Positions 1 to 64,000 of a stretch of DNA of 64,000 nucleotides are shown piece after piece. The stretch comes from Candidatus Limadaptatus stercoripullorum. GTDB taxonomy: Bacteria; Bacillota; Clostridia; Christensenellales; CAG-917. The position numbers and the translations under genes were made by a program. Within the stretch, counting starts at the first letter, position 1. The number at the start of each line of letters is the position of its first letter. The stretch lies in the NCBI GenBank assembly GCA_018713795.1, contig DVOE01000010.1, positions 4,014-68,013 on the forward strand, written 5' to 3'. The notes beneath the pieces were generated by a model that saw only the letters and a program-made list of their open reading frames with translations, was not told where the DNA came from and did not search any database.

Positions 1-1045
1 GTTCAGGCTGGCGAGGCAGTATGCGCCCTCCGTGCTCTTCATCGACGAGATAGACTCCGTCGCGAAGGAGAGGATAGGCGGGGAGGCGACGCACGCCACC
101 GAAGAGATCCTCACCACGCTGCTCACCGAGATGGACGGGTTCGTAAGCGATCCCAAACGCCCCGTGCTCGTCATCGCGGCGACCAACTACGATGTGTCCG
201 ACTCGGGCACCAAACGCGCCCTCGATCCCGCGCTGCTCAGGCGCTTCGACCGCCGCATACTCGTGGGGTTGCCCGACACCGAGGACAGGAAGGCGTTCCT
301 CGAATACTATCTCAAAAAGCACGGACTGCGCGGCATATCCGCAGACGCGGTCGCAAACATAGCCGCCCGCACGCCCGGCGAAAGCCCGGCGAAGCTCGAG
401 AGCATGGTGGAGTACGCCATCCGTAAAAAGAAGGGCGGCGAGGTCACCGACGCAGATCTTGCGGAGGCGGTGGACGCCGTGAACTACGGCGCCGAGCGCA
501 CCTGGAGCGAGAGCGCGGTCAGAAAGACCGCCGTCCACGAGGCGGGGCACGCGCTGGTGAGTTGGCTGACGGGCACGGTGCCCGAATATCTCACCGTGGT
601 CTCCCGCGGCGGTCACGGCGGCTACATGATGCCCGCCGTCAACGAGGACAAGTTCGATCACACCCGCGGCGAGCTGCTCGACAACATCTGCGTCCGAATG
701 GGCGGCAGGGCAGCCGAACAGGCGGTGTACGGCGAGGACGGAGTGACCACCGGCGCGTCTTCCGACCTCATGGGGGCGCGCAGGCTGGTCATCGCCATGG
801 CGTGCGAGTACGGCATGTTCGATCCCTCGCTCATAGGCGCCGAAGAGGGCGGCGGCAAGGCGGGCGAACTGCTCAGGGAGATCGTCGGCAAAACGCTGAC
901 CGCAGAAGCGGAGAGAGCGCTCGCGCTCATTTCCGCGAACAGGGAGACGCTGGACGCGCTCGCGGATATGCTCAGAGAGCGCAACAGTCTCACCCGCGCC
1001 GACCTCGAAGCGTTCTTCGCGGGACGGAAAAAGGCGGGGATATGA
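1..1045 (+). CDS. AAA+ ATPase fused to an M41 zinc-metallopeptidase domain (FtsH-family paralogue); 5' end lies outside the window
   Basis: Frame 2 is open from the window edge (FRLARQYAPSVLFIDEIDS = AAA Walker-B region; DPALLRRFDRR). It continues into a peptidase domain with the HEAGHALV zinc motif (nt 536-550); stop at 1043-1045. RRFDRR in place of the canonical FtsH RPGRFDR suggests a paralogue rather than the housekeeping FtsH. Confidence 0.8.
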   Translation, partial: FRLARQYAPSVLFIDEIDSVAKERIGGEATHATEEILTTLLTEMDGFVSDPKRPVLVIAATNYDVSDSGTKRALDPALLRRFDRRILVGLPDTEDRKAFLEYYLKKHGLRGISADAVANIAARTPGESPAKLESMVEYAIRKKKGGEVTDADLAEAVDAVNYGAERTWSESAVRKTAVHEAGHALVSWLTGTVPEYLTVVSRGGHGGYMMPAVNEDKFDHTRGELLDNICVRMGGRAAEQAVYGEDGVTTGASSDLMGARRLVIAMACEYGMFDPSLIGAEEGGGKAGELLREIVGKTLTAEAERALALISANRETLDALADMLRERNSLTRADLEAFFAGRKKAGI

Positions 1046-1091
1046 CGCGGGGCGCGCGGCGCACCGCTTAAGACAGAATCAGGAGGCAAAA

Positions 1092-1553
1092 ATGAGAAGG
1101 ACAAAAGCCAATCAGGCAAAGAGCGCTTTCAAGACCGTGGTGCAGACGATAGAGAAACTCGAGCTCGAACACACCGTCAATGCGGACACGCTCGAGGTGT
1201 TCTTCACCGTCCGCGACATGAGGCTCAGGATGGTGGTGGATCCCGTGCGCTGTCTCGTCAGGCTGCGCACCCCCATCACAAACCTGCCCGAGGACAAACG
1301 CCCCGGGGGCGCGATCATCGTCACCGCCATAAACTACTCCCTCATCGCGGGCAAGTTCGACTACGATGTCAGGGACGGCGAGGTGTGTTACGAGCATTCC
1401 ATATACTACCGCGACGGCATCCTCAGCATCGCCATGATCGAGTATCTCATAGACATAGTCAGCGACAGCACGGACTGCTACGACGACCATATCAGAGCGT
1501 ACGGGGACGGCACAGAGAGTATGGAAGATGTGCTCGAGTTCGTCTACTCCTGA
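1092..1553 (+). CDS. YbjN-like (type III secretion chaperone-fold) small cytoplasmic protein
   Basis: 153-aa ORF with GGAGG 6 nt upstream of the ATG. The pattern ...AIIVTAINYSLIAGKFDYDVRDGEVCYEHSIYY...SIAMIEYLIDIV resembles the YbjN family core (N..L..GKF..D...G.l.y...l). Recognised by eye only. Confidence 0.5.
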   Translation: MRRTKANQAKSAFKTVVQTIEKLELEHTVNADTLEVFFTVRDMRLRMVVDPVRCLVRLRTPITNLPEDKRPGGAIIVTAINYSLIAGKFDYDVRDGEVCYEHSIYYRDGILSIAMIEYLIDIVSDSTDCYDDHIRAYGDGTESMEDVLEFVYS

Positions 1554-1587
1554 CGGAGCGGCGGACGCCCCGGGCGGCGGTGCGAAT

Positions 1588-1604
1588 TGTAAAATGTTTG
1601 TAAA
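1588..1604 (-). promoter_or_regulatory. Candidate Pho box (PhoP/PhoB-type direct repeat) upstream of pstS
   Basis: The reverse complement of 1588-1604 reads TTTACA-AACAT-TTTACA. That is two TT(A/T/C)ACA hexamers with a 5-nt spacer (11-bp period), matching the Bacillus subtilis PhoP dimer-site consensus. It lies about 80-95 nt upstream of the pstS ATG in an AT-rich patch. Confidence 0.4.
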
Positions 1605-1684
1605 TGACACGAGCGTGACAAAATTTCATATGAGCGTTGCAAGCGGCAGGTAGCATTAGACTGCCGAAAGGCAAGGAGGCTCAT

Positions 1685-2575
1685 ATGAGAAATAAGAAGA
1701 TGAGAAGACTGCTTATCGCCATGGTTTGCGGTCTGTTGATCGCGGCGGCTGCCATAACCATGGTCGCATGCGATCCCAAAGACACCGACACCATCAATGT
1801 ATACTCCCGCGAAGAAGGGTCGGGCACGCGCAGCGCGTTCATCGAGCTGACAGGCGTCGAAGAGGACGACAAGGACCGCACTTACGACAAGGCGACCATC
1901 CTTGACGGCACCAATAAGGTGCTCACCGCCGTCGCGGGGGACAAAAGAGGCATAGGTTATGTCTCCTACGGTTCTTTGAACGATAAAGTGAAGGCGATAA
2001 GTGTTGACGGCGTGGCGCCATCCGTTGATGCGATCAAGAGCGGCGATTACAAACTCTCCCGTCCCTTCAACATCGCCTACAAGCAGGCGACCGTCAACGG
2101 GAACGCCCTCGCCGCGGACTTTTTGAACTTCCTCTTCTCCTCCGAGGCGCAGGAAGTCATCGCCGAGGAGAATTACATCACCGACGACGCGGTCGAGCAC
2201 AAGCCCTATGCGAAGTCCCAGGGCATCGAGGCTGCCGAGAGCATAACCGTAGGCGGGTCGTCCTCCGTCTCTCCGCTCATGGAGAAGCTGATAGCGACTT
2301 ATGAGACGCTCTCCGGCGTGTCCGACAAGATAGAGCTGATGACCTCCGACTCCACGAGCGGCATGAACAACGCCATAAGCGGCACTTACGACATAGGCAT
2401 GGCGTCCCGTGAGGTCAAGGACAGCGAGATCGACGCGGGTCTCACCGCGCAGGTGATCGCCATCGACGGCATAGCTGTCATCGTCAATCCCGAGAACGCG
2501 GTCTCCGCGCTCACCGGCGAACAGATCAAGAACATTTTTATCGGCGCCGTCACTTCCTGGAAAGACATAGCCTGA
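1685..2575 (+). CDS. pstS: Phosphate ABC transporter substrate-binding lipoprotein PstS (apparently circularly permuted)
   Basis: AAGGAGG RBS precedes ATG 1685. Signal peptide MRNKKMRRLLIAMVCGLLIAAAAITMVAC carries a lipobox. PstS/PBP_like_2 motifs are present (REEGSGTRSAF; GIGYVSYGSL..VKAISVDG; ITVGGSSSVSPL; IFIGAVTSWKDI). It is the first gene of a pstSCAB-phoU operon. The track ORF starts at 1637, but 1685 has the RBS. Confidence 0.85.
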   Translation: MRNKKMRRLLIAMVCGLLIAAAAITMVACDPKDTDTINVYSREEGSGTRSAFIELTGVEEDDKDRTYDKATILDGTNKVLTAVAGDKRGIGYVSYGSLNDKVKAISVDGVAPSVDAIKSGDYKLSRPFNIAYKQATVNGNALAADFLNFLFSSEAQEVIAEENYITDDAVEHKPYAKSQGIEAAESITVGGSSSVSPLMEKLIATYETLSGVSDKIELMTSDSTSGMNNAISGTYDIGMASREVKDSEIDAGLTAQVIAIDGIAVIVNPENAVSALTGEQIKNIFIGAVTSWKDIA

Positions 2576-3531
2576 TGAAAGACGCCGTAAGAACGGAAAA
2601 GTTCCGTGGGCGCAAGTCCGCGGAAGGCAGCCCCTCTTCGCCGCGCACCTCCTCGCGCGGCGGGGCGGGGCTTCGCGCGTTCGGCGAGGGGGCGATGAAG
2701 GGAGTGTTCATCGTCGCGGCGGGGCTGTTCATCGCCTGCGTGCTCGTCATATGCGCGTTCATATTCGTGCAGGCGGTGCCTGCGCTTGCCGAGATAGGGC
2801 TCGGAGAATTCCTGTTTTCCACCGACTGGTCGCCGACGGATATACCTCCGTCCTACGGTATAGGGACTATGATAGTCGGCTCGTGTTATGTCACGGCGGG
2901 CGCGCTCATAGTCGGCGTCCCGATCGGGCTGCTTATGGCAGCGTTCATGGCGAGATACTGTCCCCGCCCCGTCTACAAAGTCATGAAGCCCATGGTCAAC
3001 ATCCTTGCCGGCATACCGTCCATAGTATACGGCTACTTCGGCATGACGGTCATCGTGCCCTTTGTGCGCGACTACATGGGCGGAGCGGGCTACGGTATAT
3101 TCAGCGCGTCCCTCGTGCTTGGCATAATGATACTCCCCACGGTGATCACGGTGTCGGAGACGGCTCTCCGCGCGGTGCCGCGGAGCTACTACGAGGGCGC
3201 GGTCGCGCTCGGAGCCACTCATGAGAGGGCGGTGTTCCTGACAGAATTCCCTGCCGCCAAGTCGGGCATAACCACGGCTATCGTGCTCGGGCTGGGCAGG
3301 GTGATAGGCGAGACTATGGCGGTCGTTATGGTGGTCGGCAACAGCACCGTGCTTCCCGAGAGCATCTTCGACGGCGTGCGCACCATGACCTCACATATAG
3401 TCATCGAGCTCGGCTACGCCACGGATCTGCACCGCGGAGCGCTCATCGCCACTGCGGCGGTGCTTTTCGTGTTCATCCTCATGATAAATCTTCTGGTCGC
3501 CGCAATACGCTCCAAAGGAGGCGGCAAATGA
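2575..3531 (+). CDS. pstC: Phosphate ABC transporter permease PstC
   Basis: TGATG overlap with the pstS stop. Multi-pass membrane protein with the ABC permease EAA-like region (SETALRAVPRSYYEGAVALGATHERAV). Operon position fits. The true start could instead be the internal ATG at 2695. Confidence 0.88.
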   Translation: MKDAVRTEKFRGRKSAEGSPSSPRTSSRGGAGLRAFGEGAMKGVFIVAAGLFIACVLVICAFIFVQAVPALAEIGLGEFLFSTDWSPTDIPPSYGIGTMIVGSCYVTAGALIVGVPIGLLMAAFMARYCPRPVYKVMKPMVNILAGIPSIVYGYFGMTVIVPFVRDYMGGAGYGIFSASLVLGIMILPTVITVSETALRAVPRSYYEGAVALGATHERAVFLTEFPAAKSGITTAIVLGLGRVIGETMAVVMVVGNSTVLPESIFDGVRTMTSHIVIELGYATDLHRGALIATAAVLFVFILMINLLVAAIRSKGGGK

Positions 3532-4424
3532 AAGCGGCGGCGGATCTCAGAGGCAGACCTTTCGTCAATCGGAGAGGACTCAAACAGCGCCTGAAAGAGT
3601 ATTCCAAGCACCCGATCTCCCTCGCCGTCATGCTGCTTGTCATCCTCTCCGCGCTCGCTACCGCGGCGCTCGTCGTGTGGATAGTGGTGTATGTGCTCAT
3701 GCAGGGTCTGCCAAATCTCACGCCCGAGCTGTTCGAATGGGAGTACACGGTGGACAACCGTTCGCTGACGCCGGCGCTCATAAACACGCTCATCATAGCG
3801 GGACTGTCCCTCGTTATCGCCGTGCCCGTAGGAGTGGCGGCGGCGATATTCATGACCGAGTACACTTCCTCGCGCAATAAATTCGTGGCGGTGGTCAGGA
3901 TGGCGGCGGAGACGCTGTCGGGCATACCTTCCATAGTCTACGGCATTTTCGGTATGTTGCTCTTCGTCGAGGTGGTGTTCAAGCGCTACAGCATGATAGC
4001 GGGCATACTCACCATGGCGATAATGGTGCTCCCTCTCGTCATGCGCACCACCGAGGAGGCTTTGAAAGCCGTGCCCGTGTCGTTTCGCGAGGGATCCTTC
4101 GCACTGGGCGCGGGCAAGCTGCGCACCGTGTTCGGCATAGTGCTCCCCGCCGCGCTTCCGGGCATCATCTCCGGCGTCATTCTGGCGTTCGGCAGAGTGG
4201 TGGGGGAGACAGCCGCACTCATATACACGGCGGGCACGGTCGCCCGTGTCCCCGACTCGTTGCTCGGAAGCGGAGAGACTTTGTCCGTGCATATGTATCT
4301 GCTGTCCTCGGAGGGATTGTATGTTGACCAATCTTGGGCTACGGCAGTCATACTTATCCTGCTCGTGCTGCTCATCAACGGAGCGGCGGAGCTCGTGTCC
4401 GATAAATTTAAAAAGGAGTACTGA
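3528..4424 (+). CDS. pstA: Phosphate ABC transporter permease PstA
   Basis: ATGA overlap with pstC. Motif [29 protein letters not shown] is typical of PstA. Operon position fits. Confidence 0.9.
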
Positions 4425-5455
4425 TGAACATCGGGTCGCTGTTTGAAAAACTTTTGAAACGCCGGAAGGACGGCGAGACGGATGAGAGACCCGCCGCCGA
4501 AGAAACTCCCGTCGCAGGCGAGAGATCTGCCGCAGGACAGAACTCATCCCCGGTGACGGATGCTCCTGCGCCGGAAGGGGAGCGCCTCGCGGGCGAGGAC
4601 GCCGCGGCGTCCGGGGAGGAAGAGACCGCAAGCGCAGAAGATGGCGCCGCTTCGGGAGAAGGAAGGATCGCGGCGGGCGGAGAGAGCGATGGCGCGGCGG
4701 AGGGAAAGCCCAAGTTCACCGTGCGTTCGCTCGATCTTTTTTACGGTAACTTTCAAGCGCTCAAGTGCATCGACATGGACATCCCCGAAAGGAAGATAAC
4801 CGCGCTCATAGGTCCGTCCGGCTGCGGCAAATCCACCTTTCTCAAGACGCTTAACCGAATGAATGATCTTGTCCCGGGCTGCCGCATATCGGGCAGTGTG
4901 TTGCTCGGCGATGAGGATATCTACAAGACCGCCGATGTCAATCTGCTCAGGAAGAGGGTGGGCATGGTGTTTCAGAAGCCCAATCCTTTTCCGTCCAGTG
5001 TCTACGACAACATCGCCTACGGCCCCAAAACGCACGGAATACGCAAGAAGGCGGAACTGGACGAGATCGTCGAGAGTTCGCTTCGGGCCGCCGCGATATG
5101 GGACGAGGTCAAGGATCGCCTCAAAAAGAGCGCGCTCGGACTCAGCGGCGGGCAGCAGCAGAGGTTGTGTATAGCGCGCGCGCTCGCCGTCAAACCCGAA
5201 GTGCTGCTCATGGACGAACCGACCTCCGCGCTCGATCCTATCTCCACAGCCAAGATAGAGGAACTCACCGAGGAACTGAAACGGGAATATACCATAGTCA
5301 TAGTCACCCATAATATGCAACAGGCGGCGAGGATCTCGGACAGGACGGCGTTCTTTTTGCTCGGCGAGCTCATCGAATACGGCGAGACCGAGAGGCTGTT
5401 CGAGCGCCCTGCGGACAAACGCACGGAAGATTATATCACGGGGAGGTTCGGCTGA
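4424..5455 (+). CDS. pstB: Phosphate import ATP-binding protein PstB with an approximately 95-aa acidic low-complexity N-terminal extension
   Basis: TGATG overlap with pstA. Walker [10 protein letters not shown], signature LSGGQQQRL, Walker [12 protein letters not shown], and the PstB-typical [17 protein letters not shown] entry. No in-frame ATG lies near the canonical start. Confidence 0.9.
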
Positions 5456-6090
5456 TGACGAGAAAGCAGTACGATGAGGAGCTCGCGCGCGTCCGCGGGC
5501 TCATAATGAAAATGTGCGTTGCGGCAAAGGAGGGCATAGTCGCCGCCGCGAAAGCGTTCGCCGCCGCGGACGAAGAGGCCGCAGCCATCGCCTCCGCCCG
5601 CGAGGCGGAGGCCGACGAACTCGAAAATGCCGCCGAGAGGCTGTGCATGGCGATAGTCGTACGCCGCCAGCCTGTCGCGCACGATCTCGCCGTCGTGACT
5701 GCTGCCGCCCGCATGATCGGCGAGCTCGAGCGCATAGCCGATCAGGCGTCCGAGATAGCGGGGACGGCCCTAAGGCTCGGCGGCGCGCAAGCGCCCGAAT
5801 GCATGGACGCCATGTTTGCCGCCGCCATAAAGATGGCAGAGAAATGCATGGCGGCGGCGGAGTCGCACGAGCCCTCCGCGGCGCGCGATGTAATAAGATA
5901 TGACGATGTCATGGACGGGCTGTTCGCAGAGGCGCGCACGCGAATCGCGGAGACGGTGCGCGGTGGGAAGAGGGACGGAGAGAGCGCACTCGACCTCATG
6001 ATGACAGCCAAATATCTCGAGCGCATAGGCGACCATTATGTCAACACAGCCGAGTGGATGCTTTTTGCGCTCGGGCAGCCCATTCGCTGA
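5455..6090 (+). CDS. phoU: Phosphate signalling complex protein PhoU
   Basis: TGATG overlap with pstB. Two PhoU repeats with conserved E..ERIAD / LERIGDH motifs. Terminal gene of the pst operon. Confidence 0.9.
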   Translation: MTRKQYDEELARVRGLIMKMCVAAKEGIVAAAKAFAAADEEAAAIASAREAEADELENAAERLCMAIVVRRQPVAHDLAVVTAAARMIGELERIADQASEIAGTALRLGGAQAPECMDAMFAAAIKMAEKCMAAAESHEPSAARDVIRYDDVMDGLFAEARTRIAETVRGGKRDGESALDLMMTAKYLERIGDHYVNTAEWMLFALGQPIR

Positions 6091-6112
6091 TAAAACTGTT
6101 TATCACATCAAA

Positions 6113-6147
6113 GCGCGCGTTAAACATCGGGTTTACGCGCGTTTTTG
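6113..6147 (+). terminator. Rho-independent terminator of the pst-phoU operon
   Basis: GCGCGCGTTAAAC / GTTTACGCGCG stem (one bulged T) followed by TTTTT, 23 nt after the phoU stop. Confidence 0.6.
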
Positions 6148-6219
6148 CGTTTAAGCGACAGCTGTCCGTTTTCTTTCCCGCCGCTTGATACCCGCGCCCC
6201 GCGGGTTTATAATAAAAAA

Positions 6220-6900
6220 GTGGAGATCAGGATAGACTACACCGTCGAATACCGCGACAGGCGCTCGGCGTGCGTGACCGTGCGCCCGGACGGTTCGGTG
6301 CGCGTGCTCGCGGGCAGGATGTTCTCTCTCGCCTTCCTCGACGAGTTCGTCGCGAAGAAGGCGGTTTGGATAATCGAGCGTCAGACCTTCTACGCGCGCA
6401 TGAGCGACTTCGCTCCCGAGGTATATCTCCTCGGCAGGCGCTACGAGGTCGTGTGCGTGCACGGAGAGGGCAGGCGCGGGGTGGAGCGCGACGACGCGGG
6501 CGGAAGGCTCGTCGTCCGTGCGCCCGAAGGGGCGGAGGAGAGGACTCTCCGCCGCTGGTTCGCCGCCGAGGCGGAGCGGGAGCTCCCGCGCATATTCCGC
6601 GAGGAAGAGGAGCGCGTGCTGCCTTTGGTAAGAGCGAAGGCGCCCTCCGTCGGCGTGGTGGGCGTGCGCTCCTTTTACGGGAGGTGTCACACCGCGACGG
6701 GAAACATAGACCTTGCGCGGATGCTCATCCACGCTCCCGAGGAATGCGTGCGCGCCATATGCTGTCACGAGCTGGCGCATCTCGTTTACAAGTCGCACGG
6801 CGCGCGGTTCAAAGCCCTTCTCGGCAGGATATGCCCGCAGGCGGATGAGGCGACGGCGCTCCTCGAATGCCGCGGCTGCGCTCCGTGGGAAGGGCGGTGA
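6220..6900 (+). CDS. DUF45 / YgjP-like (M48-related, HExxH) metal-dependent hydrolase
   Basis: Motif CCHELAHLVYKSHGARFKALL matches the YgjP/DUF45 HExxH...H...F signature. The track start at 6145 overlaps the phoU terminator, so I prefer the in-frame GTG at 6220. The start remains uncertain and no strong RBS is visible. Confidence 0.65.
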   Translation: MEIRIDYTVEYRDRRSACVTVRPDGSVRVLAGRMFSLAFLDEFVAKKAVWIIERQTFYARMSDFAPEVYLLGRRYEVVCVHGEGRRGVERDDAGGRLVVRAPEGAEERTLRRWFAAEAERELPRIFREEEERVLPLVRAKAPSVGVVGVRSFYGRCHTATGNIDLARMLIHAPEECVRAICCHELAHLVYKSHGARFKALLGRICPQADEATALLECRGCAPWEGR

Positions 6901-7000
6901 AATAATTCGCCCGAAAGGTGTAACCTTTTGGGGCGTAGAGCGTTTTATTGGTGTAATGCCGGGTGGCATGACATAGAAAGAGATCACACGGGAGGGCAAA

Positions 7001-7861
7001 ATGGACCTGAAGGAAAGATTCAAGGCATATCTCGAGCAGCAGTTCCGCGCCATAGCGCCGACGGCTGCGGCGAAGGATCTGCGCATCCGCACGCTCAAAG
7101 AGCTCATGGACGCGGCGCAGGACAAGCGCATCAAGGGGCTTGAGGACGAAGAACTCATCTACAGGCTGTGCATAGAGGAGCTCGGCGACTTCGAGGCGAA
7201 GCTCAAAGAGTTCGAGAGCGCCAAGCGCGAAGTGGAAAACAAGAAGCGCAAGACCGTGCTCGGCGTCGCCTGCGGCGTGGGTGCGGCGATCACGCTGGTC
7301 ATCGTCTACCTCATCATCGGGCTCACCGTCAAGCCCGGCGGCTGGCATCCCGGCTGGCTGCTGCTGCTCGGCGGCGCGTTCGCGGGCGTCATCACCGTGA
7401 GCTGCCTGCTCGCCGTCAAGTTCGCAAAAGCGAAGAAGTTCCTGCTCATGAGGGTGTTCCCGCCCGTCGTGATAGTTTTGGTCAGCGTGTTCCTGTTCCT
7501 GCTGCTAAATCTCGTGTGCCATGTCGAGAAGGCGTGGCTCATCTTCCTTGCGATGGTCATCGCGATATTCGTCTTCGACACCGTGCTCGCCTACGCGACC
7601 TTCTTCAAGTTCCGTCACATCGAGCTCTGCGTCGCGGTGGAAGTGAGCTTCGTCATGCTGTATGTCATCCTGGGGCTGACGCTGAAAAACTTCTGGGGCA
7701 TGGGCTGGCTGCTCTGCCTGGCGGGCGTGGTGTGCGCTATAGTCATGCTCATCGTGTTCCTCGCCAAGCGCAACAAGGAAAAGGACAAGATAGAGAAGGA
7801 AAAACTCCGCAAGAAGTACGACGAGGAAGACGAGGCGTACTACACCATGTGGGACGACTGA
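7001..7861 (+). CDS. Multi-pass membrane protein with a DUF1700/HAAS-like N-terminal helical domain
   Basis: GGGAGGG RBS. The N-terminal roughly 85 aa are soluble and helical (…GLEDEELIYRLCIEELGDFEAKLKE resembles the DUF1700 G.SEEEII..LG.P motif). About 6 hydrophobic helices follow, then a Lys/Glu-rich tail. Confidence 0.5.
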   Translation: MDLKERFKAYLEQQFRAIAPTAAAKDLRIRTLKELMDAAQDKRIKGLEDEELIYRLCIEELGDFEAKLKEFESAKREVENKKRKTVLGVACGVGAAITLVIVYLIIGLTVKPGGWHPGWLLLLGGAFAGVITVSCLLAVKFAKAKKFLLMRVFPPVVIVLVSVFLFLLLNLVCHVEKAWLIFLAMVIAIFVFDTVLAYATFFKFRHIELCVAVEVSFVMLYVILGLTLKNFWGMGWLLCLAGVVCAIVMLIVFLAKRNKEKDKIEKEKLRKKYDEEDEAYYTMWDD

Positions 7862-7880
7862 GTCCCCCGAAGGGAGAGTT

Positions 7881-9185
7881 ATGGCAGAGATCATCAAAGC
7901 CGAAATGTGGGACAAGATGCAATATCTGTTCCGCAACTACTACGACAGGATGGTGCACTGCGTGCAGTACTATGACGGGCTCATAGACATCAAGGTGCTG
8001 CGCAATGTGCTGGTTTTTCTGACCGAGAAGGTGCCCGTGCTGCATTCCTCCTTCCACGGCAATGTCATCGAGCCGTATTGGACGGTGGAGAACTACACGG
8101 TGGACGACATTCTGACCGTCAAAGAATCCACCGACCTCGAGGCGGACATCAACGCGTTCATCTATCAGTGCATCCCCGTCGAGAGCAATGTGCAGTACCG
8201 CATGGCGGTGTTCAACAAGGACGGCAAAAGCACTCTGTGCATGATCGTCAATCACATGTGCATGGACGGCGGCGACTTCAAGTACTTCATGAAGAAGCTC
8301 GCCGAGAACTACAACAAGCTGCTCGACGGCGACCATTCGCTCAGCATCAAGACGGGCAGCCGCAGTTACGACGCCGTGTACAGCAAACTCACGCCCGAGG
8401 AGGAGAAGATCGCCCGCGGGCTGTACAAGAACATCAGCCAGGTCAAGGACGAGCATTACTTCCCGCTCACCCAGCCCTCGCCCTACGACGCCACCCGCAT
8501 AGTGCGCCGCAAGGTGGGCAAGGAGCTGTTCGCCTCCTTCCGCAAGATAGGCAAGGTGCTCGGCGTCACCGTCAACGACCTCATGCTCGCCTTTTATGTC
8601 AGGTCGCTCTATGAGATCGGCATGTTCAAGGACGACGAGCGTCTGACCATCCCCTGCATGGTCGACCTCCGCCGCCATATCGTGGACGGCGGCGCGGAGA
8701 CCGGGCTCACCAACCACACCGGGTTCATGCAGTGCTCGGTCGCTTGCAAGGGCGAGACCATCAACGACACCCTCGTCGAGGTGCTGCGCTCGGTGCGCAA
8801 GAGCAAGGACGATCCCTATATGGGGCTTTACAGCCTGCCCCTTCTCAAGCTCGCCTACACCATCTTCCCCTTCGTGGTCAGCGAACAGGCGATCAAGATT
8901 GGGTACCTCAACCCGCTCATCGGCATGTCCAACATCGGCGTCATGGACGACAGGGCGCTCGCGCTCGGCGACGCCAACATAATCGACGGGTTCATGACCG
9001 GCGCGGTCAAGTATAAGCCGTATATGCAGCTTGCCCTCACCAGCCTGCTCGGCGACATCACCATGACCATCGCCATCCGCGGAAACGACGAGGACGAGAG
9101 GATAGTCAACCGCTTTTTCGACATGATCATCGCGAACATGAACGAGTTCGTCCGCCTCAACGCCCACCGTCTGGAAGCCAAATGA
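7881..9185 (+). CDS. Free-standing condensation-domain-like acyltransferase (HxxxDG superfamily; PapA5 / NRPS C-domain-like), paralogue 1
   Basis: 434 aa with NHMCMDGGD (HxxxDG, nt 8253-8270) at residue 125, the usual position in about 430-aa free-standing condensation-type acyltransferases. Starts 19 nt after the preceding membrane protein. Roughly 45-50 percent identical by eye to the ORF at 10366. Confidence 0.6.
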   Translation: MAEIIKAEMWDKMQYLFRNYYDRMVHCVQYYDGLIDIKVLRNVLVFLTEKVPVLHSSFHGNVIEPYWTVENYTVDDILTVKESTDLEADINAFIYQCIPVESNVQYRMAVFNKDGKSTLCMIVNHMCMDGGDFKYFMKKLAENYNKLLDGDHSLSIKTGSRSYDAVYSKLTPEEEKIARGLYKNISQVKDEHYFPLTQPSPYDATRIVRRKVGKELFASFRKIGKVLGVTVNDLMLAFYVRSLYEIGMFKDDERLTIPCMVDLRRHIVDGGAETGLTNHTGFMQCSVACKGETINDTLVEVLRSVRKSKDDPYMGLYSLPLLKLAYTIFPFVVSEQAIKIGYLNPLIGMSNIGVMDDRALALGDANIIDGFMTGAVKYKPYMQLALTSLLGDITMTIAIRGNDEDERIVNRFFDMIIANMNEFVRLNAHRLEAK

Positions 9186-9200
9186 CCGTGCGCACGGACG

Positions 9201-9241
9201 GGGGTCACGGCAGCGCGCCTGCCGTGGCCCCTTTTTCTTTT
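9201..9241 (+). terminator. Rho-independent terminator
   Basis: 13-bp stem GGGGTCACGGCAG / CTGCCGTGGCCCC (one G-U pair) with a 5-nt loop, then TTTTTCTTTT. It begins 16 nt after the stop at 9185. Confidence 0.65.
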
Positions 9242-9290
9242 GCGCGGACGGGCACGACGCGCGGGCGCGGGTCAAAATCTCGTCAAAGGG

Positions 9291-9319
9291 TTTACATGAT
9301 ATTTGACATGTGTTAAAAT
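9291..9319 (+). promoter_or_regulatory. SigA-type promoter for the esterase/acyltransferase-2 unit
   Basis: TTTACA (9291-9296), 17-nt spacer, then TAAAAT (9314-9319) preceded by TGT (extended -10-like). About 48 nt upstream of ATG 9367. Confidence 0.5.
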
Positions 9320-9366
9320 GCCGTTGCGACGAAGTTCGGTTTTTGCCGGCGCAACGGAGGTCTAAA

Positions 9367-10284
9367 ATGAGTCTGCAAAGTTTTCTGTTTGTTGCCATCG
9401 ATAAACTGTTCAATCCTTATCAGAACGAGCGCAAGATGACCAAGTTCAAGGATGTCGACTTCGACATCAGGACGGACATAGTCTACGACGAGTCTTCGCC
9501 CGAGGCGTGCCGTCTCGACACCTATGTTGTCAAGGGCGGCGAGGGCAAGCGTCCCGTGCTGTTCTACATACACGGCGGCGGCTTCGTCGCGGGCGACAAG
9601 CACTATCGCCGCGCGCTCTCCCGTTGGTATGCCAATATGGGCTACTTCGTGGTCAATGTCAACTACGGTCTCTGCCCCGAATATCAGTGCCCCGTGCCTC
9701 ACAGGCAGCTGGTCGCCGCCCTCAATTGGGTGGGCGCGCACGCCGATGAGCTCGGCATGGACACGGGCAGGATGGTGGTCTCCGGCGACAGCGCGGGCGG
9801 TTACTACGCCGCCATGCTGGCATGCATAACCATCAACAAGTCCCTTCAGGACAAGCTCGGGGTGTCCACCGACCTCAGGTTCGGCGGCGCGGTGCTCAAC
9901 TGCGGCATCTACGATGTGGCGACCGCGCTCAAAAACAAGTATCCCTTCGATCTCGGCGGCAAACTGCTCAAGGACTTCGCCGGCATCAAGAAGGACGAGA
10001 TCGATTCCTACGAGTGGAAGGATCTTTGCAGCGTATTGCCGCATGTCACCGAGGAGTTCCCCGTGTCCTTCCTCACCCACGCGGCAAAGGATATCTTCTG
10101 CGGCGGGCAGGCGGATGGGCTCATGAAACTGCTCGGCGAGAAGGGCGTGCACTACGAAGAGTATCACTCCGACGGGTTCATGGACAACCACTGCTTCTCG
10201 CTCAACTGGAAGAGCAAAGCCGCCCGCGAGAACAACCGCCTCACCGAAGACTTCGTGAGAAGGTTCGCGGAAGGCAAACTTTGA
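9367..10284 (+). CDS. Alpha/beta-hydrolase fold esterase/lipase (hormone-sensitive-lipase-like family)
   Basis: GGAGG lies 6 nt upstream of ATG 9367. Oxyanion-hole HGGGF (nt 9571-9585) and nucleophile elbow GDSAGG (nt 9784-9801). Confidence 0.8.
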   Translation: MSLQSFLFVAIDKLFNPYQNERKMTKFKDVDFDIRTDIVYDESSPEACRLDTYVVKGGEGKRPVLFYIHGGGFVAGDKHYRRALSRWYANMGYFVVNVNYGLCPEYQCPVPHRQLVAALNWVGAHADELGMDTGRMVVSGDSAGGYYAAMLACITINKSLQDKLGVSTDLRFGGAVLNCGIYDVATALKNKYPFDLGGKLLKDFAGIKKDEIDSYEWKDLCSVLPHVTEEFPVSFLTHAAKDIFCGGQADGLMKLLGEKGVHYEEYHSDGFMDNHCFSLNWKSKAARENNRLTEDFVRRFAEGKL

Positions 10285-10365
10285 GAGCGTTTGCGGGAAT
10301 GCACGGGGGGAGCGCGGCGACGCTCCCTCTTTGATTTGAAAGAAGGGGGAAGGGGAGAAGAACAT

Positions 10366-11652
10366 ATGCCAAGGAAGATCTTCAAAGCCGAGATGTGGGA
10401 CAAGATGCAATATCTGTTCCGCAACTACTACGATCGGATGATGCACTGCGTCCTCTTTTACGAGGGCGCGATCGACGAGGACGCCCTCGGGCGCGCGCTC
10501 ATGTTCCAGGTGGGCGAGGTCGATGTGCTGCACAGCCGCTATCACAACAATTTCATCAAGCCGTATTGGGTGGTGCAGCCCTTCTCGCTCTCCGACTTTT
10601 TCACCGTGCAAAGCAGCGAGGATGTGCGGCGGGACGCGGTGGAGTTCGCCGAGCGCCGCATCCCCATAAAGAGCAATGTCCAGATCCGCGTCGGACTTCT
10701 CAAAGGGGAGAAGGAGAGCGCGCTCGTCTTTGTCGTCAACCATATGTGTTTTGACGGCGGCGACCTCAAATATTTCGTCATCAAACTTTGCGAAAATTAC
10801 ACAAAGCTGGTTTCAGGCGACGAAAACATGGAGATAAAGCACGGTTCGCGCGCTTACGACATGGTCTACTCCGCTATGAGCAAGGAGGACGCGAAGGCGG
10901 CGCGGGGGCTTTACGGCAATGTCAGCGAGGTCAAAAACAAGCACTATTTCCCGCTGACTTCGAAGTGCGGCGAGGACCGCAACCGCATCATTTTGAGGAA
11001 GCTTTCGGCGGACAGATTCGAGGCGGCGAGGGCAAAGGGCAAGGCGATGGGGTTCACGGTCAACGACATCATCCTCGCGGCGTACGCCCGCGCGCTCGTC
11101 GGCATAGGCGCGGCGAAGAAGGACGACACCCTCACCATCCCCTGCATGGTCGACCTCAGGCGGCATATGGCGAAGGGCGGCGCGGAGACCGGGCTCACCA
11201 ACCACACCGGGTTCATGACCGTCACCCTGCGCGGCATAGGCGAGAGCGCGGAGGATACGCTCGCGGCGGTCAGGGACGCCATGGCGGGCAACAAGAGCGA
11301 CAAGTTCCTGGGGTTGCATTCGCTGCCGCTCCTGCATCTTGCCTACACCATCCTGCCGCATTTCATCAGCGAGTGGGCGATAAAGCTCGGCTACGACAAC
11401 CCGCTCATCGGCATGAGCAACATAGGTTCCATAAAACCGGCGGATTACGCGCTCGGAGAGGCGAGGCTCGTTGACGGGTTCTATACGGGCGCGGTCAAGG
11501 GCAAGCCGTTCATGCAGCTGGCGTTCACCACGCTCGGAGGAGAGGTGACCTTCTCCATAGCCATAACCGGCAACGACGAGGACGAGAGGACGGTGAACCG
11601 TTTCTTCGATCTGCTGTTCAAGGAGATCGACGCGGTCGCCGCTTGCAACTGA
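10366..11652 (+). CDS. Free-standing condensation-domain-like acyltransferase (HxxxDG), paralogue 2
   Basis: NHMCFDGGD (nt 10741-10758) at residue 126. Collinear with the ORF at 7881 along its full length. I prefer ATG 10366 (a purine-rich AAGGGGAG lies upstream) to the track start 10291. Confidence 0.6.
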   Translation: MPRKIFKAEMWDKMQYLFRNYYDRMMHCVLFYEGAIDEDALGRALMFQVGEVDVLHSRYHNNFIKPYWVVQPFSLSDFFTVQSSEDVRRDAVEFAERRIPIKSNVQIRVGLLKGEKESALVFVVNHMCFDGGDLKYFVIKLCENYTKLVSGDENMEIKHGSRAYDMVYSAMSKEDAKAARGLYGNVSEVKNKHYFPLTSKCGEDRNRIILRKLSADRFEAARAKGKAMGFTVNDIILAAYARALVGIGAAKKDDTLTIPCMVDLRRHMAKGGAETGLTNHTGFMTVTLRGIGESAEDTLAAVRDAMAGNKSDKFLGLHSLPLLHLAYTILPHFISEWAIKLGYDNPLIGMSNIGSIKPADYALGEARLVDGFYTGAVKGKPFMQLAFTTLGGEVTFSIAITGNDEDERTVNRFFDLLFKEIDAVAACN

Positions 11653-11680
11653 CGCGGAAAAGCGTCGCGAGGGAGGGAAA

Positions 11681-12697
11681 ATGAAAGAGGACAAGAAGGG
11701 GACCGCGGCGGCAGCCGCGGAGCAGACCGCCGCGCCCGCGGCGGAGACTGAGAGGGAAGCGCCCGTCTCCAAAAAACAGTCTGCGATCGCAAAGGCGAGT
11801 TTCGTCTGGACGGTCATCAGCATGCTGTTCGCGATCGCCTCAGGCGTCACGCTCATACTAAACCATTGGATACTCGCGCCATACTCCTACATAATGCTGG
11901 GGTTCCTCGCGGGCTACGCGGTGGCGTTCGTCGCGATCACGATTTTCTTCATCCGCGATGTCAAGGCGGGCAAGAAGCAGATCAAGAACCTCAAAAAGCT
12001 GTTCGGGATCTTCAAGATATTCACGACCTTCGTCTTCCTCGTGGTCACCGCCGTGTCCATGGTCGGCGTGGTGGAAGCCAAGGGGCTGGGACTGTGGCAG
12101 TGGATCATCCTCGGCGCGCAGATAGCCGTCGCCGGCGTGCAGCTCGGGCTCAAGATAACGCTGCTCATCCTCGGCGCGATCTTCAAGAAGAAGGGAAAAA
12201 AGTACGCCGTGCGCGTGTCCACTTATGTCAACGGCATCCGCAAGGAGAACGGCATACGCACCGCCATCCAAGCCAAGATGTACGGCACGGACAAGGCGGA
12301 GACCGCCCCCGCCGCGGATAAGGCGTCAGCCGCAGCCGCGACGCAGGGAGAAGAGCTCCCCGCACCCAAAAGCGGAGAGGCAGCCGAAAGCCCCGCCAAG
12401 GCTCCCGCCGAAGAACAGGCAAAGCCCGCCAAGGCGCCTGCAACCGCCAAGAGCAAACAGGCGGTCGAGAAGATAAAGCTCAGCGGGCAGAAGGCGCGGG
12501 AGTACGCTTCCAAGGCGGCTGCCGCCGTCGCCAAGCGCATAGAGGACGCCGAAAACAGAGCGGCGGGCAAGAGCGCGCGGGCGGACGAAGCTCCCGCCGC
12601 GCAGGAAAAGCCCGCGGAAAAGACTGCCGCCAAGCCCCGCGCGAAGACCTCTTCAAAGCCTGCGGGCTCTTCGGGGAAAGGCGGCGGGAAGAAATAA
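11681..12697 (+). CDS. Membrane protein (about 4 TM helices) with Ala/Lys/Pro/Glu-rich low-complexity N- and C-terminal tails
   Basis: GGGAGGG RBS. A hydrophobic core spans roughly residues 45-170. The C-terminal approximately 150 aa read like AKPAKAPATAKSKQ...AAKPRAKTSSKPAGSSGKGGGKK. No recognisable family. Confidence 0.5.
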   Translation: MKEDKKGTAAAAAEQTAAPAAETEREAPVSKKQSAIAKASFVWTVISMLFAIASGVTLILNHWILAPYSYIMLGFLAGYAVAFVAITIFFIRDVKAGKKQIKNLKKLFGIFKIFTTFVFLVVTAVSMVGVVEAKGLGLWQWIILGAQIAVAGVQLGLKITLLILGAIFKKKGKKYAVRVSTYVNGIRKENGIRTAIQAKMYGTDKAETAPAADKASAAAATQGEELPAPKSGEAAESPAKAPAEEQAKPAKAPATAKSKQAVEKIKLSGQKAREYASKAAAAVAKRIEDAENRAAGKSARADEAPAAQEKPAEKTAAKPRAKTSSKPAGSSGKGGGKK

Positions 12698-12704
12698 AAC
12701 GACG

Positions 12705-12741
12705 AAAACAAAACGGGACGCGCTCGCGTCCCGTTTTTTTG
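12705..12741. terminator. Bidirectional rho-independent terminator between convergent genes
   Basis: CGGGACGCG / CGCGTCCCG inverted repeat flanked by AAAACAAAA upstream and TTTTTTT downstream. It sits between the stops at 12697 (+) and 12760 (-). Confidence 0.7.
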
Positions 12742-12759
12742 TTTGCGTGTAGCCCTGAG

Positions 12760-13974
12760 TTATTTCCCCAGCGCGAAAAATTCGCGGGTCAGGAGGGCGG
12801 GATCTTCATAGTAGACGCCCGTCTTTTGCGCCGCGCTCTCGCTGTATTCGCCGCCTTCGCCGAGCGCCTTTTCGGAATACCACATGAGGAAGGGCACGGG
12901 CTCGCGGGAGTGGGTGAGTATGGAGACGGGGGTGAAGTGGTCGGGCATGACCAGCATGGCGAAGGGCTCGCCCTTTTGCTTCAGGTGCTCGAAGACGGGG
13001 CGGATTATGCGGCCGTCGATGGCTTCGATGGCGCGCGTCTTGCCCTCGGGATCGCCCTGATGCCCGCACTCGTCGGGAGCCTCGAGGTGCACGAACACGA
13101 AGTCGCAGCCGCCGTCCAGAAGGTCGCACGCCGCCTTTGCCTTGCCCTCGAAATTGGTGGACAGCGTGCCCGTCGCGCCCTCGACATCCACGCTCTTCAT
13201 GCCGGTGCCGATGGCGATGCCTTTGAGCAGGTCCACCGCGCTCACCATACCCCCTTCGAGCCCGTAACGCTCGCGGAAACTCTCGAGGGCGGGGCGGGTG
13301 CCTTGTCCCCAAAACCATACGCTGTTCGCAGGGTTTTTGCCGGATAAAACCCGTTTTCTGTTGACAGGATGATCTTTGAGCAGTTCGTAAGAACGCTTGA
13401 TGAGGCGGGTGAGAGCCTCGGACATATCCCCCTTCGGGAGATAGTCGCCGATGCGCCTGCCGCTTATGTCGTGCGGGGGAGTGAGCTCCATGGCAGTGCT
13501 GCCGCGGGCGATGATGAGACAGTTGCGATAGCTGACTCCGGCGTAGAACGCGAAGATATCGTCGCCGAGCTCTTTCTCGAGATATTCCATGAGCTCGCGG
13601 CCTTCCTCGGAGGAGATCTCGCCCGCCGAGTAGTCCTTCATGGTCTTGTCCTCAAAGGCGTCCTCGTCGCCGAGAGTGACGAGGTTGGCGCGAAGGGCGA
13701 CATCGTCGCTCTTCATCTTTATGCCTATGGACAGTGCCTCGAGGGGGGATCTGCCGGTGTAGCAGTCCTCGGCATGGTAGCCGAGCGCGCCGAGATTGGC
13801 GACATCGCTGCCCGGCTTGAAGCCGTCGGGCACCGTCTTGACGAGTCCTATCCTGCCCGTCTTCGCGAGCATGTCGATCATGGGTTTATCTGCCGTTTCG
13901 AGCGGCGTTTTGCCGCCGAGGGCGGGCACGGGGTAGTCCGCCATGCCGTCGCCGAGTATGAGAGCGTATTTCAT
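12760..13974 (-). CDS. apgM: Cofactor-independent phosphoglycerate mutase, archaeal/ApgM type
   Basis: MKYALILGDGMADYPVPALGGKTPLETADKPMIDMLA... is the characteristic ApgM N-terminus. GGAGGAG lies 6 nt upstream of ATG 13974. The track ORF extends to 14217, but that extension has no RBS and no homology-like sequence. Confidence 0.85.
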   Translation of the reverse strand: MKYALILGDGMADYPVPALGGKTPLETADKPMIDMLAKTGRIGLVKTVPDGFKPGSDVANLGALGYHAEDCYTGRSPLEALSIGIKMKSDDVALRANLVTLGDEDAFEDKTMKDYSAGEISSEEGRELMEYLEKELGDDIFAFYAGVSYRNCLIIARGSTAMELTPPHDISGRRIGDYLPKGDMSEALTRLIKRSYELLKDHPVNRKRVLSGKNPANSVWFWGQGTRPALESFRERYGLEGGMVSAVDLLKGIAIGTGMKSVDVEGATGTLSTNFEGKAKAACDLLDGGCDFVFVHLEAPDECGHQGDPEGKTRAIEAIDGRIIRPVFEHLKQKGEPFAMLVMPDHFTPVSILTHSREPVPFLMWYSEKALGEGGEYSESAAQKTGVYYEDPALLTREFFALGK

Positions 13975-13993
13975 AAAAGGCTCCTCCGCAAGA

Positions 13994-14022
13994 ATCTTAA
14001 TTCCTCCGCGCCGCTTTGTCAA
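13994..14022 (-). promoter_or_regulatory. SigA-type promoter for apgM
   Basis: On the minus strand: TTGACA (14022-14017), 17-nt spacer, TAAGAT (13999-13994), about 20 nt upstream of the RBS. Confidence 0.45.
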
Positions 14023-14115
14023 ATGGTGCAAAGGCTTGCAAAGACCGTTTTTTTGTGCTAACTTGATTTGAGAATATAAATCGCGTGCGCGTCGCGCGTC
14101 GCACGCAGGTGGACA

Positions 14116-16074
14116 GTGGCAAAGAACAGGGAAACTCCGCTCCGCCGCCTGCCCGTGGGCAGCGTCAAACCCGACGGCTGGCTGGCTAAACAGCTCGATA
14201 TCGTCAACGCCCTCCAAAAGAGGATGGGCGCCGATCCTTCGCTACTCGAAGGCGTGAACTGGAAGGGCGGAGAGATCTTCCCGCGCTATGTCCGCGGGCT
14301 CATCCTGCTTGCGGGCGTGCTCGGCGAGCCGCAGCTCACCGTCAAGGCGGAGGGCTACATGAACGCCATCTTCGACGCCGCGCTCGAGGGCGGGGATCTG
14401 CTCCCCGAAGACAGGGACGGCGAGGCGCCCAAGACCGAGGCGGTCAAGACTTTGCTCTCGTTCTACGAACTCACGGGCGAACAGCGCGCGCTCACCGCGC
14501 TCAAAAAGTTTTTCAAGAGCCGTTTCAACACCATGTCCGTCACCCATTCCTGGCACCACGCCCGTGCTCGTCTGCTGGACGAGGTGGAGGCGATGGACGC
14601 GCTCTACCGCGAGAGCGACCTCGAATGGCTTAAAGATCTTGCCGAGATGCTGCGCGACCGCAGCCCCGATTGGTTCCGTCTCGCCGTGCGCTTCCCCTAC
14701 AAGAAGGCGGCGGAGAAGTGCATCTCGCCCGCCGCGCTCAAAAAGGCGGTGAGGACGATCTCGCAGGCGGAATCCCCCCGCGAAGGCAAGCGCGTCAAGC
14801 CCTTCACGCCCGAGAAGATGGAGGCGGAATGGAAGCGTCCCGCCCATCAGCTCCTCGTGGAGACGGACGGCGTCAACATGGCGAAGGCGGTCAAATATCC
14901 CTGCACTTACGGCGCGTTTATGGGCGACAGGGAGCTCAGGCGGCTCTCGCTCAGGCTCATCGCCAATCTCAACAGGTACCACGGCAACGCGACGGGGATG
15001 TTCTCCTGCGACCGCAGGCTGGGCGGCAATTCGCCCACCCGGGGCATAGACATCACCGCGGCGGTGGAGATGATGGAATCGCTGGTGTCCGTGCTGCAAG
15101 CCACGGGCGAAGGCGTGTGCGCCGATATCCTCGAACAGATCGCGTTCAATGTCATAGGCGCGGCTGCGTTCGACGACGGCAGCGCGGTGCAGGATGTCCT
15201 CATGGTCAATCAGGTGGAATGCTCGGTGAGGCGCAAGGAATTCTTCGCGGGCTACCCCTTCGGCAACGCCTACGCGCGCGGCGGCATAACCCGCGGCAGC
15301 GTCGCGCTGCTTTCCGCCTATCCCTTCTTCATGCAGGCTCTGTGCATGATGAGAGGCGCGGACGAGCTCAATTTCTTCGCGTACGCCCCCTGCACGCTGG
15401 ATATCCCCGTGCGCGGTTCCGTCCTCCGCATAAAGGAGGAGACGGGCTATCCCTTCCGCAATACGGTGGTGTTCAAGGTGCTCGAAGCGGACGGCGACGC
15501 GGCTGTGCGCATAAATTTCCGCGTGCCGCGCGGCACGACCATGCAACTCATTTCGGGCGGTCAGGTCGTGGCGACGGGCGGCGGCGTCATCTCCGTCAAA
15601 TGCACGCTGCGTACCGGGAGCACTTTTATGCTCAAGCTGGACATCCCGCTCCTCGTGACCACCAACCGCGACGGCACCCATTCGCTCTACAAGGGCAATG
15701 TCCTGATGGCGACCCGCCCCGGGAGCGAGGTCTCCGTGAGGTCCTATCCCGGCGGCGAAGCGGCGGAAGTCAACGCCGTCACAAAATGGAGCGTGGCACC
15801 CGTCATCGCAAAGAGCTCGGGCAGACGCACGCTGTACGACGCCGAACGCACGGTGGTGGGCAAAATGCCCGAAAAGCCGTTTGACAGAGCAAATGCGCCG
15901 TTTGAACTCTACATTCGGTGCAAAAATGTGCTCAACTGGGATTTCGACATCAACGGATTCTCGCTGGCGCCGACCGCGCCCAAGTTTTCGGAGGAGAGCA
16001 TAGAGAGGGCGTTCGTGCCCTTCGGGTGCACCTCCGTAAGGATGGCGCAGTTCCCGCCCTGCTACAGGGGCTGA
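14116..16074 (+). CDS. Putative glycoside hydrolase, DUF1680 / GH127-like (beta-L-arabinofuranosidase-like fold)
   Basis: 652 aa from a GTG start. The N-terminus LRRLPVGSVKPDGWLAKQL and the overall length resemble DUF1680/GH127-type proteins, and the neighbouring glycan-processing genes support the call. The family assignment is by eye and weak. Confidence 0.45.
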   Translation: MAKNRETPLRRLPVGSVKPDGWLAKQLDIVNALQKRMGADPSLLEGVNWKGGEIFPRYVRGLILLAGVLGEPQLTVKAEGYMNAIFDAALEGGDLLPEDRDGEAPKTEAVKTLLSFYELTGEQRALTALKKFFKSRFNTMSVTHSWHHARARLLDEVEAMDALYRESDLEWLKDLAEMLRDRSPDWFRLAVRFPYKKAAEKCISPAALKKAVRTISQAESPREGKRVKPFTPEKMEAEWKRPAHQLLVETDGVNMAKAVKYPCTYGAFMGDRELRRLSLRLIANLNRYHGNATGMFSCDRRLGGNSPTRGIDITAAVEMMESLVSVLQATGEGVCADILEQIAFNVIGAAAFDDGSAVQDVLMVNQVECSVRRKEFFAGYPFGNAYARGGITRGSVALLSAYPFFMQALCMMRGADELNFFAYAPCTLDIPVRGSVLRIKEETGYPFRNTVVFKVLEADGDAAVRINFRVPRGTTMQLISGGQVVATGGGVISVKCTLRTGSTFMLKLDIPLLVTTNRDGTHSLYKGNVLMATRPGSEVSVRSYPGGEAAEVNAVTKWSVAPVIAKSSGRRTLYDAERTVVGKMPEKPFDRANAPFELYIRCKNVLNWDFDINGFSLAPTAPKFSEESIERAFVPFGCTSVRMAQFPPCYRG

Positions 16075-16083
16075 GGTGGAGAT

Positions 16084-16653
16084 ATGAGAACTCTCGAAAG
16101 GATATATTCCCGCTCGGAAAGGATCGTCCTCAGGGCGAGGTTTTCGGGGTTCGCCGCGGCGAAGCTTATCATCGTGGCGGCGGTGCTTGGCGCGATCATC
16201 GCGCTGCTTTGGGTGTACGCACCCGAGATCGAGGGCGGGCTGGATCCCAAGTTCGACGGTACCGTGCGCTATCTCACTCCCGCGAATCTCAAATGGGCGC
16301 TGCTCGGAGCGGCGTGCTTCGTCATTTTCCTCGTCATCTGCGACGCGGTGAGCATGTACAGGCAGGAGCTCATCGTCACGGAGGACAAGTTCATCTTCAA
16401 GCAGGGCGTGTTCAAGATCAGGAGCGTCATGCTGCCGCTCGCGGAGATACGCTATATCGATGTGCACCAGAATGTGTTCCAGGTGATATGCGGCTACGGG
16501 AAGATAAGGGTGATCACGGACGGCGACGCGCCATTCATCATCAAGAACCTCGTGAGACCCGAGAAATTCGCGAGGAAGGTCATGAAGCAGAGCAGCGCGG
16601 TGCGCGAGCAGTCCATGCGCCCGCGGCTGACGCTTTCGGCAAGAGCCAAATAA
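16084..16653 (+). CDS. Membrane protein with bacterial PH domain (bPH_2, YdbS/YdbT-like)
   Basis: Two N-terminal TM helices, then VTEDKFIFKQGVFKIRSVMLPLAEIRYIDVHQNVFQVICGYGKIRV, which is typical of bPH_2 domains. Starts 9 nt after the preceding gene. Confidence 0.7.
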   Translation: MRTLERIYSRSERIVLRARFSGFAAAKLIIVAAVLGAIIALLWVYAPEIEGGLDPKFDGTVRYLTPANLKWALLGAACFVIFLVICDAVSMYRQELIVTEDKFIFKQGVFKIRSVMLPLAEIRYIDVHQNVFQVICGYGKIRVITDGDAPFIIKNLVRPEKFARKVMKQSSAVREQSMRPRLTLSARAK

Positions 16654-16672
16654 GCAAGGATGCGGCAGCGAG

Positions 16673-16700
16673 GATCCCCGCGACGCGGGGGTCTTTTTTT
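16673..16700 (+). terminator. Rho-independent terminator
   Basis: 9-bp stem GATCCCCGC / GCGGGGGTC (one G-U pair) with a 3-nt loop, followed by T7. It begins 20 nt after the stop at 16653. Confidence 0.65.
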
Positions 16701-16761
16701 ATCTGAAAATCGCCTTGCGAACGCCCTCCTCGCAGGATCGAAAACAACCAAAACTTACCAG

Positions 16762-16827
16762 TTGGGGACGGGGTCAAATTGGAAGATTTTTTACCAATTT
16801 AACCCCGTCCCCAATTGGAAGATTTTT
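16762..16827. repeat. AT-rich 21-bp-stem inverted repeat plus a 15-nt direct repeat in a convergent intergenic region
   Basis: TTGGGGACGGGGTCAAATTGG (16762-16782) pairs with CCAATTTAACCCCGTCCCCAA (16794-16814), giving 20 of 21 pairs and an 11-nt loop. AATTGGAAGATTTTT occurs twice (16777-16791 and 16813-16827). Confidence 0.7.
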
Positions 16828-16950
16828 GAAAAAGGCAGTGGAGGGTGGGTTTTTGAGGGGGAGAGGAGAGTGAGAAAAAGGCGGTTTTCGGGACGAAAAA
16901 TTTAACCGTCGTTAATCGTTTTTGGGGCGGGAAAGAGCGGCGCGGGCGGG

Positions 16951-17865
16951 TCAGAAGAGCACCCAGTCGCCCGGCGTCATAAAGAGCACGCTGACCAGCG
17001 CGAGGATGACGGCGAGCACGGGGATGTGCAGGATGAAGAACCACAAGGAGTGTTTGCCCACGAAGTTCACGGGGAAATTCCATTTGCCGTCCAGCACGGG
17101 CAGCAGGCTGCGGCGGGAGGCGTAAAGCAGGGGCGCGACCGTGGCGCCGAACATGAACGAGGCGAGGTTGGGGATGACGGTGAAGAGGTCACCGGGGGAG
17201 ATCTCCCAGCCCGCTATGAAGTCGTTCTGGACGCCATGAATGTCGCGGGGCGGGAAGATGATCCCGAGCCATGTCGGGGCGTCGGCGGGCGGCTGATAGA
17301 GGAAATAGAGCAGGCCGACCGTGAGGGCGACGGCGGCGCAGACCGCCGTGCGCAGCGCTTCGCTGCGTTTTGTCAGCGCGTCGATGACGGCGTAGGTCAG
17401 GATGGCGACCGCGTAGAAATGCAGCACGCCGAAGTTGACGATTATGTAGGGCATGGCGAGCGTCTCAGCGAGCACATGTGTGACCAGCGAGTAGACGATC
17501 GCGAGCGCTGCGAGGATGCCTCCGCGCTTGAAGTTGGAGCGCGAGAAGGTGCAGGAGATGCCGGAGACGGAGAAGAAGACGAACACCACGAGCGGATGCA
17601 GCACTTTTCTCGCCGTGCTGTAGTTGAGGAACCATTCGCACCATCTCACGAATCCCGCGCCGGGGGCGTCCGCCGACAGCGACGAGCCGAACCAGGCGGG
17701 GCCGAACACCGTCACGAGCAGCATGACGAGATGGTCGAGGATCATGAGCAGGACGGAAACGCCGCGCAGAAAATCCAGCTCCCACACGCGGGTGCGCGGG
17801 CGCCTCGGGACGAGGATGACCCGGGTGTCCGGGGTCACGAGCGGCGAGATGGTCGAAGAAGTCAT
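16951..17865 (-). CDS. DUF1624 / heparan-alpha-glucosaminide N-acetyltransferase-like transmembrane acyltransferase
   Basis: 304 aa from ATG 17865 (AGGAAGGA upstream). RVWELDFLRGVSVLLMILDHL is the DUF1624 hallmark entry, followed by about 8 TM helices. The upstream part of track ORF 16951-19581 is antisense to the GH20 gene. Confidence 0.7.
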   Translation of the reverse strand: MTSSTISPLVTPDTRVILVPRRPRTRVWELDFLRGVSVLLMILDHLVMLLVTVFGPAWFGSSLSADAPGAGFVRWCEWFLNYSTARKVLHPLVVFVFFSVSGISCTFSRSNFKRGGILAALAIVYSLVTHVLAETLAMPYIIVNFGVLHFYAVAILTYAVIDALTKRSEALRTAVCAAVALTVGLLYFLYQPPADAPTWLGIIFPPRDIHGVQNDFIAGWEISPGDLFTVIPNLASFMFGATVAPLLYASRRSLLPVLDGKWNFPVNFVGKHSLWFFILHIPVLAVILALVSVLFMTPGDWVLF

Positions 17866-18018
17866 ATCCTTCCTGCGCCCGCGCGGGGCGGGCTCGGTAA
17901 TGAGGATACCACACGCGCGCAGGCGTGTCAAACCGCGCCCGCACGCCCGTGCGTATTGACTGCCGCGCGGGGCTTTGGTATAATCACGAGGGGCTTGGTG
18001 CCCCGTGAGGAGGCGAAT

Positions 18019-19563
18019 ATGAACATTATCCCGCGCCCGAGTTCGGTCAAACTCGCAGGTGAAGGCAAATTTTGTTTCGGCAAAAAGACGGAGATAGTCT
18101 GCCCGCTGCCCGCCGCGGCGGCGGTGCTCAAAAAGTGCGCGGAGGCGTCTGCCGCAAACGGCGGCGGAGTGATAACTTTCGTGCCCGAAAAGACGGGATG
18201 CGACTACCGTCTCACCGTCACGGAAGACGGGATGCGCGCCGAGGCGCAGAGCGTGGCGGGATTCATGCACGCGGCGGCGACCGCCGCTCAGCTGGTCACG
18301 GCTTATCCCGATGGCGTGCCCTGCGCGGTCATAGAGGATTCGCCGCGTTTCAAATGCCGCGCGGTGCTGCTCGATGTCTGCCGCCACTTTTACGGCGTGC
18401 CCGTCGTCAAGAAGTTCATCGACGCGATGGCGCTGTTCAAGTTCGATTATCTGCATCTCCACCTCAGCGACGACCAGGGGTTCAGGCTTCAGATAGACGG
18501 TCTGCCGCTGCTCCACGAGATAGGCTCCCGCCGCTCGTCCACCTGCGGCGACGGCAAGGAACACTCGGGCTATTACACCAAAGAACAGGTCGCGGACATA
18601 GTGGCGTACGCGGGTGCGCGCGGCATAGAAGTCATCCCCGAGATAGATGTCCCGGGACATATGGCGGCGGCGATAGCGGCATATCCCGAGCTGTCCTGCT
18701 CGGGCGAGAAGACGGAGGTCGCGACCTGGTTCGGCATACACGACAAAGTGCTCTGCGCGGGCAAGGAAAGCACCTACGATTTCCTTTGGAAGCTGCTTTC
18801 GGAGACGGCGGAGATGTTCCCCTGCAAATACTTCCATCTCGGCGGCGACGAAGTCCCCAAGATCACCTGGGACGAATGCGACCTTTGCAAGGCGACCATG
18901 CGCCGCGAGGGGCTGAAAAACTATGAGCAGCTGCAGGGCTATTTCACAAACAAAGCCGTCAAGATGCTCGAGAAGCTCGGCAAGACGGCGGTGCTTTGGA
19001 ACGAGTCCCTTTACTCGGGGCTGGTCGACAAGAGCGCGGTCATCCAATATTGGGCGCGCGGCGCGCATTCCGAAAGCACGGTGGCGCGTGCGGTCGCCGA
19101 GGACGGCAGGAAGGTCATAGTCAGCCTTTGCAACAACTACTACTTCGACTATCCCAACGGGCTCACGCCGCTCAAAAAGGCGTATTCCTTCGAGCCCGTG
19201 CTCCCCGAGTTCGGCGCGAACGGCGAGGACGGCGTGTTCGGCGTGGAATGCACGCTCTGGACCGAACATATCGCCGATGAGAAAACCCTTTTCGAGCGCA
19301 CCTATCCGCGCGCGGCGGCGGTCGCCGAGAGCGGCTGGAGCGATCCCGCCAAGGATTACGCCGACTTCAAGGCGCGCCTTGCCGCGGTGCTCCCGCTCCT
19401 CGACCTCTTCGACATCCCGCACGCGACCATAAAGGAAAGCGACCCCGGTCCCTTCGCGAGGATCAAACAGCTCGCCGCATGGGGCGCGGTCAATCAGCGC
19501 GGCGCCAACAAGGACTCCGCGCGCAACTGGCGCAGCATCCAGCGCATACCCAAGGACATCTGA
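18019..19563 (+). CDS. Beta-N-acetylhexosaminidase, glycoside hydrolase family 20
   Basis: GAGGAGG RBS precedes ATG 18019. MNIIPRPSSVKL entry, RAVLLDVCRHF, HLHLSDDQGFR, and the catalytic HLGGDEV D-E pair (nt 18841-18852), plus WSD near the C-terminus. No signal peptide. Confidence 0.85.
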   Translation: MNIIPRPSSVKLAGEGKFCFGKKTEIVCPLPAAAAVLKKCAEASAANGGGVITFVPEKTGCDYRLTVTEDGMRAEAQSVAGFMHAAATAAQLVTAYPDGVPCAVIEDSPRFKCRAVLLDVCRHFYGVPVVKKFIDAMALFKFDYLHLHLSDDQGFRLQIDGLPLLHEIGSRRSSTCGDGKEHSGYYTKEQVADIVAYAGARGIEVIPEIDVPGHMAAAIAAYPELSCSGEKTEVATWFGIHDKVLCAGKESTYDFLWKLLSETAEMFPCKYFHLGGDEVPKITWDECDLCKATMRREGLKNYEQLQGYFTNKAVKMLEKLGKTAVLWNESLYSGLVDKSAVIQYWARGAHSESTVARAVAEDGRKVIVSLCNNYYFDYPNGLTPLKKAYSFEPVLPEFGANGEDGVFGVECTLWTEHIADEKTLFERTYPRAAAVAESGWSDPAKDYADFKARLAAVLPLLDLFDIPHATIKESDPGPFARIKQLAAWGAVNQRGANKDSARNWRSIQRIPKDI

Positions 19564-19573
19564 CGGAGGAGAT

Positions 19574-20425
19574 ATGTACACCGAGACATACGCAAATTAC
19601 GGCAAATGCGTCGGATTCGAGCGCGGCGGCACCAAGGTGCTGGTCACTCTCGATCTCGGTCCGCGCATCATATGGTTCGGCACCCCGGACTTCAACTTCC
19701 TCGGCGAGGACAGAGACCGCAATGTGGACAAAGGCGGCGAATACTTCGACGAGAATTTCGGCGCGGGCACCAAGTGGTATCTCTACGGCGGTCACCGCGT
19801 TTGGAAGTCGCCCGAGGACCTCGAGACCTATGTCCCCGACAACGGCGCCGTCGAGGCGGACCTTCGCGAATTCGGCGGCACCTTCACCTGCCGCGCGGCG
19901 AAGAACTTCGACTACACCCTCGACCTCGAGCTCGCTGAGGACGGCAGTCTCACCGTGCGCGACATCGTCACAAACAAGGGCGAGCGCCGCAGGATAGCAG
20001 TCTGGGGGCTCACCGTCATGGCGAAAGGCGGCAGGATGATCCTGCCGACCAACGACAAGGTCGACGATCTGAACCCCGTGCAGAACCTCGTCTTCTGGCC
20101 TTACAACATCCCGGGCGACAGCCGCTTCGAGGCGACGCGCGGACATATCTCGCTCGCATGGGCGAACGACTCCCGCGCGATCAAGATCGGCACCATGGCG
20201 AAGAAAGGCGTGGCTTACTACATCCTCGACGGCAAAGCCATGAAATGGGAGTGCCCCTTTGAGGAGGGAGAGTACGGCGACTTCTCCTGCAACTTCGAAA
20301 GCTACACCAACGACCACATCCTCGAAGTGGAGTGGCTGTCCCCGAAGAGAGAGCTGCTCCCCGGCGAATGCGCGGTGCTCACCGAAAAATGGAGCATGAC
20401 CGCGCCGCCCGAGTTTGCGGAGTAA
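19574..20425 (+). CDS. Hypothetical protein, possibly an aldose-epimerase-like/DUF4380-like beta-sandwich
   Basis: GGAGGAG RBS, 10 nt after the GH20 stop, so probably co-transcribed. The motif YGGHRVWKSPE is reminiscent of DUF4380-type proteins. The assignment is weak. Confidence 0.4.
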   Translation: MYTETYANYGKCVGFERGGTKVLVTLDLGPRIIWFGTPDFNFLGEDRDRNVDKGGEYFDENFGAGTKWYLYGGHRVWKSPEDLETYVPDNGAVEADLREFGGTFTCRAAKNFDYTLDLELAEDGSLTVRDIVTNKGERRRIAVWGLTVMAKGGRMILPTNDKVDDLNPVQNLVFWPYNIPGDSRFEATRGHISLAWANDSRAIKIGTMAKKGVAYYILDGKAMKWECPFEEGEYGDFSCNFESYTNDHILEVEWLSPKRELLPGECAVLTEKWSMTAPPEFAE

Positions 20426-20701
20426 AACACGAAGCGTATTTTAAGTGATCTCACCGTAGATGCGGCGCCCCGAGCGGCGCCGCATCGCGCGGAAGGCGGT
20501 ATCCCCGCCGCAGGGGCGCAAAAGGCGGCTGCACAGGCGGAAGGTGCCTGAAAAGCGCGGAACTCCCCGAAAGGCGGCGAAAGCCGCGGGAGCGGCGCAA
20601 AATACGATAAGTGTGATATATCAAATCATAGCTGCCGCGCAGGACGCGCGGCGAAACACGAACCGTGTTCCGATATGAGGAACCGGGTAGGAGAGGAGAG
20701 T

Positions 20702-21511
20702 ATGGAAAAGTTCGTGCCCGCTTCGGCGGGAGACAAGGATGTGAAGTTTCTTGCCGTGTCCGCCCACAAGGACGACATGGAGATGTTCGCCTTTGACGGC
20801 ATAGTGCGTTCGGCGCGCGGCGAAGGCGGGTTCGTGGGCGTGGTGCTCACCGACGGCGGGGCGTGTCCCCGCGCGCCGCAGTTCGCGGGGGTGTCCGACG
20901 AGGACATGGCGGAGCTCAGGAGCGCCGAGCAAAAGCGCGCCGCCGAGACCGGAGGTTACAACGCGCTGTATCTCTTCGAGGAGAGTTCGGCTGCCGTCAA
21001 GGAACGCAGAGCTTCGCTGGTGGACGGCGTGGAGGCGGTGCTCCGCGAGTATCCCCGCCTTAAAGCGCTCTATCTGCACAATCCTTTTGACCGTCATCCC
21101 ACCCATGTCGGCGCGTTCTGCGTGGCTATGGACGCCGTGAGGAGACTGCCCGAGGACATGTTGCCCGAGAAGATATACGGCTGCGAGGTGTGGCGTGATC
21201 TCGACTGGGTGCCCGACTCCGAGAAAGTGGTGTTCGATGTCAGCGGGAGCGAGGGATTCGCTTCCGATCTCATGGCTTCGTTCGTGACTCAGAACGCCGT
21301 CAAGCGCTACGATATCGCGGCGCTCGCGAGGAGAAAGGCGCACGCCACCTTCGGCAAGAGCCACGAGGGCGACACCGCCACCGCGCTCATCTACGCGGTG
21401 GATCTGACGCCTCTCGCGAGGGGCACGGACGCCGACACCGAGGCATATGTCCGGGATATGCTCCGCCGTTTCGACGAGGATATGCACCGTGAGGTGTGGC
21501 TGAAAAAATAG
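20702..21511 (+). CDS. PIG-L / LmbE-family N-acetylglucosaminyl deacetylase
   Basis: GGAGAGGAG RBS precedes ATG 20702. VSAHKDDMEMF matches the AHPDDE zinc-binding motif of the PIG-L family, and NPFDRHPTHV supplies the second His motif. Confidence 0.75.
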   Translation: MEKFVPASAGDKDVKFLAVSAHKDDMEMFAFDGIVRSARGEGGFVGVVLTDGGACPRAPQFAGVSDEDMAELRSAEQKRAAETGGYNALYLFEESSAAVKERRASLVDGVEAVLREYPRLKALYLHNPFDRHPTHVGAFCVAMDAVRRLPEDMLPEKIYGCEVWRDLDWVPDSEKVVFDVSGSEGFASDLMASFVTQNAVKRYDIAALARRKAHATFGKSHEGDTATALIYAVDLTPLARGTDADTEAYVRDMLRRFDEDMHREVWLKK

Positions 21512-21653
21512 CCGCGGAAAGGAAAAATTTCCCTGCCGCGGAGGGGCGGCGGGCGTTTGCCTTTCGGGAACACTTTTCGCGTATCGCCGCGGCGGCGCGG
21601 AGAGAGGACGAGCCGCCGGCAGCGACATTGGCATTAAGCGATAAAAACGAAAG

Positions 21654-21677
21654 AGCACTCCAAAGGAGTGCTTTTTT
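21654..21677 (+). terminator. Rho-independent terminator upstream of the giant gene
   Basis: AGCACTCC-AAA-GGAGTGCT hairpin followed by TTTTTT. It insulates the glycan cluster from the giant ORF. Confidence 0.7.
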
Positions 21678-21782
21678 GATTGCCGCGAGAGCGACGGATA
21701 TCGGTTTTTACATTTTTCGACGGGCTTCGACCTTTTTCGGAGCGGGCTCGCGCCGCGTTTTGTGAGGCAGTTTTAAGGTGCG

Positions 21783-21798
21783 GTTAATTGTAATTAAC
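21783..21798. promoter_or_regulatory. AT-rich palindrome (candidate operator or UP element) abutting the giant-gene promoter
   Basis: GTTAATT-GT-AATTAAC is a perfect 7-2-7 inverted repeat ending 4 nt before the -35 hexamer. It is an AT island in a GC-rich genome. Confidence 0.4.
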
Positions 21799-21802
21799 GG
21801 TA

Positions 21803-21831
21803 TTGACTACCGGCGCGAGGTAGGGTAAAAT
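21803..21831 (+). promoter_or_regulatory. SigA-type promoter of the giant ORF
   Basis: TTGACT (21803-21808), exactly 17 nt of spacer, TAAAAT (21826-21831). The predicted leader is about 60 nt and ends in AGGAGG (21885-21890), 6 nt before ATG 21897. Confidence 0.55.
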
Positions 21832-21896
21832 CAAACTGTCTATTAGTCTCGTGTGCGTATAGCGTGTACGCATGAGGGGGCTGTAGGAGGGATGTT

Positions 21897-21968
21897 ATGA
21901 GAAAACTGAAGATCGCTTTGCTCATCGCACTGATATTGTGCCTTGTTTGCGGCGTGCTGGTCGCTTGT
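21897..21968 (+). other. Lipoprotein signal peptide (SPase II) of the giant protein
   Basis: MRKLKIALLIALILCLVCGVLVA-C: a basic n-region, a hydrophobic h-region and lipobox L-V-A-C with Cys24. A Pro/Gly/Asp-rich tether follows (DPIGKDPGAPDTPGGPGDPEVPDSG). Confidence 0.8.
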
Positions 21969-24900
21969 GATCCGATCGGCAAAGATCCGGGCGCTCCGGA
22001 CACGCCGGGCGGCCCCGGAGATCCGGAGGTCCCGGACAGCGGCATAAGATCGGTTTCCAGTTCGCAGGCGTACGCCGCTTTCAAGGAAGCGGCGCTGAAT
22101 GTCTACGCCGGCAACTATTACAATTTCAGCACCACCATAGGGCTCGACTACATAAAGGACAAGTACGGTCGCTATTTTGCCGTCAAGATACAGGCGGCGA
22201 TCGACCCCGAGGAAGACGCAAACTCGGAGATGCTTGTCGAACTTTGGCGTATGAACGAAGCCGGAGGCGAGGAAACCCTCCTCCTCGGTCTCTACTACTT
22301 CGACGGCACCATCGTTTATGACTGCACCGGCATCAAAAAAGGCGCTCAGGTCGTCAAGACCGAAGACCTCGACATCACCGCCATCGCAAAAGCCGTGGAC
22401 AAGGCTCTCGGCGGCACCAGCGTCGGGCAGCTGCTCCTCGACAATCTTCTCGGCATAGAGCTCGGCGACCTCGGGTCGGTCGAGCGCATCCTTACGGCGC
22501 TCTTCGCGCCCACTTCGCGCGCGGTAGTCGCGGCGGACGGCACCGTCGAATATCAGATCCCCATCAACCTCGCGAGCGTGCTCGGACTGGTCGGCGGTCT
22601 CATCGCCCCCGACGGCCTGCTCGGCGATTACAGCGATCTCATCCTCACCATAGGCAATGTCCTGGGCATCGACCTCGGCAAACTCAGCGACCTCGACACC
22701 ACTTCGACGGCGATCTACCTCGTCGCGACCGTGGGCAAGGACGCGCAGGGTCAGCCCCTGCTCGTGAGCGGTCCCGTCCTCGAAGTGGGCATGGACTTCA
22801 ACACTTCGGGCGGCGCCGGTTCGGAGATCATGGAGAGCGAACTCGATGTCTCCGTCGGTATTACCGAGATACAGGCAGGCACGGCTCCCGTGCTCAATCT
22901 CGAGACCTATCTCGTCTCCGAGCGCGGTTACGACCTCGATGAGCTCACCGAGTACTCTCCGCTCACCCTCGAGCTTTCTCTCGACCTCGACCTCGATCTC
23001 AAGGAGCACTCCTTTGAGATCCAGACCATACTCGGCGCGCTGGGCGGGCTGCTCGGGGATGTCTCCGTGCCCGAAGCGCTCAAGACCCTCAACATCGACA
23101 TAGCCGAAGACACTTCTCTCACGCTCGGGATCAAGATCTCGGCGGAGATAAACATGCGCGATCCCGCGGGCACCAACGCCGTCATCGACATAACCGGCAC
23201 GGACGGCGCGCTGCGCGGCAGAGTGGCGTACATAGGCGCCGAGAGGTCGCTTTACGCCGATCTCACCGGCATCCTCGGCAGGAATGCCAAAGTCAAGATC
23301 ACGGACTTCGATCTCAACGCGTTCCTCTCCGAGCAGATCGACTCCCTGCTCGTCACAATAAACGAGGCTCTTGCGGGGCTGACGGGTGACGATCAGGCAG
23401 CTTCTCAGGCGGAATACGACGCCGCCAAGGCGCTCGTCGACGAGGGCGAGATCGTCAAGCATTATGTCGCCTCTTCGAGCGACGACGAGCCCGCCACTCT
23501 CGACACCATAGGGCTCATCATGGCGATCCTCGAGAACATCGATGTCGACATGAACGGCGATATCTTCAACATCGAAGGCATCGGCGTGACCCTCACCAAG
23601 CAGATCATCAACAGCATAGTCAACCTCATCTCGCCGGGCGCGACGCTGCCTCTCATGGGCGATGTCGCTCTGAATTACAGCAATCCCGGCTTCGGCGAGA
23701 CCAAGGAGCTCACCATAAGCGGGCTCGCGATAGGCGTGGACGACGGCAGCGGCACGGGCGCGATCAAGACGCTTGCCGAGGTGGGTCTCGGCATAGGCAT
23801 CAGGCTCGGCACCTTCGCCGACGACGCGGGCTTCCGCGCGGCGATAGAGGATATCGCCACGGCGGACGCCAACCACGAGTACGCCGCGCTCCTCACATTC
23901 GATCAGCTGCTCGACACCGATTCCATAGTCATCGGCGACATACTCGCTAATGTGGGCACGGTGAGCGTGGATCTCTCGCTCGGCATCGACATTGACGCCA
24001 TAGGCGGCGAGTTCCTCGACTTCACTTACGGCAATTCCGACTTCCTCATCGCGGTGCTCGCGGCATTCGCGGAGGAGGGTCTGGATGTCGGCGCGACGCT
24101 CAAACTCTCCGCCGATGTCGACCTTGCGGCGCTGCTCACCACCGACGCCACGGGGGCTCTCGCCCTCAACGCGGCGGGACTGCTCACGGGCGCCAATCTC
24201 TACCTCGCTCTCATAGGCGGGGACGGCACCGCAGCCCTCGAAGTGTGGCTGAACGGCGGTGTGGCGTATCTGCATACGACTCTGCTCGGCGGCTTTGACA
24301 TCAAGGTCGACATAGGGCAGTTCTTCTCGGCGTCGGGTCAGTCGGAGGCTTCCGCGCTCGCCGCGGCGAACGAAGGAGAAGAGTCCGGCTTCGACATCGC
24401 ATCCATTCTCGCGCTGCTCGGCGGCGTGGGCGTCGGCGACACCTACATAGATGTCTACCTCGCGGCGTTCACCCTCTCCGAACTGTTCGAGACGCTGGGC
24501 GTCAGCCTGGGCGATGTCGGCATCTCGCTCATAGATCCCGACGGTGAGGAATCCTCCATCACGGGCGGCGTCAAGATCGAACTCGGCGACGGGCTCAATC
24601 TCGGCGAGGCGGGCATATCCGTCTATCTCGGTCTGGGCGAAGGCGCGGATATCGAGCTCAGTCTCGGCGGTTTCGGCGCGGGCATCGGCAGCAACGCCGG
24701 CGCGATCATCCCCGAGGACCGCAAGGCGGACTTCGTGGACATCCTCTCCGAACCTTATCTCTACCTGCACCTCAACGCGGGTCTCGAAGCGTCGATCAAG
24801 CAGCAGGGCATCTCGCTCGGCGAGGAGCTCGGTGACATCGTCATCGGCAGCGACATCGACATAGACTACTCATTTGACATCGAAGCGTTCGTCGATCTCA

Positions 24901-27900
24901 GACCCATCGTCGGCAGCCTGCTCGGCACCGACTATCCCGCGGCGAACGACACTCAGATCGTCGTCAAACTCGCGAAGAACGAGGGCGGCACGGGCGAAGA
25001 GGAAGTGCTCCTCGGCGTGTATTACAAGGACGGCAGGGCATACCTCGACCTCGCGGTGCTGGGCATCGCTCCCGCGTCCATCGAGCTGGATCTCATGCAG
25101 CTCATCACCGGTCAGGCGCTCGCGGGCGTCGAGCCTCTCGCGGGCTCGCAGGCTTATGCGGCGGACGGCGGCACGGGCGGGAATGATGTCAAGACCGCGG
25201 TGCAGCTCGCTCTCGAGATAGGCACCGACGGGCTCACCGTCACCCTCGTGCAGGGTCTCGTCGAACTGCTCGTGCAGTATGTGGCGGGTCTCGAAGGCAT
25301 GGAGATCGACGCCCTTCTCAATATCGACTGGTCCGAGGCGGCGGAGGATCTCCTCGCGCTCGAAGTCGGGCTCACCGACGCGTCCGGCAACGCTCTTGCC
25401 GATCTCGCTCTCACCGTGGGCGGCATCGAACTCGCGCTTGGCAAGGCGCTCGGCGACGGCGTCGCGATGACCACCATGCCCGAGGACGATGTGCTCGCCG
25501 GCATGACTTCGCTGGGTTCGGTGGTCGGCGATGAGTATCAGCTCATCGAAAAAGTCGCGGACGCGCAGGCGTACGCGGGCAATCTGTTTAGAAAAGACCC
25601 CGTCCTCGAAGTCTACACGATGTTCAAGCTCGCCGACGGCATAGCTCTGAGGTACGCCAAGGGTGAGAAGCTCTATATCGCGGTCGCGGGCGAGAACGGC
25701 GCAACTTCTTACAAGGAGGCGACCCTTGCCGAGGCGCAGGCGGCTCCCGCGGTCTTTGTGGACGCGGAGGGCAAGACCGCCTTCACGATGGCGGACGCCA
25801 TAGCGCTCGAATACGAAAACGGCGGCGTGCTTTACAGCAACGCGGTGCAGTTCGCGCTCACCATGCCCGCCGTCCATGTCGAATTCGCGGGCGAGATCAC
25901 TCTCGGCGTGGATCCCGACACCGGCGCGACCGAATGGACGATCGGCAGCTGGATCACCAACTTCCTTAAAGAGGACAGCGACATCAACGGCGACGGCTCC
26001 GCCGACGCCGCCGACGCGGCGCTTTACGGGTTCATCTCCGCGCTGCTGCTCGAATTCAACCTCGTGGACGAGGCGATGGTGACCATAGGGCTCAACCTCG
26101 CCGCCAACCTCAGGTTCAACCCCGACGATGTTGAGGACATCGCCTACATCCTCGGACATTCCGACATCTCCCTCGTCGTGACCGGCACCGACGCCGCGGG
26201 CAGCACCGAGACTTTGCTCGGGCTGTACATAGTCGCGAACGAGCAGGACAACACCAGCACTCTCTACCTCGAGACCAAGGAAGGCGGACTGCTCAGCGGT
26301 CTCAAGATCAAGGTCCCGGGTCTCGACCTCGGCACGCTCGCGGGCTCGCTCTTCGCGGGCGGCGAAGAGGGCGGCGCCGAAGGTCAGGCGCTCGCCTCCT
26401 CGTCGGATGACGGCAGCGAGAGCGGCGGCACGGACATCCTCGGCGTTATCGAGGGCGTCATCGCGGGCGCGATCTACAGCATCATAGTCGACAATCAGGG
26501 CGTGACCGTCAACTTCGCTTCGGCGATGGTGGCGTATGTGCTCACGCTCATCCCCTCGCTGGGGCTGCCCGACGCGGTGGCTGATCCCGACGGCTTCGCG
26601 GCATTCGCGGAATCCTTCGTCGAGCTCAATCCCGCGCGCAGCTATCTGTCCGTGCTCGTGGGCGACAACGCCGGCGGGCTCGGAGGCAACCTCGCGCTCG
26701 AGCTCGGGCTGGGCATCGATCCCGTCTATCTCGGCATAGCGCTCGGCGGGCTGTCCGTCGGCTTTGCGGGCGAAGGCGAATCCGCCGAACCCGTGTTCGG
26801 CGACGGCAGCGTCTCCGAGCAGGAGTACTTTGCCGACTTCGTCAACTTCTACGAGATCGACGCGCTGTCCATAGGCGCGACCGCGAAGCTGGATCTCACG
26901 CTCAAGAGCGGTGAGCTCGAGCTCGGTTCCATGCTGGATATCCTCATAGGCGAGGCGCTCGTCGCCTTCGGCGTGGATATCCCCGAAGACCTCAGACTGT
27001 CCGCCGAAGTGTTCATCGGCGCGAACATCTCCGTCAGCGATCCCGACAAGACACAGGTCGTGCTCGAGCTGCGCGACGGCATCAGCGGCACCGTGGTGTT
27101 CGGAGCCTATCTCGACGGCGCCACGCTTTGGATCAGGGGCGGCGAACTGCCCATCGGCAATGTCCGCATCGAGAACACCGGCTTTGCCGCGCTCATCGGC
27201 GGCGTGATCACCGATCTGCTCTCGTCGGTCACGGCGAGCGGTTCCGCGGAGGCGCTGGCTGCGGCGGAGGGCGATACCTACGCGAGCAACGACGCGCTCG
27301 CGGTGTTCTTCGAGCTTGCCAAAGACCGCATAGCTCTCTCCATAACCGAGACCTTCCTCGTCGCGCTCATCTCGGCGGTGACCGCCACTCCCGACGGCGA
27401 TCCCGCGGACACCGACATCGCGGGCATCATCGAGCGCCTCGGGCTGGACGCCGAGGTCAATGTGGGCGTGGACTTCTCCACTTTCACCATAGACATCGGG
27501 CTTGAATCCAACCTGCTGGATCTCGGCATTTCCATCGTCGAACCCACCGTCGGCATGACTCCCAACGAGGATGTCTCGAACGCGATAGCCGCGCTTGCCG
27601 CGGGCGACAGCTTCACCTCATATCCCGCGACGAGCACCAGGGTGGGTGCCACCGTCGATCTCTCTCTGTCCCTCGGGCTGAGCGAAGGCGAACTCACTCT
27701 GTCCGATCTGCTCGGCATAATCCTCGACATCGACTCCGTCAAGAACGGCATCGCGGGTTTGCAGGGTGACGCGGGCAAGATCCTCGGCACGCTGCTCAAC
27801 GCGCTCGGGCTGGAGCTCGTGATCGCGGAGGGCAGGGTCGCCGCGGACATCGGCATACATATCTCGGCGCTCCTCGACCTCAAAGAACTCGGCAGCTACG

Positions 27901-30900
27901 CGCCCGTTGACAGGGACTACGCCGTCCAAAACCTCGGTTCGAGGAACTTCGTGGTTTACGACGCCGAGAACGATACCTTCCTGAAATTCACCGGCACCAC
28001 CGCCGCGGATGTCGACGCCGTCTATAACGAGGGCGGCACGCTCTACGCGGTGGACGGGCTTGCGGACAAGATCCTCTCCGGCGACTTCGAGAGCATCTTC
28101 ACCTACACCGAGATAGACAAGGCGAACGCCGCCCCCGGCGAGACCTATATCCTCGACGAGGACGGCGTCTACGGCGCGCTTACTCCCGCGGAAGGGCAGA
28201 CCTTCGCGGAGGCGGTCGAGGCTTACGGCGGCACTCTGTACTCCCGCTCGGTCGAGATCTCTCTCGATGCGCTGCTCGCGGCGCTCGAGGCGAATGTCAA
28301 GCTCACCGTCAACGACAGGCTGGTGGACATTTATCTAGCGGACGGCCAGCTCTATCTCGACCTCGGCGGATTTGACGGGCCCAAGGTCAGCATCGACCTC
28401 ATGTGGCTCATCGACATGATCTCGAAGGCGACCACGACCGCGGAAGGCATGGCGGCGGACGGCGCAGACGGCGCGCCCGCAGAAGCGTCCGTGCTCGACA
28501 CCGTGCTCTCGCTGCTCAACAGCGTCATCAAGCGCGTGTCCCTCGGCACCGCCATCTCGGACGTGGGCGGCAATCTGCTCGCCGGCGGCTTGGGCGCGAA
28601 CATCACCCTCGGCGCGGATGTGCTGTCGGCGGTGCTCGGTCAGCTCATCGGCACCGAGATCACCACGAGCGAACTGCTGCTCGCCGAGGACGCCACCCTC
28701 CGCCTCAAACTGCAGCCGCAGGACGAGGGCAGGGGACTGCTCGAACTCGCGGTCGGCGCCGTGCTCCAGGACGGCGTGAGGCTGGATCTCGGACTGGGCG
28801 CCGGGCTTGACATCACTCTCGCCAGCCCCGTCCGCACTCTCATCGACGAAGAGACGCGCGCGTCCTTCACCGACATCACTCCCGCGATCGAGAGCATCCT
28901 CGCTCTCGTGAACGGCACCGCCGCCGATCCCGACGCGGCTGCCCAGCCCGTCAAGTTCAGCATAATGGGCAGGGTCTACTTCGACGCGGACGGCGAGGCG
29001 AATTACGAGCTCGGCGGCACGGTCAATTCGCTGCTCGGCTCGCTGCTTTCCGTCTACATCAACGACCTCTATGTCGATCTCGGCATAAAGGACGGCGTGT
29101 CCGCGGGTCTTGGATTCCGCCTGACCGCGGGTCTGGATCTTGCCGAGCTCGCGAAGATCGACCTCGACGCCTGCAAGGACGAAAACGGCGCGCTCGACGC
29201 CAAGAAATTCGTCGTCGCGCTGCTCAAAGGCGTGCCCAGCCTCAAGATAGCGCTCGAGCTCATCGAACTTGACGAGAACCTCGAGTTCGCCACCTACACC
29301 GCCGATGAAGCCAAGGGCGGCTATGTCACCGAAGGCGACTACAAGGCGATGGCGGGCATCTACATCCAGAACGGCAACCTGTATCTCAACGGCACCAACA
29401 TCTTCGGCGTCGCCGACAACTACACTCAGGTGCCCGGCTTCACCACTTTCGTGGCGGAAGCGATTGAGGACACCCCCGAAGAGACCGGGAAAGAGGAGGG
29501 GACGGAAGCGACGACTTCCGCCGAGGCGTATTCCTCCGCGGACGGCACGGTGCGCGACGCGCTGCTGCAGGCGCTGCTTTCCTCCGAAGGTCTGAAGATA
29601 GTGGCGACCAAGTCCATCCTCAGCCTGCTCATCGCCACCCTCATGCCCGACCTCGGCAGCCTGACCGACATTTTCGATCAGCTTGATGTCTTTGTCGAAC
29701 TTGACACCGGTGACACGGCGCTCTTCCTCGGAGTGGGCGCGGTGCTGGGCGCTAACGGCGCGACCCAGAGCCTCGGGCTTGAGCTCGGCGCCATAAAGAT
29801 CGAAGTCGGCGCTGACGCGGAGAGCTCCGTCGTCCCGGCGTTCATCACCGCGGGCAAGACTCCCGACGGCAAAGAGTCGGTGCCTCTCGCGCCCTTCTAC
29901 GATTCCGTCATCAGCCTGAGCACCTCGGTCGAGTTCGAGCTCGGCATAACCGAAGGCGTGCTTGACTTCGGCGGATTCCTCGAAGACATCGTCGGAGACA
30001 TCGGCGGCGTGACCATCGAGATGCCCGAGACCGCCAAGGGCTACTCCTCGGCGCACCTCAGGCTCGACCTGTACATCATGCTCAACATGTACGACCTGGC
30101 GCAGTCCGAGCTGTACATCGAGCTTTACAACCTGTCCAACGAAGCCGGAGCCGAAGTGCTGTGGCTGGGCGCGTATTACAGCGGCATGACCGTCTACCTC
30201 GACCTGTCCTTCTTCGGGCTGCCGAGGATATCCGCGCCGCTCAACGAGATCAGCGGGCTCATCGACGAATATCTCGGCGACCTGCTTGACAGTTCCATCT
30301 TCGACACCGTCGTCGTCCCGAGCGCTCCCGCCGAGTCGGAAGGTCTCGCCGCCGACGAGCAGAGCGAAGAGGCGGACATCACTTCCGTGCAGGACAAGGT
30401 GGCGAGCCTGGTCATCAGCGAACGCCGCCTCGCCCTCCATGTCGGCAACTATCTCATGCGCTATATCCTGAGCGCGTTCGACATCGGCGGCATCACCCTT
30501 GCCGACCTCATCTACGAGAACCTGTACGGCGAACTCGACATCGAGATCTACTACGGCGAATCGCTGAATGTGGAGATAGGCGCGAGGCTCGCCCTCGAAG
30601 GCGATCGCTATGTGCCCGTCGAACTGACGACGGAAAAGAACATCGACGACGTCAAGGCGGAGATCGCCGCGCTCGAGAAAGACGAGAACGCCGCGGAGGA
30701 AGCGGGTTACTACACCTTCGAGAAAGGCGAGGACGGCAAGTACGCGCTCACCTCGGACGGCGAGTACCGTCTGCTCGGCACCTCCGAGACCAACCCCAAC
30801 AACGAGGGCTACATCGCTCCCGCCGACAGATATGTCGGCACCAAGCTGACCTCCTCCTCCGACATCACCGTCGGCACTACCGTCTACAAGTGGAAGGACG

Positions 30901-33900
30901 GCGACGAGCTCAACATGAGCGCGTACGACGCGGAGCTGGATCTCTCGCTCGGCATCAAGAACTTCGAGCTCGGCTTTGTCACCGAACATCAGCCCATACT
31001 CTCCGGCTCCGAACTCGAGCAGTACATGGACTTCAACGCCGCCGAGACGGTCAGTCTCAGCGAGACGCTGTCGCTGGATCTGCTGCTGCGCGAAGGCGCG
31101 GACATCGACCTCGCGGGTCTGCTCGGCTATCTGTTCGAGGGCACTTCCGAGGACATCGTCGCGATCATATCCGCGGCGGCTGCGAACGGCGGCGACCTCA
31201 ACCGTCACATCGACCTCGTCATCGCGGTGGAATTCAGGCTGGGCGCCTTCCTCAACTACATGCGCTCGCTCGCGGCTCAGTATCCGCTCATGTATTCCGC
31301 GACCTTCGGTCAGGTGCGTGACACCCTGCTCACTCTCGGCGACGAGGTGGATCTGCTCACCTTCGTCGGCGCGATCATGTCCGTCGTCGGCGCCAAGGTG
31401 CCCGACGCGAGCGGCAACATCTACTACGAAGACGCCGAAGCCGACGACCTCGTGGGTCTCGAAGACCTGCTCGAGTTCGTCAACGCGTCGGTCAGGATAG
31501 TCACCAACGGCGATCCCGTGACCGTGAACGGCGAACAGGTCGTGCCCATGCACGACATCCTCGGCGTCTACTTCGTGGGCGGCGAGTTCCGCGAAGCGAC
31601 CGCGGAAGACAGGGCGAACGGCGAACAGCTGTACTCCCACTTCTTCCGTTCGCAGTCGGGCGCGTACGCCTATGACAGCGCGACCGGCAGCATCAGGCTC
31701 ATCTCCGACATCGAGGGCACTTACGATCCCGACGAGCTGTACGGCTACGACGCGTCGTATATGTACCCCGTCGCGGCGGGCGACAACCACAACAAGGGCA
31801 CCCATGTCCGTGAGGATGCGGGTCTCTATGTCGACCTCAGCTATCTCGGACAGCCCAGCATCTACATCGCTCTGTCCGAGCTTCAGAACTTCGTCGGCGA
31901 CCTCATGAGCGAGACGGACGCTTCCGCGCAGGCGCTCGCGGCGGGCGGCACCGACGCCGCCGCCTCGGCGGACGAGGACGACGCGCCTCCCACCATAAGC
32001 CTGGGCAACATAGCGGGCAGTCTGCCGCTGCTCGGCGATCAGATCGCGAGCTATGTCACCGCCTTCCTCTACGGCATCAGGATGACCAGCACCTTCATCC
32101 AGGTGCTGGTGGACAGTAACTATCTCAACAGCCTGCTCGGCATCCTGCTCGGCGAGGACGACCTGCTCCCCGAAATGACGGAGCAGTCTTCGCTCACCAT
32201 CAACACGGATGTCAACAACTACGAGTACTTCTACGCGACTGACGCGACCAACGAGCAGCTCATGTACTCCGACTCCCGCTTCCACATCAACATCGATGAC
32301 GAGAACGGGGTCTACTACCTGAGCGACGACGACAGGCTGGAGCTGCGCTCCCGCATGACCGAGAGCGAAGCCGCGGCGTATCAGGAGAGGGTGGACGCCG
32401 GCACGGCGAACTACTACACCATCACCGCCATCGACCTCTACCTCAATGTCGAGGGCGAGTATGTGAGCTTCGACGAGGCGTCCAACGCCGATTGGCGCGA
32501 CGCGGAGCGCTACACGAGCGTCAAAGTGCAGGCGAGCGACGCTCTCGGCGTCACCGAAGCGTTCATAGGCACCTATGTGTACTATGTCGCGAATGAAGAC
32601 GGCGGCTATGACGAGCTCGACTACACCTACGACACCTCCGCCTACGACGGCGAAGAGGTCTTCGTGATCTATCCCTCCGAGGACAGGAACCCGCTCATCG
32701 AGCTGGAAGTCTACCTCTGGGAGTACAAGATCGGCATAGCCATCAACCTGCCCGAGACGGGCGCGCTCGACTACACCTACAGGGTGGCGACTCCCGAAGA
32801 GGTGGAGGCGGGCATAGGTCTCTACGCCGAGGGCGACGAGTATGTCTACGAGCTCGCGGCGGAAGCCCTTGCCGAAAGGGAGAACGCGTTTGTGTACTTC
32901 CGCGGCAAGTACTTCCCGCTCGACGGCAACCTCTACAAGTACGAAGACGGCAAGTACAACAAGCATGACGGCGGCTACGACCTCGGCGGCAGCTACGCGG
33001 TGGCTTGCAGGGAGGAAGGCTTCGTCTACTATGTGCCCGTGACCGCCGACAAGCACTACGAGAGAGTGGCTTACGGCGCGGTCTACACCGCCGTGACCGG
33101 CGACAGGACGCAGGGTAGCACCTACTATGTCCGCGAAGAGGCGGCGGCGACCTCGGTGAGCTATCCCGAGATGTTCGTCGACTTCTCGAAGTCCTACGCG
33201 AATGCCTCTGCCGCGGGCATCACCGCCAATCTCTACTACGAGTACTCCGCGGTCGAAGACGCGTGGGTGCGTCTCGGCGGCAGCGGCATCGAGTCCGATC
33301 ACGAGAAAGGCATCTACCGCGGCGACGAGATCCTGCACACCTGGGATCCCGATGCGGGCAGCTTCGTGAGCTACAAGGATTATCAGGCGGCGCACGGCAG
33401 GGTGCCCTCGCATGTGTTCATCGCCGAGCCCATAAATTATGTGGACTCCGCAGAGCTCTACACCATCTCGCTCGCGCTGCGCGGCAGCCTGTCCATCAGC
33501 GGCTGTGAGAATTATGTCACCCTCGAGGACTACAAGAAGCTGACCGGCGACCCGGTGCCCGAGGGCACTACTCGCTACAACTTGGACGAGGTGAGCGGCG
33601 AGTATGTGGAGGCTGCGGACGGCAAGTATGTCAAGGTCGTGGGCAGCATGAACGCCATCAGCGACATCCTCAGCGGCATAATGGGCGACATGCGCTCCAT
33701 GCTGGTCATAGGCGAGAACTACAGCGCCGAGATCCTCTTCGAGATCAAGGCGAAGGTGTCCTACGACTTCGGCGACGCGAACACGCCCGGCAACGAGGCG
33801 GCGGGCGCCGACACCCTCTGGATCACCGAGATCGATCTTGCGATCGACACCTGGATCAGGCAGAGCAGCGACAACAGGCTCAGGCACTTCATAGGGCTTT

Positions 33901-36900
33901 ACTACGACAGCGATGTCGAGACGGGCGAGAGCGCGCTTTACGCCGACCTCACCTGGCTGCTCGGCGCGGGCGCGAAGGTCAAGATCGACATGTCCGCCTA
34001 CTCGCTGCAGGATCTTCTGAACTCGAAGGGTCTGCTCGGCGGTCTCACCGGCGCGACAACTTCCGCGGAAGGGCTGGCTGCGGCGAACGAGGAAGCGGCG
34101 AACATCAAAAATCCCGACACGGCGTCGGTGCTGCTCAGTCTCACCACCCGTAAGATAGCGCTTTCGGTCAGCGCGGGCTTCGTGCGCCTGCTGATCGGTC
34201 TCATCGCGCCCGACGCGGCGGAGACTGTGGAACAGCTGCTGCCCAATGTGACGGCGGAAGTGGGCATAGGTCTCGCGCCTTACGCGCTCGGCATAGACCT
34301 CACTCTGCACGACGAGAGCGGCGAGTTCGACATCCTCGGCATAGGCATCAAGCTCAACCTCTTCGACGCGAGCGACAAGACCACCTCGCTGAGGCTGGAT
34401 CTCGGCGCGACCGAGGACTTCCACGAGCTTGACGCGGATCGTCTCGCGGCGATGTCCTCCGACTATATCTTCTATCAGGCGATGTTCACGCCCATCCTCG
34501 GCGACGACACGCCGGTGGGCGGTGAGGCGACATACAGAGCGGAGGCGCCCGGCGCGAACGAAAAGTCGTTCGAACGGGTGTACGGCAACACCGACGGCTC
34601 GTTGCTTTACAGGCTGAACGACGAGGCGACCTACTCGCTCGTCGGCGAAGTCTTCTACTCGTACGCACGCGCGGACTACTATAACCGCTACGCGATGGTG
34701 CCCGCGGGCTTCGAGGCTCTGACTCTGACGGTGTACACCAAGAGCCTGAACGACAAGGGCGAGCCCGTTTACAGCGTGTACGAAGGCGCGATCGGGGAAG
34801 CCGAAGAGGATCTGTATATCCTCGTGAACGACGAATATCAGGTGTTTGATCCTGCGACCGTCGCAAGCGGCGGATATTGGTTCTACACCTACGATTACGC
34901 GACCGGCACTCCCGCGATGACGCCGTACACCGAAGAGGCGTATGCGGAGTACATCAAGGCGATCACCGCTCAGACCGACAAGGCGAACGCGGGCGAAGGG
35001 ATCTATAACCTCGTCTACGACGCATCGGAGCTCGGCGCGAAACTCTATATCTACACGGGCGAACTCGCGGGCGACGATCTCACGGCGCACATCGCGGATA
35101 GCGCAAACTACACCGTGCCCGTCTACGACACCCTCGGCGCGCACAAGAGGAGCGTCGGGTTCGCGGGTTACAACGAGCTCATGGCGCTCGACCTCGACAA
35201 GCTCATAAACGGCGGCGGGCTGCAGGTAAGCGACCTGGCGTCCATGCTGACGGTGGAGGACATCGAGCTGACGCTGTCGCTCGACCTCGGTCTCGAGTTC
35301 GGCGAGATCATCAACTGGACTCAGCAGATGACCGAGCTGCTCGCGGTGGAAGGCGAGGCGGCGAACTACTTCAAGTTCCTGTTGCAGGCGGCGACGCTCA
35401 GCCAGGCTGAATTCCTCGCGTACATCGGCGGCGAGCTGACCCTGACCGCGTACATCAAGGGCGAGAGCGTGAAGAATGCGCTCGCTTCGATGGGCGGCGC
35501 CGAGTCCGCCGACACCATGGCGCTCATCAAGGCGATGCTCGCGGGCGCGGAGATCTGCATAGAGTTCTTCTACGACACCAACTTCCACGGCGAGCCGACC
35601 GACGCGAGCGTGCTGACGCTGTGGGTGGCGTTCGACAAGGACGCCATGGCAAGCATCTACATCGACGGCGGCGGCTTTGCCGAGTATGCGGGTCTCGTTG
35701 ACACGAGCGGCAGCGGCGGCAACTTCTTTGACAAGATCAAGCTCGAAGGGCTGGATATCTTCTCGCTGCTCGCGCCCGCGGAAGCGAGCGAAGGCGTGGA
35801 AGGTCTCGGTTCCGCCGATCCCGAGGATGTGGTCGGGGACGAGATCCTCGGCACCGTCAACGACGGCAGCGGCGGCGACTTCGGCATGCTGCCCTCGAAC
35901 ATCTGGGGCTACATCAACATGATCCTCGGTCATCTGCTCATCGCCGACGACACCATCGGCATCGGGCTCGCCGAGAATCTTGTGGCAAACCTTATCGACA
36001 ACTTCATCGAGGACTTCTCGGGGCTTGAGTATCTGCCCAAGCTCTCGGTGTCCTACGACGCGGAGTCCAGCGGCATAGCCATCCTGCTCGGCGAACAGCC
36101 CACCGTCAAGGTCACGGTCGGCGTGCTGTCCGGCGGCGAATTCTACGGCACCAAGGACGAGGTGTGGGAGCTGCTCGCGAACGACACCAACGGCGTGGCG
36201 AACTACGGCATCACGAAAGAGAACTTCGACTCCGTCATCGGCGATCCCGTGCTGATCGAAGAGAACGGCGAGACGGCGACCGTCTACTTCCTCGCGGACG
36301 AAGAGTACGCCCTCGCGGCATACGCCTCCTCCGAGAATGTGTGGCTGGGCGACCGCTACAAGCTGGAAATCGACGACGCGGCGGCGGGCGAATATCACTT
36401 CCAACTCGTGGAGAACGCCCTTGACGGCGCGTTCACGCAGCGTAACGACGGCGCGTTCGTCCAGCTGGACGAAACGGATGTCCAAGGCAAGTTCTCGTCG
36501 AGATTCGGGTCTCAGGCGACCGGCTACATTTCCTACGAAGCGGGCGACTATGTCGCGCTGACGACCTATCTCAGGGTGACGGGCACGACGAGCGTGGACG
36601 AATCGCGCAGGTACGCGTTCGACGAGACCATGGTCAAGGACGGCGCGCACTTCATGAAGCTCGGCGACCTCAAGCTCACCATAGAGCTCGGCGACCTCGG
36701 TCTGAAGGTCGGGCAGGGCGCTTCCTCCAACCCCGCGCCCAAGGGCGACGAGGAGTACAGGGACATAATGAAGGAAGGCGGCGTGCGCATCAGCACCTCG
36801 ATCGATGTCAGCTTCTACGGTGCAGAGGGCGAGATGGTCGACCTCGGCAGCGTGCTCGACTTCATCGTCGGACTGCTGAATGTCTCGGGCGTGAGCGGCA

Positions 36901-39900
36901 ACGACCTCAGGCTCAACATCACGAGCGCGCTCGGCTATCCCGACAGCCCGTACTTCAATGTCGCGCTTGACATCTACGCCGATCTGCCCAAGCTGCTCGG
37001 CGCGCTGCTCGGCGGCGGCGACGGCGAGGCGAAGATCTCGAACGCGCTCCAGCTCGCCCTCGAGATCAGGCAGTACGAGCCTCAGGATGGCGGCGGCTAC
37101 GAGCTCGGCGAAAAGGCGCTCATCGGCGTGTATCTTGCAAATGACACGCTCTACGCCGACCTCAGCGCGCTGCTCGGCGACACCGCCAAGATCAGCATAA
37201 GCGGGCTGAACATCATCGACCTTATCATGAACTCCGCGAGCGCGGAGACTCCCGCGGAAGGGGAGACTCCCGCGGAGACCACGGCGGAAGGCTTCGCCGC
37301 GGGCATCGCGGACATCCTCGGCGCGACCAGCCATGACTACGCCTACATCGGCGCGCTGGTCAACCCGGGCTATATCTGCATCCAGCTCACCATGGCTGCC
37401 GTGGAAGCCATCCTCGGCAAGGTCTCCGAGAACATGCCCGAGGCGGGTCTGCCCGACGAGCTGCTCGATCTCGGCGACATCATCCTCGAGTCTTACGGCT
37501 CCCGCAAGGACGGCGACATGCTGTCCATCGGCATCAAGCTGACCGACGGCTTCGCGGCGCAGCTCGCGATCGAGGGGCTGTATCTCGGCACCGAGTCCCT
37601 GACGGACACGCTGCCTGTCTTTGACGGATACCTCAATGTGTTCGACATCGGCAGCGGCGAACTCGGCGAGACGCTGACCATAGGCGCAAAGGCGCAGATC
37701 GCGCTCAGCATGACCTCCACGGGTCTCAGCCGCGACGATCAGAGCAACTTCAGCGTCATAGACACGGCGGCGGAAGCCAAGGAGTACGGCGGCAAGCTGT
37801 ACACTTCGGCGAGCACCACGGCGCTGTGGGCGAATTGGGACGCGGCGGACAAGGACGCGCTCATCGACGAGTACTACAAGACCGGAAGGCTTTACAAGAG
37901 CATTTACGACACCTCTCTCGCGGGCTGGGCGGTGGATCTCATCATGGGTCTGCTCGGACCTTCGCTCGAAGAGATTCTGGGACCCGTCAGCTCCGAGATC
38001 GTCAATGTCACCTTCGCGAACGAGGACCTCAACCTCGTCATCGACCTGACCGCCGACCTCAACATAGCCGCGATCATGAAGTTCGGCATCGCCGGCATCC
38101 TTTACAGCGACCTAGTCCTGGATGTCCGCCTGTCCGACTTCAACCGCAGCCTGCTCAAGGCGTACTATCTCGGCTCGTCGAGGCTGAGCAAGAGCGACAA
38201 CTACTACACTCTTGGCATGGACGCCTCGGGCGCGTTCGCGGATTCCATCTATGTCGACCTCAGCGGCCTCGGCTTCGGCACGATCAAGCTGTCCGGCATA
38301 ACGGGTCTGCTCGGCGGCACGACGGGCGGCATCTATGATGTCATGCCGGAAGGCGCCTCGGCAGCGGACGAGACCTCGGAAGGCGCCGAAGGCACCGAAG
38401 GCACGACCGAAGGCACCGAAGGCGGGCTCAACATCAGCGGCCTCAGCCTCACCATCAACCTCTCCAACGACGCCGTCGGCATCAAACTCGAAGAGAGCGT
38501 CATCGAATTCCTCTTCGGCATGATCGGCGGCGAGATCGCGGGCTACATCCCCGACATCCAGTCGCTCGGCCTCCAGCTCAACTTCGGCGACACGGGCATC
38601 CAATCCCTCGCCGTCGACGCGGTCCTCGACGAAGCGGGCACGGGCTTGCAGCTCTCGATAGACAACATCGAACTCGGACTCGGCGGTCTCATCTCCGACG
38701 CCGAGATCGAGGAAATGATCAAAGAAGTCAGCGAAGGCTACGGCGGGCTCGCCATGTCCAATACGGCGGGCATCATGACCATGCTGCAGAACATAATCGA
38801 CACCGCGGCTGTCAACCTCAACATCGACATCGACAAGAGAGGTCAGTACTTCGCGACCAACGGTTATAACTCGGTCGGCAGCAGGAATGAGCTCGGTCAG
38901 CTCACGCTTTACAGCAGCCGTATGAACGCGACCATGGACGCGGGCGGCTGGCTCGGAGACAACTACTGGAACGGTGCGCGTCGTCTGCTCCTCAACCTCA
39001 ATGTCGCGAGCACTCACAGCGGCAGCCGCTCGATAGATGTCTGGTTCGGCACCAACGATCAGTGGGCGCAGAACAATGTCTACATCACCGGTCTCGGCTC
39101 GCTGCTCGAGGGCGGCGCCTTGGGACCTCTGCTCACATGGGTCGCCGAGAACCTCGGTGTCATCAATCTCGCGGGTCTCCTCGGAAAACCGCTCATACCC
39201 CCGCTCGCGGGACAGGGCGCGGACACCGGCGTGTGGACGGAGCCCGAGGGCTCTTCCGCGGCTGAGACTGCCTCCGCTGCCGAAGAGAGCGGCGCGGAAG
39301 CCACCACCTCCGCGGTGACCGCCGACACCACCGGCGGGACCTACGGCGGCAATCAGGGGAGCTTCCACGCCTATGCCGGCAACGACATCACCGCCGCGCT
39401 CAAAGGCATAATCGAGAAGCTGGAACTCAACCTCTTCACGGACAGCGGCTACATGCCGTACATAGCGGGCGGCACCGCTCCCGGCGCGGGCACCGATCCC
39501 ACGCAGTTCATCTCCATCAAGGTTACGCTGGACAAAGTGGCGTACAACGAGCTGCTCATCTATCTCTACACCATGATCCTCGGCTTGCTGCAAGGCACGG
39601 GCACCGAGGGCGGCGCGGTGGACAGCGGCTCCGGCGTCGACTGGGGCGGTCCCAGCGACGATAACGCTTGGTACTTCGTTGACGGCACCGACATCCAGGA
39701 CAACGCGCTGAAGCGCCATGCGGCAGCCGACGGTAGGCACAACGACCGCATGTACATCATCTCCAACCTGTTCAGGGAACTGGAGGCGATACAGGCAAAG
39801 GGCTACACCACCGAGGCGGGGCGCAAGGCGCTCGTGCAGGAGCAGATCAATGTGCTCGAGCCCTATGTCCGCTCCATGCCCTTCGCGCTCGCGCAGTGGC

Positions 39901-42900
39901 TGATCTTCAACATGTTGTGGAACACCCTCAGCGGCTTTAGCTTCGCGCTCGGTGCGCTGGATACGCTGTTCAACAACCTCGGCTATGTCATAGGCGACCT
40001 GCTGCCTCCGTTCGCGGATATGAACGACAGCGTGGCTTCGCCTTCGCTCAACATCTACATCGACCTGAATCCTCAGGGCAGCATGTACGGCGTGGGCAAC
40101 AAGGTCGTGGCTGCGGGCATCCAGGCGCTCGAGCTCATGGTCAACTGCACCAAGAACGAGGGTGACTACGGCGAGACCGTGCGCGCCTCCGCAAGCAGCG
40201 GCGCGTCGTCCGTCGCGAACATCACCGACGCCTATGTGCTCGCCATCAATCCGCGCAACCTCAAGAACGGCACCGAGACCTCTCTGCAGGGACAGGGGCT
40301 GCTCAGTCTCGCGGAAGTCGAAGCCACCGCGATAAGCGCGCCCGCGAGCATACTCGTCAGCGATCCCGGCAAGCGCACCGCGACGATCATGAGCGGCGCC
40401 GACGGCACGGGTGAGCAGCGGGGGAGCGGCGTGCTCAACAGCACTCTGTTCACCGAGAGCAACGGCTTTGCCGTCACCGCGGATGTGACGGTCATCAACG
40501 ACACCGGCTACCGTGCGCCCAATGTCGGCGCGAACGGCATAGAGAGCTGGGGCACTACGAGCACGCGTGCGACGCAGCGCGTCGACATCGTCTGGGACGC
40601 CTCTTCCGTCGATCTCGTGGCGGCGACCAAAGCCACCGCGAATGATAACGGACTGCGTCTTGCGGGTCATGTCTACGGCTACGCGCTCAACGAAGTCGTG
40701 GCGATCGTGCCCGTCTATCTGACCAACGATTACGCCGTGTCCACCGTTCAGGCTTATGTCAACTACGACGATCCGGACGGCGCAAGGAGCACGCAGGAGC
40801 TCACTCTCGACGCGTCGAGGGCGAACGCCACCTCGCTGCCCGACATCATCAGCGTCACTTTCGAGAACGACGTGAGCTATCTCTTCGGCGAGGCGCTGAA
40901 GGACCCCGTGTCCGGCGAAAGCTATCAGGCGATCAGGCCCTCGGCGAACGGTCCGTTCAAACTTGACGGAGCGAGCTACGAGGGCGTGACGGTCACGGAT
41001 GAGGAGACCGGCGAGTCCACCACCACTCCGACCCTCTATCCCGCCTACAAGGCGCATCTCGTCGAGGTGGCGGACGGCACCGCGGGCGCGGTGGAAGTGG
41101 ACGGCAAGTTCTACAAGAGCGTGACCTACGAGAACGCCACTTATCTCGTCATCCGTGACGGGGTGACGCGCGGGTTCCCCGTGGGCGAGTTCTCGTGGGA
41201 CGACACCTCCTTCGGCTGGGACGGCGGCGTGCAGCAGGTGGAATTCTCCTTCAGCTGGGGCTACGCCACCGAGACCACCTTCACGGCGGATATCACCGTC
41301 GTCGAAAACCGCGTGACTTCGGTCACGGCGGCGGCGCTCGGCGACTACGCGTCCTTCGTCGAGAACACGGACGGCGCGACCGTCATCGCGCTCGACCTCG
41401 ACGCGCTGCTTACGGGGCGTGAGGTCAGCGAGTATAAGCAGATCATCCTCGACTTCGTCGGCGGGCTGAATTCGGTCACCGCGCGCCTTGGCGTGGACGG
41501 CGAAGCGCAGCTTGCGGCGAAGTGGGATGTCACCGCTCTCGAGGCGGCGATAGACGCGCTCGCGGTCAAGGACGCGAACGGCAATGTCACGAGCTACAAC
41601 TTCTATCTCGGCATCACGGCGGGGGTGACGGCTTGGCTCGGCGGCAGCGAGGCGACGGGCACGAGCGGCAGGGAGTTCTATGCCTCCGGCGTGTTCAACG
41701 GCGAGGGCAGCACGGATGAGCGGTACGCCGACAAAGGCTTCATCGCTCAGGCGCATCCCGTCACCGTGCTCGTTTACAGCAATGTCGTCTCCGAGGTCTC
41801 GTCCGATCTCACCTTCGATCCGTATGCGGCGGCGTCCGTCACCATGGATCCCGACGACTTCCTCGGAAAGTCCGTCAGCGTCGAGCTCTCGGACGGCACC
41901 GTGAGGTCGCTCGACATAGAGAAGGAGGAGAGCAGCGACGCGCTGACGCCCGTCGGCATCTATGTCATGAACGGCTCGCTCATGCCCGTGTGGGACGGCA
42001 AGGGTGAGGAGCCCGCAGCCTATGTCACTTCGAAGCAGCTCATGCGTGAGATCAGCTTCGAGGGCTACTCCGGCGTGTACGGCGACATCTTCCTCAGGGT
42101 CAGCATAGGCACCGACATCGTCGTCAAGCAGACCGTCGATCTGCCCGTGACCGTTTTGGCGGCTGCGGCGAACGACAACCGCTACGACATCAGGAGCTCG
42201 GGCAGGAGCTACGCACGCGACTTCCTCGGCAACTTCGTGCACAAAGAGAAAGGGGCGGCGGAAGGCTCCTGGACTGCGGGCGGCGAAATGTTCGACGATC
42301 TGCAGTATCAGAACAACAATTACTACAACATCGAAGTCATGTGGGACAGCGCGCTGTTCTACACGAACACGAGCTACAAGGACGAGGTCAAACTTGCGGA
42401 TCTCGCGGCGGGCAAAGACTATTACGCGATCGTGCCCGTCGTGAGGAATGAGGGTGGCACCGAGTTCGCGACTCAGTACGAGCGTGACGAGAAAGGCAAC
42501 ATCCTCTACTACGACAAGGACGGCAACCTCGTCGCGGCGGACAAGGGCAACCCGAGCCCCGTCTATCAGACGGTGAAACTCTGGTTCACCCTCGATGGGA
42601 CCGGCGTCTACCCCGAAGAGGACAGCATCATCCGCGTGACGAGCGGAGAGTTCGACGCGGGCTTCGCCTTCAAGGACAAGAACACTCTGCCCGATGAGTC
42701 GCTTGTCGACTGGATCATCGCGAACAAGAACGGCGGGAACTTCGAGTTCACCTTCAAGGACGGCACCGACTCCGATGTCACCGTCTCTGCCAATATCGCG
42801 AATATCAAGCTCGGCGACTACGAAGGCAGGAAGAACACCTCCGTCAAGGTTGTCGCGGGCGAGGGCGGCTACGACAATACCGTCACCTACACCTTCACCG

Positions 42901-45725
42901 GCACCGCTGACGGCAAGACCTACACCTTCACCGGCAGCACGCATATCAACATCGTGAGCACCTTTGTGGCTCCGCCCGAGCCCACGGTGACCGACGCGAC
43001 CGTCGATGACGCGCGCTTCGCGCCCGTCACCGTCGATCCGCTGGTGTACGCGAGCTTCGACGAGTTCCTCGCCGCCTTCAAGGCGAAGTACGCGAAGAGT
43101 GCGATCTACGCGACTGCAGACGGCGAAGAAGTGCTCGGCACCTTCTCGTCGCTCACCTTCGGCAATGTCGGCTACGGCAAGGACAACGCGGCGGCGCTCC
43201 CGCTCGCGGGCGGCAGCTACTCCGTGTCGATCAACTTCACCGACGCGGCAGGTAACAGATACCGCGCGACCGTGCCCGTCACCATCCTCGACCGCACTCC
43301 CGCTTCCTACGAGTTCGTCTTCGAAGGCTTCGAAAAGACCGTGACGCGCGGCGAGTTCGGCGCGAGAGAGATCGTGACTTATTGGAACGAGCTGACAGGC
43401 GCGACGCTCACCGTCGAGACCGGTCCCGACGGGCTGCCCACGGTGCTCACCGTGCTCAACCCCTTCGCCTTCGATTGGGCGACCATCTTCGGCAGCGGCA
43501 GCGGGCTTAAGATCACCACCGCGGACACCGGCGAGCAGTTCGTGCTCTCGGCGGCGGATCCCTTCGCGGCAGGCGCCTTCGAAGGCTACACGGTCGCCGC
43601 GGGCTACACGAGCGAAGCCCTGACCATCACCTTCGGAAACGGCGGCGCGACCTTCGCGATCACCGTCGAGTTCGTGGTCGAGCCGACCGCGCTCAATATG
43701 TACAACACCGACCTCGCCTCCGACACGCTGGCGTACAACGAGCTCAAGCTCAACGCTTCCGTCTACGGCTTCGAGAGCCTTGACGGCAAGGTCGTGCCCA
43801 GCCTCTACGATCTCCTCGACGCACCCACCGAGTTCGTGTGGTATGTCGACGGCATGTTCGTCGCGGCGGCGCGCGAGACGGAGTACACCACCGGCATGGG
43901 CTACACCGCGCTCGGGGACGAGAACGGCACCTACCGCTACAACTACAGCCGCGGCGCTTACAAACGCGTTAGCGGCGGCGAATTCGTCTTCGTGTACAGC
44001 GCGACGGCGAAGCTCACGGCAGAGTGGAACCACTCCGCGGTCATCTACTCCTTCGCGGGCGGCGTGAGGAACACCTCCGCCACCGTCAAGGCGTCCGGCA
44101 CCGCGGGCGACATCTCGCTCTCCGTGTCCGTGCCCGTCAACATCTACAACTCCGAACTCGCGACCATCGCGTTCAAGACATCGAGCTACGACTTCTTCGG
44201 CGATCTCGTCGCGAAGTACACCGTGGGCGAAGACGGCGTCACCAAGACCTTCGTGCAGGGTAACGCGGGCGGCAAGTACGACTACTTCGTCGACATGACG
44301 AACATGAGGGTCTACTTCCTTGCCGACGGCGGAAACAACTATGTCGACCTCAGGACCGGCGAGTTCTTCTTCGATCCGATGAGCGGCATAGACCTCTTCG
44401 AACAGGTCACCGTGTCCTCCGCCATAGGTCAGAGGACGGTTTACAGGTGGTTCCCGCTGCAGGTGTCCGCAGTGACCAAGGGCGGGCTCACCAACTCCGC
44501 TCTCTTCGTCGGCTGGAACCTCGGCGGCGTCGCGTTCGACTACGCGGGCGGTTCCTTCACCGCGGCGATCGTCCTGAGAGAGACCGAGATGAACGGCGGC
44601 ACCAACACCGTCGGCGAGCAGCGCTTCACTCCGGACGAACTTAACATCACCGTCAAGAACAGGACCGCGACCGCGGCGATCACGACGGATACTGCCACCG
44701 GCTACGCTACGCTCAGCGCGCTCACCGGCTTCGCGGGCAATGGCACCTTCATCGATCCGTACAACTTCGATATGGCGGTGTTCAGGCGCTCGGTCACCGA
44801 CATCGGCGCGATAGCCTTCACGCTCGGCGATGGCAACTACACCTTCTCCAAGGACGGCGCGAACGGCTACACGCTGGGTTGGGACTTCACGGGATTCGGC
44901 GTTACCTACACGGGCGGCATCGCGGAACTCACCGCGCTGCTCACCGGACCCGACGGCTCCACTCAGCGCTTCACCTTCGACTTCCTGGTCACCCGCGTCC
45001 ATATCAGCCGGATCGTGGGGAAGAAGGGCGGCGCGATCGGCATGGGCGTGAACACCACCTTCTCGGTCTATGCCGCGAACGACGGTTCGACGAACATCGG
45101 CATGGCGCAGGGCACCTACAGCATCGACCCGCACATCCCGCAGTCGCACAGCCTGCCCAAGGGCTGGGAGATCAGCTTCAATGCGTGGAACCCCGTTTAC
45201 GCGAACGGCGCGCTCACCGGCGAATGGAGAGGCACGAACTACGAGACTGTCACAAGGGATTACATCGCGGTCTCCATGCCCGCGTTCGACTGGGCGGCGG
45301 ATCTCGTCGAGAACGGCAGCGACGGCTCGCTCGGCTACGCGACCCTGCAGCTCGACAACGGACAGAGAGTCAGGATACCCGTCGCCGTCACCGGAAAGGG
45401 CGGTTCCCTCACCGTGAGCGGCAGCTTCTACAGGCAGCAGGGCAACCTCCTCGAGCTCGACACCAAGGCGACCATAAACGGCAAGCAGTACACCATCGTC
45501 TGGGTGGGCACCGCGACCGTGTCGGGCGGTAGCACTTACAATGTCACCTTCGCGTCCGCGGGCGACAAGTACATCGTCCAGCCCAAGGGGCTCAGGAAGG
45601 TCACTTACAACCTCACCGGCTATGTCGGCGCGGTCATCGACGAGAGCGGCAATGTGCTCATCGACGGTGATTCCGGCACTCCGTGGTACCTCGCCACGAC
45701 GAGCGCGTCCGGCACCGTCAACTGA
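21897..45725 (+). CDS. Giant (7,942 aa) acidic, N-terminally lipid-anchored surface protein of unknown family
   Basis: Single stop-free frame of 23,829 nt with a good RBS, a promoter and a downstream terminator. It has the same third-position G/C bias as its neighbours and an SPase II signal with lipobox LVAC. The internal architecture is conserved (mega-repeats, acidic linkers, C-terminal beta-sandwich-like modules). No enzymatic or known adhesin motif was recognised. Confidence 0.9.
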   Translation: MRKLKIALLIALILCLVCGVLVACDPIGKDPGAPDTPGGPGDPEVPDSGIRSVSSSQAYAAFKEAALNVYAGNYYNFSTTIGLDYIKDKYGRYFAVKIQAAIDPEEDANSEMLVELWRMNEAGGEETLLLGLYYFDGTIVYDCTGIKKGAQVVKTEDLDITAIAKAVDKALGGTSVGQLLLDNLLGIELGDLGSVERILTALFAPTSRAVVAADGTVEYQIPINLASVLGLVGGLIAPDGLLGDYSDLILTIGNVLGIDLGKLSDLDTTSTAIYLVATVGKDAQGQPLLVSGPVLEVGMDFNTSGGAGSEIMESELDVSVGITEIQAGTAPVLNLETYLVSERGYDLDELTEYSPLTLELSLDLDLDLKEHSFEIQTILGALGGLLGDVSVPEALKTLNIDIAEDTSLTLGIKISAEINMRDPAGTNAVIDITGTDGALRGRVAYIGAERSLYADLTGILGRNAKVKITDFDLNAFLSEQIDSLLVTINEALAGLTGDDQAASQAEYDAAKALVDEGEIVKHYVASSSDDEPATLDTIGLIMAILENIDVDMNGDIFNIEGIGVTLTKQIINSIVNLISPGATLPLMGDVALNYSNPGFGETKELTISGLAIGVDDGSGTGAIKTLAEVGLGIGIRLGTFADDAGFRAAIEDIATADANHEYAALLTFDQLLDTDSIVIGDILANVGTVSVDLSLGIDIDAIGGEFLDFTYGNSDFLIAVLAAFAEEGLDVGATLKLSADVDLAALLTTDATGALALNAAGLLTGANLYLALIGGDGTAALEVWLNGGVAYLHTTLLGGFDIKVDIGQFFSASGQSEASALAAANEGEESGFDIASILALLGGVGVGDTYIDVYLAAFTLSELFETLGVSLGDVGISLIDPDGEESSITGGVKIELGDGLNLGEAGISVYLGLGEGADIELSLGGFGAGIGSNAGAIIPEDRKADFVDILSEPYLYLHLNAGLEASIKQQGISLGEELGDIVIGSDIDIDYSFDIEAFVDLRPIVGSLLGTDYPAANDTQIVVKLAKNEGGTGEEEVLLGVYYKDGRAYLDLAVLGIAPASIELDLMQLITGQALAGVEPLAGSQAYAADGGTGGNDVKTAVQLALEIGTDGLTVTLVQGLVELLVQYVAGLEGMEIDALLNIDWSEAAEDLLALEVGLTDASGNALADLALTVGGIELALGKALGDGVAMTTMPEDDVLAGMTSLGSVVGDEYQLIEKVADAQAYAGNLFRKDPVLEVYTMFKLADGIALRYAKGEKLYIAVAGENGATSYKEATLAEAQAAPAVFVDAEGKTAFTMADAIALEYENGGVLYSNAVQFALTMPAVHVEFAGEITLGVDPDTGATEWTIGSWITNFLKEDSDINGDGSADAADAALYGFISALLLEFNLVDEAMVTIGLNLAANLRFNPDDVEDIAYILGHSDISLVVTGTDAAGSTETLLGLYIVANEQDNTSTLYLETKEGGLLSGLKIKVPGLDLGTLAGSLFAGGEEGGAEGQALASSSDDGSESGGTDILGVIEGVIAGAIYSIIVDNQGVTVNFASAMVAYVLTLIPSLGLPDAVADPDGFAAFAESFVELNPARSYLSVLVGDNAGGLGGNLALELGLGIDPVYLGIALGGLSVGFAGEGESAEPVFGDGSVSEQEYFADFVNFYEIDALSIGATAKLDLTLKSGELELGSMLDILIGEALVAFGVDIPEDLRLSAEVFIGANISVSDPDKTQVVLELRDGISGTVVFGAYLDGATLWIRGGELPIGNVRIENTGFAALIGGVITDLLSSVTASGSAEALAAAEGDTYASNDALAVFFELAKDRIALSITETFLVALISAVTATPDGDPADTDIAGIIERLGLDAEVNVGVDFSTFTIDIGLESNLLDLGISIVEPTVGMTPNEDVSNAIAALAAGDSFTSYPATSTRVGATVDLSLSLGLSEGELTLSDLLGIILDIDSVKNGIAGLQGDAGKILGTLLNALGLELVIAEGRVAADIGIHISALLDLKELGSYAPVDRDYAVQNLGSRNFVVYDAENDTFLKFTGTTAADVDAVYNEGGTLYAVDGLADKILSGDFESIFTYTEIDKANAAPGETYILDEDGVYGALTPAEGQTFAEAVEAYGGTLYSRSVEISLDALLAALEANVKLTVNDRLVDIYLADGQLYLDLGGFDGPKVSIDLMWLIDMISKATTTAEGMAADGADGAPAEASVLDTVLSLLNSVIKRVSLGTAISDVGGNLLAGGLGANITLGADVLSAVLGQLIGTEITTSELLLAEDATLRLKLQPQDEGRGLLELAVGAVLQDGVRLDLGLGAGLDITLASPVRTLIDEETRASFTDITPAIESILALVNGTAADPDAAAQPVKFSIMGRVYFDADGEANYELGGTVNSLLGSLLSVYINDLYVDLGIKDGVSAGLGFRLTAGLDLAELAKIDLDACKDENGALDAKKFVVALLKGVPSLKIALELIELDENLEFATYTADEAKGGYVTEGDYKAMAGIYIQNGNLYLNGTNIFGVADNYTQVPGFTTFVAEAIEDTPEETGKEEGTEATTSAEAYSSADGTVRDALLQALLSSEGLKIVATKSILSLLIATLMPDLGSLTDIFDQLDVFVELDTGDTALFLGVGAVLGANGATQSLGLELGAIKIEVGADAESSVVPAFITAGKTPDGKESVPLAPFYDSVISLSTSVEFELGITEGVLDFGGFLEDIVGDIGGVTIEMPETAKGYSSAHLRLDLYIMLNMYDLAQSELYIELYNLSNEAGAEVLWLGAYYSGMTVYLDLSFFGLPRISAPLNEISGLIDEYLGDLLDSSIFDTVVVPSAPAESEGLAADEQSEEADITSVQDKVASLVISERRLALHVGNYLMRYILSAFDIGGITLADLIYENLYGELDIEIYYGESLNVEIGARLALEGDRYVPVELTTEKNIDDVKAEIAALEKDENAAEEAGYYTFEKGEDGKYALTSDGEYRLLGTSETNPNNEGYIAPADRYVGTKLTSSSDITVGTTVYKWKDGDELNMSAYDAELDLSLGIKNFELGFVTEHQPILSGSELEQYMDFNAAETVSLSETLSLDLLLREGADIDLAGLLGYLFEGTSEDIVAIISAAAANGGDLNRHIDLVIAVEFRLGAFLNYMRSLAAQYPLMYSATFGQVRDTLLTLGDEVDLLTFVGAIMSVVGAKVPDASGNIYYEDAEADDLVGLEDLLEFVNASVRIVTNGDPVTVNGEQVVPMHDILGVYFVGGEFREATAEDRANGEQLYSHFFRSQSGAYAYDSATGSIRLISDIEGTYDPDELYGYDASYMYPVAAGDNHNKGTHVREDAGLYVDLSYLGQPSIYIALSELQNFVGDLMSETDASAQALAAGGTDAAASADEDDAPPTISLGNIAGSLPLLGDQIASYVTAFLYGIRMTSTFIQVLVDSNYLNSLLGILLGEDDLLPEMTEQSSLTINTDVNNYEYFYATDATNEQLMYSDSRFHINIDDENGVYYLSDDDRLELRSRMTESEAAAYQERVDAGTANYYTITAIDLYLNVEGEYVSFDEASNADWRDAERYTSVKVQASDALGVTEAFIGTYVYYVANEDGGYDELDYTYDTSAYDGEEVFVIYPSEDRNPLIELEVYLWEYKIGIAINLPETGALDYTYRVATPEEVEAGIGLYAEGDEYVYELAAEALAERENAFVYFRGKYFPLDGNLYKYEDGKYNKHDGGYDLGGSYAVACREEGFVYYVPVTADKHYERVAYGAVYTAVTGDRTQGSTYYVREEAAATSVSYPEMFVDFSKSYANASAAGITANLYYEYSAVEDAWVRLGGSGIESDHEKGIYRGDEILHTWDPDAGSFVSYKDYQAAHGRVPSHVFIAEPINYVDSAELYTISLALRGSLSISGCENYVTLEDYKKLTGDPVPEGTTRYNLDEVSGEYVEAADGKYVKVVGSMNAISDILSGIMGDMRSMLVIGENYSAEILFEIKAKVSYDFGDANTPGNEAAGADTLWITEIDLAIDTWIRQSSDNRLRHFIGLYYDSDVETGESALYADLTWLLGAGAKVKIDMSAYSLQDLLNSKGLLGGLTGATTSAEGLAAANEEAANIKNPDTASVLLSLTTRKIALSVSAGFVRLLIGLIAPDAAETVEQLLPNVTAEVGIGLAPYALGIDLTLHDESGEFDILGIGIKLNLFDASDKTTSLRLDLGATEDFHELDADRLAAMSSDYIFYQAMFTPILGDDTPVGGEATYRAEAPGANEKSFERVYGNTDGSLLYRLNDEATYSLVGEVFYSYARADYYNRYAMVPAGFEALTLTVYTKSLNDKGEPVYSVYEGAIGEAEEDLYILVNDEYQVFDPATVASGGYWFYTYDYATGTPAMTPYTEEAYAEYIKAITAQTDKANAGEGIYNLVYDASELGAKLYIYTGELAGDDLTAHIADSANYTVPVYDTLGAHKRSVGFAGYNELMALDLDKLINGGGLQVSDLASMLTVEDIELTLSLDLGLEFGEIINWTQQMTELLAVEGEAANYFKFLLQAATLSQAEFLAYIGGELTLTAYIKGESVKNALASMGGAESADTMALIKAMLAGAEICIEFFYDTNFHGEPTDASVLTLWVAFDKDAMASIYIDGGGFAEYAGLVDTSGSGGNFFDKIKLEGLDIFSLLAPAEASEGVEGLGSADPEDVVGDEILGTVNDGSGGDFGMLPSNIWGYINMILGHLLIADDTIGIGLAENLVANLIDNFIEDFSGLEYLPKLSVSYDAESSGIAILLGEQPTVKVTVGVLSGGEFYGTKDEVWELLANDTNGVANYGITKENFDSVIGDPVLIEENGETATVYFLADEEYALAAYASSENVWLGDRYKLEIDDAAAGEYHFQLVENALDGAFTQRNDGAFVQLDETDVQGKFSSRFGSQATGYISYEAGDYVALTTYLRVTGTTSVDESRRYAFDETMVKDGAHFMKLGDLKLTIELGDLGLKVGQGASSNPAPKGDEEYRDIMKEGGVRISTSIDVSFYGAEGEMVDLGSVLDFIVGLLNVSGVSGNDLRLNITSALGYPDSPYFNVALDIYADLPKLLGALLGGGDGEAKISNALQLALEIRQYEPQDGGGYELGEKALIGVYLANDTLYADLSALLGDTAKISISGLNIIDLIMNSASAETPAEGETPAETTAEGFAAGIADILGATSHDYAYIGALVNPGYICIQLTMAAVEAILGKVSENMPEAGLPDELLDLGDIILESYGSRKDGDMLSIGIKLTDGFAAQLAIEGLYLGTESLTDTLPVFDGYLNVFDIGSGELGETLTIGAKAQIALSMTSTGLSRDDQSNFSVIDTAAEAKEYGGKLYTSASTTALWANWDAADKDALIDEYYKTGRLYKSIYDTSLAGWAVDLIMGLLGPSLEEILGPVSSEIVNVTFANEDLNLVIDLTADLNIAAIMKFGIAGILYSDLVLDVRLSDFNRSLLKAYYLGSSRLSKSDNYYTLGMDASGAFADSIYVDLSGLGFGTIKLSGITGLLGGTTGGIYDVMPEGASAADETSEGAEGTEGTTEGTEGGLNISGLSLTINLSNDAVGIKLEESVIEFLFGMIGGEIAGYIPDIQSLGLQLNFGDTGIQSLAVDAVLDEAGTGLQLSIDNIELGLGGLISDAEIEEMIKEVSEGYGGLAMSNTAGIMTMLQNIIDTAAVNLNIDIDKRGQYFATNGYNSVGSRNELGQLTLYSSRMNATMDAGGWLGDNYWNGARRLLLNLNVASTHSGSRSIDVWFGTNDQWAQNNVYITGLGSLLEGGALGPLLTWVAENLGVINLAGLLGKPLIPPLAGQGADTGVWTEPEGSSAAETASAAEESGAEATTSAVTADTTGGTYGGNQGSFHAYAGNDITAALKGIIEKLELNLFTDSGYMPYIAGGTAPGAGTDPTQFISIKVTLDKVAYNELLIYLYTMILGLLQGTGTEGGAVDSGSGVDWGGPSDDNAWYFVDGTDIQDNALKRHAAADGRHNDRMYIISNLFRELEAIQAKGYTTEAGRKALVQEQINVLEPYVRSMPFALAQWLIFNMLWNTLSGFSFALGALDTLFNNLGYVIGDLLPPFADMNDSVASPSLNIYIDLNPQGSMYGVGNKVVAAGIQALELMVNCTKNEGDYGETVRASASSGASSVANITDAYVLAINPRNLKNGTETSLQGQGLLSLAEVEATAISAPASILVSDPGKRTATIMSGADGTGEQRGSGVLNSTLFTESNGFAVTADVTVINDTGYRAPNVGANGIESWGTTSTRATQRVDIVWDASSVDLVAATKATANDNGLRLAGHVYGYALNEVVAIVPVYLTNDYAVSTVQAYVNYDDPDGARSTQELTLDASRANATSLPDIISVTFENDVSYLFGEALKDPVSGESYQAIRPSANGPFKLDGASYEGVTVTDEETGESTTTPTLYPAYKAHLVEVADGTAGAVEVDGKFYKSVTYENATYLVIRDGVTRGFPVGEFSWDDTSFGWDGGVQQVEFSFSWGYATETTFTADITVVENRVTSVTAAALGDYASFVENTDGATVIALDLDALLTGREVSEYKQIILDFVGGLNSVTARLGVDGEAQLAAKWDVTALEAAIDALAVKDANGNVTSYNFYLGITAGVTAWLGGSEATGTSGREFYASGVFNGEGSTDERYADKGFIAQAHPVTVLVYSNVVSEVSSDLTFDPYAAASVTMDPDDFLGKSVSVELSDGTVRSLDIEKEESSDALTPVGIYVMNGSLMPVWDGKGEEPAAYVTSKQLMREISFEGYSGVYGDIFLRVSIGTDIVVKQTVDLPVTVLAAAANDNRYDIRSSGRSYARDFLGNFVHKEKGAAEGSWTAGGEMFDDLQYQNNNYYNIEVMWDSALFYTNTSYKDEVKLADLAAGKDYYAIVPVVRNEGGTEFATQYERDEKGNILYYDKDGNLVAADKGNPSPVYQTVKLWFTLDGTGVYPEEDSIIRVTSGEFDAGFAFKDKNTLPDESLVDWIIANKNGGNFEFTFKDGTDSDVTVSANIANIKLGDYEGRKNTSVKVVAGEGGYDNTVTYTFTGTADGKTYTFTGSTHINIVSTFVAPPEPTVTDATVDDARFAPVTVDPLVYASFDEFLAAFKAKYAKSAIYATADGEEVLGTFSSLTFGNVGYGKDNAAALPLAGGSYSVSINFTDAAGNRYRATVPVTILDRTPASYEFVFEGFEKTVTRGEFGAREIVTYWNELTGATLTVETGPDGLPTVLTVLNPFAFDWATIFGSGSGLKITTADTGEQFVLSAADPFAAGAFEGYTVAAGYTSEALTITFGNGGATFAITVEFVVEPTALNMYNTDLASDTLAYNELKLNASVYGFESLDGKVVPSLYDLLDAPTEFVWYVDGMFVAAARETEYTTGMGYTALGDENGTYRYNYSRGAYKRVSGGEFVFVYSATAKLTAEWNHSAVIYSFAGGVRNTSATVKASGTAGDISLSVSVPVNIYNSELATIAFKTSSYDFFGDLVAKYTVGEDGVTKTFVQGNAGGKYDYFVDMTNMRVYFLADGGNNYVDLRTGEFFFDPMSGIDLFEQVTVSSAIGQRTVYRWFPLQVSAVTKGGLTNSALFVGWNLGGVAFDYAGGSFTAAIVLRETEMNGGTNTVGEQRFTPDELNITVKNRTATAAITTDTATGYATLSALTGFAGNGTFIDPYNFDMAVFRRSVTDIGAIAFTLGDGNYTFSKDGANGYTLGWDFTGFGVTYTGGIAELTALLTGPDGSTQRFTFDFLVTRVHISRIVGKKGGAIGMGVNTTFSVYAANDGSTNIGMAQGTYSIDPHIPQSHSLPKGWEISFNAWNPVYANGALTGEWRGTNYETVTRDYIAVSMPAFDWAADLVENGSDGSLGYATLQLDNGQRVRIPVAVTGKGGSLTVSGSFYRQQGNLLELDTKATINGKQYTIVWVGTATVSGGSTYNVTFASAGDKYIVQPKGLRKVTYNLTGYVGAVIDESGNVLIDGDSGTPWYLATTSASGTVN
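22278..39190 (+). repeat. About 15 highly diverged protein-level mega-repeats (roughly 260-780 aa each) within the giant ORF
   Basis: A recurrent closing motif of the type hLhGhYh..G..hYhDL....G...h.I....h..Lh occurs at about 22278, 23214, 24234, 25002, 26208, 27087, 28320, 29349, 30153, 31557/31821, 33882, 35613, 37113, 38151 and 39027. Each is followed by an acidic Ala/Glu/Gly/Thr/Ser linker and then an amphipathic strand-helix segment. Confidence 0.75.
40330..45725 (+). repeat. C-terminal array of divergent beta-sandwich (Ig-like?) modules in the giant ORF
   Basis: About a dozen segments share the pattern ..h.W[DN/G].....h.Y.GG....h.h.h. Examples: VDIVWDASSVDL, FSWDDTSFGWDGGVQQVEFSF, AKWDVTALEAAI, IEVMWDSALFY, LTAEWNHSAVIYSFAGG, FVGWNLGGVAFDYAGGSF, YTLGWDFTGFGVTYTGG, YTIVWVGTATVSGGSTY. 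Alternating-polarity strands lie between them. The fold assignment is inference. Confidence 0.5.
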
Positions 45726-45753
45726 CGCGCTTCCCGCGCGAACGAACAAAAGG

Positions 45754-45781
45754 CGCGCCCCTTCGGGGGCGCGTTTTTTTG
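45754..45781 (+). terminator. Rho-independent terminator of the giant gene
   Basis: 8-bp all-GC stem CGCGCCCC / GGGGCGCG with a 4-nt loop, followed by T7. It starts 29 nt after the stop codon. Confidence 0.8.
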
Positions 45782-45803
45782 TTCGGACGGGCGCTCCCGC
45801 CGC

Positions 45804-45832
45804 TTGCAAAACGCGCGGGCGGCGCTTATAAT
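45804..45832 (+). promoter_or_regulatory. SigA-type promoter of the AEC transporter gene
   Basis: TTGCAA (45804-45809), 17-nt spacer, TATAAT (45827-45832). Confidence 0.55.
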
Positions 45833-45856
45833 TGTAGGCACGAAGGAGGGCAGTCT

Positions 45857-46891
45857 ATGGAGTTCGGCACCACCGCGGTAACCGTGTTGCTGCTTGTCGC
45901 GATGGCTATCCCGGGGTTCATCCTCGTCAAAGCCAAAGTTATCAAGCCGCACGCGATATCCTATTTCTCGGCGGTGCTCCTTTACGCCTCCCAGCCATTC
46001 CTCTCCATACGCTCGTTTTTGCAGGCGGACTACACCCCCGAGCTCGCCGTCAACCTCGGCATAGTCTTTCTCTTCTCGCTGCTCGCGCAGGGGTTGCTTT
46101 TCGGCGTCCTCTGGGCGATCCTCGCGCGTAAGTTCGACGATCCCGCGGACAGCAGGCGGCTGCTCGAAGAGGGATTTTTGGCTCCGCACGCCGCGATAAA
46201 GGATGAGGGGCTCGCCGCGCTGGCGTCAAGGTGCGCGAAGGGCAGGGCGTGCCGCGTGTTCGTGCTCGCCGCGACTTTCGGCAATGTCGGGTTTTTCGGC
46301 GTCCCGGTGCTGCAGATGCTCTTTCCGCTCGCCCCCGAGACCATCGCCTATTCCGCGGTGTTCATCGTGTCCATGAACCTCATGTGCTGGACGCTCGGCT
46401 CCTATCTCCTCACCGGCGACAAAAAGTACATCAGCCTCAAAAAGGCGATCCTCAACCCGCAGATGATCGCCCTCATCATCGCGCTGCCGCTGTTTTTCAC
46501 CGGAGTGACTTCAGACGATCTCCCCGACGCCGTCAACAAGGTGATAAGTTTCCTTGCGGACATGACCGCGCCGCTTTGCATGATCATCCTCGGGATGCGC
46601 TTCGCCGTGGCGCCCGTGCGCGAACTGTTCACCGACATCAAGGTGTACATCTCGGTGTTCATCAAGGTGCTGGTCTTCCCGCTCGCTGTCTACTTGGTGC
46701 TTTTGCCGTTCAAGTCCATGGACGAGATGATGAAGATCTCGCTCGTCATCCTGAGCGGTATGCCCTCCGCTTCCATCAACCTCAACCTCGCCGAACTCTA
46801 CGGCGCGGATCAGAAGACCGCCGCGAACAACATCCTTCTCTCCACGCTGCTCTCCATCCTCACCATACCGCTCATCATGCTGTTGTTCTGA
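45857..46891 (+). CDS. AEC (auxin efflux carrier) family membrane transporter
   Basis: GAAGGAGGG RBS precedes ATG 45857. About 10 TM helices arranged in two halves with a central hydrophilic loop. The C-terminal SGMPSASINLNLAELYGAD is typical of AEC/Mem_trans proteins. Confidence 0.78.
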   Translation: MEFGTTAVTVLLLVAMAIPGFILVKAKVIKPHAISYFSAVLLYASQPFLSIRSFLQADYTPELAVNLGIVFLFSLLAQGLLFGVLWAILARKFDDPADSRRLLEEGFLAPHAAIKDEGLAALASRCAKGRACRVFVLAATFGNVGFFGVPVLQMLFPLAPETIAYSAVFIVSMNLMCWTLGSYLLTGDKKYISLKKAILNPQMIALIIALPLFFTGVTSDDLPDAVNKVISFLADMTAPLCMIILGMRFAVAPVRELFTDIKVYISVFIKVLVFPLAVYLVLLPFKSMDEMMKISLVILSGMPSASINLNLAELYGADQKTAANNILLSTLLSILTIPLIMLLF

Positions 46892-46926
46892 GCGGCGGCG
46901 TAGCCCCGCGCGAGTTACTTTTTCCG

Positions 46927-46954
46927 TTGATATTGCGCGCGGTTATGCTATAAT
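46927..46954 (+). promoter_or_regulatory. SigA-type promoter with extended -10
   Basis: TTGATA (46927-46932), 16-nt spacer ending in TGC, TATAAT (46949-46954). About 30 nt upstream of the RBS of the SPFH gene. Confidence 0.55.
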
Positions 46955-46986
46955 GTTAGAGCAAGACCATCCCTTAGGAGGCGAAA

Positions 46987-48111
46987 ATGGGTTTCATCAA
47001 GAAAAACCTGCTCAAAGTCATCTCCTGGACGGAGACGGACAGCGACACCATCGTGTACAAATTCCCCGTGCCCGACCGCTATGAGATAATGAAGGGCTCC
47101 AAAGTCGTCGTCAGAGAATCGCAGGCGGCCATCTTCCTCACCGAAGGTCAGATCGCCGATGTGTTCACCGCCGGCACCTGGGAGCTCACCCCCGACAACA
47201 CCCCCATCCTCTCCAAGCTCGGCGCGTGGAAGTACGGCTTCGACATGCCCGTCAAGTCGGATATCTACTATGTCAGCCTCAAGCAGTTCATAGGCATGAA
47301 GTGGGGCACCGCCAATCCCATCATGATGCGCGACAAGGATTTCGGCATGATCAGGGTGATGGGGCACGGCGAGTACAGCTTCCATGTGTGCGACCCCGCG
47401 CTGTTCATGCGCGAGTGCTTCGGCACCATCCATTCCGTGAAGACGGACGACATCGCCGATTATCTCAGGAGCCTCGTCATCGCCGAGATAACCGACCTGC
47501 TCGGCGAATGCCAGATCCCCGCGCTCGACCTCGCCGCCAACTATCTCGAACTCGGCGACACCGCGCGCGATCACGCCTGCGCCAGGTTCGGCAAGCTGGG
47601 GCTCGCGGTCGACCAGATCGTCATCCGCAACTTCAAGCTGCCCGAGGCGGTGGAAAAGGCGATGGATCAGCGCACCACCCTCGGCGTGTTCGACGGCAAG
47701 ATGCAGGAGTACGCCCAGTACGAGTCCGTGCAGGCGATGCGCGATTCGGCGCGCAACCCCGGTGCCGGCGGTATGTTCGCCGCGGCGGGCATGGGCATAG
47801 GGCTCGGCGCGAGGATGGCAGGGCAGTTCGGCGACAACCTGGATTCCATAGGCAGGAGCGCCGCTCCCACCGCCAAATGCGCCAAGTGCGGCGCGACCAT
47901 GCGCGCGGACGCCAAGTTCTGTCCCGAGTGCGGCGCGGCTGCCGTGCCCGCGGGCAAGACCGCCTGCCCGGGGTGCGGCGCGGCGGTGTCCTCGAAGGCG
48001 AAGTTCTGCCCCGAGTGCGGTTCGCCCATGCAAGCCGCTTGCCCGGGGTGCGGCGCGGCGGTCAAGGCGAGCGCCAAGTTCTGCCCCGAGTGCGGAGCCA
48101 AGATAAAGTAA
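46987..48111 (+). CDS. SPFH (stomatin/prohibitin-like) domain protein with three C-terminal zinc ribbons (COG4260 / B. subtilis YdjI-like)
   Basis: The N-terminus MGFIKKNLLKVISWTETDSDTIVYKFP...IMKGSKVVVRESQAAIF is the COG4260-type entry. The C-terminus carries three CxxC...FCPECG units. Confidence 0.72.
   Translation: MGFIKKNLLKVISWTETDSDTIVYKFPVPDRYEIMKGSKVVVRESQAAIFLTEGQIADVFTAGTWELTPDNTPILSKLGAWKYGFDMPVKSDIYYVSLKQFIGMKWGTANPIMMRDKDFGMIRVMGHGEYSFHVCDPALFMRECFGTIHSVKTDDIADYLRSLVIAEITDLLGECQIPALDLAANYLELGDTARDHACARFGKLGLAVDQIVIRNFKLPEAVEKAMDQRTTLGVFDGKMQEYAQYESVQAMRDSARNPGAGGMFAAAGMGIGLGARMAGQFGDNLDSIGRSAAPTAKCAKCGATMRADAKFCPECGAAAVPAGKTACPGCGAAVSSKAKFCPECGSPMQAACPGCGAAVKASAKFCPECGAKIK
47878..48108 (+). 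repeat. Tandem zinc-ribbon-coding repeats
   Basis: GCCAAGTTCTG(T/C)CCCGAGTGCGG occurs three times (about 47911, 47999 and 48074). TGCCCGGGGTGCGGCGCGGCGGT occurs twice (about 47966 and 48041). This indicates a roughly 75-nt unit duplication. Confidence 0.8.
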
Positions 48112-48121
48112 GGGCGGAGGC

Positions 48122-49216
48122 ATGATGGACGAGATCCGCGAGCAGGAAGCCAAGAAGGAATTCGAAGGCGTGCAGGTGGTCAAGTGCCCGGGATGCGGCG
48201 CGGATATGGCGTTCGATCCCGAGCTCGGCGCGCTGCATTGCGAGTACTGCGACACCGTCGTGAAGCCCGAGAAGAGGGCGGCGGATCTTTCGCGCGACTT
48301 CTTGAACGAACGCGAAGAAGGCGAGGTCGACGAAGGCTCTTCCGTCTACCGCTGTCCCAACTGCGGCGGCGAGACGGAGACCGAGGGTTTCGAGTCCACC
48401 ATTGAGTGTCCCTTCTGCGGCGCGACCAATATCGTCAAGGCGGAAAAGCTCAAAGGGCTCAAGCCCGACAGCCTGCTGCCTTTCGCCGTTTCGCGCGAAC
48501 AGGCACTTGAAGCGGGCAAAGCGTGGATAAAAAAGCGCTTTTATGCGCCTCGCAAGCTCAAAAAGAATTTCGCCGCCGACAAGTTCAAGGGCATCTACGC
48601 GCCCTCGTTCCTGTTCTCGACCTCGACCTTTTCCTCTTATGTCGGGCGGCTGGGCAAGCACTACACCGTGCGCGTCCGCACCTCGAAGGGGTACAGGACG
48701 GAGGTCAGGACGAGGTGGTTCACGGTGAGCGGCGCCATTGACAAGGCTTACCGCGATGTGGTCGTGGAGGCGAGCTCGGCGATAGGGCAGGACGAGATGA
48801 ACAGCGTGCTGCCTTACGACCTCGACGCCCGCGAAAGTTACAAGAAGGATTATCTCGCGGGATTCGCCGCCGAGAGATATTCCACCTCGCTCGACGACAG
48901 CTTCGAGACCGCGAAGGAGCTCATCGCTCCCGATATCAGAAGGTGCATCCTCGCCCGCTACGACTACGATGTCGTCGGCGAGCTCAATGTGGACACACGC
49001 TACGATGCCACGCGCTTCAACTACACGCTGCTGCCGCTGTGGCTTTGCGGCTACACTTACCGCAAGAAGCGCTACCGCTTCCTCGTCAACGGCAGGACGG
49101 GCAAGTCCGCGGGCAAGTCGCCCGTCTCGGTCATCAAGGTCATCGTCACCGTGCTGCTGGCGCTCGGGCTCATAGGGCTGCTGGTGTGGCTGTTCGGGTT
49201 CAGCGGCTTAGTCTGA
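48122..49216 (+). CDS. Zinc-ribbon protein with a C-terminal TM anchor (possibly YdjG-like partner of the SPFH protein)
   Basis: Starts 10 nt after the SPFH gene. Two CxxC-x-CxxC ribbons (VKCPGCGADMAF..HCEYCDT; YRCPNCGGETE..ECPFCGATN) and a C-terminal hydrophobic helix VIKVIVTVLLALGLIGLLVWLFGF. Confidence 0.55.
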   Translation: MMDEIREQEAKKEFEGVQVVKCPGCGADMAFDPELGALHCEYCDTVVKPEKRAADLSRDFLNEREEGEVDEGSSVYRCPNCGGETETEGFESTIECPFCGATNIVKAEKLKGLKPDSLLPFAVSREQALEAGKAWIKKRFYAPRKLKKNFAADKFKGIYAPSFLFSTSTFSSYVGRLGKHYTVRVRTSKGYRTEVRTRWFTVSGAIDKAYRDVVVEASSAIGQDEMNSVLPYDLDARESYKKDYLAGFAAERYSTSLDDSFETAKELIAPDIRRCILARYDYDVVGELNVDTRYDATRFNYTLLPLWLCGYTYRKKRYRFLVNGRTGKSAGKSPVSVIKVIVTVLLALGLIGLLVWLFGFSGLV

Positions 49217-49258
49217 CATCATCCGCCCGCGAGGGCGGCAAACCATACGGAGGTAGTT

Positions 49259-49453
49259 ATGATAACCAAGGATATGCTCATCATCGACGCGCTCAAGCAA
49301 GGCGACGCGCAGAAGATCGCCGAAGTGCTGCAGGAGAGCGGTATGCATTGCCTTCATTGTATGCTCGCCCACGGCGAGACCATCGAGGAGGCTGCCGCCG
49401 TGCACGGCATCGACGCCGACGAGCTCATCAAAAAGCTCAACGCTGTGATATGA
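49259..49453 (+). CDS. DUF1858 domain protein (hybrid-cluster-protein-associated redox disulfide-like)
   Basis: 64 aa with a GGAGG RBS. MITKDMLIIDALK...GMHCLHCMLAHGETIEEAAAVHGID..ELI..LN matches the DUF1858 pattern. Confidence 0.65.
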   Translation: MITKDMLIIDALKQGDAQKIAEVLQESGMHCLHCMLAHGETIEEAAAVHGIDADELIKKLNAVI

Positions 49454-49460
49454 GGCGGCA

Positions 49461-50012
49461 ATGCAGACCCGCGATATAGCTCAGATCTCCGCCCGTCTCA
49501 GGGAACTCAGGACCTTCTCGGACTACTCCACCGCCGATACCGCGCGTATGCTCGGCATTGACGAGGCGGAGTATGTCGCCTACGAGTCCGGGGAAAAGGA
49601 GATCCCCATCAACCTCATCTACAAGTTCGCTTCCATCATGGACACCGAACCCACCTATGTCCTGCAAGGTTTCCTGCCCTCCAAGGACAAGGTCAATGTC
49701 GTCTACGACGGCAAGGGGCTGTCCGTGAAGAGGTACGAAGGCTATTCCTTCACCTCGCTCGCCGGCGACTTCAAGAACAAGAGCATGAACCCCATGCTCG
49801 TCACCATCGCGCCGACGGACGAGCCCGAACTCGTGGTGCACGGCGGACAGGAGTTCAACTTCGTGCTCGAAGGCGAACTGCGCGTCATCGTGGACAACAT
49901 GGAGTACTTCCTCCGCGCGGGGGACAGCATCTTCTTTGATCCGTCCTTCCCACACGCCCAGCTCGCCATGGGCGGAAAGCCCGCGAAATTCCTCACCGTC
50001 ATCAACGAGTGA
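49461..50012 (+). CDS. XRE-family HTH transcriptional regulator with C-terminal cupin domain
   Basis: N-terminal HTH (ISARLRELRTFSDYSTADTARMLGIDEAEYVAYESGEKEIPINLIYKFA) and a C-terminal cupin (HGGQEFNFVLEGELRVIVDNMEYFLRAGDSIFFD). Confidence 0.8.
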   Translation: MQTRDIAQISARLRELRTFSDYSTADTARMLGIDEAEYVAYESGEKEIPINLIYKFASIMDTEPTYVLQGFLPSKDKVNVVYDGKGLSVKRYEGYSFTSLAGDFKNKSMNPMLVTIAPTDEPELVVHGGQEFNFVLEGELRVIVDNMEYFLRAGDSIFFDPSFPHAQLAMGGKPAKFLTVINE

Positions 50013-50028
50013 CCGTGGCAGAAAAGAG

Positions 50029-50056
50029 CGCCCCGCCTTCCGGCGGGGCGTTTTTA
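50029..50056 (+). terminator. Rho-independent terminator
   Basis: CGCCCCGCC-TTCC-GGCGGGGCG hairpin followed by TTTTT, 17 nt after the stop at 50012. Confidence 0.75.
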
Positions 50057-50160
50057 TGTCCTCGGACGGACGGCGCTAGGAAGCGGGTCGCGGACGCCTG
50101 CGCGGGGCGGCAAGGGAGGCGCGGCGCGGGGCGGAAAAAGGGGAAGGGCGGCGAGAGCCG

Positions 50161-50667
50161 TCACATCACGCGGCAGAGCGCGCAGCCCACGACCATGCCG
50201 AAGAACGAGGAGAAGAGGGCGACGGGTATCGCATAACGCAGGCGTTTAACATTACATTTTGAGAAATAAACCGCCGATATGTAAAATATCGTCTCCGACG
50301 CGCCCGCGACGACGGAAGCGCATCTGCCTATGTAGCTGTCCGCGCCGTGTTCGGCGATCAGCTTTTCGAGGAGGGCTATCGCGCCGTTGCCCGAGAGGGG
50401 AGTGAGCAGCATGAGCTCGGCAAGTTCGGGAGGTATGCCGAGAAAGGAGAAGGGGCGGGCGAGCAGTTTTGCCGTATAGGAGGAGAGCCCGCTCGCGCGG
50501 AAGAGTTCGATCGCAACGAACACCGCCGCGATGTAGGGGAAGACGGTGAGCGCGAGGGAGAGCCCGTCCTTGGCGCCGCCGAGGAAGCAGTCGTAGACTT
50601 TGACTCGCTTTACGAGCGAGAGGGCGATGAGCACGACGAGCAGGACGGGGAGGATATAGGCGCTCAT
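50161..50667 (-). CDS. spmB: Spore maturation protein B (nucleoside-recognition-domain membrane protein)
   Basis: 168 aa beginning MSAYILPVLLVVLIALSLVKRVKVYDCFLGGAKDGL, typical of SpmB. ATGA overlap with the upstream spmA stop. The remainder of track ORF 50161-51282 is out-of-frame overlap with spmA. Confidence 0.8.
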   Translation of the reverse strand: MSAYILPVLLVVLIALSLVKRVKVYDCFLGGAKDGLSLALTVFPYIAAVFVAIELFRASGLSSYTAKLLARPFSFLGIPPELAELMLLTPLSGNGAIALLEKLIAEHGADSYIGRCASVVAGASETIFYISAVYFSKCNVKRLRYAIPVALFSSFFGMVVGCALCRVM

Positions 50668-51227
50668 TTTGCGCGGGACGCTCCCGAAAATATTTTGCTC
50701 AGCACCACGCCGACGACGGTGGCGGCGAGCGAGGACAGGAAGATGGGAAGGATGACGGAAGAGGCGTCCGACGAGCCGCCCGCCGCGCGCAGGGCTATAA
50801 CGGTGGCGGGGATGAGCTGCACCGAGACGGCGTTGACGACGAGGAGCAGGAGCATGTTGTCCGAGGCGCGTTCGCTGCCGTCGGACATGGAGCGCATGGA
50901 GTCTATGCCCGCCGCCGTCGCGGCTCCGCCCATGCCCAGCAGATCGCTCGCGAGATTGACGGCGATGAGGTCGTAGGTCTCCTCTTTTTCGCCTTTGAAC
51001 AGGCGTTTGATGAGCGGTCTCAGCCCGCGGGAGAGCTTTTTGTCCAGCCCCGTCTCCTGCATCATGCGCAGCACGGACAGCCACACGGCGTAGATGGCGG
51101 TAAGTTTGAGAGAGAGAGTGACCGCGCCCGTCACCCCGCTCACCATTGCGGGCAGGGCTTCGGCGGGCGACATCGCCGCCATGGCTGCGAGCGAGAGCAG
51201 CACGAGAGCCGTGAAAACTGCGTTCAT
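50664..51227 (-). CDS. spmA: Spore maturation protein A
   Basis: 187 aa with MNAVFTALVLLSLAAMA...LKLTAIYAVWLSVLRMMQETGL...LIAVNLASDLLGMGGAATAAG, typical of SpmA. Track ORF 50664-53222 fuses it to the antisense strand of metG. Confidence 0.8.
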   Translation of the reverse strand: MNAVFTALVLLSLAAMAAMSPAEALPAMVSGVTGAVTLSLKLTAIYAVWLSVLRMMQETGLDKKLSRGLRPLIKRLFKGEKEETYDLIAVNLASDLLGMGGAATAAGIDSMRSMSDGSERASDNMLLLLVVNAVSVQLIPATVIALRAAGGSSDASSVILPIFLSSLAATVVGVVLSKIFSGASRAK

Positions 51228-51288
51228 ATATGAGCATATTAAGCGGGAGCGCGCGATATGCCGGGCGCTCCCCGCGGCGCAAATGTGT

Positions 51289-51317
51289 TTGCCAACGCGT
51301 GGAGTTTGGTCTATAAT
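51289..51317 (+). promoter_or_regulatory. SigA-type promoter of metG
   Basis: TTGCCA (51289-51294), 17-nt spacer, TATAAT (51312-51317). GGGAGG RBS lies 6 nt before GTG 51363. Confidence 0.5.
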
Positions 51318-51362
51318 ATCCGTTGACTCAAATAGTGCGCGCACGCGTACGGGAGGAAGACA

Positions 51363-53312
51363 GTGAAACCCGAATATTACATTACGACAGCCATCGCCTA
51401 CGCCTCGGGCAAGCCGCATATCGGCAATGTCTACGAGATCGTCCTTACCGATTATCTCGCCCGCTTCCGCCGCCGTCAGGGCTACGATGTCCGTTTCCAG
51501 ACGGGCACCGACGAGCACGGCGAGAAGGTGGAACTCAAAGCCAAGGCGGCGGGCGTCACCCCCAAGAAGTTCGTGGACGGTGTCGCGGCGGACATCAAGC
51601 GGCTGTGGGACGACATGAACATCTCCTACGACAAGTTCATCCGCACCACCGACGAGGATCACGAGCGGCGGGTCGGCGACATATTCCGCAAACTGCTCGA
51701 GAGCGGCGACATCTACAAGGGCACCTACAAGGGTTGGTACTGCACCCCCTGCGAGTCCTTCTGGACGGAGAGCCAGCTCGTGGACGGCAAGTGCCCCGAC
51801 TGCGGCAGGGAAGTGCAGCTTGCCGAGGAAGAGGCGTATTTCTTCCGCATGAGCGCCTACGCCGACAGGCTGATCAAGTATTACGACGAGCATCCCGAGT
51901 TCGTGCTGCCGCTGTCGCGCAAGAACGAGATGCTGAACAACTTCCTGCGTCCGGGACTTCAGGACCTTTGCGTATCGCGCTCCTCGTTCAGCTGGGGCGT
52001 GCCCGTGCCCGGCGACGAGAAGCATGTCATATATGTCTGGCTGGACGCGCTCAGCAACTATCTCACCGGCGTGGGCTATGAGTGCGGCGGCAGGGAGAGC
52101 GAGGAAGATTGCGCGCGCTACTGGCCGGCGGATCTGCATGTCGTGGGCAAGGATATCGTACGCTTCCACACCATCTATTGGCCCATCTTCCTCATGGCGC
52201 TCGGCGTGCCGCTCCCCAAGCAGGTGTTCGGTCATCCCTGGCTGCTCCAGGACGGCGGCAAGATGTCCAAGTCGCGCGGCAACACCATATATTCCGACGA
52301 TCTGACCGCGGTGTTCGGGCGCGATGCCGTGAGATATTATCTGCTCACCGCCGTACCTTACGACAACGACGGCAATGTGTCTTGGGAGATGGTCAACGAG
52401 ACCGTCAACAGCGAGCTTGCGAATGTCTACGGCAACCTCGTCAACAGGACGGTCGCCATGACCAATCAATATCTCGGCGGCGTTCTCCGCGACGGCGGCG
52501 TGCATGAGCCCGTCGACGACGAACTCAAAGCCGTCGCCACCGCCGCGTACGAGAAAGTGCGCGAGAAGACGGACGCCTTCAAGGTCGCCGACGCCGTGCA
52601 GGAGATAATGGCGGTGTTCAGGCGCGCGAACAAGTATATCGACGAGACCATGCCCTGGGTGCTCGCCCGCGATGAAAGCAAGCGGGAGAGGCTGTCCACG
52701 GTGCTCTACAACCTCGCCGAGACCATAGTCATCGGCTCCAGCCTGCTTTGGTGCGCCATGCCCGAGGCGGCGGAGAAAGCGGCGGCGGAGCTCGGGGGCT
52801 CCCTCCGCGACTTCGACAAGCTCGGCGAGTTCGGGCTGCTCCCCGCCGGCACCCGCGTCAGCGACAAGCCCGAGATACTCTTCGGGAGGATGAAACAGAA
52901 AGATATGGAAGAGAAGGTCGAGAAACTCTATGCGGCAGCGAAAGCGGCAGCTCCTGCGGCTCCCGTCGCGCCCGAAGGCACCGTAAGCCTCATCGACATC
53001 GCGAAGTTCAAGGAAGTCAGCCTGCGCGTCGGGCATATCCTCACCGCCGAGAAGGTGGAGAAGGCGGACAAACTTCTGAAATTCACGGTGGACACCGGCA
53101 GCGAGGTCCGCACCATAGTCAGCGGCATCGCGAAGTTCTACACCCCCGAGGAGATGGTAGGCAAACAGGTGGTGGTGGTCGCCAACCTCAAGCCCGCCAA
53201 ACTCCGCGGCATAGAGAGCCAAGGCATGCTGCTTTGCGCGGTCACGGCGGAGGGCGATGTGGTCATCGTCTCCCCCGAAAAACCCGTGCCCGCGGGCAGC
53301 GAGGTCTGCTGA
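51363..53312 (+). CDS. metG: Methionine--tRNA ligase with C-terminal tRNA-binding (Trbp111/EMAP-like) domain
   Basis: HIGH-type motif GKPHIGNVYE, zinc knuckle CTPCESF...CPDCG, KMSKS (nt 52260-52274), and a C-terminal ...VVANLKPAKLRGIESQGMLL tRNA-binding domain. Confidence 0.95.
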   Translation: MKPEYYITTAIAYASGKPHIGNVYEIVLTDYLARFRRRQGYDVRFQTGTDEHGEKVELKAKAAGVTPKKFVDGVAADIKRLWDDMNISYDKFIRTTDEDHERRVGDIFRKLLESGDIYKGTYKGWYCTPCESFWTESQLVDGKCPDCGREVQLAEEEAYFFRMSAYADRLIKYYDEHPEFVLPLSRKNEMLNNFLRPGLQDLCVSRSSFSWGVPVPGDEKHVIYVWLDALSNYLTGVGYECGGRESEEDCARYWPADLHVVGKDIVRFHTIYWPIFLMALGVPLPKQVFGHPWLLQDGGKMSKSRGNTIYSDDLTAVFGRDAVRYYLLTAVPYDNDGNVSWEMVNETVNSELANVYGNLVNRTVAMTNQYLGGVLRDGGVHEPVDDELKAVATAAYEKVREKTDAFKVADAVQEIMAVFRRANKYIDETMPWVLARDESKRERLSTVLYNLAETIVIGSSLLWCAMPEAAEKAAAELGGSLRDFDKLGEFGLLPAGTRVSDKPEILFGRMKQKDMEEKVEKLYAAAKAAAPAAPVAPEGTVSLIDIAKFKEVSLRVGHILTAEKVEKADKLLKFTVDTGSEVRTIVSGIAKFYTPEEMVGKQVVVVANLKPAKLRGIESQGMLLCAVTAEGDVVIVSPEKPVPAGSEVC

Positions 53313-54088
53313 TGCTCATAGACACCCATTGCCATCTCACCGACGAGCGCCTGCTCCCCGAAGTGTCGGAGGTGATCGCCTCCGCCGCGCGCGCGGGAGT
53401 GGAGCGGCTGGTCACCGTCGGCTACGACAGGGAGTCCTCGCTCGCGGGCGCAGCGCTTGCGGACGAGCACGCAGGCGTGTGGTGCGCGCTCGGAGTGCAC
53501 CCCCACGACGCTTCGTCCTGGACGGAAGAGACGGGTGCGGAGTTCGCGCGCATAGCCGCGGAGAACGCCAAGGTGGTCGCGATAGGGGAGATAGGTCTCG
53601 ACTATCACTACGACCTCAGCCCGCGCGAGGTGCAGAGGGAAGTGTTTGCCCGTCAGCTCGCGCTGGCGGACGAGTGCGGTTTGCCCGCCGCGCTGCATGT
53701 CAGGGAAGCCTACGGCGACTGCCTCGCCGTTCTGAAGGAGAACTCCTCCCTGCTCGGACACGGAGTGCTGTTGCATTGCTGGTCGGGCTCGCCGGAGTCC
53801 GTCCGCGAATTCTCGGCGTTCGACGCCTACTTCGCCTTCGGCGGGTCGCTCACCTTCAAGGGAGCGCACAAAGGCGCCGAGTCGCTCGCTCTCGTCCCTC
53901 GGGACAGGCTGCTCCTCGAGACCGACGCGCCCTATCTCACGCCCGTGCCGTTTCGTGGCAGGGTCAACCGCCCGGAGTATGTGGCGTATGTCGCGGACAA
54001 GGTCGCCGAGGTGCTCGGCATCAGTCGCGAAGAAGTGGAGGAGATCACCACAGAAAACGCAAAACGGCTGTTCAAACGCATGAAATGA
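53312..54088 (+). CDS. tatD: TatD-family metal-dependent hydrolase/DNase
   Basis: MLIDTHCHL entry, GEIGLDYHY, LHCWSG and ETDAPYL motifs. Overlaps the metG stop (TGATG). Confidence 0.9.
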   Translation: MLIDTHCHLTDERLLPEVSEVIASAARAGVERLVTVGYDRESSLAGAALADEHAGVWCALGVHPHDASSWTEETGAEFARIAAENAKVVAIGEIGLDYHYDLSPREVQREVFARQLALADECGLPAALHVREAYGDCLAVLKENSSLLGHGVLLHCWSGSPESVREFSAFDAYFAFGGSLTFKGAHKGAESLALVPRDRLLLETDAPYLTPVPFRGRVNRPEYVAYVADKVAEVLGISREEVEEITTENAKRLFKRMK

Positions 54089-54117
54089 CGATTTAACTTG
54101 CCGTTTGGAGAATATCC

Positions 54118-54726
54118 ATGCAAAACATTGTTTACGGTTACGGGGACGCCCTGTATATAAATCTCACCAACCGCTGCTCGAACGCCTGCGTATTCTGCAT
54201 ACGCAATTTCCGCGACGGCGTGAGCGACGATCCCCTTTGGCTGGACAGGGAACCCACCGCCGAGGAGGTCATAGCCGAGCTCGAGAGGCGGGGAGCCGAC
54301 AAGACGGGCAAGGTGGTCTTCTGCGGGTTCGGCGAGCCCACCTGCGCGCTCGGCGTGCTCACCGAAGTGGCGGCGTATCTCAAAAGCCGCGGCGTCATGA
54401 CGCGCATCAACACCAACGGGCAGTCCGATCTCATAAACGGCGAGGCGCATACCGCCCGTCGGCTCAAGGGGCTCATCGACACCGTGAATGTCTCCCTCAA
54501 CGCGTCCACGGCGGAGAAGTACGACGATATCTGCAGGAGCGTGTACGGCAAGAAGGCGTTCGACGCCATGCTGGATTTTGCCCGCGACTGCGTCTCGGAA
54601 GGCATCGACACCGTCATGAGCGTGGTGGACTGCATAGGTGAAAAAGAGATAGAGGCGTGCCGGAAGGTCGCGGAGTCGGTCGGGGCGCGCTTTCGCGTCA
54701 GGGTCATGGTGGAAGGCGAAAATTGA
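54118..54726 (+). CDS. TatD-associated radical SAM protein
   Basis: CSNACVFC (CxxxCxxC, nt 54175-54198) in the context LYINLTNRCSNACVFCIR. About 200 aa and immediately downstream of tatD, as in the TatD-associated radical SAM family. Confidence 0.75.
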   Translation: MQNIVYGYGDALYINLTNRCSNACVFCIRNFRDGVSDDPLWLDREPTAEEVIAELERRGADKTGKVVFCGFGEPTCALGVLTEVAAYLKSRGVMTRINTNGQSDLINGEAHTARRLKGLIDTVNVSLNASTAEKYDDICRSVYGKKAFDAMLDFARDCVSEGIDTVMSVVDCIGEKEIEACRKVAESVGARFRVRVMVEGEN

Positions 54727-54729
54727 GAA

Positions 54730-54754
54730 GGAGCCCCCGTGGGCTCCCTCTTTT
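54730..54754 (+). terminator. Possible rho-independent terminator
   Basis: GGAGCCC-CCGT-GGGCTCC hairpin followed by CTCTTTTC. The U-tract is weak. Confidence 0.45.
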
Positions 54755-54929
54755 CGGCTCGCGCCGTCGTCTTCGATGAAAGCAGGTCCGTCAATGAGGG
54801 GACAAAGCCGTTCCTGCTTTTATCTGCAGGCGAGTGCCTGCCATCTTTTGTACTTCCGACCTTCGTCTTTGGTACGCTCTTAATTTGCGCGGTATAAGGC
54901 GGTATATACGCCATCGCGGGAGGAAAGAA

Positions 54930-55778
54930 ATGGAAAAAGCCGACATCAGGGAATTGCTTCGCGCTTCGGGATTCAGGTTCGACAAGGCTCTCGGGCAGAA
55001 TTTCATATTCGACGGCAACCTGCTTTCGGCGATAGCCGCCGACGCAGGCGCGGCGGCGGGCGAGACGGTGGTGGAGATAGGAACGGGCGCGGGCACGCTC
55101 ACGCGCGCGCTTGCGGACGCCGCGGATAGAGTGATCTCCTTTGAGGTGGACGAGCGCCTGAAGGACATACTTTCGCTCACGCTCGCTGGCGCGGACAATG
55201 TCACGGTGGTCTTCCGCGATGTGCTGAAGATGACGGACGCCGAGCTTTCCGCCGTCGTGGGCGGCGGCTCTTTCCGTGTGGCGGGCAATCTGCCTTACTG
55301 CGTCACTACGCCCATGATAATGCGGTTCGCGGAGAGCGATCTTCCCGTCTCGAGCATAACGGTCATGGTGCAAAAAGAGGTCGCGGACAGGCTGGTCGCC
55401 CGTCCCGGCACTCCCGAATATTCGGCGGTCACCCTCGGCGTAAAACTGTTCGGCGACGCGCGCATCACCCGCGATGTGGGGAGGCGGATGTTCCTTCCCG
55501 CGCCCAATGTGGACAGCGCGGTGGTGCGCATAGACAGAGTGGAGGGCAGGAGCTGCGGCGAGGATCCCGCGGCGCTCAGGCGCATAATACGCGCAGGGTT
55601 CGCCATGCGCCGCAAGACGCTCGCCAACAATCTCGCGGCGGCTTACTCCGTCCCGAGAGAAAAGGCGAACGAAGCCATCGCCGCCGCCGGTTTCCCGCCC
55701 CTCGTCAGAGGCGAGACGCTGTCGCTTTCGGACTATATAAAGCTGCTCGGCGCGCTGCGCGCGACGGGAACTATCTGA
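54930..55778 (+). CDS. rsmA: 16S rRNA (adenine1518-N6/adenine1519-N6)-dimethyltransferase
   Basis: FDKALGQNFIFD entry, SAM-binding VVEIGTGAGTLT, NLPYCVTTP motif. GGGAGG RBS. Confidence 0.92.
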   Translation: MEKADIRELLRASGFRFDKALGQNFIFDGNLLSAIAADAGAAAGETVVEIGTGAGTLTRALADAADRVISFEVDERLKDILSLTLAGADNVTVVFRDVLKMTDAELSAVVGGGSFRVAGNLPYCVTTPMIMRFAESDLPVSSITVMVQKEVADRLVARPGTPEYSAVTLGVKLFGDARITRDVGRRMFLPAPNVDSAVVRIDRVEGRSCGEDPAALRRIIRAGFAMRRKTLANNLAAAYSVPREKANEAIAAAGFPPLVRGETLSLSDYIKLLGALRATGTI

Positions 55779-56616
55779 CGCATTTCCCGTTTTCCGCGGA
55801 TTGATAGATCACCCAGAATCCCCCTTCCTCCTGCCGCTCGCGCGACAGGGGCAGCCACACGCATACATCCGCGATCTCGCGGGGCGGGGGAGCGCCCGGG
55901 ACTCCCGGTATCCCGTAACAGATGAATATCGGAGTCGAAAGGTCGTAGAGCACGCCCACGACATAGTAGTCGCCCTCGTCCGCGTCCACGCGCACCCAAC
56001 GCGAGTTGGGCACTATGGCGTTCAGCCGCTCTTCGGCGGGGTAGCGCACGAACATCTCGTCCAGCTGCGGCTTGACGGCGAGATAAAAGTTGGTGCCGTC
56101 GTAGACCACGCCCTCTTCGAGCACGGAGGAGGCGCCCCGACCCCCGCTCCCGCCCTCAGTACGCACCCTCTCGGCGGCAGGCTCTTCTTTCCGCGCAGCC
56201 CGTTCCTCGGGCTCTTCCGCGACCGTCTCCCGCCCTTGCGGGGAAGGCACGGGATCCTTCCTTTCGGGCTGTTCGGTTTTGGGCGCGGCGTCCGCCGCGA
56301 GCGCGCGCACTCTTCCTTCTATCCGTCGTCTGTCCACCCGCTCTCCCGTGCCGCCCGTAAGGACGCCGCCGCTCGTGACGAGAGCGCAATCAATGTCGCC
56401 TTTTGCGCTAAGACGGACTTCAAACGCCGTTTTTGCGCCGTCAAGCACCACTTTCGCGACATTGTCCCCGAAGATATAGAGAATGTCGCCGCGCTTCGCG
56501 CCGCCCGCGCCGCATTCCCCTTTGACTTTGCCCGTGCCGTCGAACGCGCCGGACAATTTGACGAGCCCCGCGGCTCCTCCGCCGCCGAGCACTACGGTCA
56601 TCCGCTTGAAAGACAT
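55771..56616 (-). CDS. Hypothetical two-domain protein with a charged Pro/Glu/Arg-rich central linker
   Basis: 281-aa ORF. A Gly-rich N-terminal domain (MSFKRMTVVLGGGGAAGLVKLSG...), an acidic/basic linker, and a C-terminal domain (VVYDGTNFYLAVKPQLDEMFVRYP...YYVVGVLYD). The stop overlaps the 3' end of rsmA by 8 nt (convergent). No family recognised. Confidence 0.45.
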   Translation of the reverse strand: MSFKRMTVVLGGGGAAGLVKLSGAFDGTGKVKGECGAGGAKRGDILYIFGDNVAKVVLDGAKTAFEVRLSAKGDIDCALVTSGGVLTGGTGERVDRRRIEGRVRALAADAAPKTEQPERKDPVPSPQGRETVAEEPEERAARKEEPAAERVRTEGGSGGRGASSVLEEGVVYDGTNFYLAVKPQLDEMFVRYPAEERLNAIVPNSRWVRVDADEGDYYVVGVLYDLSTPIFICYGIPGVPGAPPPREIADVCVWLPLSRERQEEGGFWVIYQSAENGKCVR

Positions 56617-56718
56617 ATCTACCTCTCGGTCATACTATGCGCGCGGCGCGCGTGTTAGAACATTCCGAGGCGCTGCACTTTATCTCATTAAATCGCTAAA
56701 GAATTTTATGCCAAACGC

Positions 56719-56748
56719 TTTACACGCGGGGGCGGGGCAATGTAGAAT
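56719..56748 (+). promoter_or_regulatory. Candidate SigA-type promoter of the yerC-his operon
   Basis: TTTACA (56719-56724), 18-nt spacer, TAGAAT (56743-56748) preceded by TG. About 37 nt upstream of ATG 56785. Confidence 0.4.
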
Positions 56749-56784
56749 ATCCGCAGGCGGCAAGCCGCATAATCCGGAGGGAAC

Positions 56785-57060
56785 ATGCTGAAATTGTTTG
56801 AAGTGCTGGCGAGGATAGACGACGAGGAGGAGTGCCGCGCGCTCTTCGAGGATCTCTGCACCTACGCCGAGATAGAAAAGATGGAGCAGCGCATCGCCTG
56901 CGCGCAGATGCTGCTCGACGGCGAGACTTACAACAGCATCATCGAGAAGACGGACATCTCCTCGGCGACGCTCAGCCGGGTCTCGCGTTGCATACGCCAC
57001 GGCAGCGGCGGTTACAGCCGCGTGCTCGCCGGGCTGCGCGAGGAGGATGACAAATGCTGA
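56785..57060 (+). CDS. yerC: TrpR-related YerC/YecD-family DNA-binding protein (candidate histidine regulator HisR)
   Basis: 91 aa. CRALFEDLCTYAEIEKMEQRIACAQMLLDGETYNSIIEKTDISSATLSRVSRCIRHGSGGY matches the YerC/YecD TrpR-like pattern. Overlaps the hisZ start by 7 nt. Confidence 0.72.
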   Translation: MLKLFEVLARIDDEEECRALFEDLCTYAEIEKMEQRIACAQMLLDGETYNSIIEKTDISSATLSRVSRCIRHGSGGYSRVLAGLREEDDKC

Positions 57061-57992
57061 TCGACACCGCGCGGCTCCCCAAGGACGAGAGGACTTACCT
57101 CGAGCTTAGAGAGATCTACGAAGCGGCTGGCTACGCCCTCTACCGTATGCGCCGGTTCGAGGAGTACTCCCTCTATCTCGACAACCGCAATTTTCTGGGC
57201 AGCGGGCAGGTCCTGACTTTTCAGGGCTACGGCGGCAAGCTTATGGCGCTCAAGCCCGATGTCACGCTGAGCATAGCAAAGAACGCTCGTTTCGACGACG
57301 ACAAGCCCGTCAAAGTTTACTACCGCGAGAGCGTCTACCGCACCGCGGGTGAGAGCGGCGATTTCCGCGAGATAAATCAGATGGGACTGGAGTATATGGG
57401 CAGAGGCGACGGCGAGACGGTGGAGATATGCGATCTCGCCATGCGGTCGCTGGCGGCGATAGATCCCGCGTTCGTGTTCGCGGTGTCGCACATGGGCGCG
57501 CTGTCCGCACTCATAGAGAGCGCGGGCGTGACGGCGCCTTCGCGCGTCAAGGCGGTCATGGACTGCCTGCGTTCGAGGAACACCCACGACCTCGCCGCGG
57601 CGGGCGGGATGAGCGCGGAAGCGGCGGGCAGGCTCGCGGAACTCATATCCGGCAGCACGCGGTTCCCCGAAGCGCTCGCAAGGCTCGGGGCGCTCGCGGT
57701 GACGCCGGCTGCCGAAGCTGCGCGGGCGGAGCTCGAGGCGATCTACAAAAACGCCGCGCGCACGCCGTATGCGGACAACATCCGCCTTGATCTCAGCGTG
57801 GTCAACGATATCGATTACTACAACGGAGTGGTGTTCCAGGGGTTTGTGGAGCGCGTGCCGCGCGCCATACTCTCGGGCGGACGCTACGACGGGCTGCTCG
57901 CCAAGCGCGGCGAGGGGTACACGGCGATGGGTTTCGCGCTGTCGCTCGGAGAACTCAACGCCTGCTATCCCTGTCAAGGAGGCGAAGAATGA
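57054..57992 (+). CDS. hisZ: ATP phosphoribosyltransferase regulatory subunit HisZ
   Basis: HisRS-like catalytic-core paralogue (LRPDVT-like LKPDVTLSIAK, YYNGVVFQGF) that immediately precedes and overlaps a short-form hisG. Confidence 0.85.
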   Translation: MLIDTARLPKDERTYLELREIYEAAGYALYRMRRFEEYSLYLDNRNFLGSGQVLTFQGYGGKLMALKPDVTLSIAKNARFDDDKPVKVYYRESVYRTAGESGDFREINQMGLEYMGRGDGETVEICDLAMRSLAAIDPAFVFAVSHMGALSALIESAGVTAPSRVKAVMDCLRSRNTHDLAAAGGMSAEAAGRLAELISGSTRFPEALARLGALAVTPAAEAARAELEAIYKNAARTPYADNIRLDLSVVNDIDYYNGVVFQGFVERVPRAILSGGRYDGLLAKRGEGYTAMGFALSLGELNACYPCQGGEE

Positions 57993-58612
57993 CTGTCAGC
58001 ATAGCCCTCCCCAAGGGGAGACTGGGGAACAAGGTGTATAAATTGCTCGAAAGCTGCGGAGTCGCCGCCGAGGAGAGCCTCGGGGACAGCCGCAAGCTGG
58101 TGTTCGAGTCGCCGGGCGGCGGGGTGAGATATTTCCTCGTCAAACCGTCGGATGTCGCCATCTATGTCGAAAACGGGGCGGCGGATCTCGGCGTGGTCGG
58201 CAAGGATATCCTCGAAGAGACCCGTCCCGATGTCTACGAGCTTCTCGACCTCGGCATAGGCAGGTGCAGGATGTGCGTCGCGGCGAAGGAGGATTACCGC
58301 GAGGATAAGTCCCGTCCCGTGGTCGTCGCCACCAAATTCCCCCGCGTCGCCAGGGAATATTACGCTTCGACGGGCAGGGATATCGAGATAATCAAGCTCA
58401 GCGGCTCCATCGAGCTCGCGCCGCTGCTCGGCATGTCGGATGTCATCGTGGATATAGTCGAGACGGGCACGACGCTCAAAGAGAACAAGCTCGAAGTCAA
58501 AGAGGAGATATTCCCGATAAGCGCGCGGCTCATCGCGGGCAAGGCGGCTTACAAGTTCAAGGAGTCGGAGATAACCGGCATCGCACAAAAACTCCGCGAG
58601 GTGACAAGATGA
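57989..58612 (+). CDS. hisG: ATP phosphoribosyltransferase, short form
   Basis: MTVSIALPKGRL entry, DVAIYVENGAADLGVVGKD, DIVETGTTLKEN motifs. 207 aa. ATGA overlap on both sides. Confidence 0.92.
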   Translation: MTVSIALPKGRLGNKVYKLLESCGVAAEESLGDSRKLVFESPGGGVRYFLVKPSDVAIYVENGAADLGVVGKDILEETRPDVYELLDLGIGRCRMCVAAKEDYREDKSRPVVVATKFPRVAREYYASTGRDIEIIKLSGSIELAPLLGMSDVIVDIVETGTTLKENKLEVKEEIFPISARLIAGKAAYKFKESEITGIAQKLREVTR

Positions 58613-59877
58613 TACAGATCGTGAGAGGCGCGCTCCCCGAGGATATCCTCGACAGGCAGGAGCAGGATCTCGGAAAATACGAGAGCGTGGTCGCGGACAT
58701 AATCGCGCGGGTGCGCCGCGAGGGCGACGAGGCGCTTCGCTACTACGCGCGCAAGTTCGACGGCGTGGAGCTCGATTCTCTCGAAGTCCCTCGGGAGGAG
58801 CTTCTCCGCGCGGAAGAGGAGGTGGGAGAGGAGTATCTCGCCATGCTCCTGAGAGCCGCCGCGAATATCCGCGAGTTCCACGAAAAGCAGCTCGAGAAGG
58901 GTTTTTGCATCAAGAGACCCGACGGCACCGTCCTCGGTCAGCGCGTAAGCCCCGTCGCGCGGGCGGGCATATATGTCCCCGGCGGCACGGCGAGCTATCC
59001 CAGCACCGTGCTCATGAACGCCATCCCCGCCTCTGTCGCGGGTGTGCCCGAGATAATCATGGTCACTCCGCCTTCGCGTGAGGGAGGGATACGCCGCGAG
59101 GTGCTCGCGGCGGCGTCCGTCGCGGGCGTGACGAGGGTGTTCGCCATAGGCGGCGCGGGCGCGATAGCCGCCCTTGCCTACGGCACCGAGAGCGTACCGC
59201 GCGTGGACAAGATCACGGGCCCCGGCAATATCTATGTCGCCACCGCAAAACGCATGGTGTACGGCGCGGTGGGCATAGACATGGTGGCGGGTCCGAGCGA
59301 GATACTCATCATCGCCGACAAGACCGCAGATCCCGCGCTCGTCGCCGCGGATATGCTCTCGCAGGCGGAACACGACGCCCTCGCGACCGCCGTGCTCGTC
59401 ACCGACGATCTCGGTCTCGCCGAGCGGGTGGCGGAAGAGATAGACGAGCAGCTCAAAGTCCTCCCCCGCAGGGAGATCGCCGAAAAGTCCATCATGAACC
59501 GCGGCAAGATCATCGTGACGGACAGCATAGAAAAAGCGGTGGAGGTGTCCGACGCCATCGCGCCCGAGCACCTCGAACTCTGCGTCGCGGAACCTCGAAA
59601 TCTCTTTGACAAGGTGACCTCGGCGGGCTCCGTTTTTCTCGGGCACAACACCCCCGAGGCGGCGGGAGATTACTACGCCGGCGCAAATCACACCCTTCCG
59701 ACGGGCGGCAGCGCGCGCTTTTCCTCGCCGCTCTCCGCCTGCGATTTCCTCAAACGCACGCAATACATCGAGTACAGCGCGGAAGGCATCCTCGGCGCAA
59801 TAGATGATATAGTCACTTTTGCCGAGAGCGAGGGGCTCTCGGGGCACGCCCGTTCGGCGGCAAGGAGGCGGAGATGA
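58609..59877 (+). CDS. hisD: Histidinol dehydrogenase
   Basis: GIYVPGGTASYPSTVLMNAIPA, AGPSEILIIAD, QAEHD and EHLEL motifs. Confidence 0.95.
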   Translation: MIQIVRGALPEDILDRQEQDLGKYESVVADIIARVRREGDEALRYYARKFDGVELDSLEVPREELLRAEEEVGEEYLAMLLRAAANIREFHEKQLEKGFCIKRPDGTVLGQRVSPVARAGIYVPGGTASYPSTVLMNAIPASVAGVPEIIMVTPPSREGGIRREVLAAASVAGVTRVFAIGGAGAIAALAYGTESVPRVDKITGPGNIYVATAKRMVYGAVGIDMVAGPSEILIIADKTADPALVAADMLSQAEHDALATAVLVTDDLGLAERVAEEIDEQLKVLPRREIAEKSIMNRGKIIVTDSIEKAVEVSDAIAPEHLELCVAEPRNLFDKVTSAGSVFLGHNTPEAAGDYYAGANHTLPTGGSARFSSPLSACDFLKRTQYIEYSAEGILGAIDDIVTFAESEGLSGHARSAARRRR

Positions 59878-60965
59878 GCAGGTTCCTCGCCTCGCGTTAC
59901 TCGGGTCTCGAGGCTTACACCCCCGGTGAGCAGCCCCGCGACAGGCGGTATGTCAAGCTCAACACCAACGAGTCGCCCTTCCCCCCGTCCCCTGCGGTGA
60001 TCGCCGCCGCGGACGCGGAAAAGGGGGCGCTCAACCTCTATCCCGATCCCACCTGCCTGCGCCTGAAAGAGGCGGCGGCTAAGACCTACGGCGAACTCTC
60101 GCGCGCCCTCGGCGGCGGAGAGATAACGCCCGACATGGTCACGGTCGGGAACGGCTCGGACGAGCTTCTCGCCTTTGCCGTCCTCGCCTTTTTCACGGAG
60201 AGGGGCGCGGCGTTCCCCGCCGTCGGCTACGGGTTCTATCCGGTGTTCTGCTCCCTCTTCGGAGCGGCGTACGACGAGCTCCCGATGAAAGGGGAGTTCG
60301 AGGTGGATCTTCCCGCTCTCGCGGACTCGCCGAGAAACATCCTGCTTGCCAATCCGAATGCGCAAACCGGAGTTTATCTGCCGCTTTCGGATATAAGAAA
60401 GCTGCTTTCAGCGAATAAAGACAGGCTCGTGCTCATCGACGAGGCGTACTGCGACTTCGGCGGAGAGAGCGCCGTTTCGCTGCTTGGGGAGTTCGACAAT
60501 CTGCTCGTCGTGACCACGCTTTCGAAGTCGAGGCAACTTGCGGGCGGAAGGATAGGACTCGCCTTTTCGGGGCGGGAGATCGTCCTAGACCTCGAGAAGA
60601 TCAGGTACAGTTTCAACCCTTACGCTCTGGACAGAGCGGCGATAGCGGCGGGCGCCGCGGCACTCCTCGACGGAGAGTATTTCGACATGACCCGCACCGC
60701 CGTCATAGGGCAGCGCGAGCGGATGAAAGAGGAGCTTCTGGCGCTCGGGTTCACGGTGTCGCCCTCGTCTGCGAATTTCGTGCTCGCGCGTCATCCCGCC
60801 TTGTCCGGCGAGAAGATCTATGAGGGACTGAAGGCGAGGGGAGTGCTCGTTCGCTATCTCGGCGGCAGGCTGTCAGGTTATGTCAGGATAACCGTCGGCA
60901 GCCGTGAGGATACGGACGCTCTGCTGGCTGCCGCAAGAGATGTGTGCAAGGAGGCAAAGATATGA
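59874..60965 (+). CDS. hisC: Histidinol-phosphate aminotransferase
   Basis: KLNTNESPFPPSP entry, IDEAYCDF, and a TLSKSRQLAGGRIG PLP-lysine motif. Position in the his operon fits. Confidence 0.9.
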   Translation: MSRFLASRYSGLEAYTPGEQPRDRRYVKLNTNESPFPPSPAVIAAADAEKGALNLYPDPTCLRLKEAAAKTYGELSRALGGGEITPDMVTVGNGSDELLAFAVLAFFTERGAAFPAVGYGFYPVFCSLFGAAYDELPMKGEFEVDLPALADSPRNILLANPNAQTGVYLPLSDIRKLLSANKDRLVLIDEAYCDFGGESAVSLLGEFDNLLVVTTLSKSRQLAGGRIGLAFSGREIVLDLEKIRYSFNPYALDRAAIAAGAAALLDGEYFDMTRTAVIGQRERMKEELLALGFTVSPSSANFVLARHPALSGEKIYEGLKARGVLVRYLGGRLSGYVRITVGSREDTDALLAAARDVCKEAKI

Positions 60966-61555
60966 GAAAAGCGCAAATTTCGAGAAAGACCACCGAGACG
61001 GACATCCGCCTCGAACTGTCGCTTGACGGCACGGGCAGCTACCGTGTGAAGTCGGGGAGCGGCTTTTTCGATCATATGCTCGAGCAGCTCGCGCGGCACG
61101 CGAGATTTGATCTCACGCTGGATTGCGAGGGCGATATCGAGGTGGATATGCACCACTCGGTGGAGGACACGGGCATCTGCCTCGGCGAGGCGGTGGCTAA
61201 GGCGCTCGGCGACAAGAAGGGCATCCGCCGCTACGGGCACATCGTGCTTCCCATGGACGAGGCTCTCATCCTCTGCGCCATAGACCTCAGCGGCAGGAGC
61301 CACCTCTCCTTTTCGGTGGACTTCCCGGACGAGTACAAGGTGGGCGATCTGGACACCGAGCTCGTGCGCGAATTTTTCGAGGCGTTCTGCCGTTCGGCGG
61401 CGGCGACCGTGCACATAGTCAAGCTCGCGGGCAGCAACATACATCACATCGTCGAAGGGGTGTTCAAGGCGTTCGCGCGGGCGCTCGGCGAAGCGTGTTC
61501 GCTCGATCCCGCGGCGGCGGGCAGTCTGCCCAGCACGAAGGGGACTCTCGTATGA
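60962..61555 (+). CDS. hisB: Imidazoleglycerol-phosphate dehydratase
   Basis: RKTTETDIRLELSLDG, GFFDHML, HHSVEDTGI and NIHHIVEGVFKAFARAL motifs. Confidence 0.95.
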   Translation: MRKAQISRKTTETDIRLELSLDGTGSYRVKSGSGFFDHMLEQLARHARFDLTLDCEGDIEVDMHHSVEDTGICLGEAVAKALGDKKGIRRYGHIVLPMDEALILCAIDLSGRSHLSFSVDFPDEYKVGDLDTELVREFFEAFCRSAAATVHIVKLAGSNIHHIVEGVFKAFARALGEACSLDPAAAGSLPSTKGTLV

Positions 61556-62178
61556 TAGCGGTGGTCGACTACGGCGTCGGCAATCTGTTTTCGCTGACCT
61601 CGTCGCTTAAAGCGGTGGGAGCTCCTGCCCGCGTGACCGCGGACGCGGGAGAGATCTCGCGCGCGGCGGGGATCATCCTCCCGGGGGTCGGCGCGTTCGG
61701 AGACGCGAGGGCAAAACTCGACGCCACGGGGCTGGTCCCCGTGCTCAAAGAGCGTGCGGCGGCGGGCGTGCCTCTCCTCGGGATATGCCTCGGGATGCAG
61801 TTGCTCTTCGAGCGCAGCAGCGAGTACGGAGTCCACGAGGGGCTCGGGCTGCTCGCGGGCGAAGTTGTGCCGTTCAGGCTGCCCGAAGGCTACAAGATCC
61901 CGCACATGGGCTGGAACAGCCTCAGATTCCTCCGCCCCTGCCCTCTGCTCAAATACGCGGCGGAAGGGGACTATGTCTATTATGTCCATTCCTACCACGC
62001 CGCCGGCTGCGAGGACAGTCTGGTCGCGGTGAGCGACTACGGCGTGACCGTGCCGGGGCTTGTCGCGCGCGGGAACATATTCGGGGCGCAGTTCCACCCC
62101 GAAAAGAGCGGTTCGGTGGGGCTCGGGATGCTGCGTGCGTTCGCGGAGCTCTGCGCGGGCGGGGAGGCGGGAGCATGA
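61552..62178 (+). CDS. hisH: Imidazole glycerol phosphate synthase, glutamine amidotransferase subunit
   Basis: MIAVVDYGVGNLFS entry, GICLGMQLL catalytic Cys, YYVHSY, and GAQFHPEKSG. Confidence 0.95.
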   Translation: MIAVVDYGVGNLFSLTSSLKAVGAPARVTADAGEISRAAGIILPGVGAFGDARAKLDATGLVPVLKERAAAGVPLLGICLGMQLLFERSSEYGVHEGLGLLAGEVVPFRLPEGYKIPHMGWNSLRFLRPCPLLKYAAEGDYVYYVHSYHAAGCEDSLVAVSDYGVTVPGLVARGNIFGAQFHPEKSGSVGLGMLRAFAELCAGGEAGA

Positions 62179-62906
62179 AGATATTCCCCGCCGTGGACAT
62201 AAGAGAGGGCAGAGCGGTCAGACTGCGCGAAGGCGACTATTCGCGCATGACCGTTTACGGCGATCCCGTTTTAGCCGCGCGCTCCTTCCTCGCGGACGGA
62301 GCGGGAGCCGTGCATGTCGTCGATCTCGACGGCGCTCTTACGGGGAGACCCGAGAACGCCCCCGTCGTTGCCGAGATAGCGGCGCTCGGCATGGAGACGG
62401 AGATAGGCGGCGGCATACGCAGCCGCGACTCGATAGAGATGTACCTCGCAGCGGGCGCTTCCCGCGTCATACTCGGCACCGTGGCGGCGGAAGATCCCGC
62501 GTTCGCCGAGGAATGCATAAGGGCGTACGGGGACAGAATAGCCGTCGGCGTGGACGCCAGAGACGGCAAAGTCGCCGTGCGCGGCTGGAAGACGCTGACC
62601 GACCTCGACGCCTATGACTTTTGTATGCGGCTCGGGGACGCGGGCGTGGGCGCGATCGTCTACACCGACATCTCCCGCGACGGTATGCTCTCGGGCATGA
62701 ACATCCCTGCCTACCGCAGGCTCGCGAAGACCCACGGGCTCAGGATCGTCGCGTCCGGCGGGCTGACTAAAAGAGAGGAGATCGCGCAGCTCGCGGAAGC
62801 GGGCGTCTACGGCGCCATTCTCGGCAAAGCCATGTACGAAGGCGTGTTGCCGCTGAAAGACGCGCTCGCCGCGGCAAAGGAGGCCTCATGCTCGCAAAAC
62901 GCATAA
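62175..62906 (+). CDS. hisA: 1-(5-phosphoribosyl)-5-[(5-phosphoribosylamino)methylideneamino]imidazole-4-carboxamide isomerase
   Basis: MKIFPAVDIREGRAVRL entry, HVVDLDGA, and IVYTDISRDGMLSG. ATGA overlap with hisH and a 19-nt overlap with hisF. Confidence 0.9.
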   Translation: MKIFPAVDIREGRAVRLREGDYSRMTVYGDPVLAARSFLADGAGAVHVVDLDGALTGRPENAPVVAEIAALGMETEIGGGIRSRDSIEMYLAAGASRVILGTVAAEDPAFAEECIRAYGDRIAVGVDARDGKVAVRGWKTLTDLDAYDFCMRLGDAGVGAIVYTDISRDGMLSGMNIPAYRRLAKTHGLRIVASGGLTKREEIAQLAEAGVYGAILGKAMYEGVLPLKDALAAAKEASCSQNA

Positions 62907-63646
62907 TCCCCTGCCTGGATGTCAGGGACGGCAGAGTGGTCAAAGGCGTGAACTTCGAAGGGCTCAGGGATGTGTCCTCGCCCGTCGATCTTGCCCGCTA
63001 CTACAACGATTCCGGCGCGGATGAGCTGGTGTTTTACGACATAGCCGCTTCCGCCGCCGGGCGCAAGCTGTTCGCAGACAGCCTCACCGAAGTGGCGTCG
63101 CAGGTGTTCATTCCGCTGACCGTCGGAGGAGGCATAAACACACTCGAGGACTTCGATCGCGTGCTCAAATGCGGCGCGGACAAAGTCAGCGTCAATTCGG
63201 GCGCCATCGCCGATCCCGGACTGGTCGGGCGAGCGGCGAAAAAGTACGGCGACCAATGTGTCGTGCTCTCCATCGACGCCAAACGCGAAGGCGGCGTCTA
63301 CCGCGTCTATTCCAAAGGCGGCAGGGTGCCCACCGACCTCGACGCCGTAGAGTGGGCGCGCCGCGGTCAGGAGGAGGGCGCGGGCGAGATAGTGCTCAAC
63401 AGCATAGACACCGACGGCGTGAAGGACGGCTTCGATCTCGAGATGCTGTCCGATGTCTGCGCCGCCGTCTCCGTCCCCGTCATCGCCTCGGGCGGAGCGG
63501 GCTGCGCGGAAGATTTCGTGAAACTTTTTGCCTCCGTGCCCGGCGTGGACGCGGGGCTCGCCGCCAGCATTTTCCACTTCCGCGAGGTGGACATAAAAGA
63601 CCTCAAACTCCGCCTGAAAGAGGCGGGCATCCCCGTCAGACTGTGA
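62888..63646 (+). CDS. hisF: Imidazole glycerol phosphate synthase, cyclase subunit
   Basis: MLAKRIIPCLDVRDGRVVKG entry, PLTVGGGI, EIVLNSIDTDG, and ASGGAG. Confidence 0.95.
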   Translation: MLAKRIIPCLDVRDGRVVKGVNFEGLRDVSSPVDLARYYNDSGADELVFYDIAASAAGRKLFADSLTEVASQVFIPLTVGGGINTLEDFDRVLKCGADKVSVNSGAIADPGLVGRAAKKYGDQCVVLSIDAKREGGVYRVYSKGGRVPTDLDAVEWARRGQEEGAGEIVLNSIDTDGVKDGFDLEMLSDVCAAVSVPVIASGGAGCAEDFVKLFASVPGVDAGLAASIFHFREVDIKDLKLRLKEAGIPVRL

Positions 63647-63697
63647 CGGAGAAACGACAAAACAAAGCGTTCAAGACTTAATAACGGAGAATAAACC

Positions 63698-64000
63698 ATG
63701 ATTTCTGTAGACGACCTCAAATTCGACGCAAACGGGCTCATCCCCGCCGTGGTGGTGGATCACTACTCCAAGAAGGTGCTCACCCTCGCCTACATGAACC
63801 GCGAGAGCCTCGCCGTCAGTATGCAAAAGGGGCTCACCTGTTTTTACAGCCGCTCCCGCCGCGAGCTCTGGCTCAAGGGCGAGACCAGCGGCAACTATCA
63901 GCACATAGTTTCCGTCACCGCCGACTGCGACCGCGACGCTCTCGTCGTCGAAGTCGTCAAAGACGGTCCCGCCTGCCATCTCGGCACCGACAGCTGCTTC
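63698..64000 (+). CDS. hisI: Phosphoribosyl-AMP cyclohydrolase (HisI, or the N-terminal part of bifunctional HisIE); 3' end outside the window
   Basis: My own translation from ATG 63698: MISVDDLKFDANGLIPAVVVDHYSKKVLTLAYMNRESL...SRSRRELWLKGETSGNYQHI...DCDRDALVVEVVKDGPACHLGTDSCF. These are canonical HisI motifs. The frame is still open at the window edge, which is why it is absent from the ORF track. Confidence 0.9.
   Translation, partial: MISVDDLKFDANGLIPAVVVDHYSKKVLTLAYMNRESLAVSMQKGLTCFYSRSRRELWLKGETSGNYQHIVSVTADCDRDALVVEVVKDGPACHLGTDSCF

Follow-up and report, generated by a model that had tools for sequence, protein, structure and literature searches.

The window analysed here, a 64-kb stretch of the genome of Candidatus Limadaptatus stercoripullorum, holds an ordinary Pst phosphate-uptake operon whose first gene, pstS, encodes a circularly permuted protein; the permutation leaves the understanding of the window unchanged. 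We call segment A the region corresponding to the C-terminal half of canonical PstS and segment B the region corresponding to its N-terminal half. Canonical proteins read B-A and the window protein reads A-B. The features of the locus are the following:

1587..1604, + strand: Pho-box-like direct repeat TTGTAAA-atgt-TTGTAAA with an 11-bp period, read from the sequence by eye
1673..1679, + strand: ribosome-binding site AAGGAGG, 5 nt upstream of the ATG at 1685, read from the sequence
1685..2575, + strand: circularly permuted pstS, 296 codons and a stop codon (HMM and chain matches, AlphaFold2 model)
1685..1771, + strand: lipoprotein signal peptide with a basic n-region, a hydrophobic helix (residues 4-24) and a lipobox ending in ..TMVA-C29
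1787..2182, + strand: segment A, residues 35-166, the canonical PstS C-terminal half (TIGR02136, PF12849 and 4Q8R matches)
2183..2233, + strand: connector, residues 167-183, linking the two ancestral termini (C to N), outside both half-alignments to canonical PstS
2234..2572, + strand: segment B, residues 184-296, the canonical PstS N-terminal half (TIGR02136, PF12849 and 4Q8R matches)
2575..3531, + strand: pstC, permease (TIGR02138, 267.3 bits against a cutoff of 196.45)
3528..4424, + strand: pstA, permease (TIGR00974, 260 bits against a cutoff of 193.45)
4424..5455, + strand: pstB, ATPase (TIGR00972, 417.9 bits against a cutoff of 343.2)
5455..6090, + strand: phoU (TIGR02135, 148.5 bits against a cutoff of 130.25)

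The open reading frame at 1685-2575 is unbroken and encodes a lipoprotein. We favoured the start at 1685 over an upstream TTG at 1637 because of the position of AAGGAGG just before the ATG. The four genes directly downstream all exceeded their NCBIfam equivalog cutoffs, and the original prediction was thus right in placing pstS first in a pstSCAB-phoU operon. PstB carries an unusual N-terminal extension of ~95 aa, with TIGR00972 covering residues 98-343 only. Regarding the upstream region, a promoter scan gave no sigma-70-like promoter upstream of pstS. The direct repeat at 1587..1604 is the reverse complement of TTTACA-N5-TTTACA, the B. subtilis PhoP-box type, and by its resemblance to PhoP and PhoB boxes it is a putative regulator binding site. 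Among eleven related genome loci with a permuted pstS (L001-L011, described below), TGTAAA or TTGTMAA repeats with an 11-bp period precede the gene in L001-L005, L007 and L008, and TTTACA-N5-TTTACA does so in L011.

In profile searches, PF12849 and TIGR02136 both matched the native protein in two stretches. Residues 177-295 corresponded to positions 34-155 of the 295 of TIGR02136, the N-terminal part of the model. When the halves were searched alone, residues 35-170 (nt 1787-2194) matched TIGR02136 at 163-293 of 295 (E 7.5e-24) and PF12849 at 132-267 of 267, while residues 171-296 (nt 2195-2572) matched the same models at 33-155 of 295 (E 4.3e-28) and 6-125 of 267. The canonical PstS chains 4Q8R and 4GD5 also aligned in exchanged order, with query residues 184-295 on chain residues 3-113 (E 1e-18) and query residues 37-166 on chain residues 120-244 (E 5.8e-21). 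As a control, we rearranged the protein in silico into a de-permuted sequence, with residues 177-296 placed ahead of 30-176. It gave a single collinear match to TIGR02136 (35-293 of 295, 188.8 bits) and to PF12849 (6-267 of 267, 118.8 bits versus 103.1 in the native order). Joining the new C-terminus (..SWKDIA) to the new mature N-terminus (DPKDTDTINVYSRE) rebuilds the canonical junction, and the old termini are linked through residues 167-183. No similarity between half A and half B was detectable (hhalign probability 0.3%, E 0.23), so the swapped matches are not cross-hits between internal repeats. The segment order of the window PstS is therefore a circular permutation of that of canonical PstS.

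These data bear out the central claim of the original prediction, including the HMM signature that it expected, two partial matches with swapped model coordinates, which was found exactly. The outcome that it set against a permutation, a single collinear full-length HMM alignment, was not what the native protein gave. The peptides it quoted are all present in the reading frame, and the coordinates it gave for the two halves (about 1793-2180 and about 2243-2572) are right to within a few codons. The homology to PstS is clear, with a PF12849 score of 103.1 bits in the native order against a gathering score of 27, and it is the topology that departs from the collinear N-to-C order of the two models. 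The trusted cutoff of TIGR02136 (206.6 bits) was missed in both orders, with 175.5 bits for the native and 188.8 bits for the de-permuted protein, which indicates a divergent branch of the subfamily.

The ligand-binding elements are divided between the segments. Segment A bears R42 and the phosphate loop S46-G47-T48, and segment B bears the loop G191-S192-S193-S194 together with S223/T224, D236 and S241-R242. Only 7 residues follow C29 before INVYSREEGSGT, the anchor directly ahead of the R-x-x-GSGT strand; the median tether after the lipobox Cys among permuted representatives is 13 residues. The gap between the two domains in representatives of the permuted family has a median of 13 residues and ranges from 11 to 51.

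The AlphaFold2 model of the window PstS has a mean pLDDT of 89.5. Values fall below 50 at residues 20-32, in the signal-peptide region, and lie at 85-88 across residues 162-186, the connector region, which is modelled without regular secondary structure. The only strong Foldseek match was PDB 4H1X (TM 0.88, rmsd 2.4 Å, 39% identity, E 6.7e-30), and the following matches had TM values of 0.49 or less. Canonical PstS structures were missing from the top 50 Foldseek matches of the model, as one would expect with an order-dependent aligner. The structural equivalence to canonical PstS is suggested by the sequence alignment together with the match of 4H1X to the model.

4H1X is SP_2084 of S. pneumoniae, "PstS 2", deposited in 2012 as a phosphate-binding protein, and residues 34-295 of the window PstS align to residues 8-264 of its chain collinearly and in one stretch (E 1.8e-46). 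Hence, PstS2 has the same permuted segment order. Like the window gene, it heads a pst-phoU operon; the pneumococcal Pst2 system is a working Pi transporter and its binding protein PstS2 is expressed (PMC4913102). The two proteins differ in that they are only ~39% identical, with a connector and a stretch after the SGT loop of unequal length, and in their hosts, a streptococcus and a gut Clostridia lineage. The pneumococcus additionally has a canonical PstS1 (4EXL). With this and the other canonical short PstS proteins of Firmicutes (C. perfringens 4Q8R/4GD5), the window PstS shares homology over both halves (E 1e-18 and 6e-21), phosphate-binding motifs, operon partners and the predicted bilobed fold. 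It differs from them in the exchanged halves, in termini that would lie in the other lobe, in a 17-residue connector where they have free termini, and in missing the TIGR02136 trusted cutoff.

The A-B order was found in 115 of 120 close homologues of the window PstS. Among the 150 best 50%-identity representatives, it was present in 127 by BLAST or 115 by HMM, the latter count requiring a coverage of at least 75%. One 98%-identity cluster with this order has 192 member sequences. Besides, we located the permuted gene at 11 independent genome loci, one of them on a 1.23-Mb contig, each adjoining pstCAB(-phoU) and with the pst gene arrangement kept. These loci come from close relatives, namely uncultured Clostridia, Ca. 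Limadaptatus, Limiplasma, Ventricola and Parasporobacterium. Wherever an organism could be named, members of the permuted family were from Firmicutes, S. pneumoniae PstS2 included, and most are lipoproteins; several relatives are named at NCBI only 'substrate-binding domain-containing protein'. The A-B order is thus the standard architecture of a large and diverse family, with at least 115 50%-identity clusters among the best 150, and the layout of the window PstS is inherited rather than the product of a local event. On this point the original prediction, which implied an unusual or possibly new arrangement particular to this gene, is not supported: the window protein adds to a family for which sequences and a solved structure already exist. 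The prediction named no published report of a PstS permutation, and our own search of the open-access literature likewise turned up no account of such a permutation occurring naturally in PstS.

The binding residues are near-invariant in the 115 permuted representatives, in agreement with the predicted retention of all ligand-binding motifs. In segment A, R42 is kept in 112, S46 in 112, G47 in 111 and T48 in 111; in segment B, S192 is kept in 114, S194 in 113, S223 in 110, S241 in 115 and R242 in 112, and position 236 is D or E in 97. The lipobox Cys29 is present in all 21 aligned homologues and in 106 of the 115 representatives. The phosphate contacts of E. coli PstS (T10/F11, S38, D56, R135 and S139-G140-T141) all have equivalents in the window protein (S193/S194-V195, S223/T224, D236, R42 and S46-G47-T48). 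Since binding residues, lipobox Cys and pstS-pstCAB-phoU context are all conserved, the window PstS is very probably functional.

The chain layout is as follows. Directly behind the lipidated cysteine (Cys29), the chain begins with the strand that enters the R-x-x-G-S-G-T phosphate loop; in canonical PstS this strand belongs to the middle of lobe II. It next passes through the normally C-terminal half and a connector of ~17 residues bridging the ancestral termini, continues into the normally N-terminal half with the G-S-S-S loop, S/T223-224 and D236, and ends at ..TSWKDIA, just where canonical PstS would go into the SGT strand. The fold is predicted to be that of a type II periplasmic binding protein, with a cleft as in canonical PstS and Pi presumably held from both segments. 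The permutation would alter the positions of the termini and which lobe is sequence-continuous, and the changed termini would therefore attach the membrane tether to the other lobe. The loaded protein would then hand Pi to PstC, PstA and PstB, encoded directly downstream, with PhoU as regulator, and expression would probably be under the control of a Pho-type response regulator.

One could argue that the reading frame is an assembly chimera of two neighbouring or paralogous pstS copies, an outcome that the original prediction had itself named as speaking against a permutation. Chimeras do occur in the family, as in the BAB proteins P0036 and P0041, whose contigs have 1.5-3.4x coverage. However, the same order and the same junctions recur in the 115 of 120 close homologues and the at least 115 diverse clusters, at the 11 loci including the 1.23-Mb contig, in the 192 sequences of the 98%-identical cluster and in a crystallised protein from cultured S. 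pneumoniae, and a second pstS-like sequence is absent from the 64-kb window. We consider this reading effectively refuted and give it virtually no weight. It is also very improbable that the gene is the decaying, non-working remnant of a tandem duplicate, with Pi bound by another PstS elsewhere in the genome. The window is a 64-kb view of that genome, and relative to its nearest genome relatives PstS is only 57-59% identical, versus 74-84% for PstC, PstA and PstB. Against decay stand the intact frame with its strong ribosome-binding site and lipobox, the confident fold prediction, binding residues kept near-invariant in a family diverged to 35-50% identity, the persistence of the gene at or beside pstCAB, and the expressed homologue PstS2 with its functional transporter.

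A change of specificity, by which the permuted family would bind another oxyanion (phosphite, phosphonate, arsenate or sulfate) instead of orthophosphate, is improbable. It would be compatible with the TIGR02136 score below the trusted cutoff and with the uninformative NCBI names of several members. In E. coli PstS, D56 discriminates protonated phosphate, and its equivalent is D in just 89 of the 115 representatives and A in some close homologues. Nevertheless, the canonical Pi-contacting positions are all kept in the window PstS, D236 included, equivalog models identify its partners as genuine PstC, PstA, PstB and PhoU, 4H1X was deposited as a phosphate-binding protein, and pneumococcal Pst2 transports Pi. 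Finally, the polarity could be the reverse, with A-B ancestral and the 'canonical' B-A order derived. A midpoint-rooted NJ tree nests canonical units within permuted ones, a tree biased because it was built from the best matches to a permuted query. We find this polarity very improbable. In outgroup families that share the fold, the A-homologous segment is C-terminal; they include PF13531 SBP_bac_11, binders of sulfate, thiosulfate and thiamine, and a LysR-family model associated with selenium. The de-permuted sequence is collinear over the whole of PF13531 (positions 1-223 of 227). In the native order the match is confined to the C-terminal tip of PF13531 and falls in the N-terminal half of the protein. 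Besides, the order is B-A in E. coli-type PstS and in the other solved chains aligned across both halves; most of the remaining solved chains matched the B half only. By these sequence comparisons, the canonical B-A order appears to be ancestral. Having weighed these alternatives, we hold with high confidence that the window gene encodes a functional, lipid-anchored, high-affinity Pi-binding protein of the Pst importer, a natural circular permutant with an inherited layout.

The permuted layout most likely arose when a canonical pstS was duplicated in tandem and in frame and the outer halves were then lost. The tandem-duplicated stage envisaged by the original prediction exists among related sequences: we identified 10 clusters of in-frame PstS-PstS fusions (B-A-B-A) with units 69-96% identical, as well as one triple fusion (B-A-B-A-B-A) and two A-B-A-B forms. 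One fusion, P0135 (569 aa), is encoded on a 1.64-Mb contig, where it is flanked by a phoPR-like two-component system and pstCAB. Such tandem fusions in real genomes fit a duplication with subsequent trimming of the ends. They contain the same two segments as the window PstS, with the A-B order internal to B-A-B-A, and occupy the same operon position adjoining pstCAB. Unlike the window PstS, they comprise two or three complete canonical units of high mutual identity; they are recent lineage-specific duplications and not its direct ancestors. NJ trees of re-ordered halves, sampled around the permuted query and biased accordingly, gave 3-5 parsimony changes of order with very short internal branches, a poorly resolved phylogeny that does not demonstrate a single origin.

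We also considered shorter forms as candidate 1.5-copy intermediates and do not count them as reliable evidence. The B-A-B proteins P0036, P0037, P0041 and P0049 and the A-B-A protein P0048 resemble chimeras assembled at low coverage. Identity between their duplicated halves is only 35-44%, and the contigs of P0036, P0037, P0041 and P0048 have 1.3-3.4x coverage. The DNA of P0036 and P0041 is 100% identical to about nt 595 and ~70% identical thereafter, and the switch falls at the conserved GSGTRGAF motif. Three others (P0136, P0159 and P0193) are most simply explained as tandem fusions that have been truncated.

A comparable case is TpMglB-2 (Tp0684) of Treponema pallidum, a circularly permuted type I glucose-binding lipoprotein for which 'type Ic' was proposed (PMC4990184). 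Like the permuted PstS, it is a natural, family-wide permutant of an ABC-transporter ligand-binding protein, and such permutants occur chiefly among tethered binding lipoproteins from spirochaetes and from Gram-positive bacteria of the gut, and have kept ligand binding (PMC4990184). It differs in belonging to type I / cluster B, where the permuted PstS is type II / cluster D, and in its ligand and cut site, and the two lack a sequence relationship. By analogy, the large and mostly lipoprotein PstS clade that includes PstS2 may constitute an undescribed permuted subclass of type II / cluster D binders, a 'cluster D-c', a proposal to which we give slightly less than even chances. If it is true, the permutation takes the lipid tether off lobe I and places it on lobe II, the recurrent in-frame PstS-PstS fusions provide the duplication step, the orphan structural-genomics entry 4H1X has displayed the topology unremarked since 2012, and profile cutoffs derived from the canonical order under-annotate the family, as the missed TIGR02136 cutoff illustrates. 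Recognising the permutation would allow the binding protein of such Pst systems to be named correctly, since PstS models match it in two pieces and the TIGR02136 cutoff is missed.

The canonical, tandem (double and triple) and permuted forms of PstS are all located in phosphate operons, and would represent stages of a duplication-and-deletion route within one fold. A tether on the other lobe might affect docking, folding during export or kinetics, a question also raised for the permuted glucose binder TpMglB-2 (PMC4990184). S. pneumoniae, with a canonical PstS1 and a permuted PstS2 that each have their own transporter, offers a natural test of tether relocation.

The pstS gene heads an operon whose genes and upstream elements are listed below. 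Its product contains all the peptides quoted in the original prediction, which read the protein as an apparent circular permutant of PstS.

Features of the pst operon and its upstream region
1587-1604: direct repeat TTGTAAA-atgt-TTGTAAA, 11-bp period, about 80 nt upstream of pstS
1673-1679, + strand: ribosome-binding site of pstS, sequence AAGGAGG
1685-2575, + strand: pstS, a single unbroken reading frame of 296 codons
2575-3531: pstC, 267 bits against an NCBIfam equivalog cutoff of 196
3528-4424: pstA, 260 bits against a cutoff of 193
4424-5455: pstB, 418 bits against a cutoff of 343
5455-6090: phoU, 148.5 bits against a cutoff of 130

The PstS N-terminus presents a basic n-region, a hydrophobic helix and the lipobox ..TMVA-C29, and INVYSREEGSGTRSAF begins seven residues past C29. 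When the whole protein was scanned, the PF12849 (PBP_like_2) and TIGR02136 matches were each split in two stretches, with residues 177-295 corresponding to the N-terminal part of TIGR02136 (34-155 of 295). Scanned alone, residues 35-170 matched positions 163-293 of 295 in TIGR02136 (E 7.5e-24) and 132-267 of 267 in PF12849, and residues 171-296 matched positions 33-155 of 295 (E 4.3e-28) and 6-125 of 267, respectively. Two partial matches with swapped model coordinates are what had been predicted. The canonical PstS of C. perfringens (4Q8R) also aligned in swapped order, its chain 3-113 with residues 184-295 and its chain 120-244 with residues 37-166. Solved canonical PstS chains that aligned over both halves did so in the same way, S. 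pneumoniae PstS1 (4EXL) among them.

As a control, we de-permuted the protein in silico by joining residues 177-296 to residues 30-176. This gave one collinear full-length TIGR02136 match (35-293 of 295) and one collinear PF12849 match (6-267 of 267), with 118.8 bits vs 103.1 for the native order, and spanned the outgroup model PF13531 in full (1-223 of 227). The canonical junction was restored without extra linker, the C-terminus ..TSWKDIA being joined to the mature N-terminus DPKDTDTINVYSRE. No similarity between the halves was detectable when they were compared with hhalign (probability 0.3%), so the swapped matches are not a repeat artefact. Although homologous to canonical PstS (PF12849), the protein is not collinear with that family. 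According to these results, the circular permutation is confirmed, far beyond chance, and the original observation was correct, as was the test outcome it predicted.

An AlphaFold2 model built from a 21-sequence alignment had a mean pLDDT of 89.5 and a pTM of 0.78, with low confidence only in the signal peptide and tether. Its sole strong Foldseek match in the PDB was 4H1X, the S. pneumoniae SP_2084/PstS2 structure (E 6.7e-30, TM 0.88, rmsd 2.4 Å), and the runners-up were generic proteins of the type II periplasmic binding protein (PBP) fold (TM at most 0.49). No canonical PstS structure appeared among the top 50 matches, as expected when a permuted chain is searched with a residue-order-dependent aligner. 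From the order of secondary structures in the model and the established type II PBP topology, the chain would start in lobe II, pass to lobe I along the LSRPFNIAY strand and complete the ancestral C-terminal helices. After a predicted connector without regular secondary structure (residues 162-186), it would build the remainder of lobe I, go back via the VIAIDGIAVIVN strand and end with two lobe II helices. On this path, we infer that lobe I is contiguous in sequence and lobe II is split, the reverse of canonical PstS, and that the lipid tether would have shifted from lobe I to lobe II.

One could argue that the arrangement is a misassembly of two pstS copies. There is, however, no second pstS-like sequence elsewhere within the 64-kb window, and the same order (A-B, where A is equivalent to the canonical C-terminal half and B to the N-terminal half) recurs in relatives and in 4H1X, which is collinear with residues 34-295 (E 1.8e-46). 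With a word-indexed search we retrieved a cluster of 192 member sequences at 98% identity, plus thousands of relatives, and 115 of 120 relatives among the matches listed had the A-B order. An exhaustive HMMER search covered 1.84 billion 50%-identity representatives and produced 381 matches at E up to 1e-30. Among the best 150 of these, 127 by BLAST, or 115 when HMM coverage had to reach 75%, were single-copy A-B proteins of around 280-320 aa, and only 4 were canonical B-A. At 11 genome loci, from uncultured Clostridia, Ca. Limadaptatus, Ca. Limiplasma, Ca. Ventricola and Parasporobacterium, the permuted gene adjoins pstC-pstA-pstB(-phoU); one Ca. Limiplasma locus sits on a 1.23-Mb contig. The survey of relatives proposed with the original prediction found the order repeatedly. 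The A-B layout comes by inheritance from a large family for which sequences and a crystal structure already exist; the window therefore contributes a new member and not a new kind. Regarding sequence divergence, PstS is 57-59% identical to its nearest genome relatives (L001-L007; window 1685-5455), vs 77-78% for PstC, 74-76% for PstA and 82-84% for PstB, and evolves much faster than these partners.

By sequence and predicted structure, the protein belongs to the SP_2084/PstS2-like family. 4H1X was released in 2012 as "Phosphate-binding protein pstS 2". The S. pneumoniae Pst2 system uses the permuted PstS2 as its binding protein; it is expressed and works as a phosphate transporter, and is described only as "evolutionarily distinct" from Pst1 with no mention of topology (PMC4913102). 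Phosphate-contacting positions were near-invariant across 115 permuted representatives.

Residues conserved among 115 permuted representatives
R42: 112/115
S46: 112/115
G47: 111/115
T48: 111/115
S192: 114/115
S194: 113/115
S223: 110/115
D/E236: 97/115
S241: 115/115
R242: 112/115
Cys29 (lipidated): 106/115

The gene encodes a genuine permuted PstS, which is very probably functional.

Natural circular permutation across a whole family of ABC-transporter binding proteins has been published before, for T. pallidum TpMglB-2, likewise a lipoprotein and frequent in Gram-positive gut bacteria; it has a type I fold, and the designation "type Ic" was proposed for it (PMC4990184). In the open-access full-text literature we found no description of PstS, PstS2 or 4H1X as circularly permuted, and it may be that neither this family's permutation nor the tandem fusions illustrating its origin have been reported before. 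The window PstS does not reach the TIGR02136 trusted cutoff, even when de-permuted. Several permuted homologues (P0060, P0072 and P0214) are named only 'substrate-binding domain-containing protein' at NCBI, consistent with the permuted order placing them below the cutoff, which would leave a systematic annotation gap.

Outgroup families of the same fold carry the A-like segment at the C-terminus, which makes B-A the ancestral order. The tandem-duplicated relatives sought by the original prediction were found. In 10 clusters the proteins are in-frame B-A-B-A fusions whose units share 69-96% identity, a further fusion is B-A-B-A-B-A, and two proteins repeat the permuted form in tandem (A-B-A-B).

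Multi-copy PstS reading frames in relatives
P0135, P0124, P0134, P0141, P0185, P0190, P0200, P0205, P0226, P0230, P0122: in-frame tandem fusions of two or (once) three complete PstS units
L016 5001-6710: P0135 fusion, flanked by a phoPR-like two-component system and pstCAB; contig of 1.64 Mb
L012 6001-7317: P0036, one-and-a-half copies (B-A-B/A-B-A class)
L015 168-1472: P0041, same class
L013 1434-2630: P0037, same class
L014 160-1407: P0048, same class

In the tree, each fusion's two units group closest to one another, so in-frame tandem duplication of pstS is recurrent, and the events appear to have occurred separately in each lineage. Hence, this family gives good evidence for the duplication step of the classical route by duplication and deletion. 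A trimmed one-and-a-half-copy stage is not documented: the candidate frames were considered as such intermediates and rejected as reliable evidence, since their duplicated halves are only 35-44% identical and the four metagenome contigs examined have 1.3-3.4x coverage. In addition, P0036 and P0041 are DNA-identical in their 5' part up to the conserved GSGTRGAF motif and around 70% identical beyond it, a signature of chimeric assembly or recombination. These frames probably arose by chimeric assembly; if genuine, they would encode naturally occurring proteins with a choice of folding frame, canonical or permuted.

Upstream of pstS, the repeat at 1587-1604 reads TTTACA-N5-TTTACA on the other strand, which we take to resemble B. 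subtilis-type PhoP boxes, making it a candidate PhoP-type box. This fits with the promoter scan, which found no sigma-70 consensus promoter upstream of pstS. Related repeats are kept upstream of permuted pstS at L001-L005, L007, L008 and L011.

Regarding the partners, PstB has an acidic, Ala/Gly/Glu-rich N-terminal extension of around 95 aa before the ATPase domain (window 4424-4710), which no PstB at the 11 related loci shares; the TIGR00972 match is limited to residues 98-343. The ATG at 4424 has a good ribosome-binding site (AAGGAG) and overlaps the pstA stop codon, and translation could alternatively begin at the in-frame GTG at 4721, whose GGAGG is distant. The longest pstC frame opens with around 40 Arg/Ser/Gly-rich residues (window 2575-2694) that lie outside the PstC model (starting at residue 41) and the relatives' matches (starting at 34-37), and translation may really start at the ATG near 2695 (MKGVFIV..).

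Follow-up and report, generated by a model that had tools for sequence, protein, structure and literature searches.

Giant surface proteins govern attachment, aggregation and recognition in gut bacteria, and the stretch of DNA analysed here (64,000 nucleotides, the window) encodes a giant protein whose family is invisible to annotation, as its 7,942 residues give no Pfam or NCBIfam match. The locus raises the question of what the last ~1,800 residues of this protein are, how they differ from the region in front of them, and which end of the molecule could meet an external partner.

The gene and the layout of its product

The features of the gene and of the regions of its product are as follows.

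21803..21831, + strand: promoter-like site TTGACT-17-TAAAAT, found in a consensus scan (a pattern match only)
21897..45725, + strand: open reading frame of the giant protein (7,942 aa), judged to be real
21897..21968, + strand: predicted lipoprotein signal peptide MRKLKIALLIALILCLVCGVLVAC with lipobox L-V-A-C (residues 21-24) and Cys24, from a reading of the sequence
21969..39368, + strand: N-terminal ~5,800 aa, strongly acidic and rich in Leu, Gly, Ala and Asp, with an LY(A/L/V)DL..LG motif and acidic/Ala-rich linkers, from composition and a motif scan
39369..40031, + strand: transition domain (aa 5825-6045), predicted to be 45% helix (AF2 model m08db60299d4c) and conserved in distant homologues
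40032..40328, + strand: first beta-rich stretch (aa 6046-6144, NIYIDLNP...), 43% strand at a mean pLDDT of 54 (low confidence) in AF2
40332..41648, + strand: conserved proximal block of beta modules (aa 6146-6584), pLDDT 75-92 over aa 6224-6584
41649..43001, + strand: middle cassette of variable length (aa ~6585-7035), which BLAST cannot align to distant orthologues
43002..45722, + strand: conserved distal block of ~8 beta modules (aa 7036-7942) with a free C-terminus, from AF2 and Foldseek
45033..45722, + strand: terminal modules (aa 7713-7942) with the motifs IDP..P.SQSLP.GW, GYATLQL.NGQR.RIPV, VVW.GT and Y.LT.Y.GAV.D..GNVL
45723..45773, + strand: stop codon (45723-45725) and GC-rich hairpin (45754-45773), the stem being palindromic and the hairpin listed on the minus strand by the scan

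The gene is real and maintained, and it belongs to the core genes of its clade, where it is syntenic and present as a single copy. Colinearity with the giant protein extends to seven intact orthologues, which measure 7,286-7,924 aa, and synteny is kept at two loci, whose giant proteins are 24-28% and 50% identical to that of the window. The family is rare, with 86 representatives among 1.84 billion, and has no name but 'hypothetical protein' in the collections searched. Accessory adhesins less often have such single-copy, syntenic core status, which would suit a structural role in the envelope just as well. The neighbours examined near the giant gene include glycosidases, a transporter, an SPFH protein and MetRS, and there are no T1SS genes among them. 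The 2,611-aa and 1,611-aa 'genes' of relatives (P0004, P0001) were rejected as shorter homologues, as they are fragments of broken gene calls. An antisense ORF of 2,565 aa (38112..45809) was likewise rejected as a gene because it is the in-phase antisense frame of the giant ORF, in which only 4 of the 7,942 codons are TTA, CTA or TCA. This giant-protein family did not come up in literature searches on giant Clostridia lipoproteins, on Big_4/PF07532 and on UMGS814; a preprint on giant genes deals with other Clostridia giants, which consist of RCC1, List-Bact repeats and dockerins (10.1101/2023.11.21.568195).

By its Sec/lipoprotein signal with a conserved lipobox, the giant protein is a predicted lipoprotein. 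The residues L-V-A-C fit the pattern [LVI][ASTVI][GAS]C, read from the sequence without lipoprotein-prediction software, and the signal peptide is the sole strongly hydrophobic segment in the 7,942-aa protein. A lipobox ending in Cys is kept in 11 relatives (P0047-50, P0051-55, P0064, P0080), that is, in all 7 full-length orthologues and 4 N-terminal fragments, which agrees with the N-terminal lipid tether assumed in the original prediction. The only LPETG sequence, at aa 3618 in the middle of the protein, was rejected as a sortase site since it is not conserved.

Within the acidic region, the LY[ALV]DL..LG motif occurs 10 times, from aa 452 to 5451, and there are 12 linkers rich in acidic residues, Ala, Gly and Ser, the last of which spans aa 5768-5823; a minor one follows at aa 5899-5924. 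The motif and linkers thus cease at aa ~5450-5924 and neither is found later, in agreement with the earlier claim that the repeat grammar and acidic linkers disappear in the tail. Weak repeats were found by tile self-BLAST and are confined to aa 100-5200, while self-BLAST of the whole protein returned the self-hit alone. No Pfam, NCBIfam or PDB match was found for the N-terminal ~5,800 aa (PDB search over aa 1-5000).

The composition also changes in the tail, with Leu falling from 12-14% to 6.3-7.6%, Thr rising from 5-8% to 10-12%, Val also higher, and Trp rising from 0.57% (35 in 6,144 aa) to 1.39% (25 in the 1,798 aa of the tail). Per 100 aa, the net charge is -10.7 before the tail, -5.7 in it and -1.9 in its last 320 aa, and there is no Cys after aa 6084. 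A change of architecture had been placed at about nt 40330; the change is there, but it starts ~100-300 aa earlier, in the helical transition of aa 5825-6045, and beta structure sets in at aa ~6046 (nt ~40032).

Fold and sequence relatives of the tail

The fold was judged from AF2 secondary structure, pLDDT and Foldseek matches, with AF2 run on family alignments. Over aa 6145-7942 the prediction is 43% strand and 9% helix at a mean pLDDT of ~72, and aa 7020-7942 (model m36f21e7d4f38, pLDDT 73.8) are nearly all beta; ~20% of the tail (aa 6754-6934 and 7270-7303) was modelled with low confidence. Foldseek searches of PDB and BFVD returned exclusively chains of Ig-like beta-sandwich domains. In PDB, both tail halves matched the S-layer proteins SbsB (4aq1, E 3e-8, probability 0.96-0.97), SbsC (5ftx), EA1 (8opr) and Sap (6qx4), and further matches were to protocadherins, a large-adhesin extender (6xi3) and the Big_4-rich BbgIII (7nit, E 4e-6). 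The BFVD matches were Ig-domain, agglutinin and tail-fibre proteins. As modelled, the last ~1,800-1,900 aa form a chain of ~14-17 old, mutually diverged Ig-like beta-sandwich modules.

This is the fold that had been proposed from the letters of the sequence, with a different count and regularity. About a dozen modules of 100-170 aa had been described, and the predicted modules are instead heterogeneous, ~60-145 aa each and roughly 14-17 in number. The peptides quoted for them are all present, within 0-14 nt of where they had been placed, and 10 of the 11 quoted segments lie on AF2 beta-strands, the exception being IEVMWDSALF at aa 6812, which is in a low-confidence stretch. A Trp-containing strand and a Y.GG or G-rich strand had been described for each module; the W..Y.GG strand pair is present in only ~5-6 of them. 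The pattern W.{4,14}[YFVL].{1,3}GG occurs 6 times in the tail compared with 1.6 times in shuffles (10 of 2,000 shuffles reach 6), and homologues show little or no variation in the Trp and GG columns. In an all-against-all hhalign comparison of 19 rough modules, the probability was at most 42%, therefore the tail was rejected as a recent tandem array, and no tandem or direct DNA repeats were found in 39300-45800.

Big_4 (PF07532) repeats occur on the surface glycosidases and other surface proteins of Firmicutes and Bifidobacterium, such as BbgIII (PDB 7nit). The strand pattern '(L/F)P..v.v....G....v.V.W(D/N)......Y..G(G)...a.v...' is common to Big_4 and tail modules, and three modules were identified as Big_4-like.

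43914..44153, + strand: predicted Big_4-like module, aa 7340-7419 (LTAEWNHSAVIYSFAGGVR...), from an hhalign link to aa 7621-7712
44409..44696, + strand: predicted Big_4-like module, aa 7505-7600 (FPLQVSAVTKGG...FVGWNLGGVAFDYAGGSF...), from the PF07532 scores of its equivalents and a reciprocal link
44757..45032, + strand: predicted Big_4-like module, aa 7621-7712 (YTLGWDFTGFGVTYTGGIAELTALLTGPDGSTQ...), with invariant W, Y, GG, DG and Q and a pLDDT of 81-86

The A4 family profile retrieves P0122 (E 8.7e-10, 9 stretches) and P0130 (E 2.2e-6) among the 1.84 billion representatives, and both are genuine Big_4 proteins, carrying PF07532 at E 2e-29 and 4e-11, respectively. Each of the three modules aligns to P0122/P0130 repeats; the module HMM of aa 7340-7419 aligns to repeats of P0117 as well, and the motif best conserved in the whole tail lies in aa 7621-7712. 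The gathering threshold of PF07532 is 22.1 bits; the equivalent of aa 7505-7600 scores 20.8 bits against this profile in P0027 and 16.1 in P0009, and sub-threshold matches were seen in three of the nine family members tested (best E 1.1e-5). The giant protein itself has no PF07532 match at E <= 1 and stays below the gathering threshold, as does its best homologue, and the signature is found in only ~3-5 of ~15 tail modules, which are not tandem copies.

On this sequence evidence, the W..Y.GG strand pair is read as a remote Big_4 signature and at least three modules (aa 7340-7419, 7505-7600 and 7621-7712) as remote Big_4-type domains, and two W-marked modules in aa 6220-6480 are probably of this type too. 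The original prediction had called the specific family unknown, which no longer holds for the W-D...Y-x-GG subset. The AF2 strand pattern and the Foldseek matches, including 7nit, agree with an Ig-like fold of ~60-100 aa, the topology of each module being a prediction.

Conservation and change along the tail

The proximal block, which contains VDIVWDASSVDL...GHVYGYAL and FSWDDTSFGWDGG...FSWGYATE, has Trp, Gly and Tyr columns that are invariant family-wide. Compared with homologues of ~30% identity, this block is 37-48% identical over aa 6151-6450, falling to 23-34% over aa 6451-6600. The middle cassette shows 34-75% gaps against distant homologues, its pLDDT is low over aa 6754-6934, and its length by HSP coordinates ranges from ~180 to 945 aa in orthologues compared with 467 aa here; it gains and loses modules between species. 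The distal block occupies the extreme C-terminus in every full-length orthologue, and its terminal modules (aa 7713-7942) are 39-45% identical to those of the distant orthologues P0016 and P0017, compared with 24-37% for aa 7051-7650. The best-conserved parts of the tail are aa 6146-6450 and the last ~330 aa, where motifs are invariant at 25-30% overall identity; those kept are GPDGSTQ, SQSLP.GW, GQR.RIPV, VDIVWDA and LAGYVYGYALN.

The tail as a whole evolves fast, with identities of 88, 50 and 26% where those of MetRS are 98.6, 78.7 and 64.2%. In two pairs of metagenome-assembled sequences that bear signs of recombination, the part upstream has a dN/dS of 0.56 and 0.51 and the tail one of 0.97 and 0.84 (for the second pair, Fisher p = 0.005); in close strains it reached 1.4 and 1.03 over the last 320 aa (aa 7620-7942). 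Values near 1 need not mean diversifying selection, since relaxed constraint can produce them too. Amino-acid replacements are concentrated in predicted loops (p = 0.02 and 0.01).

Possible functions of the tail

We consider it probable, with appreciable doubt, that nt ~40030-45722 encode the distal, surface-exposed part of a lipid-anchored fibre of ~7,900 aa, acting as stalk and binding tip. After export, the protein would be lipidated at Cys24, as predicted, and the acidic N-terminal ~5,800 aa could carry the tail off the membrane and through the wall, assuming a monoderm envelope. The Ig-like chain would then be a stalk with a binding tip touching an external partner, the candidates being glycans of the host or the diet, other cells and matrix components. 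Loop residues would differ between strains, with strand cores and a few tip motifs retained. The divergence of the tail, its dN/dS, the loop-enriched replacements and the absence of Cys after aa 6084 may be signs of exposure, and a C-terminus acting as the interaction end would fit the fast evolution of the tail, the loop substitutions and the conserved motifs in the last ~330 aa.

A free C-terminus is supported by searches for anchors and other domains. The protein ends in ...TSASGTVN, the tail has no LPXTG, RTX motif, hydrophobic tail or SLH domain, and every C-terminus in the orthologues examined is likewise anchor-free, so the absence of a C-terminal wall anchor, claimed earlier, stands. 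It would be otherwise if a cryptic enzyme, toxin or wall-binding anchor were hidden among the modules, for which the two poorly modelled stretches (aa 6754-6934 and 7270-7303) leave room and to which a single weak PDB sequence match to 5x5s 'Amylase' (E 0.006, aa 7052-7118) could point. We regard this as very improbable. The 5x5s match was rejected because it was not reproduced by the family profile, which has no PDB match at E <= 10, and the PDB sequence and profile searches (tail, A1 and A4 profiles, aa 1-5000) gave nothing reproducible (8bao and fibritin at E 0.6). Searching the whole protein in three pieces against Pfam and NCBIfam at E <= 1 gave noise alone (LIF-R_Ig-like, DUF7429 and Big_13, the last at E 0.13-0.48), precomputed Pfam domains are recorded for none of the 31 homologues, and the fold searches yield Ig-like chains alone. 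AF2, Foldseek and the Pfam, NCBIfam and PDB searches thus produced beta-sandwich modules and neither a cryptic anchor nor an enzyme, the two things by which the original prediction could have failed. A mobile-element or phage-fibre origin is not supported, since the tail had no tblastn match in phage and plasmid collections.

Two other readings keep the Ig-like fold and change what it does. The tail could associate laterally into a lattice or coat, as an S-layer-like canopy in which the lipidated N-terminus and acidic region replace the SLH anchor. SbsB, SbsC, EA1 and Sap, which are also Ig-like beta-sandwich chains on Firmicute surfaces, are the best bacterial fold matches and top or near-top in PDB for both halves, the gene is a single-copy, syntenic core gene, and the protein evolves fast, like S-layer proteins. 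However, equally strong Foldseek matches to cadherins, alpha2-macroglobulins and FN3 receptors indicate a likeness to chains of Ig-like domains in general, with nothing specific to an S-layer; the TM-scores are ~0.1 and the sequence identity ~10%. No SLH or CWB2 domain was found with Pfam or NCBIfam, which leaves only generic fold likeness to SLH-anchored S-layer proteins, and a 7,942-aa protomer, ~10 times larger than these, would be unprecedented for an S-layer. A canopy is therefore an unlikely explanation. To a similar degree we doubt that the tail is a passive spacer without a specific ligand, giving length, stiffness or a steric, anti-phage or anti-immune shield, with function residing in the N-terminal 5,800 aa. 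No binding pocket or known binding domain (CBM, lectin, MucBP etc.) was identified in the tail, which also weighs against a binding tip, a dN/dS near 1 fits weak constraint, and the middle cassette freely gains and loses modules; however, the many invariant motifs kept in aa 6146-6450 and the last ~330 aa are unexpected for a pure spacer.

The stalk-and-tip reading can be compared with known long adhesins. The RTX adhesins MpIBP, LapA and SiiE share the N-terminal tether, a very long extender, Ig-like modules and an anchor-less distal C-terminus, and their extender repeat 6xi3 is a fold match of the tail. However, the giant protein belongs to a Clostridia host, is predicted to be exported by a lipoprotein signal peptide, has an extender that is not an array of near-identical BIg repeats, and lies outside the RTX/T1SS group, having no GGxGxD repeats (GG.G.D is absent from the whole protein) and no T1SS genes nearby. 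Ebh/Embp and the MSCRAMM-type adhesins anchored by LPXTG are modular fibres of megadalton size on the cell surface, exported by Sec, whose repeat modules are Ig-like or of other types and whose exposed regions evolve fast. They are anchored at the C-terminus by LPXTG or a transmembrane segment, leaving the N-terminus exposed. The giant protein shares their megadalton, modular, Sec-exported fibre design, but with reversed polarity, an N-terminal lipid anchor and a free C-terminus; with no LPXTG in the tail and no hydrophobic segment after the signal peptide, it falls outside the sortase-anchored class.

To summarise, a giant surface protein that ends in an Ig-like array without an anchor is by itself an expected and familiar design. 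What is added here is the predicted polarity, with an N-terminal lipid tether and a free Ig-like C-terminus, the Big_4-like affinity of the tail, the distinction between a cassette that swaps modules and the conserved blocks (proximal and tip), and the recognition of the tail as the faster-evolving, loop-variable part. Constructs of aa 6146-6584 and aa 7620-7942 are offered for binding and structural work. There is a small chance that the tail is the outward business end of an undescribed class of envelope organelle, a lipid-anchored fibre of ~7,900 aa encoded by a core gene of an uncultured clade of gut Clostridia. In that case the Big_4-like tip would make up either a canopy resembling an S-layer or, under diversifying selection, a surface for recognition that differs between strains (e.g. 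for host glycans, kin recognition or phage evasion), and the fold of the remaining ~5,800 aa would be one without known relatives. The reversed-polarity, lipid-only anchoring predicted for this protein of ~0.8 MDa is unusual among the giant proteins of Firmicutes.

Gene, locus and clade

The tail, the last ~1,800 aa (aa 6145-7942) of the giant protein, is encoded by the 3' quarter of a single ORF, 21897..45725 (+), of 7,942 aa. The protein begins with MRKLKIALLIALILCLVCGVLVAC and then DPIGKDPGAPDTPGG, giving a basic n-region, a hydrophobic core, an L-V-A-C lipobox and a Pro/Gly/Asp-rich linker. A Kyte-Doolittle scan of the whole protein found no second strongly hydrophobic segment beyond the signal peptide. 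The gene is flanked as follows:

21803-21831, sigma-70-like site upstream of the giant gene
45723-45725 (+), stop codon of the giant gene
45754-45773, GC-rich hairpin 3' of the stop codon

The neighbours on both sides are ordinary chromosomal genes: upstream, an FtsH fragment, a Pst-type ABC transporter, two condensation-domain ORFs, GH127-like, bPH_2, GH20 and PIG-L; downstream, Mem_trans, SPFH with zinc ribbons, a Zn-ribbon protein, an HTH-cupin protein, MetRS and histidinol dehydrogenase.

Among 5.8 billion proteins only 10 relatives of the tail reached E <= 1e-3, and the profile built from them gave 25 clusters; none of these held a Pfam domain, and no family member had a name beyond 'hypothetical protein' in the sources searched. 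An exhaustive HMMER search with a profile of aa 7036-7942 retrieved 86 proteins from 1.84 billion representatives. Seven orthologues are intact and full-length (P0051, 7,924 aa; P0053, 7,894; P0064, 7,881; P0054, 7,874; P0055, 7,662; P0080, 7,544; P0052, 7,286), with the profile match at the extreme C-terminus in each. They are colinear with the giant protein over its full length (24-50% identity), and all open with a lipobox-bearing signal peptide (e.g. MRKVKFAFLFVLVLCLAAAVLVAC followed by NP), so that a conserved lipoprotein signal marks the whole family. All end, without an anchor, a few tens of residues past a conserved Y.LT.Y.GAV.D..G.VL motif. Shorter 'homologues' were rejected as distinct proteins, being pieces of broken gene calls.

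Three GTDB species representatives of uncultured Clostridia/Clostridiales carry the gene, one being the UMGS814 isolate. Gene order is kept on both sides at locus L008 (giant protein 50% identical) and downstream at L003 (24-28%). On this evidence the giant gene is a real, single-copy gene, kept intact at a fixed locus and confined to one clade.

Several other features of the locus were observed. Downstream (45683-49216), the giant gene is followed first by an SPFH/Band_7_1 protein that has multiple zinc ribbons and next by a Zn-ribbon protein, an order found in 5/5 fetched loci that include this region (L001, L002, L003, L007 and L008), down to 24-28% giant-protein identity, usually with the Mem_trans gene in between. 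This may be no more than the gene order of the clade, given that metG, tatD and ksgA follow. The mechanical Mem_trans ORF (45683-46891) has a GTG start overlapping the giant-gene 3' end; gene calls of 344 aa in four relatives place the likely start near 45857, behind a promoter-like site at 45804-45832. Upstream, the condensation-domain (PF00668) ORFs at 7881-9185 and 10291-11652 are stand-alone with weak scores, and no adjoining adenylation or carrier domain was found among the ORFs scanned. The in-phase antisense frame of the giant gene contains ORFs 28335-37334 (-) of 2,999 aa and 38112-45809 (-) of 2,565 aa. These were rejected as genes and attributed to codon usage, because only 4 of the 7,942 sense codons are TTA, CTA or TCA (GC3 85%), an avoidance shared by neighbouring genes.

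Architecture and predicted fold

The change in architecture between the N-terminal region and the tail is real and measurable. The LY(A/L/V)DL..LG motif occurs in 10 copies (aa 452-5451) and the 12 acidic/Ala/Gly/Ser/Thr-rich linkers fall within aa 807-5924, none of either being found afterwards, so that the repeat grammar and linkers do vanish before the tail, as had been noted. Tile-against-tile BLAST confined weak repeats to aa 100-5200. On passing into the tail, Leu falls from 12-14% to 6.3-7.6%, Thr rises to 10-12% and net charge per 100 aa goes from -10.7 to -5.7 (-1.9 over the last 320 aa). Trp density is more than doubled, the last 1,798 aa holding 25 of the 60 Trp, and no Cys occurs after aa 6084.

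The region at aa 25-5824 (21969-39368) comprises ~10 large, weakly similar, very acidic units (-10.7 per 100 aa), marked by LLG.YY.DG.LY(A/L)DL..LG and then an acidic/Ala-rich linker. No relatives of the N-terminal ~5,800 aa were found in Pfam, NCBIfam or PDB, and it is here that the protein is probably at its most novel. At aa 3618-3622 (32748-32762), in mid-protein, there is a strict sortase-type LPETG that no hydrophobic or charged tail follows; it was rejected as a sortase site and taken as a chance or structural motif because orthologues vary at this position (LPETD, MPTTS, LPDTA or LPATG).

Two family alignments were modelled with AlphaFold2. The model of aa 7020-7942 (24 sequences, mean pLDDT 73.8) is nearly all strands with few short helices, and in that of aa 5825-7024 (30 sequences, mean pLDDT 66.9) long helices (aa 5831-6035) give way to strands at aa 6050, with pLDDT of 75-92 at aa 6224-6584 and low values at aa 6754-6934. 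Strand makes up 43% and helix 9% of the models over aa 6145-7942. Foldseek matches in PDB for both tail halves were chains of Ig-like domains, including the S-layer proteins SbsB 4aq1 (E 3e-8, prob 0.96-0.97), SbsC 5ftx, EA1 8opr and Sap 6qx4, as well as Sevenless, many protocadherins/cadherins, alpha2-macroglobulins, the large-adhesin extender 6xi3 and the multidomain BbgIII 7nit; in BFVD they were agglutinin, 'Ig', cell-wall/surface-repeat and tail-fibre proteins. TM-scores were ~0.1 because inter-domain geometry differs, which is evidence for predicted 'beads of beta-sandwich on a string' and not for any single homologue, the topology of each module being a prediction. Amino-acid differences from two close strains were enriched in predicted loops over strands (9.1% vs 5.9%, p = 0.019; 12.3% vs 8.1%, p = 0.011), which independently supports the predicted strand assignment.

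Six copies of the W..(Y/F).GG strand pair were counted in the tail, where shuffled sequences give 1.6 (10 of 2,000 shuffles reach 6). Family alignments are more telling, with little or no variation at its Trp, Tyr and Gly-Gly columns. In the models the Trp sits at a strand end and the GG in the turn preceding the next strand. The giant protein itself had no Pfam match. Big_4 (PF07532) was matched in 3 of 9 family members scanned singly (best E 1.1e-5), in the module equivalent to aa ~7515-7560, with 20.8 bits at residues 4247-4292 of relative P0027 and 16.1 bits at 1020-1057 of P0009 (gathering threshold 22.1). Among the 1.84 billion representatives the family profile retrieved the non-family Big_4 proteins P0122 (E 8.7e-10) and P0130 (E 2.2e-6), which match PF07532 at E 2e-29 and 4e-11, and HMMs of modules aa 7340-7419, 7505-7600 and 7621-7712 each align at several places to the ~100-aa repeats of these two; P0122 holds the motif variant 'KWDYSGVSDSYDGG'. 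Together, these matches, the reciprocal retrieval and the module alignments support x-V-x-W-D...Y-x-G as a divergent Big_4 signature, by remote homology and below the threshold for formal membership. The other modules are Ig-like domains of no assigned class, one of which has a Big_13-like '...GGSYSVSINFTDAAGNRYRATVPVTIL' strand pair at its end (E 0.13-0.48 only).

The original prediction of Ig-like, beta-sandwich modules agrees with these models and matches. All 13 peptides it quoted are present, offset by 0-14 nt, and 10 of 11 quoted segments lie on predicted strands. It placed the change after nt 40330; the change begins earlier, with a helical transition domain at aa 5825-6045 and beta structure from aa ~6046 (nt ~40032). 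The dozen modules of 100-170 aa are better described as roughly 14-17 heterogeneous modules of ~60-145 aa, only 5-6 of which carry W..Y.GG. The family, which it left unnamed, is now narrowed for several of the modules to the sub-threshold Big_4 likeness.

Conservation and divergence within the tail

BLAST against distant orthologues divided the tail into three parts, with cassette lengths read off HSP coordinates:

up to aa ~6470-6640, conserved proximal block
aa ~6585-7035, middle cassette, unalignable by BLAST to distant orthologues; 467 aa here, ~180 to 945 aa in orthologues
aa 7038-7921, conserved distal block

Against ~30%-identical orthologues, identity peaks at aa 6151-6300 (42-48%), aa 7651-7942 comes second (38-45% in three of four; 33-37% in P0034), and aa 6450-7050 and 7050-7650 come lowest (23-39%). 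In the tail, then, a module-swapping cassette separates a conserved proximal block from a conserved tip block. The array is old and diverged, not recently expanded in tandem, because its coding region holds no DNA repeats and profile-profile comparison of 19 rough modules gave weak links only (best aa 7305-7419 vs 7621-7712, probability 42%, E 2.7e-4), the next-best likewise being between W..Y.GG-bearing modules.

Judged by identity, the tail diverges far faster than its housekeeping neighbours, at 88, ~50 and ~26% in three relatives where MetRS is at 98.6, 78.7 and 64.2%.

dN/dS (Nei-Gojobori) of the giant gene against two relatives; only two pairs, from metagenome assemblies
Part of gene; vs L001; vs L007
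Upstream part; 0.56; 0.51
Tail, aa 6145-7942; 0.97; 0.84 (Fisher p = 0.005 on Nd/Sd)
Tip, aa 7620-7942; 1.40; 1.03 (p = 0.04)

Tip dN against L007 is ~3 times that of the upstream part. These figures show relaxed and/or diversifying selection in the tail, two modes that they do not separate. The block at aa ~6348-6497 (~40938-41387) has dS 0.31 and dN 0.33 against L001, with flanking blocks at dS ~0.05-0.15, and is normal against L007, which suggests an allele swapped by recombination inside one module. Within the gene, the tail is the faster-evolving part, and its variation clusters in predicted loops. In the N-terminal region, local dN/dS against L007 reaches 1.5 and 1.9 at aa 3794-3994 and 4994-5194 (~33276-33878 and ~36876-37478), which could mark additional exposed or variable patches.

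Possible role of the tail

The last ~1,800-1,900 aa are predicted to be strung together from Ig-like modules, of which several resemble Big_4. The giant protein would be tethered to the cytoplasmic membrane through Cys24, with the acidic N-terminal ~5,800 aa carrying the tail outward as a stalk and binding tip. The tail could instead form an S-layer-like self-assembling canopy, as S-layer proteins are its best bacterial fold matches; however, those matches are generic and the giant protein has no SLH domain, making this improbable. That the tail is a passive spacer or shield we consider just as unlikely, as the tip motifs are strongly conserved. A cryptic enzyme or anchor is highly improbable: none was found in the tail, from which LPXTG, RTX repeats, a hydrophobic tail and an SLH domain are all absent, in line with the original prediction of an anchor-free C-terminus.

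As a putative stalk and binding tip, the tail may be likened to the distal region of the N-terminally retained giant adhesins MpIBP, LapA and SiiE, although their RTX/T1SS features are absent here, and the polarity is opposite to that of LPXTG- or TM-anchored Gram-positive giants. An anchor-less Ig-like array ending a giant surface protein is an already known design. The new element is the family, which is rare, unannotated, probably lipid-anchored and ~7,900 aa long, and the remaining novelty lies mostly in its N-terminal 5,800 aa and in the question of its ligand.
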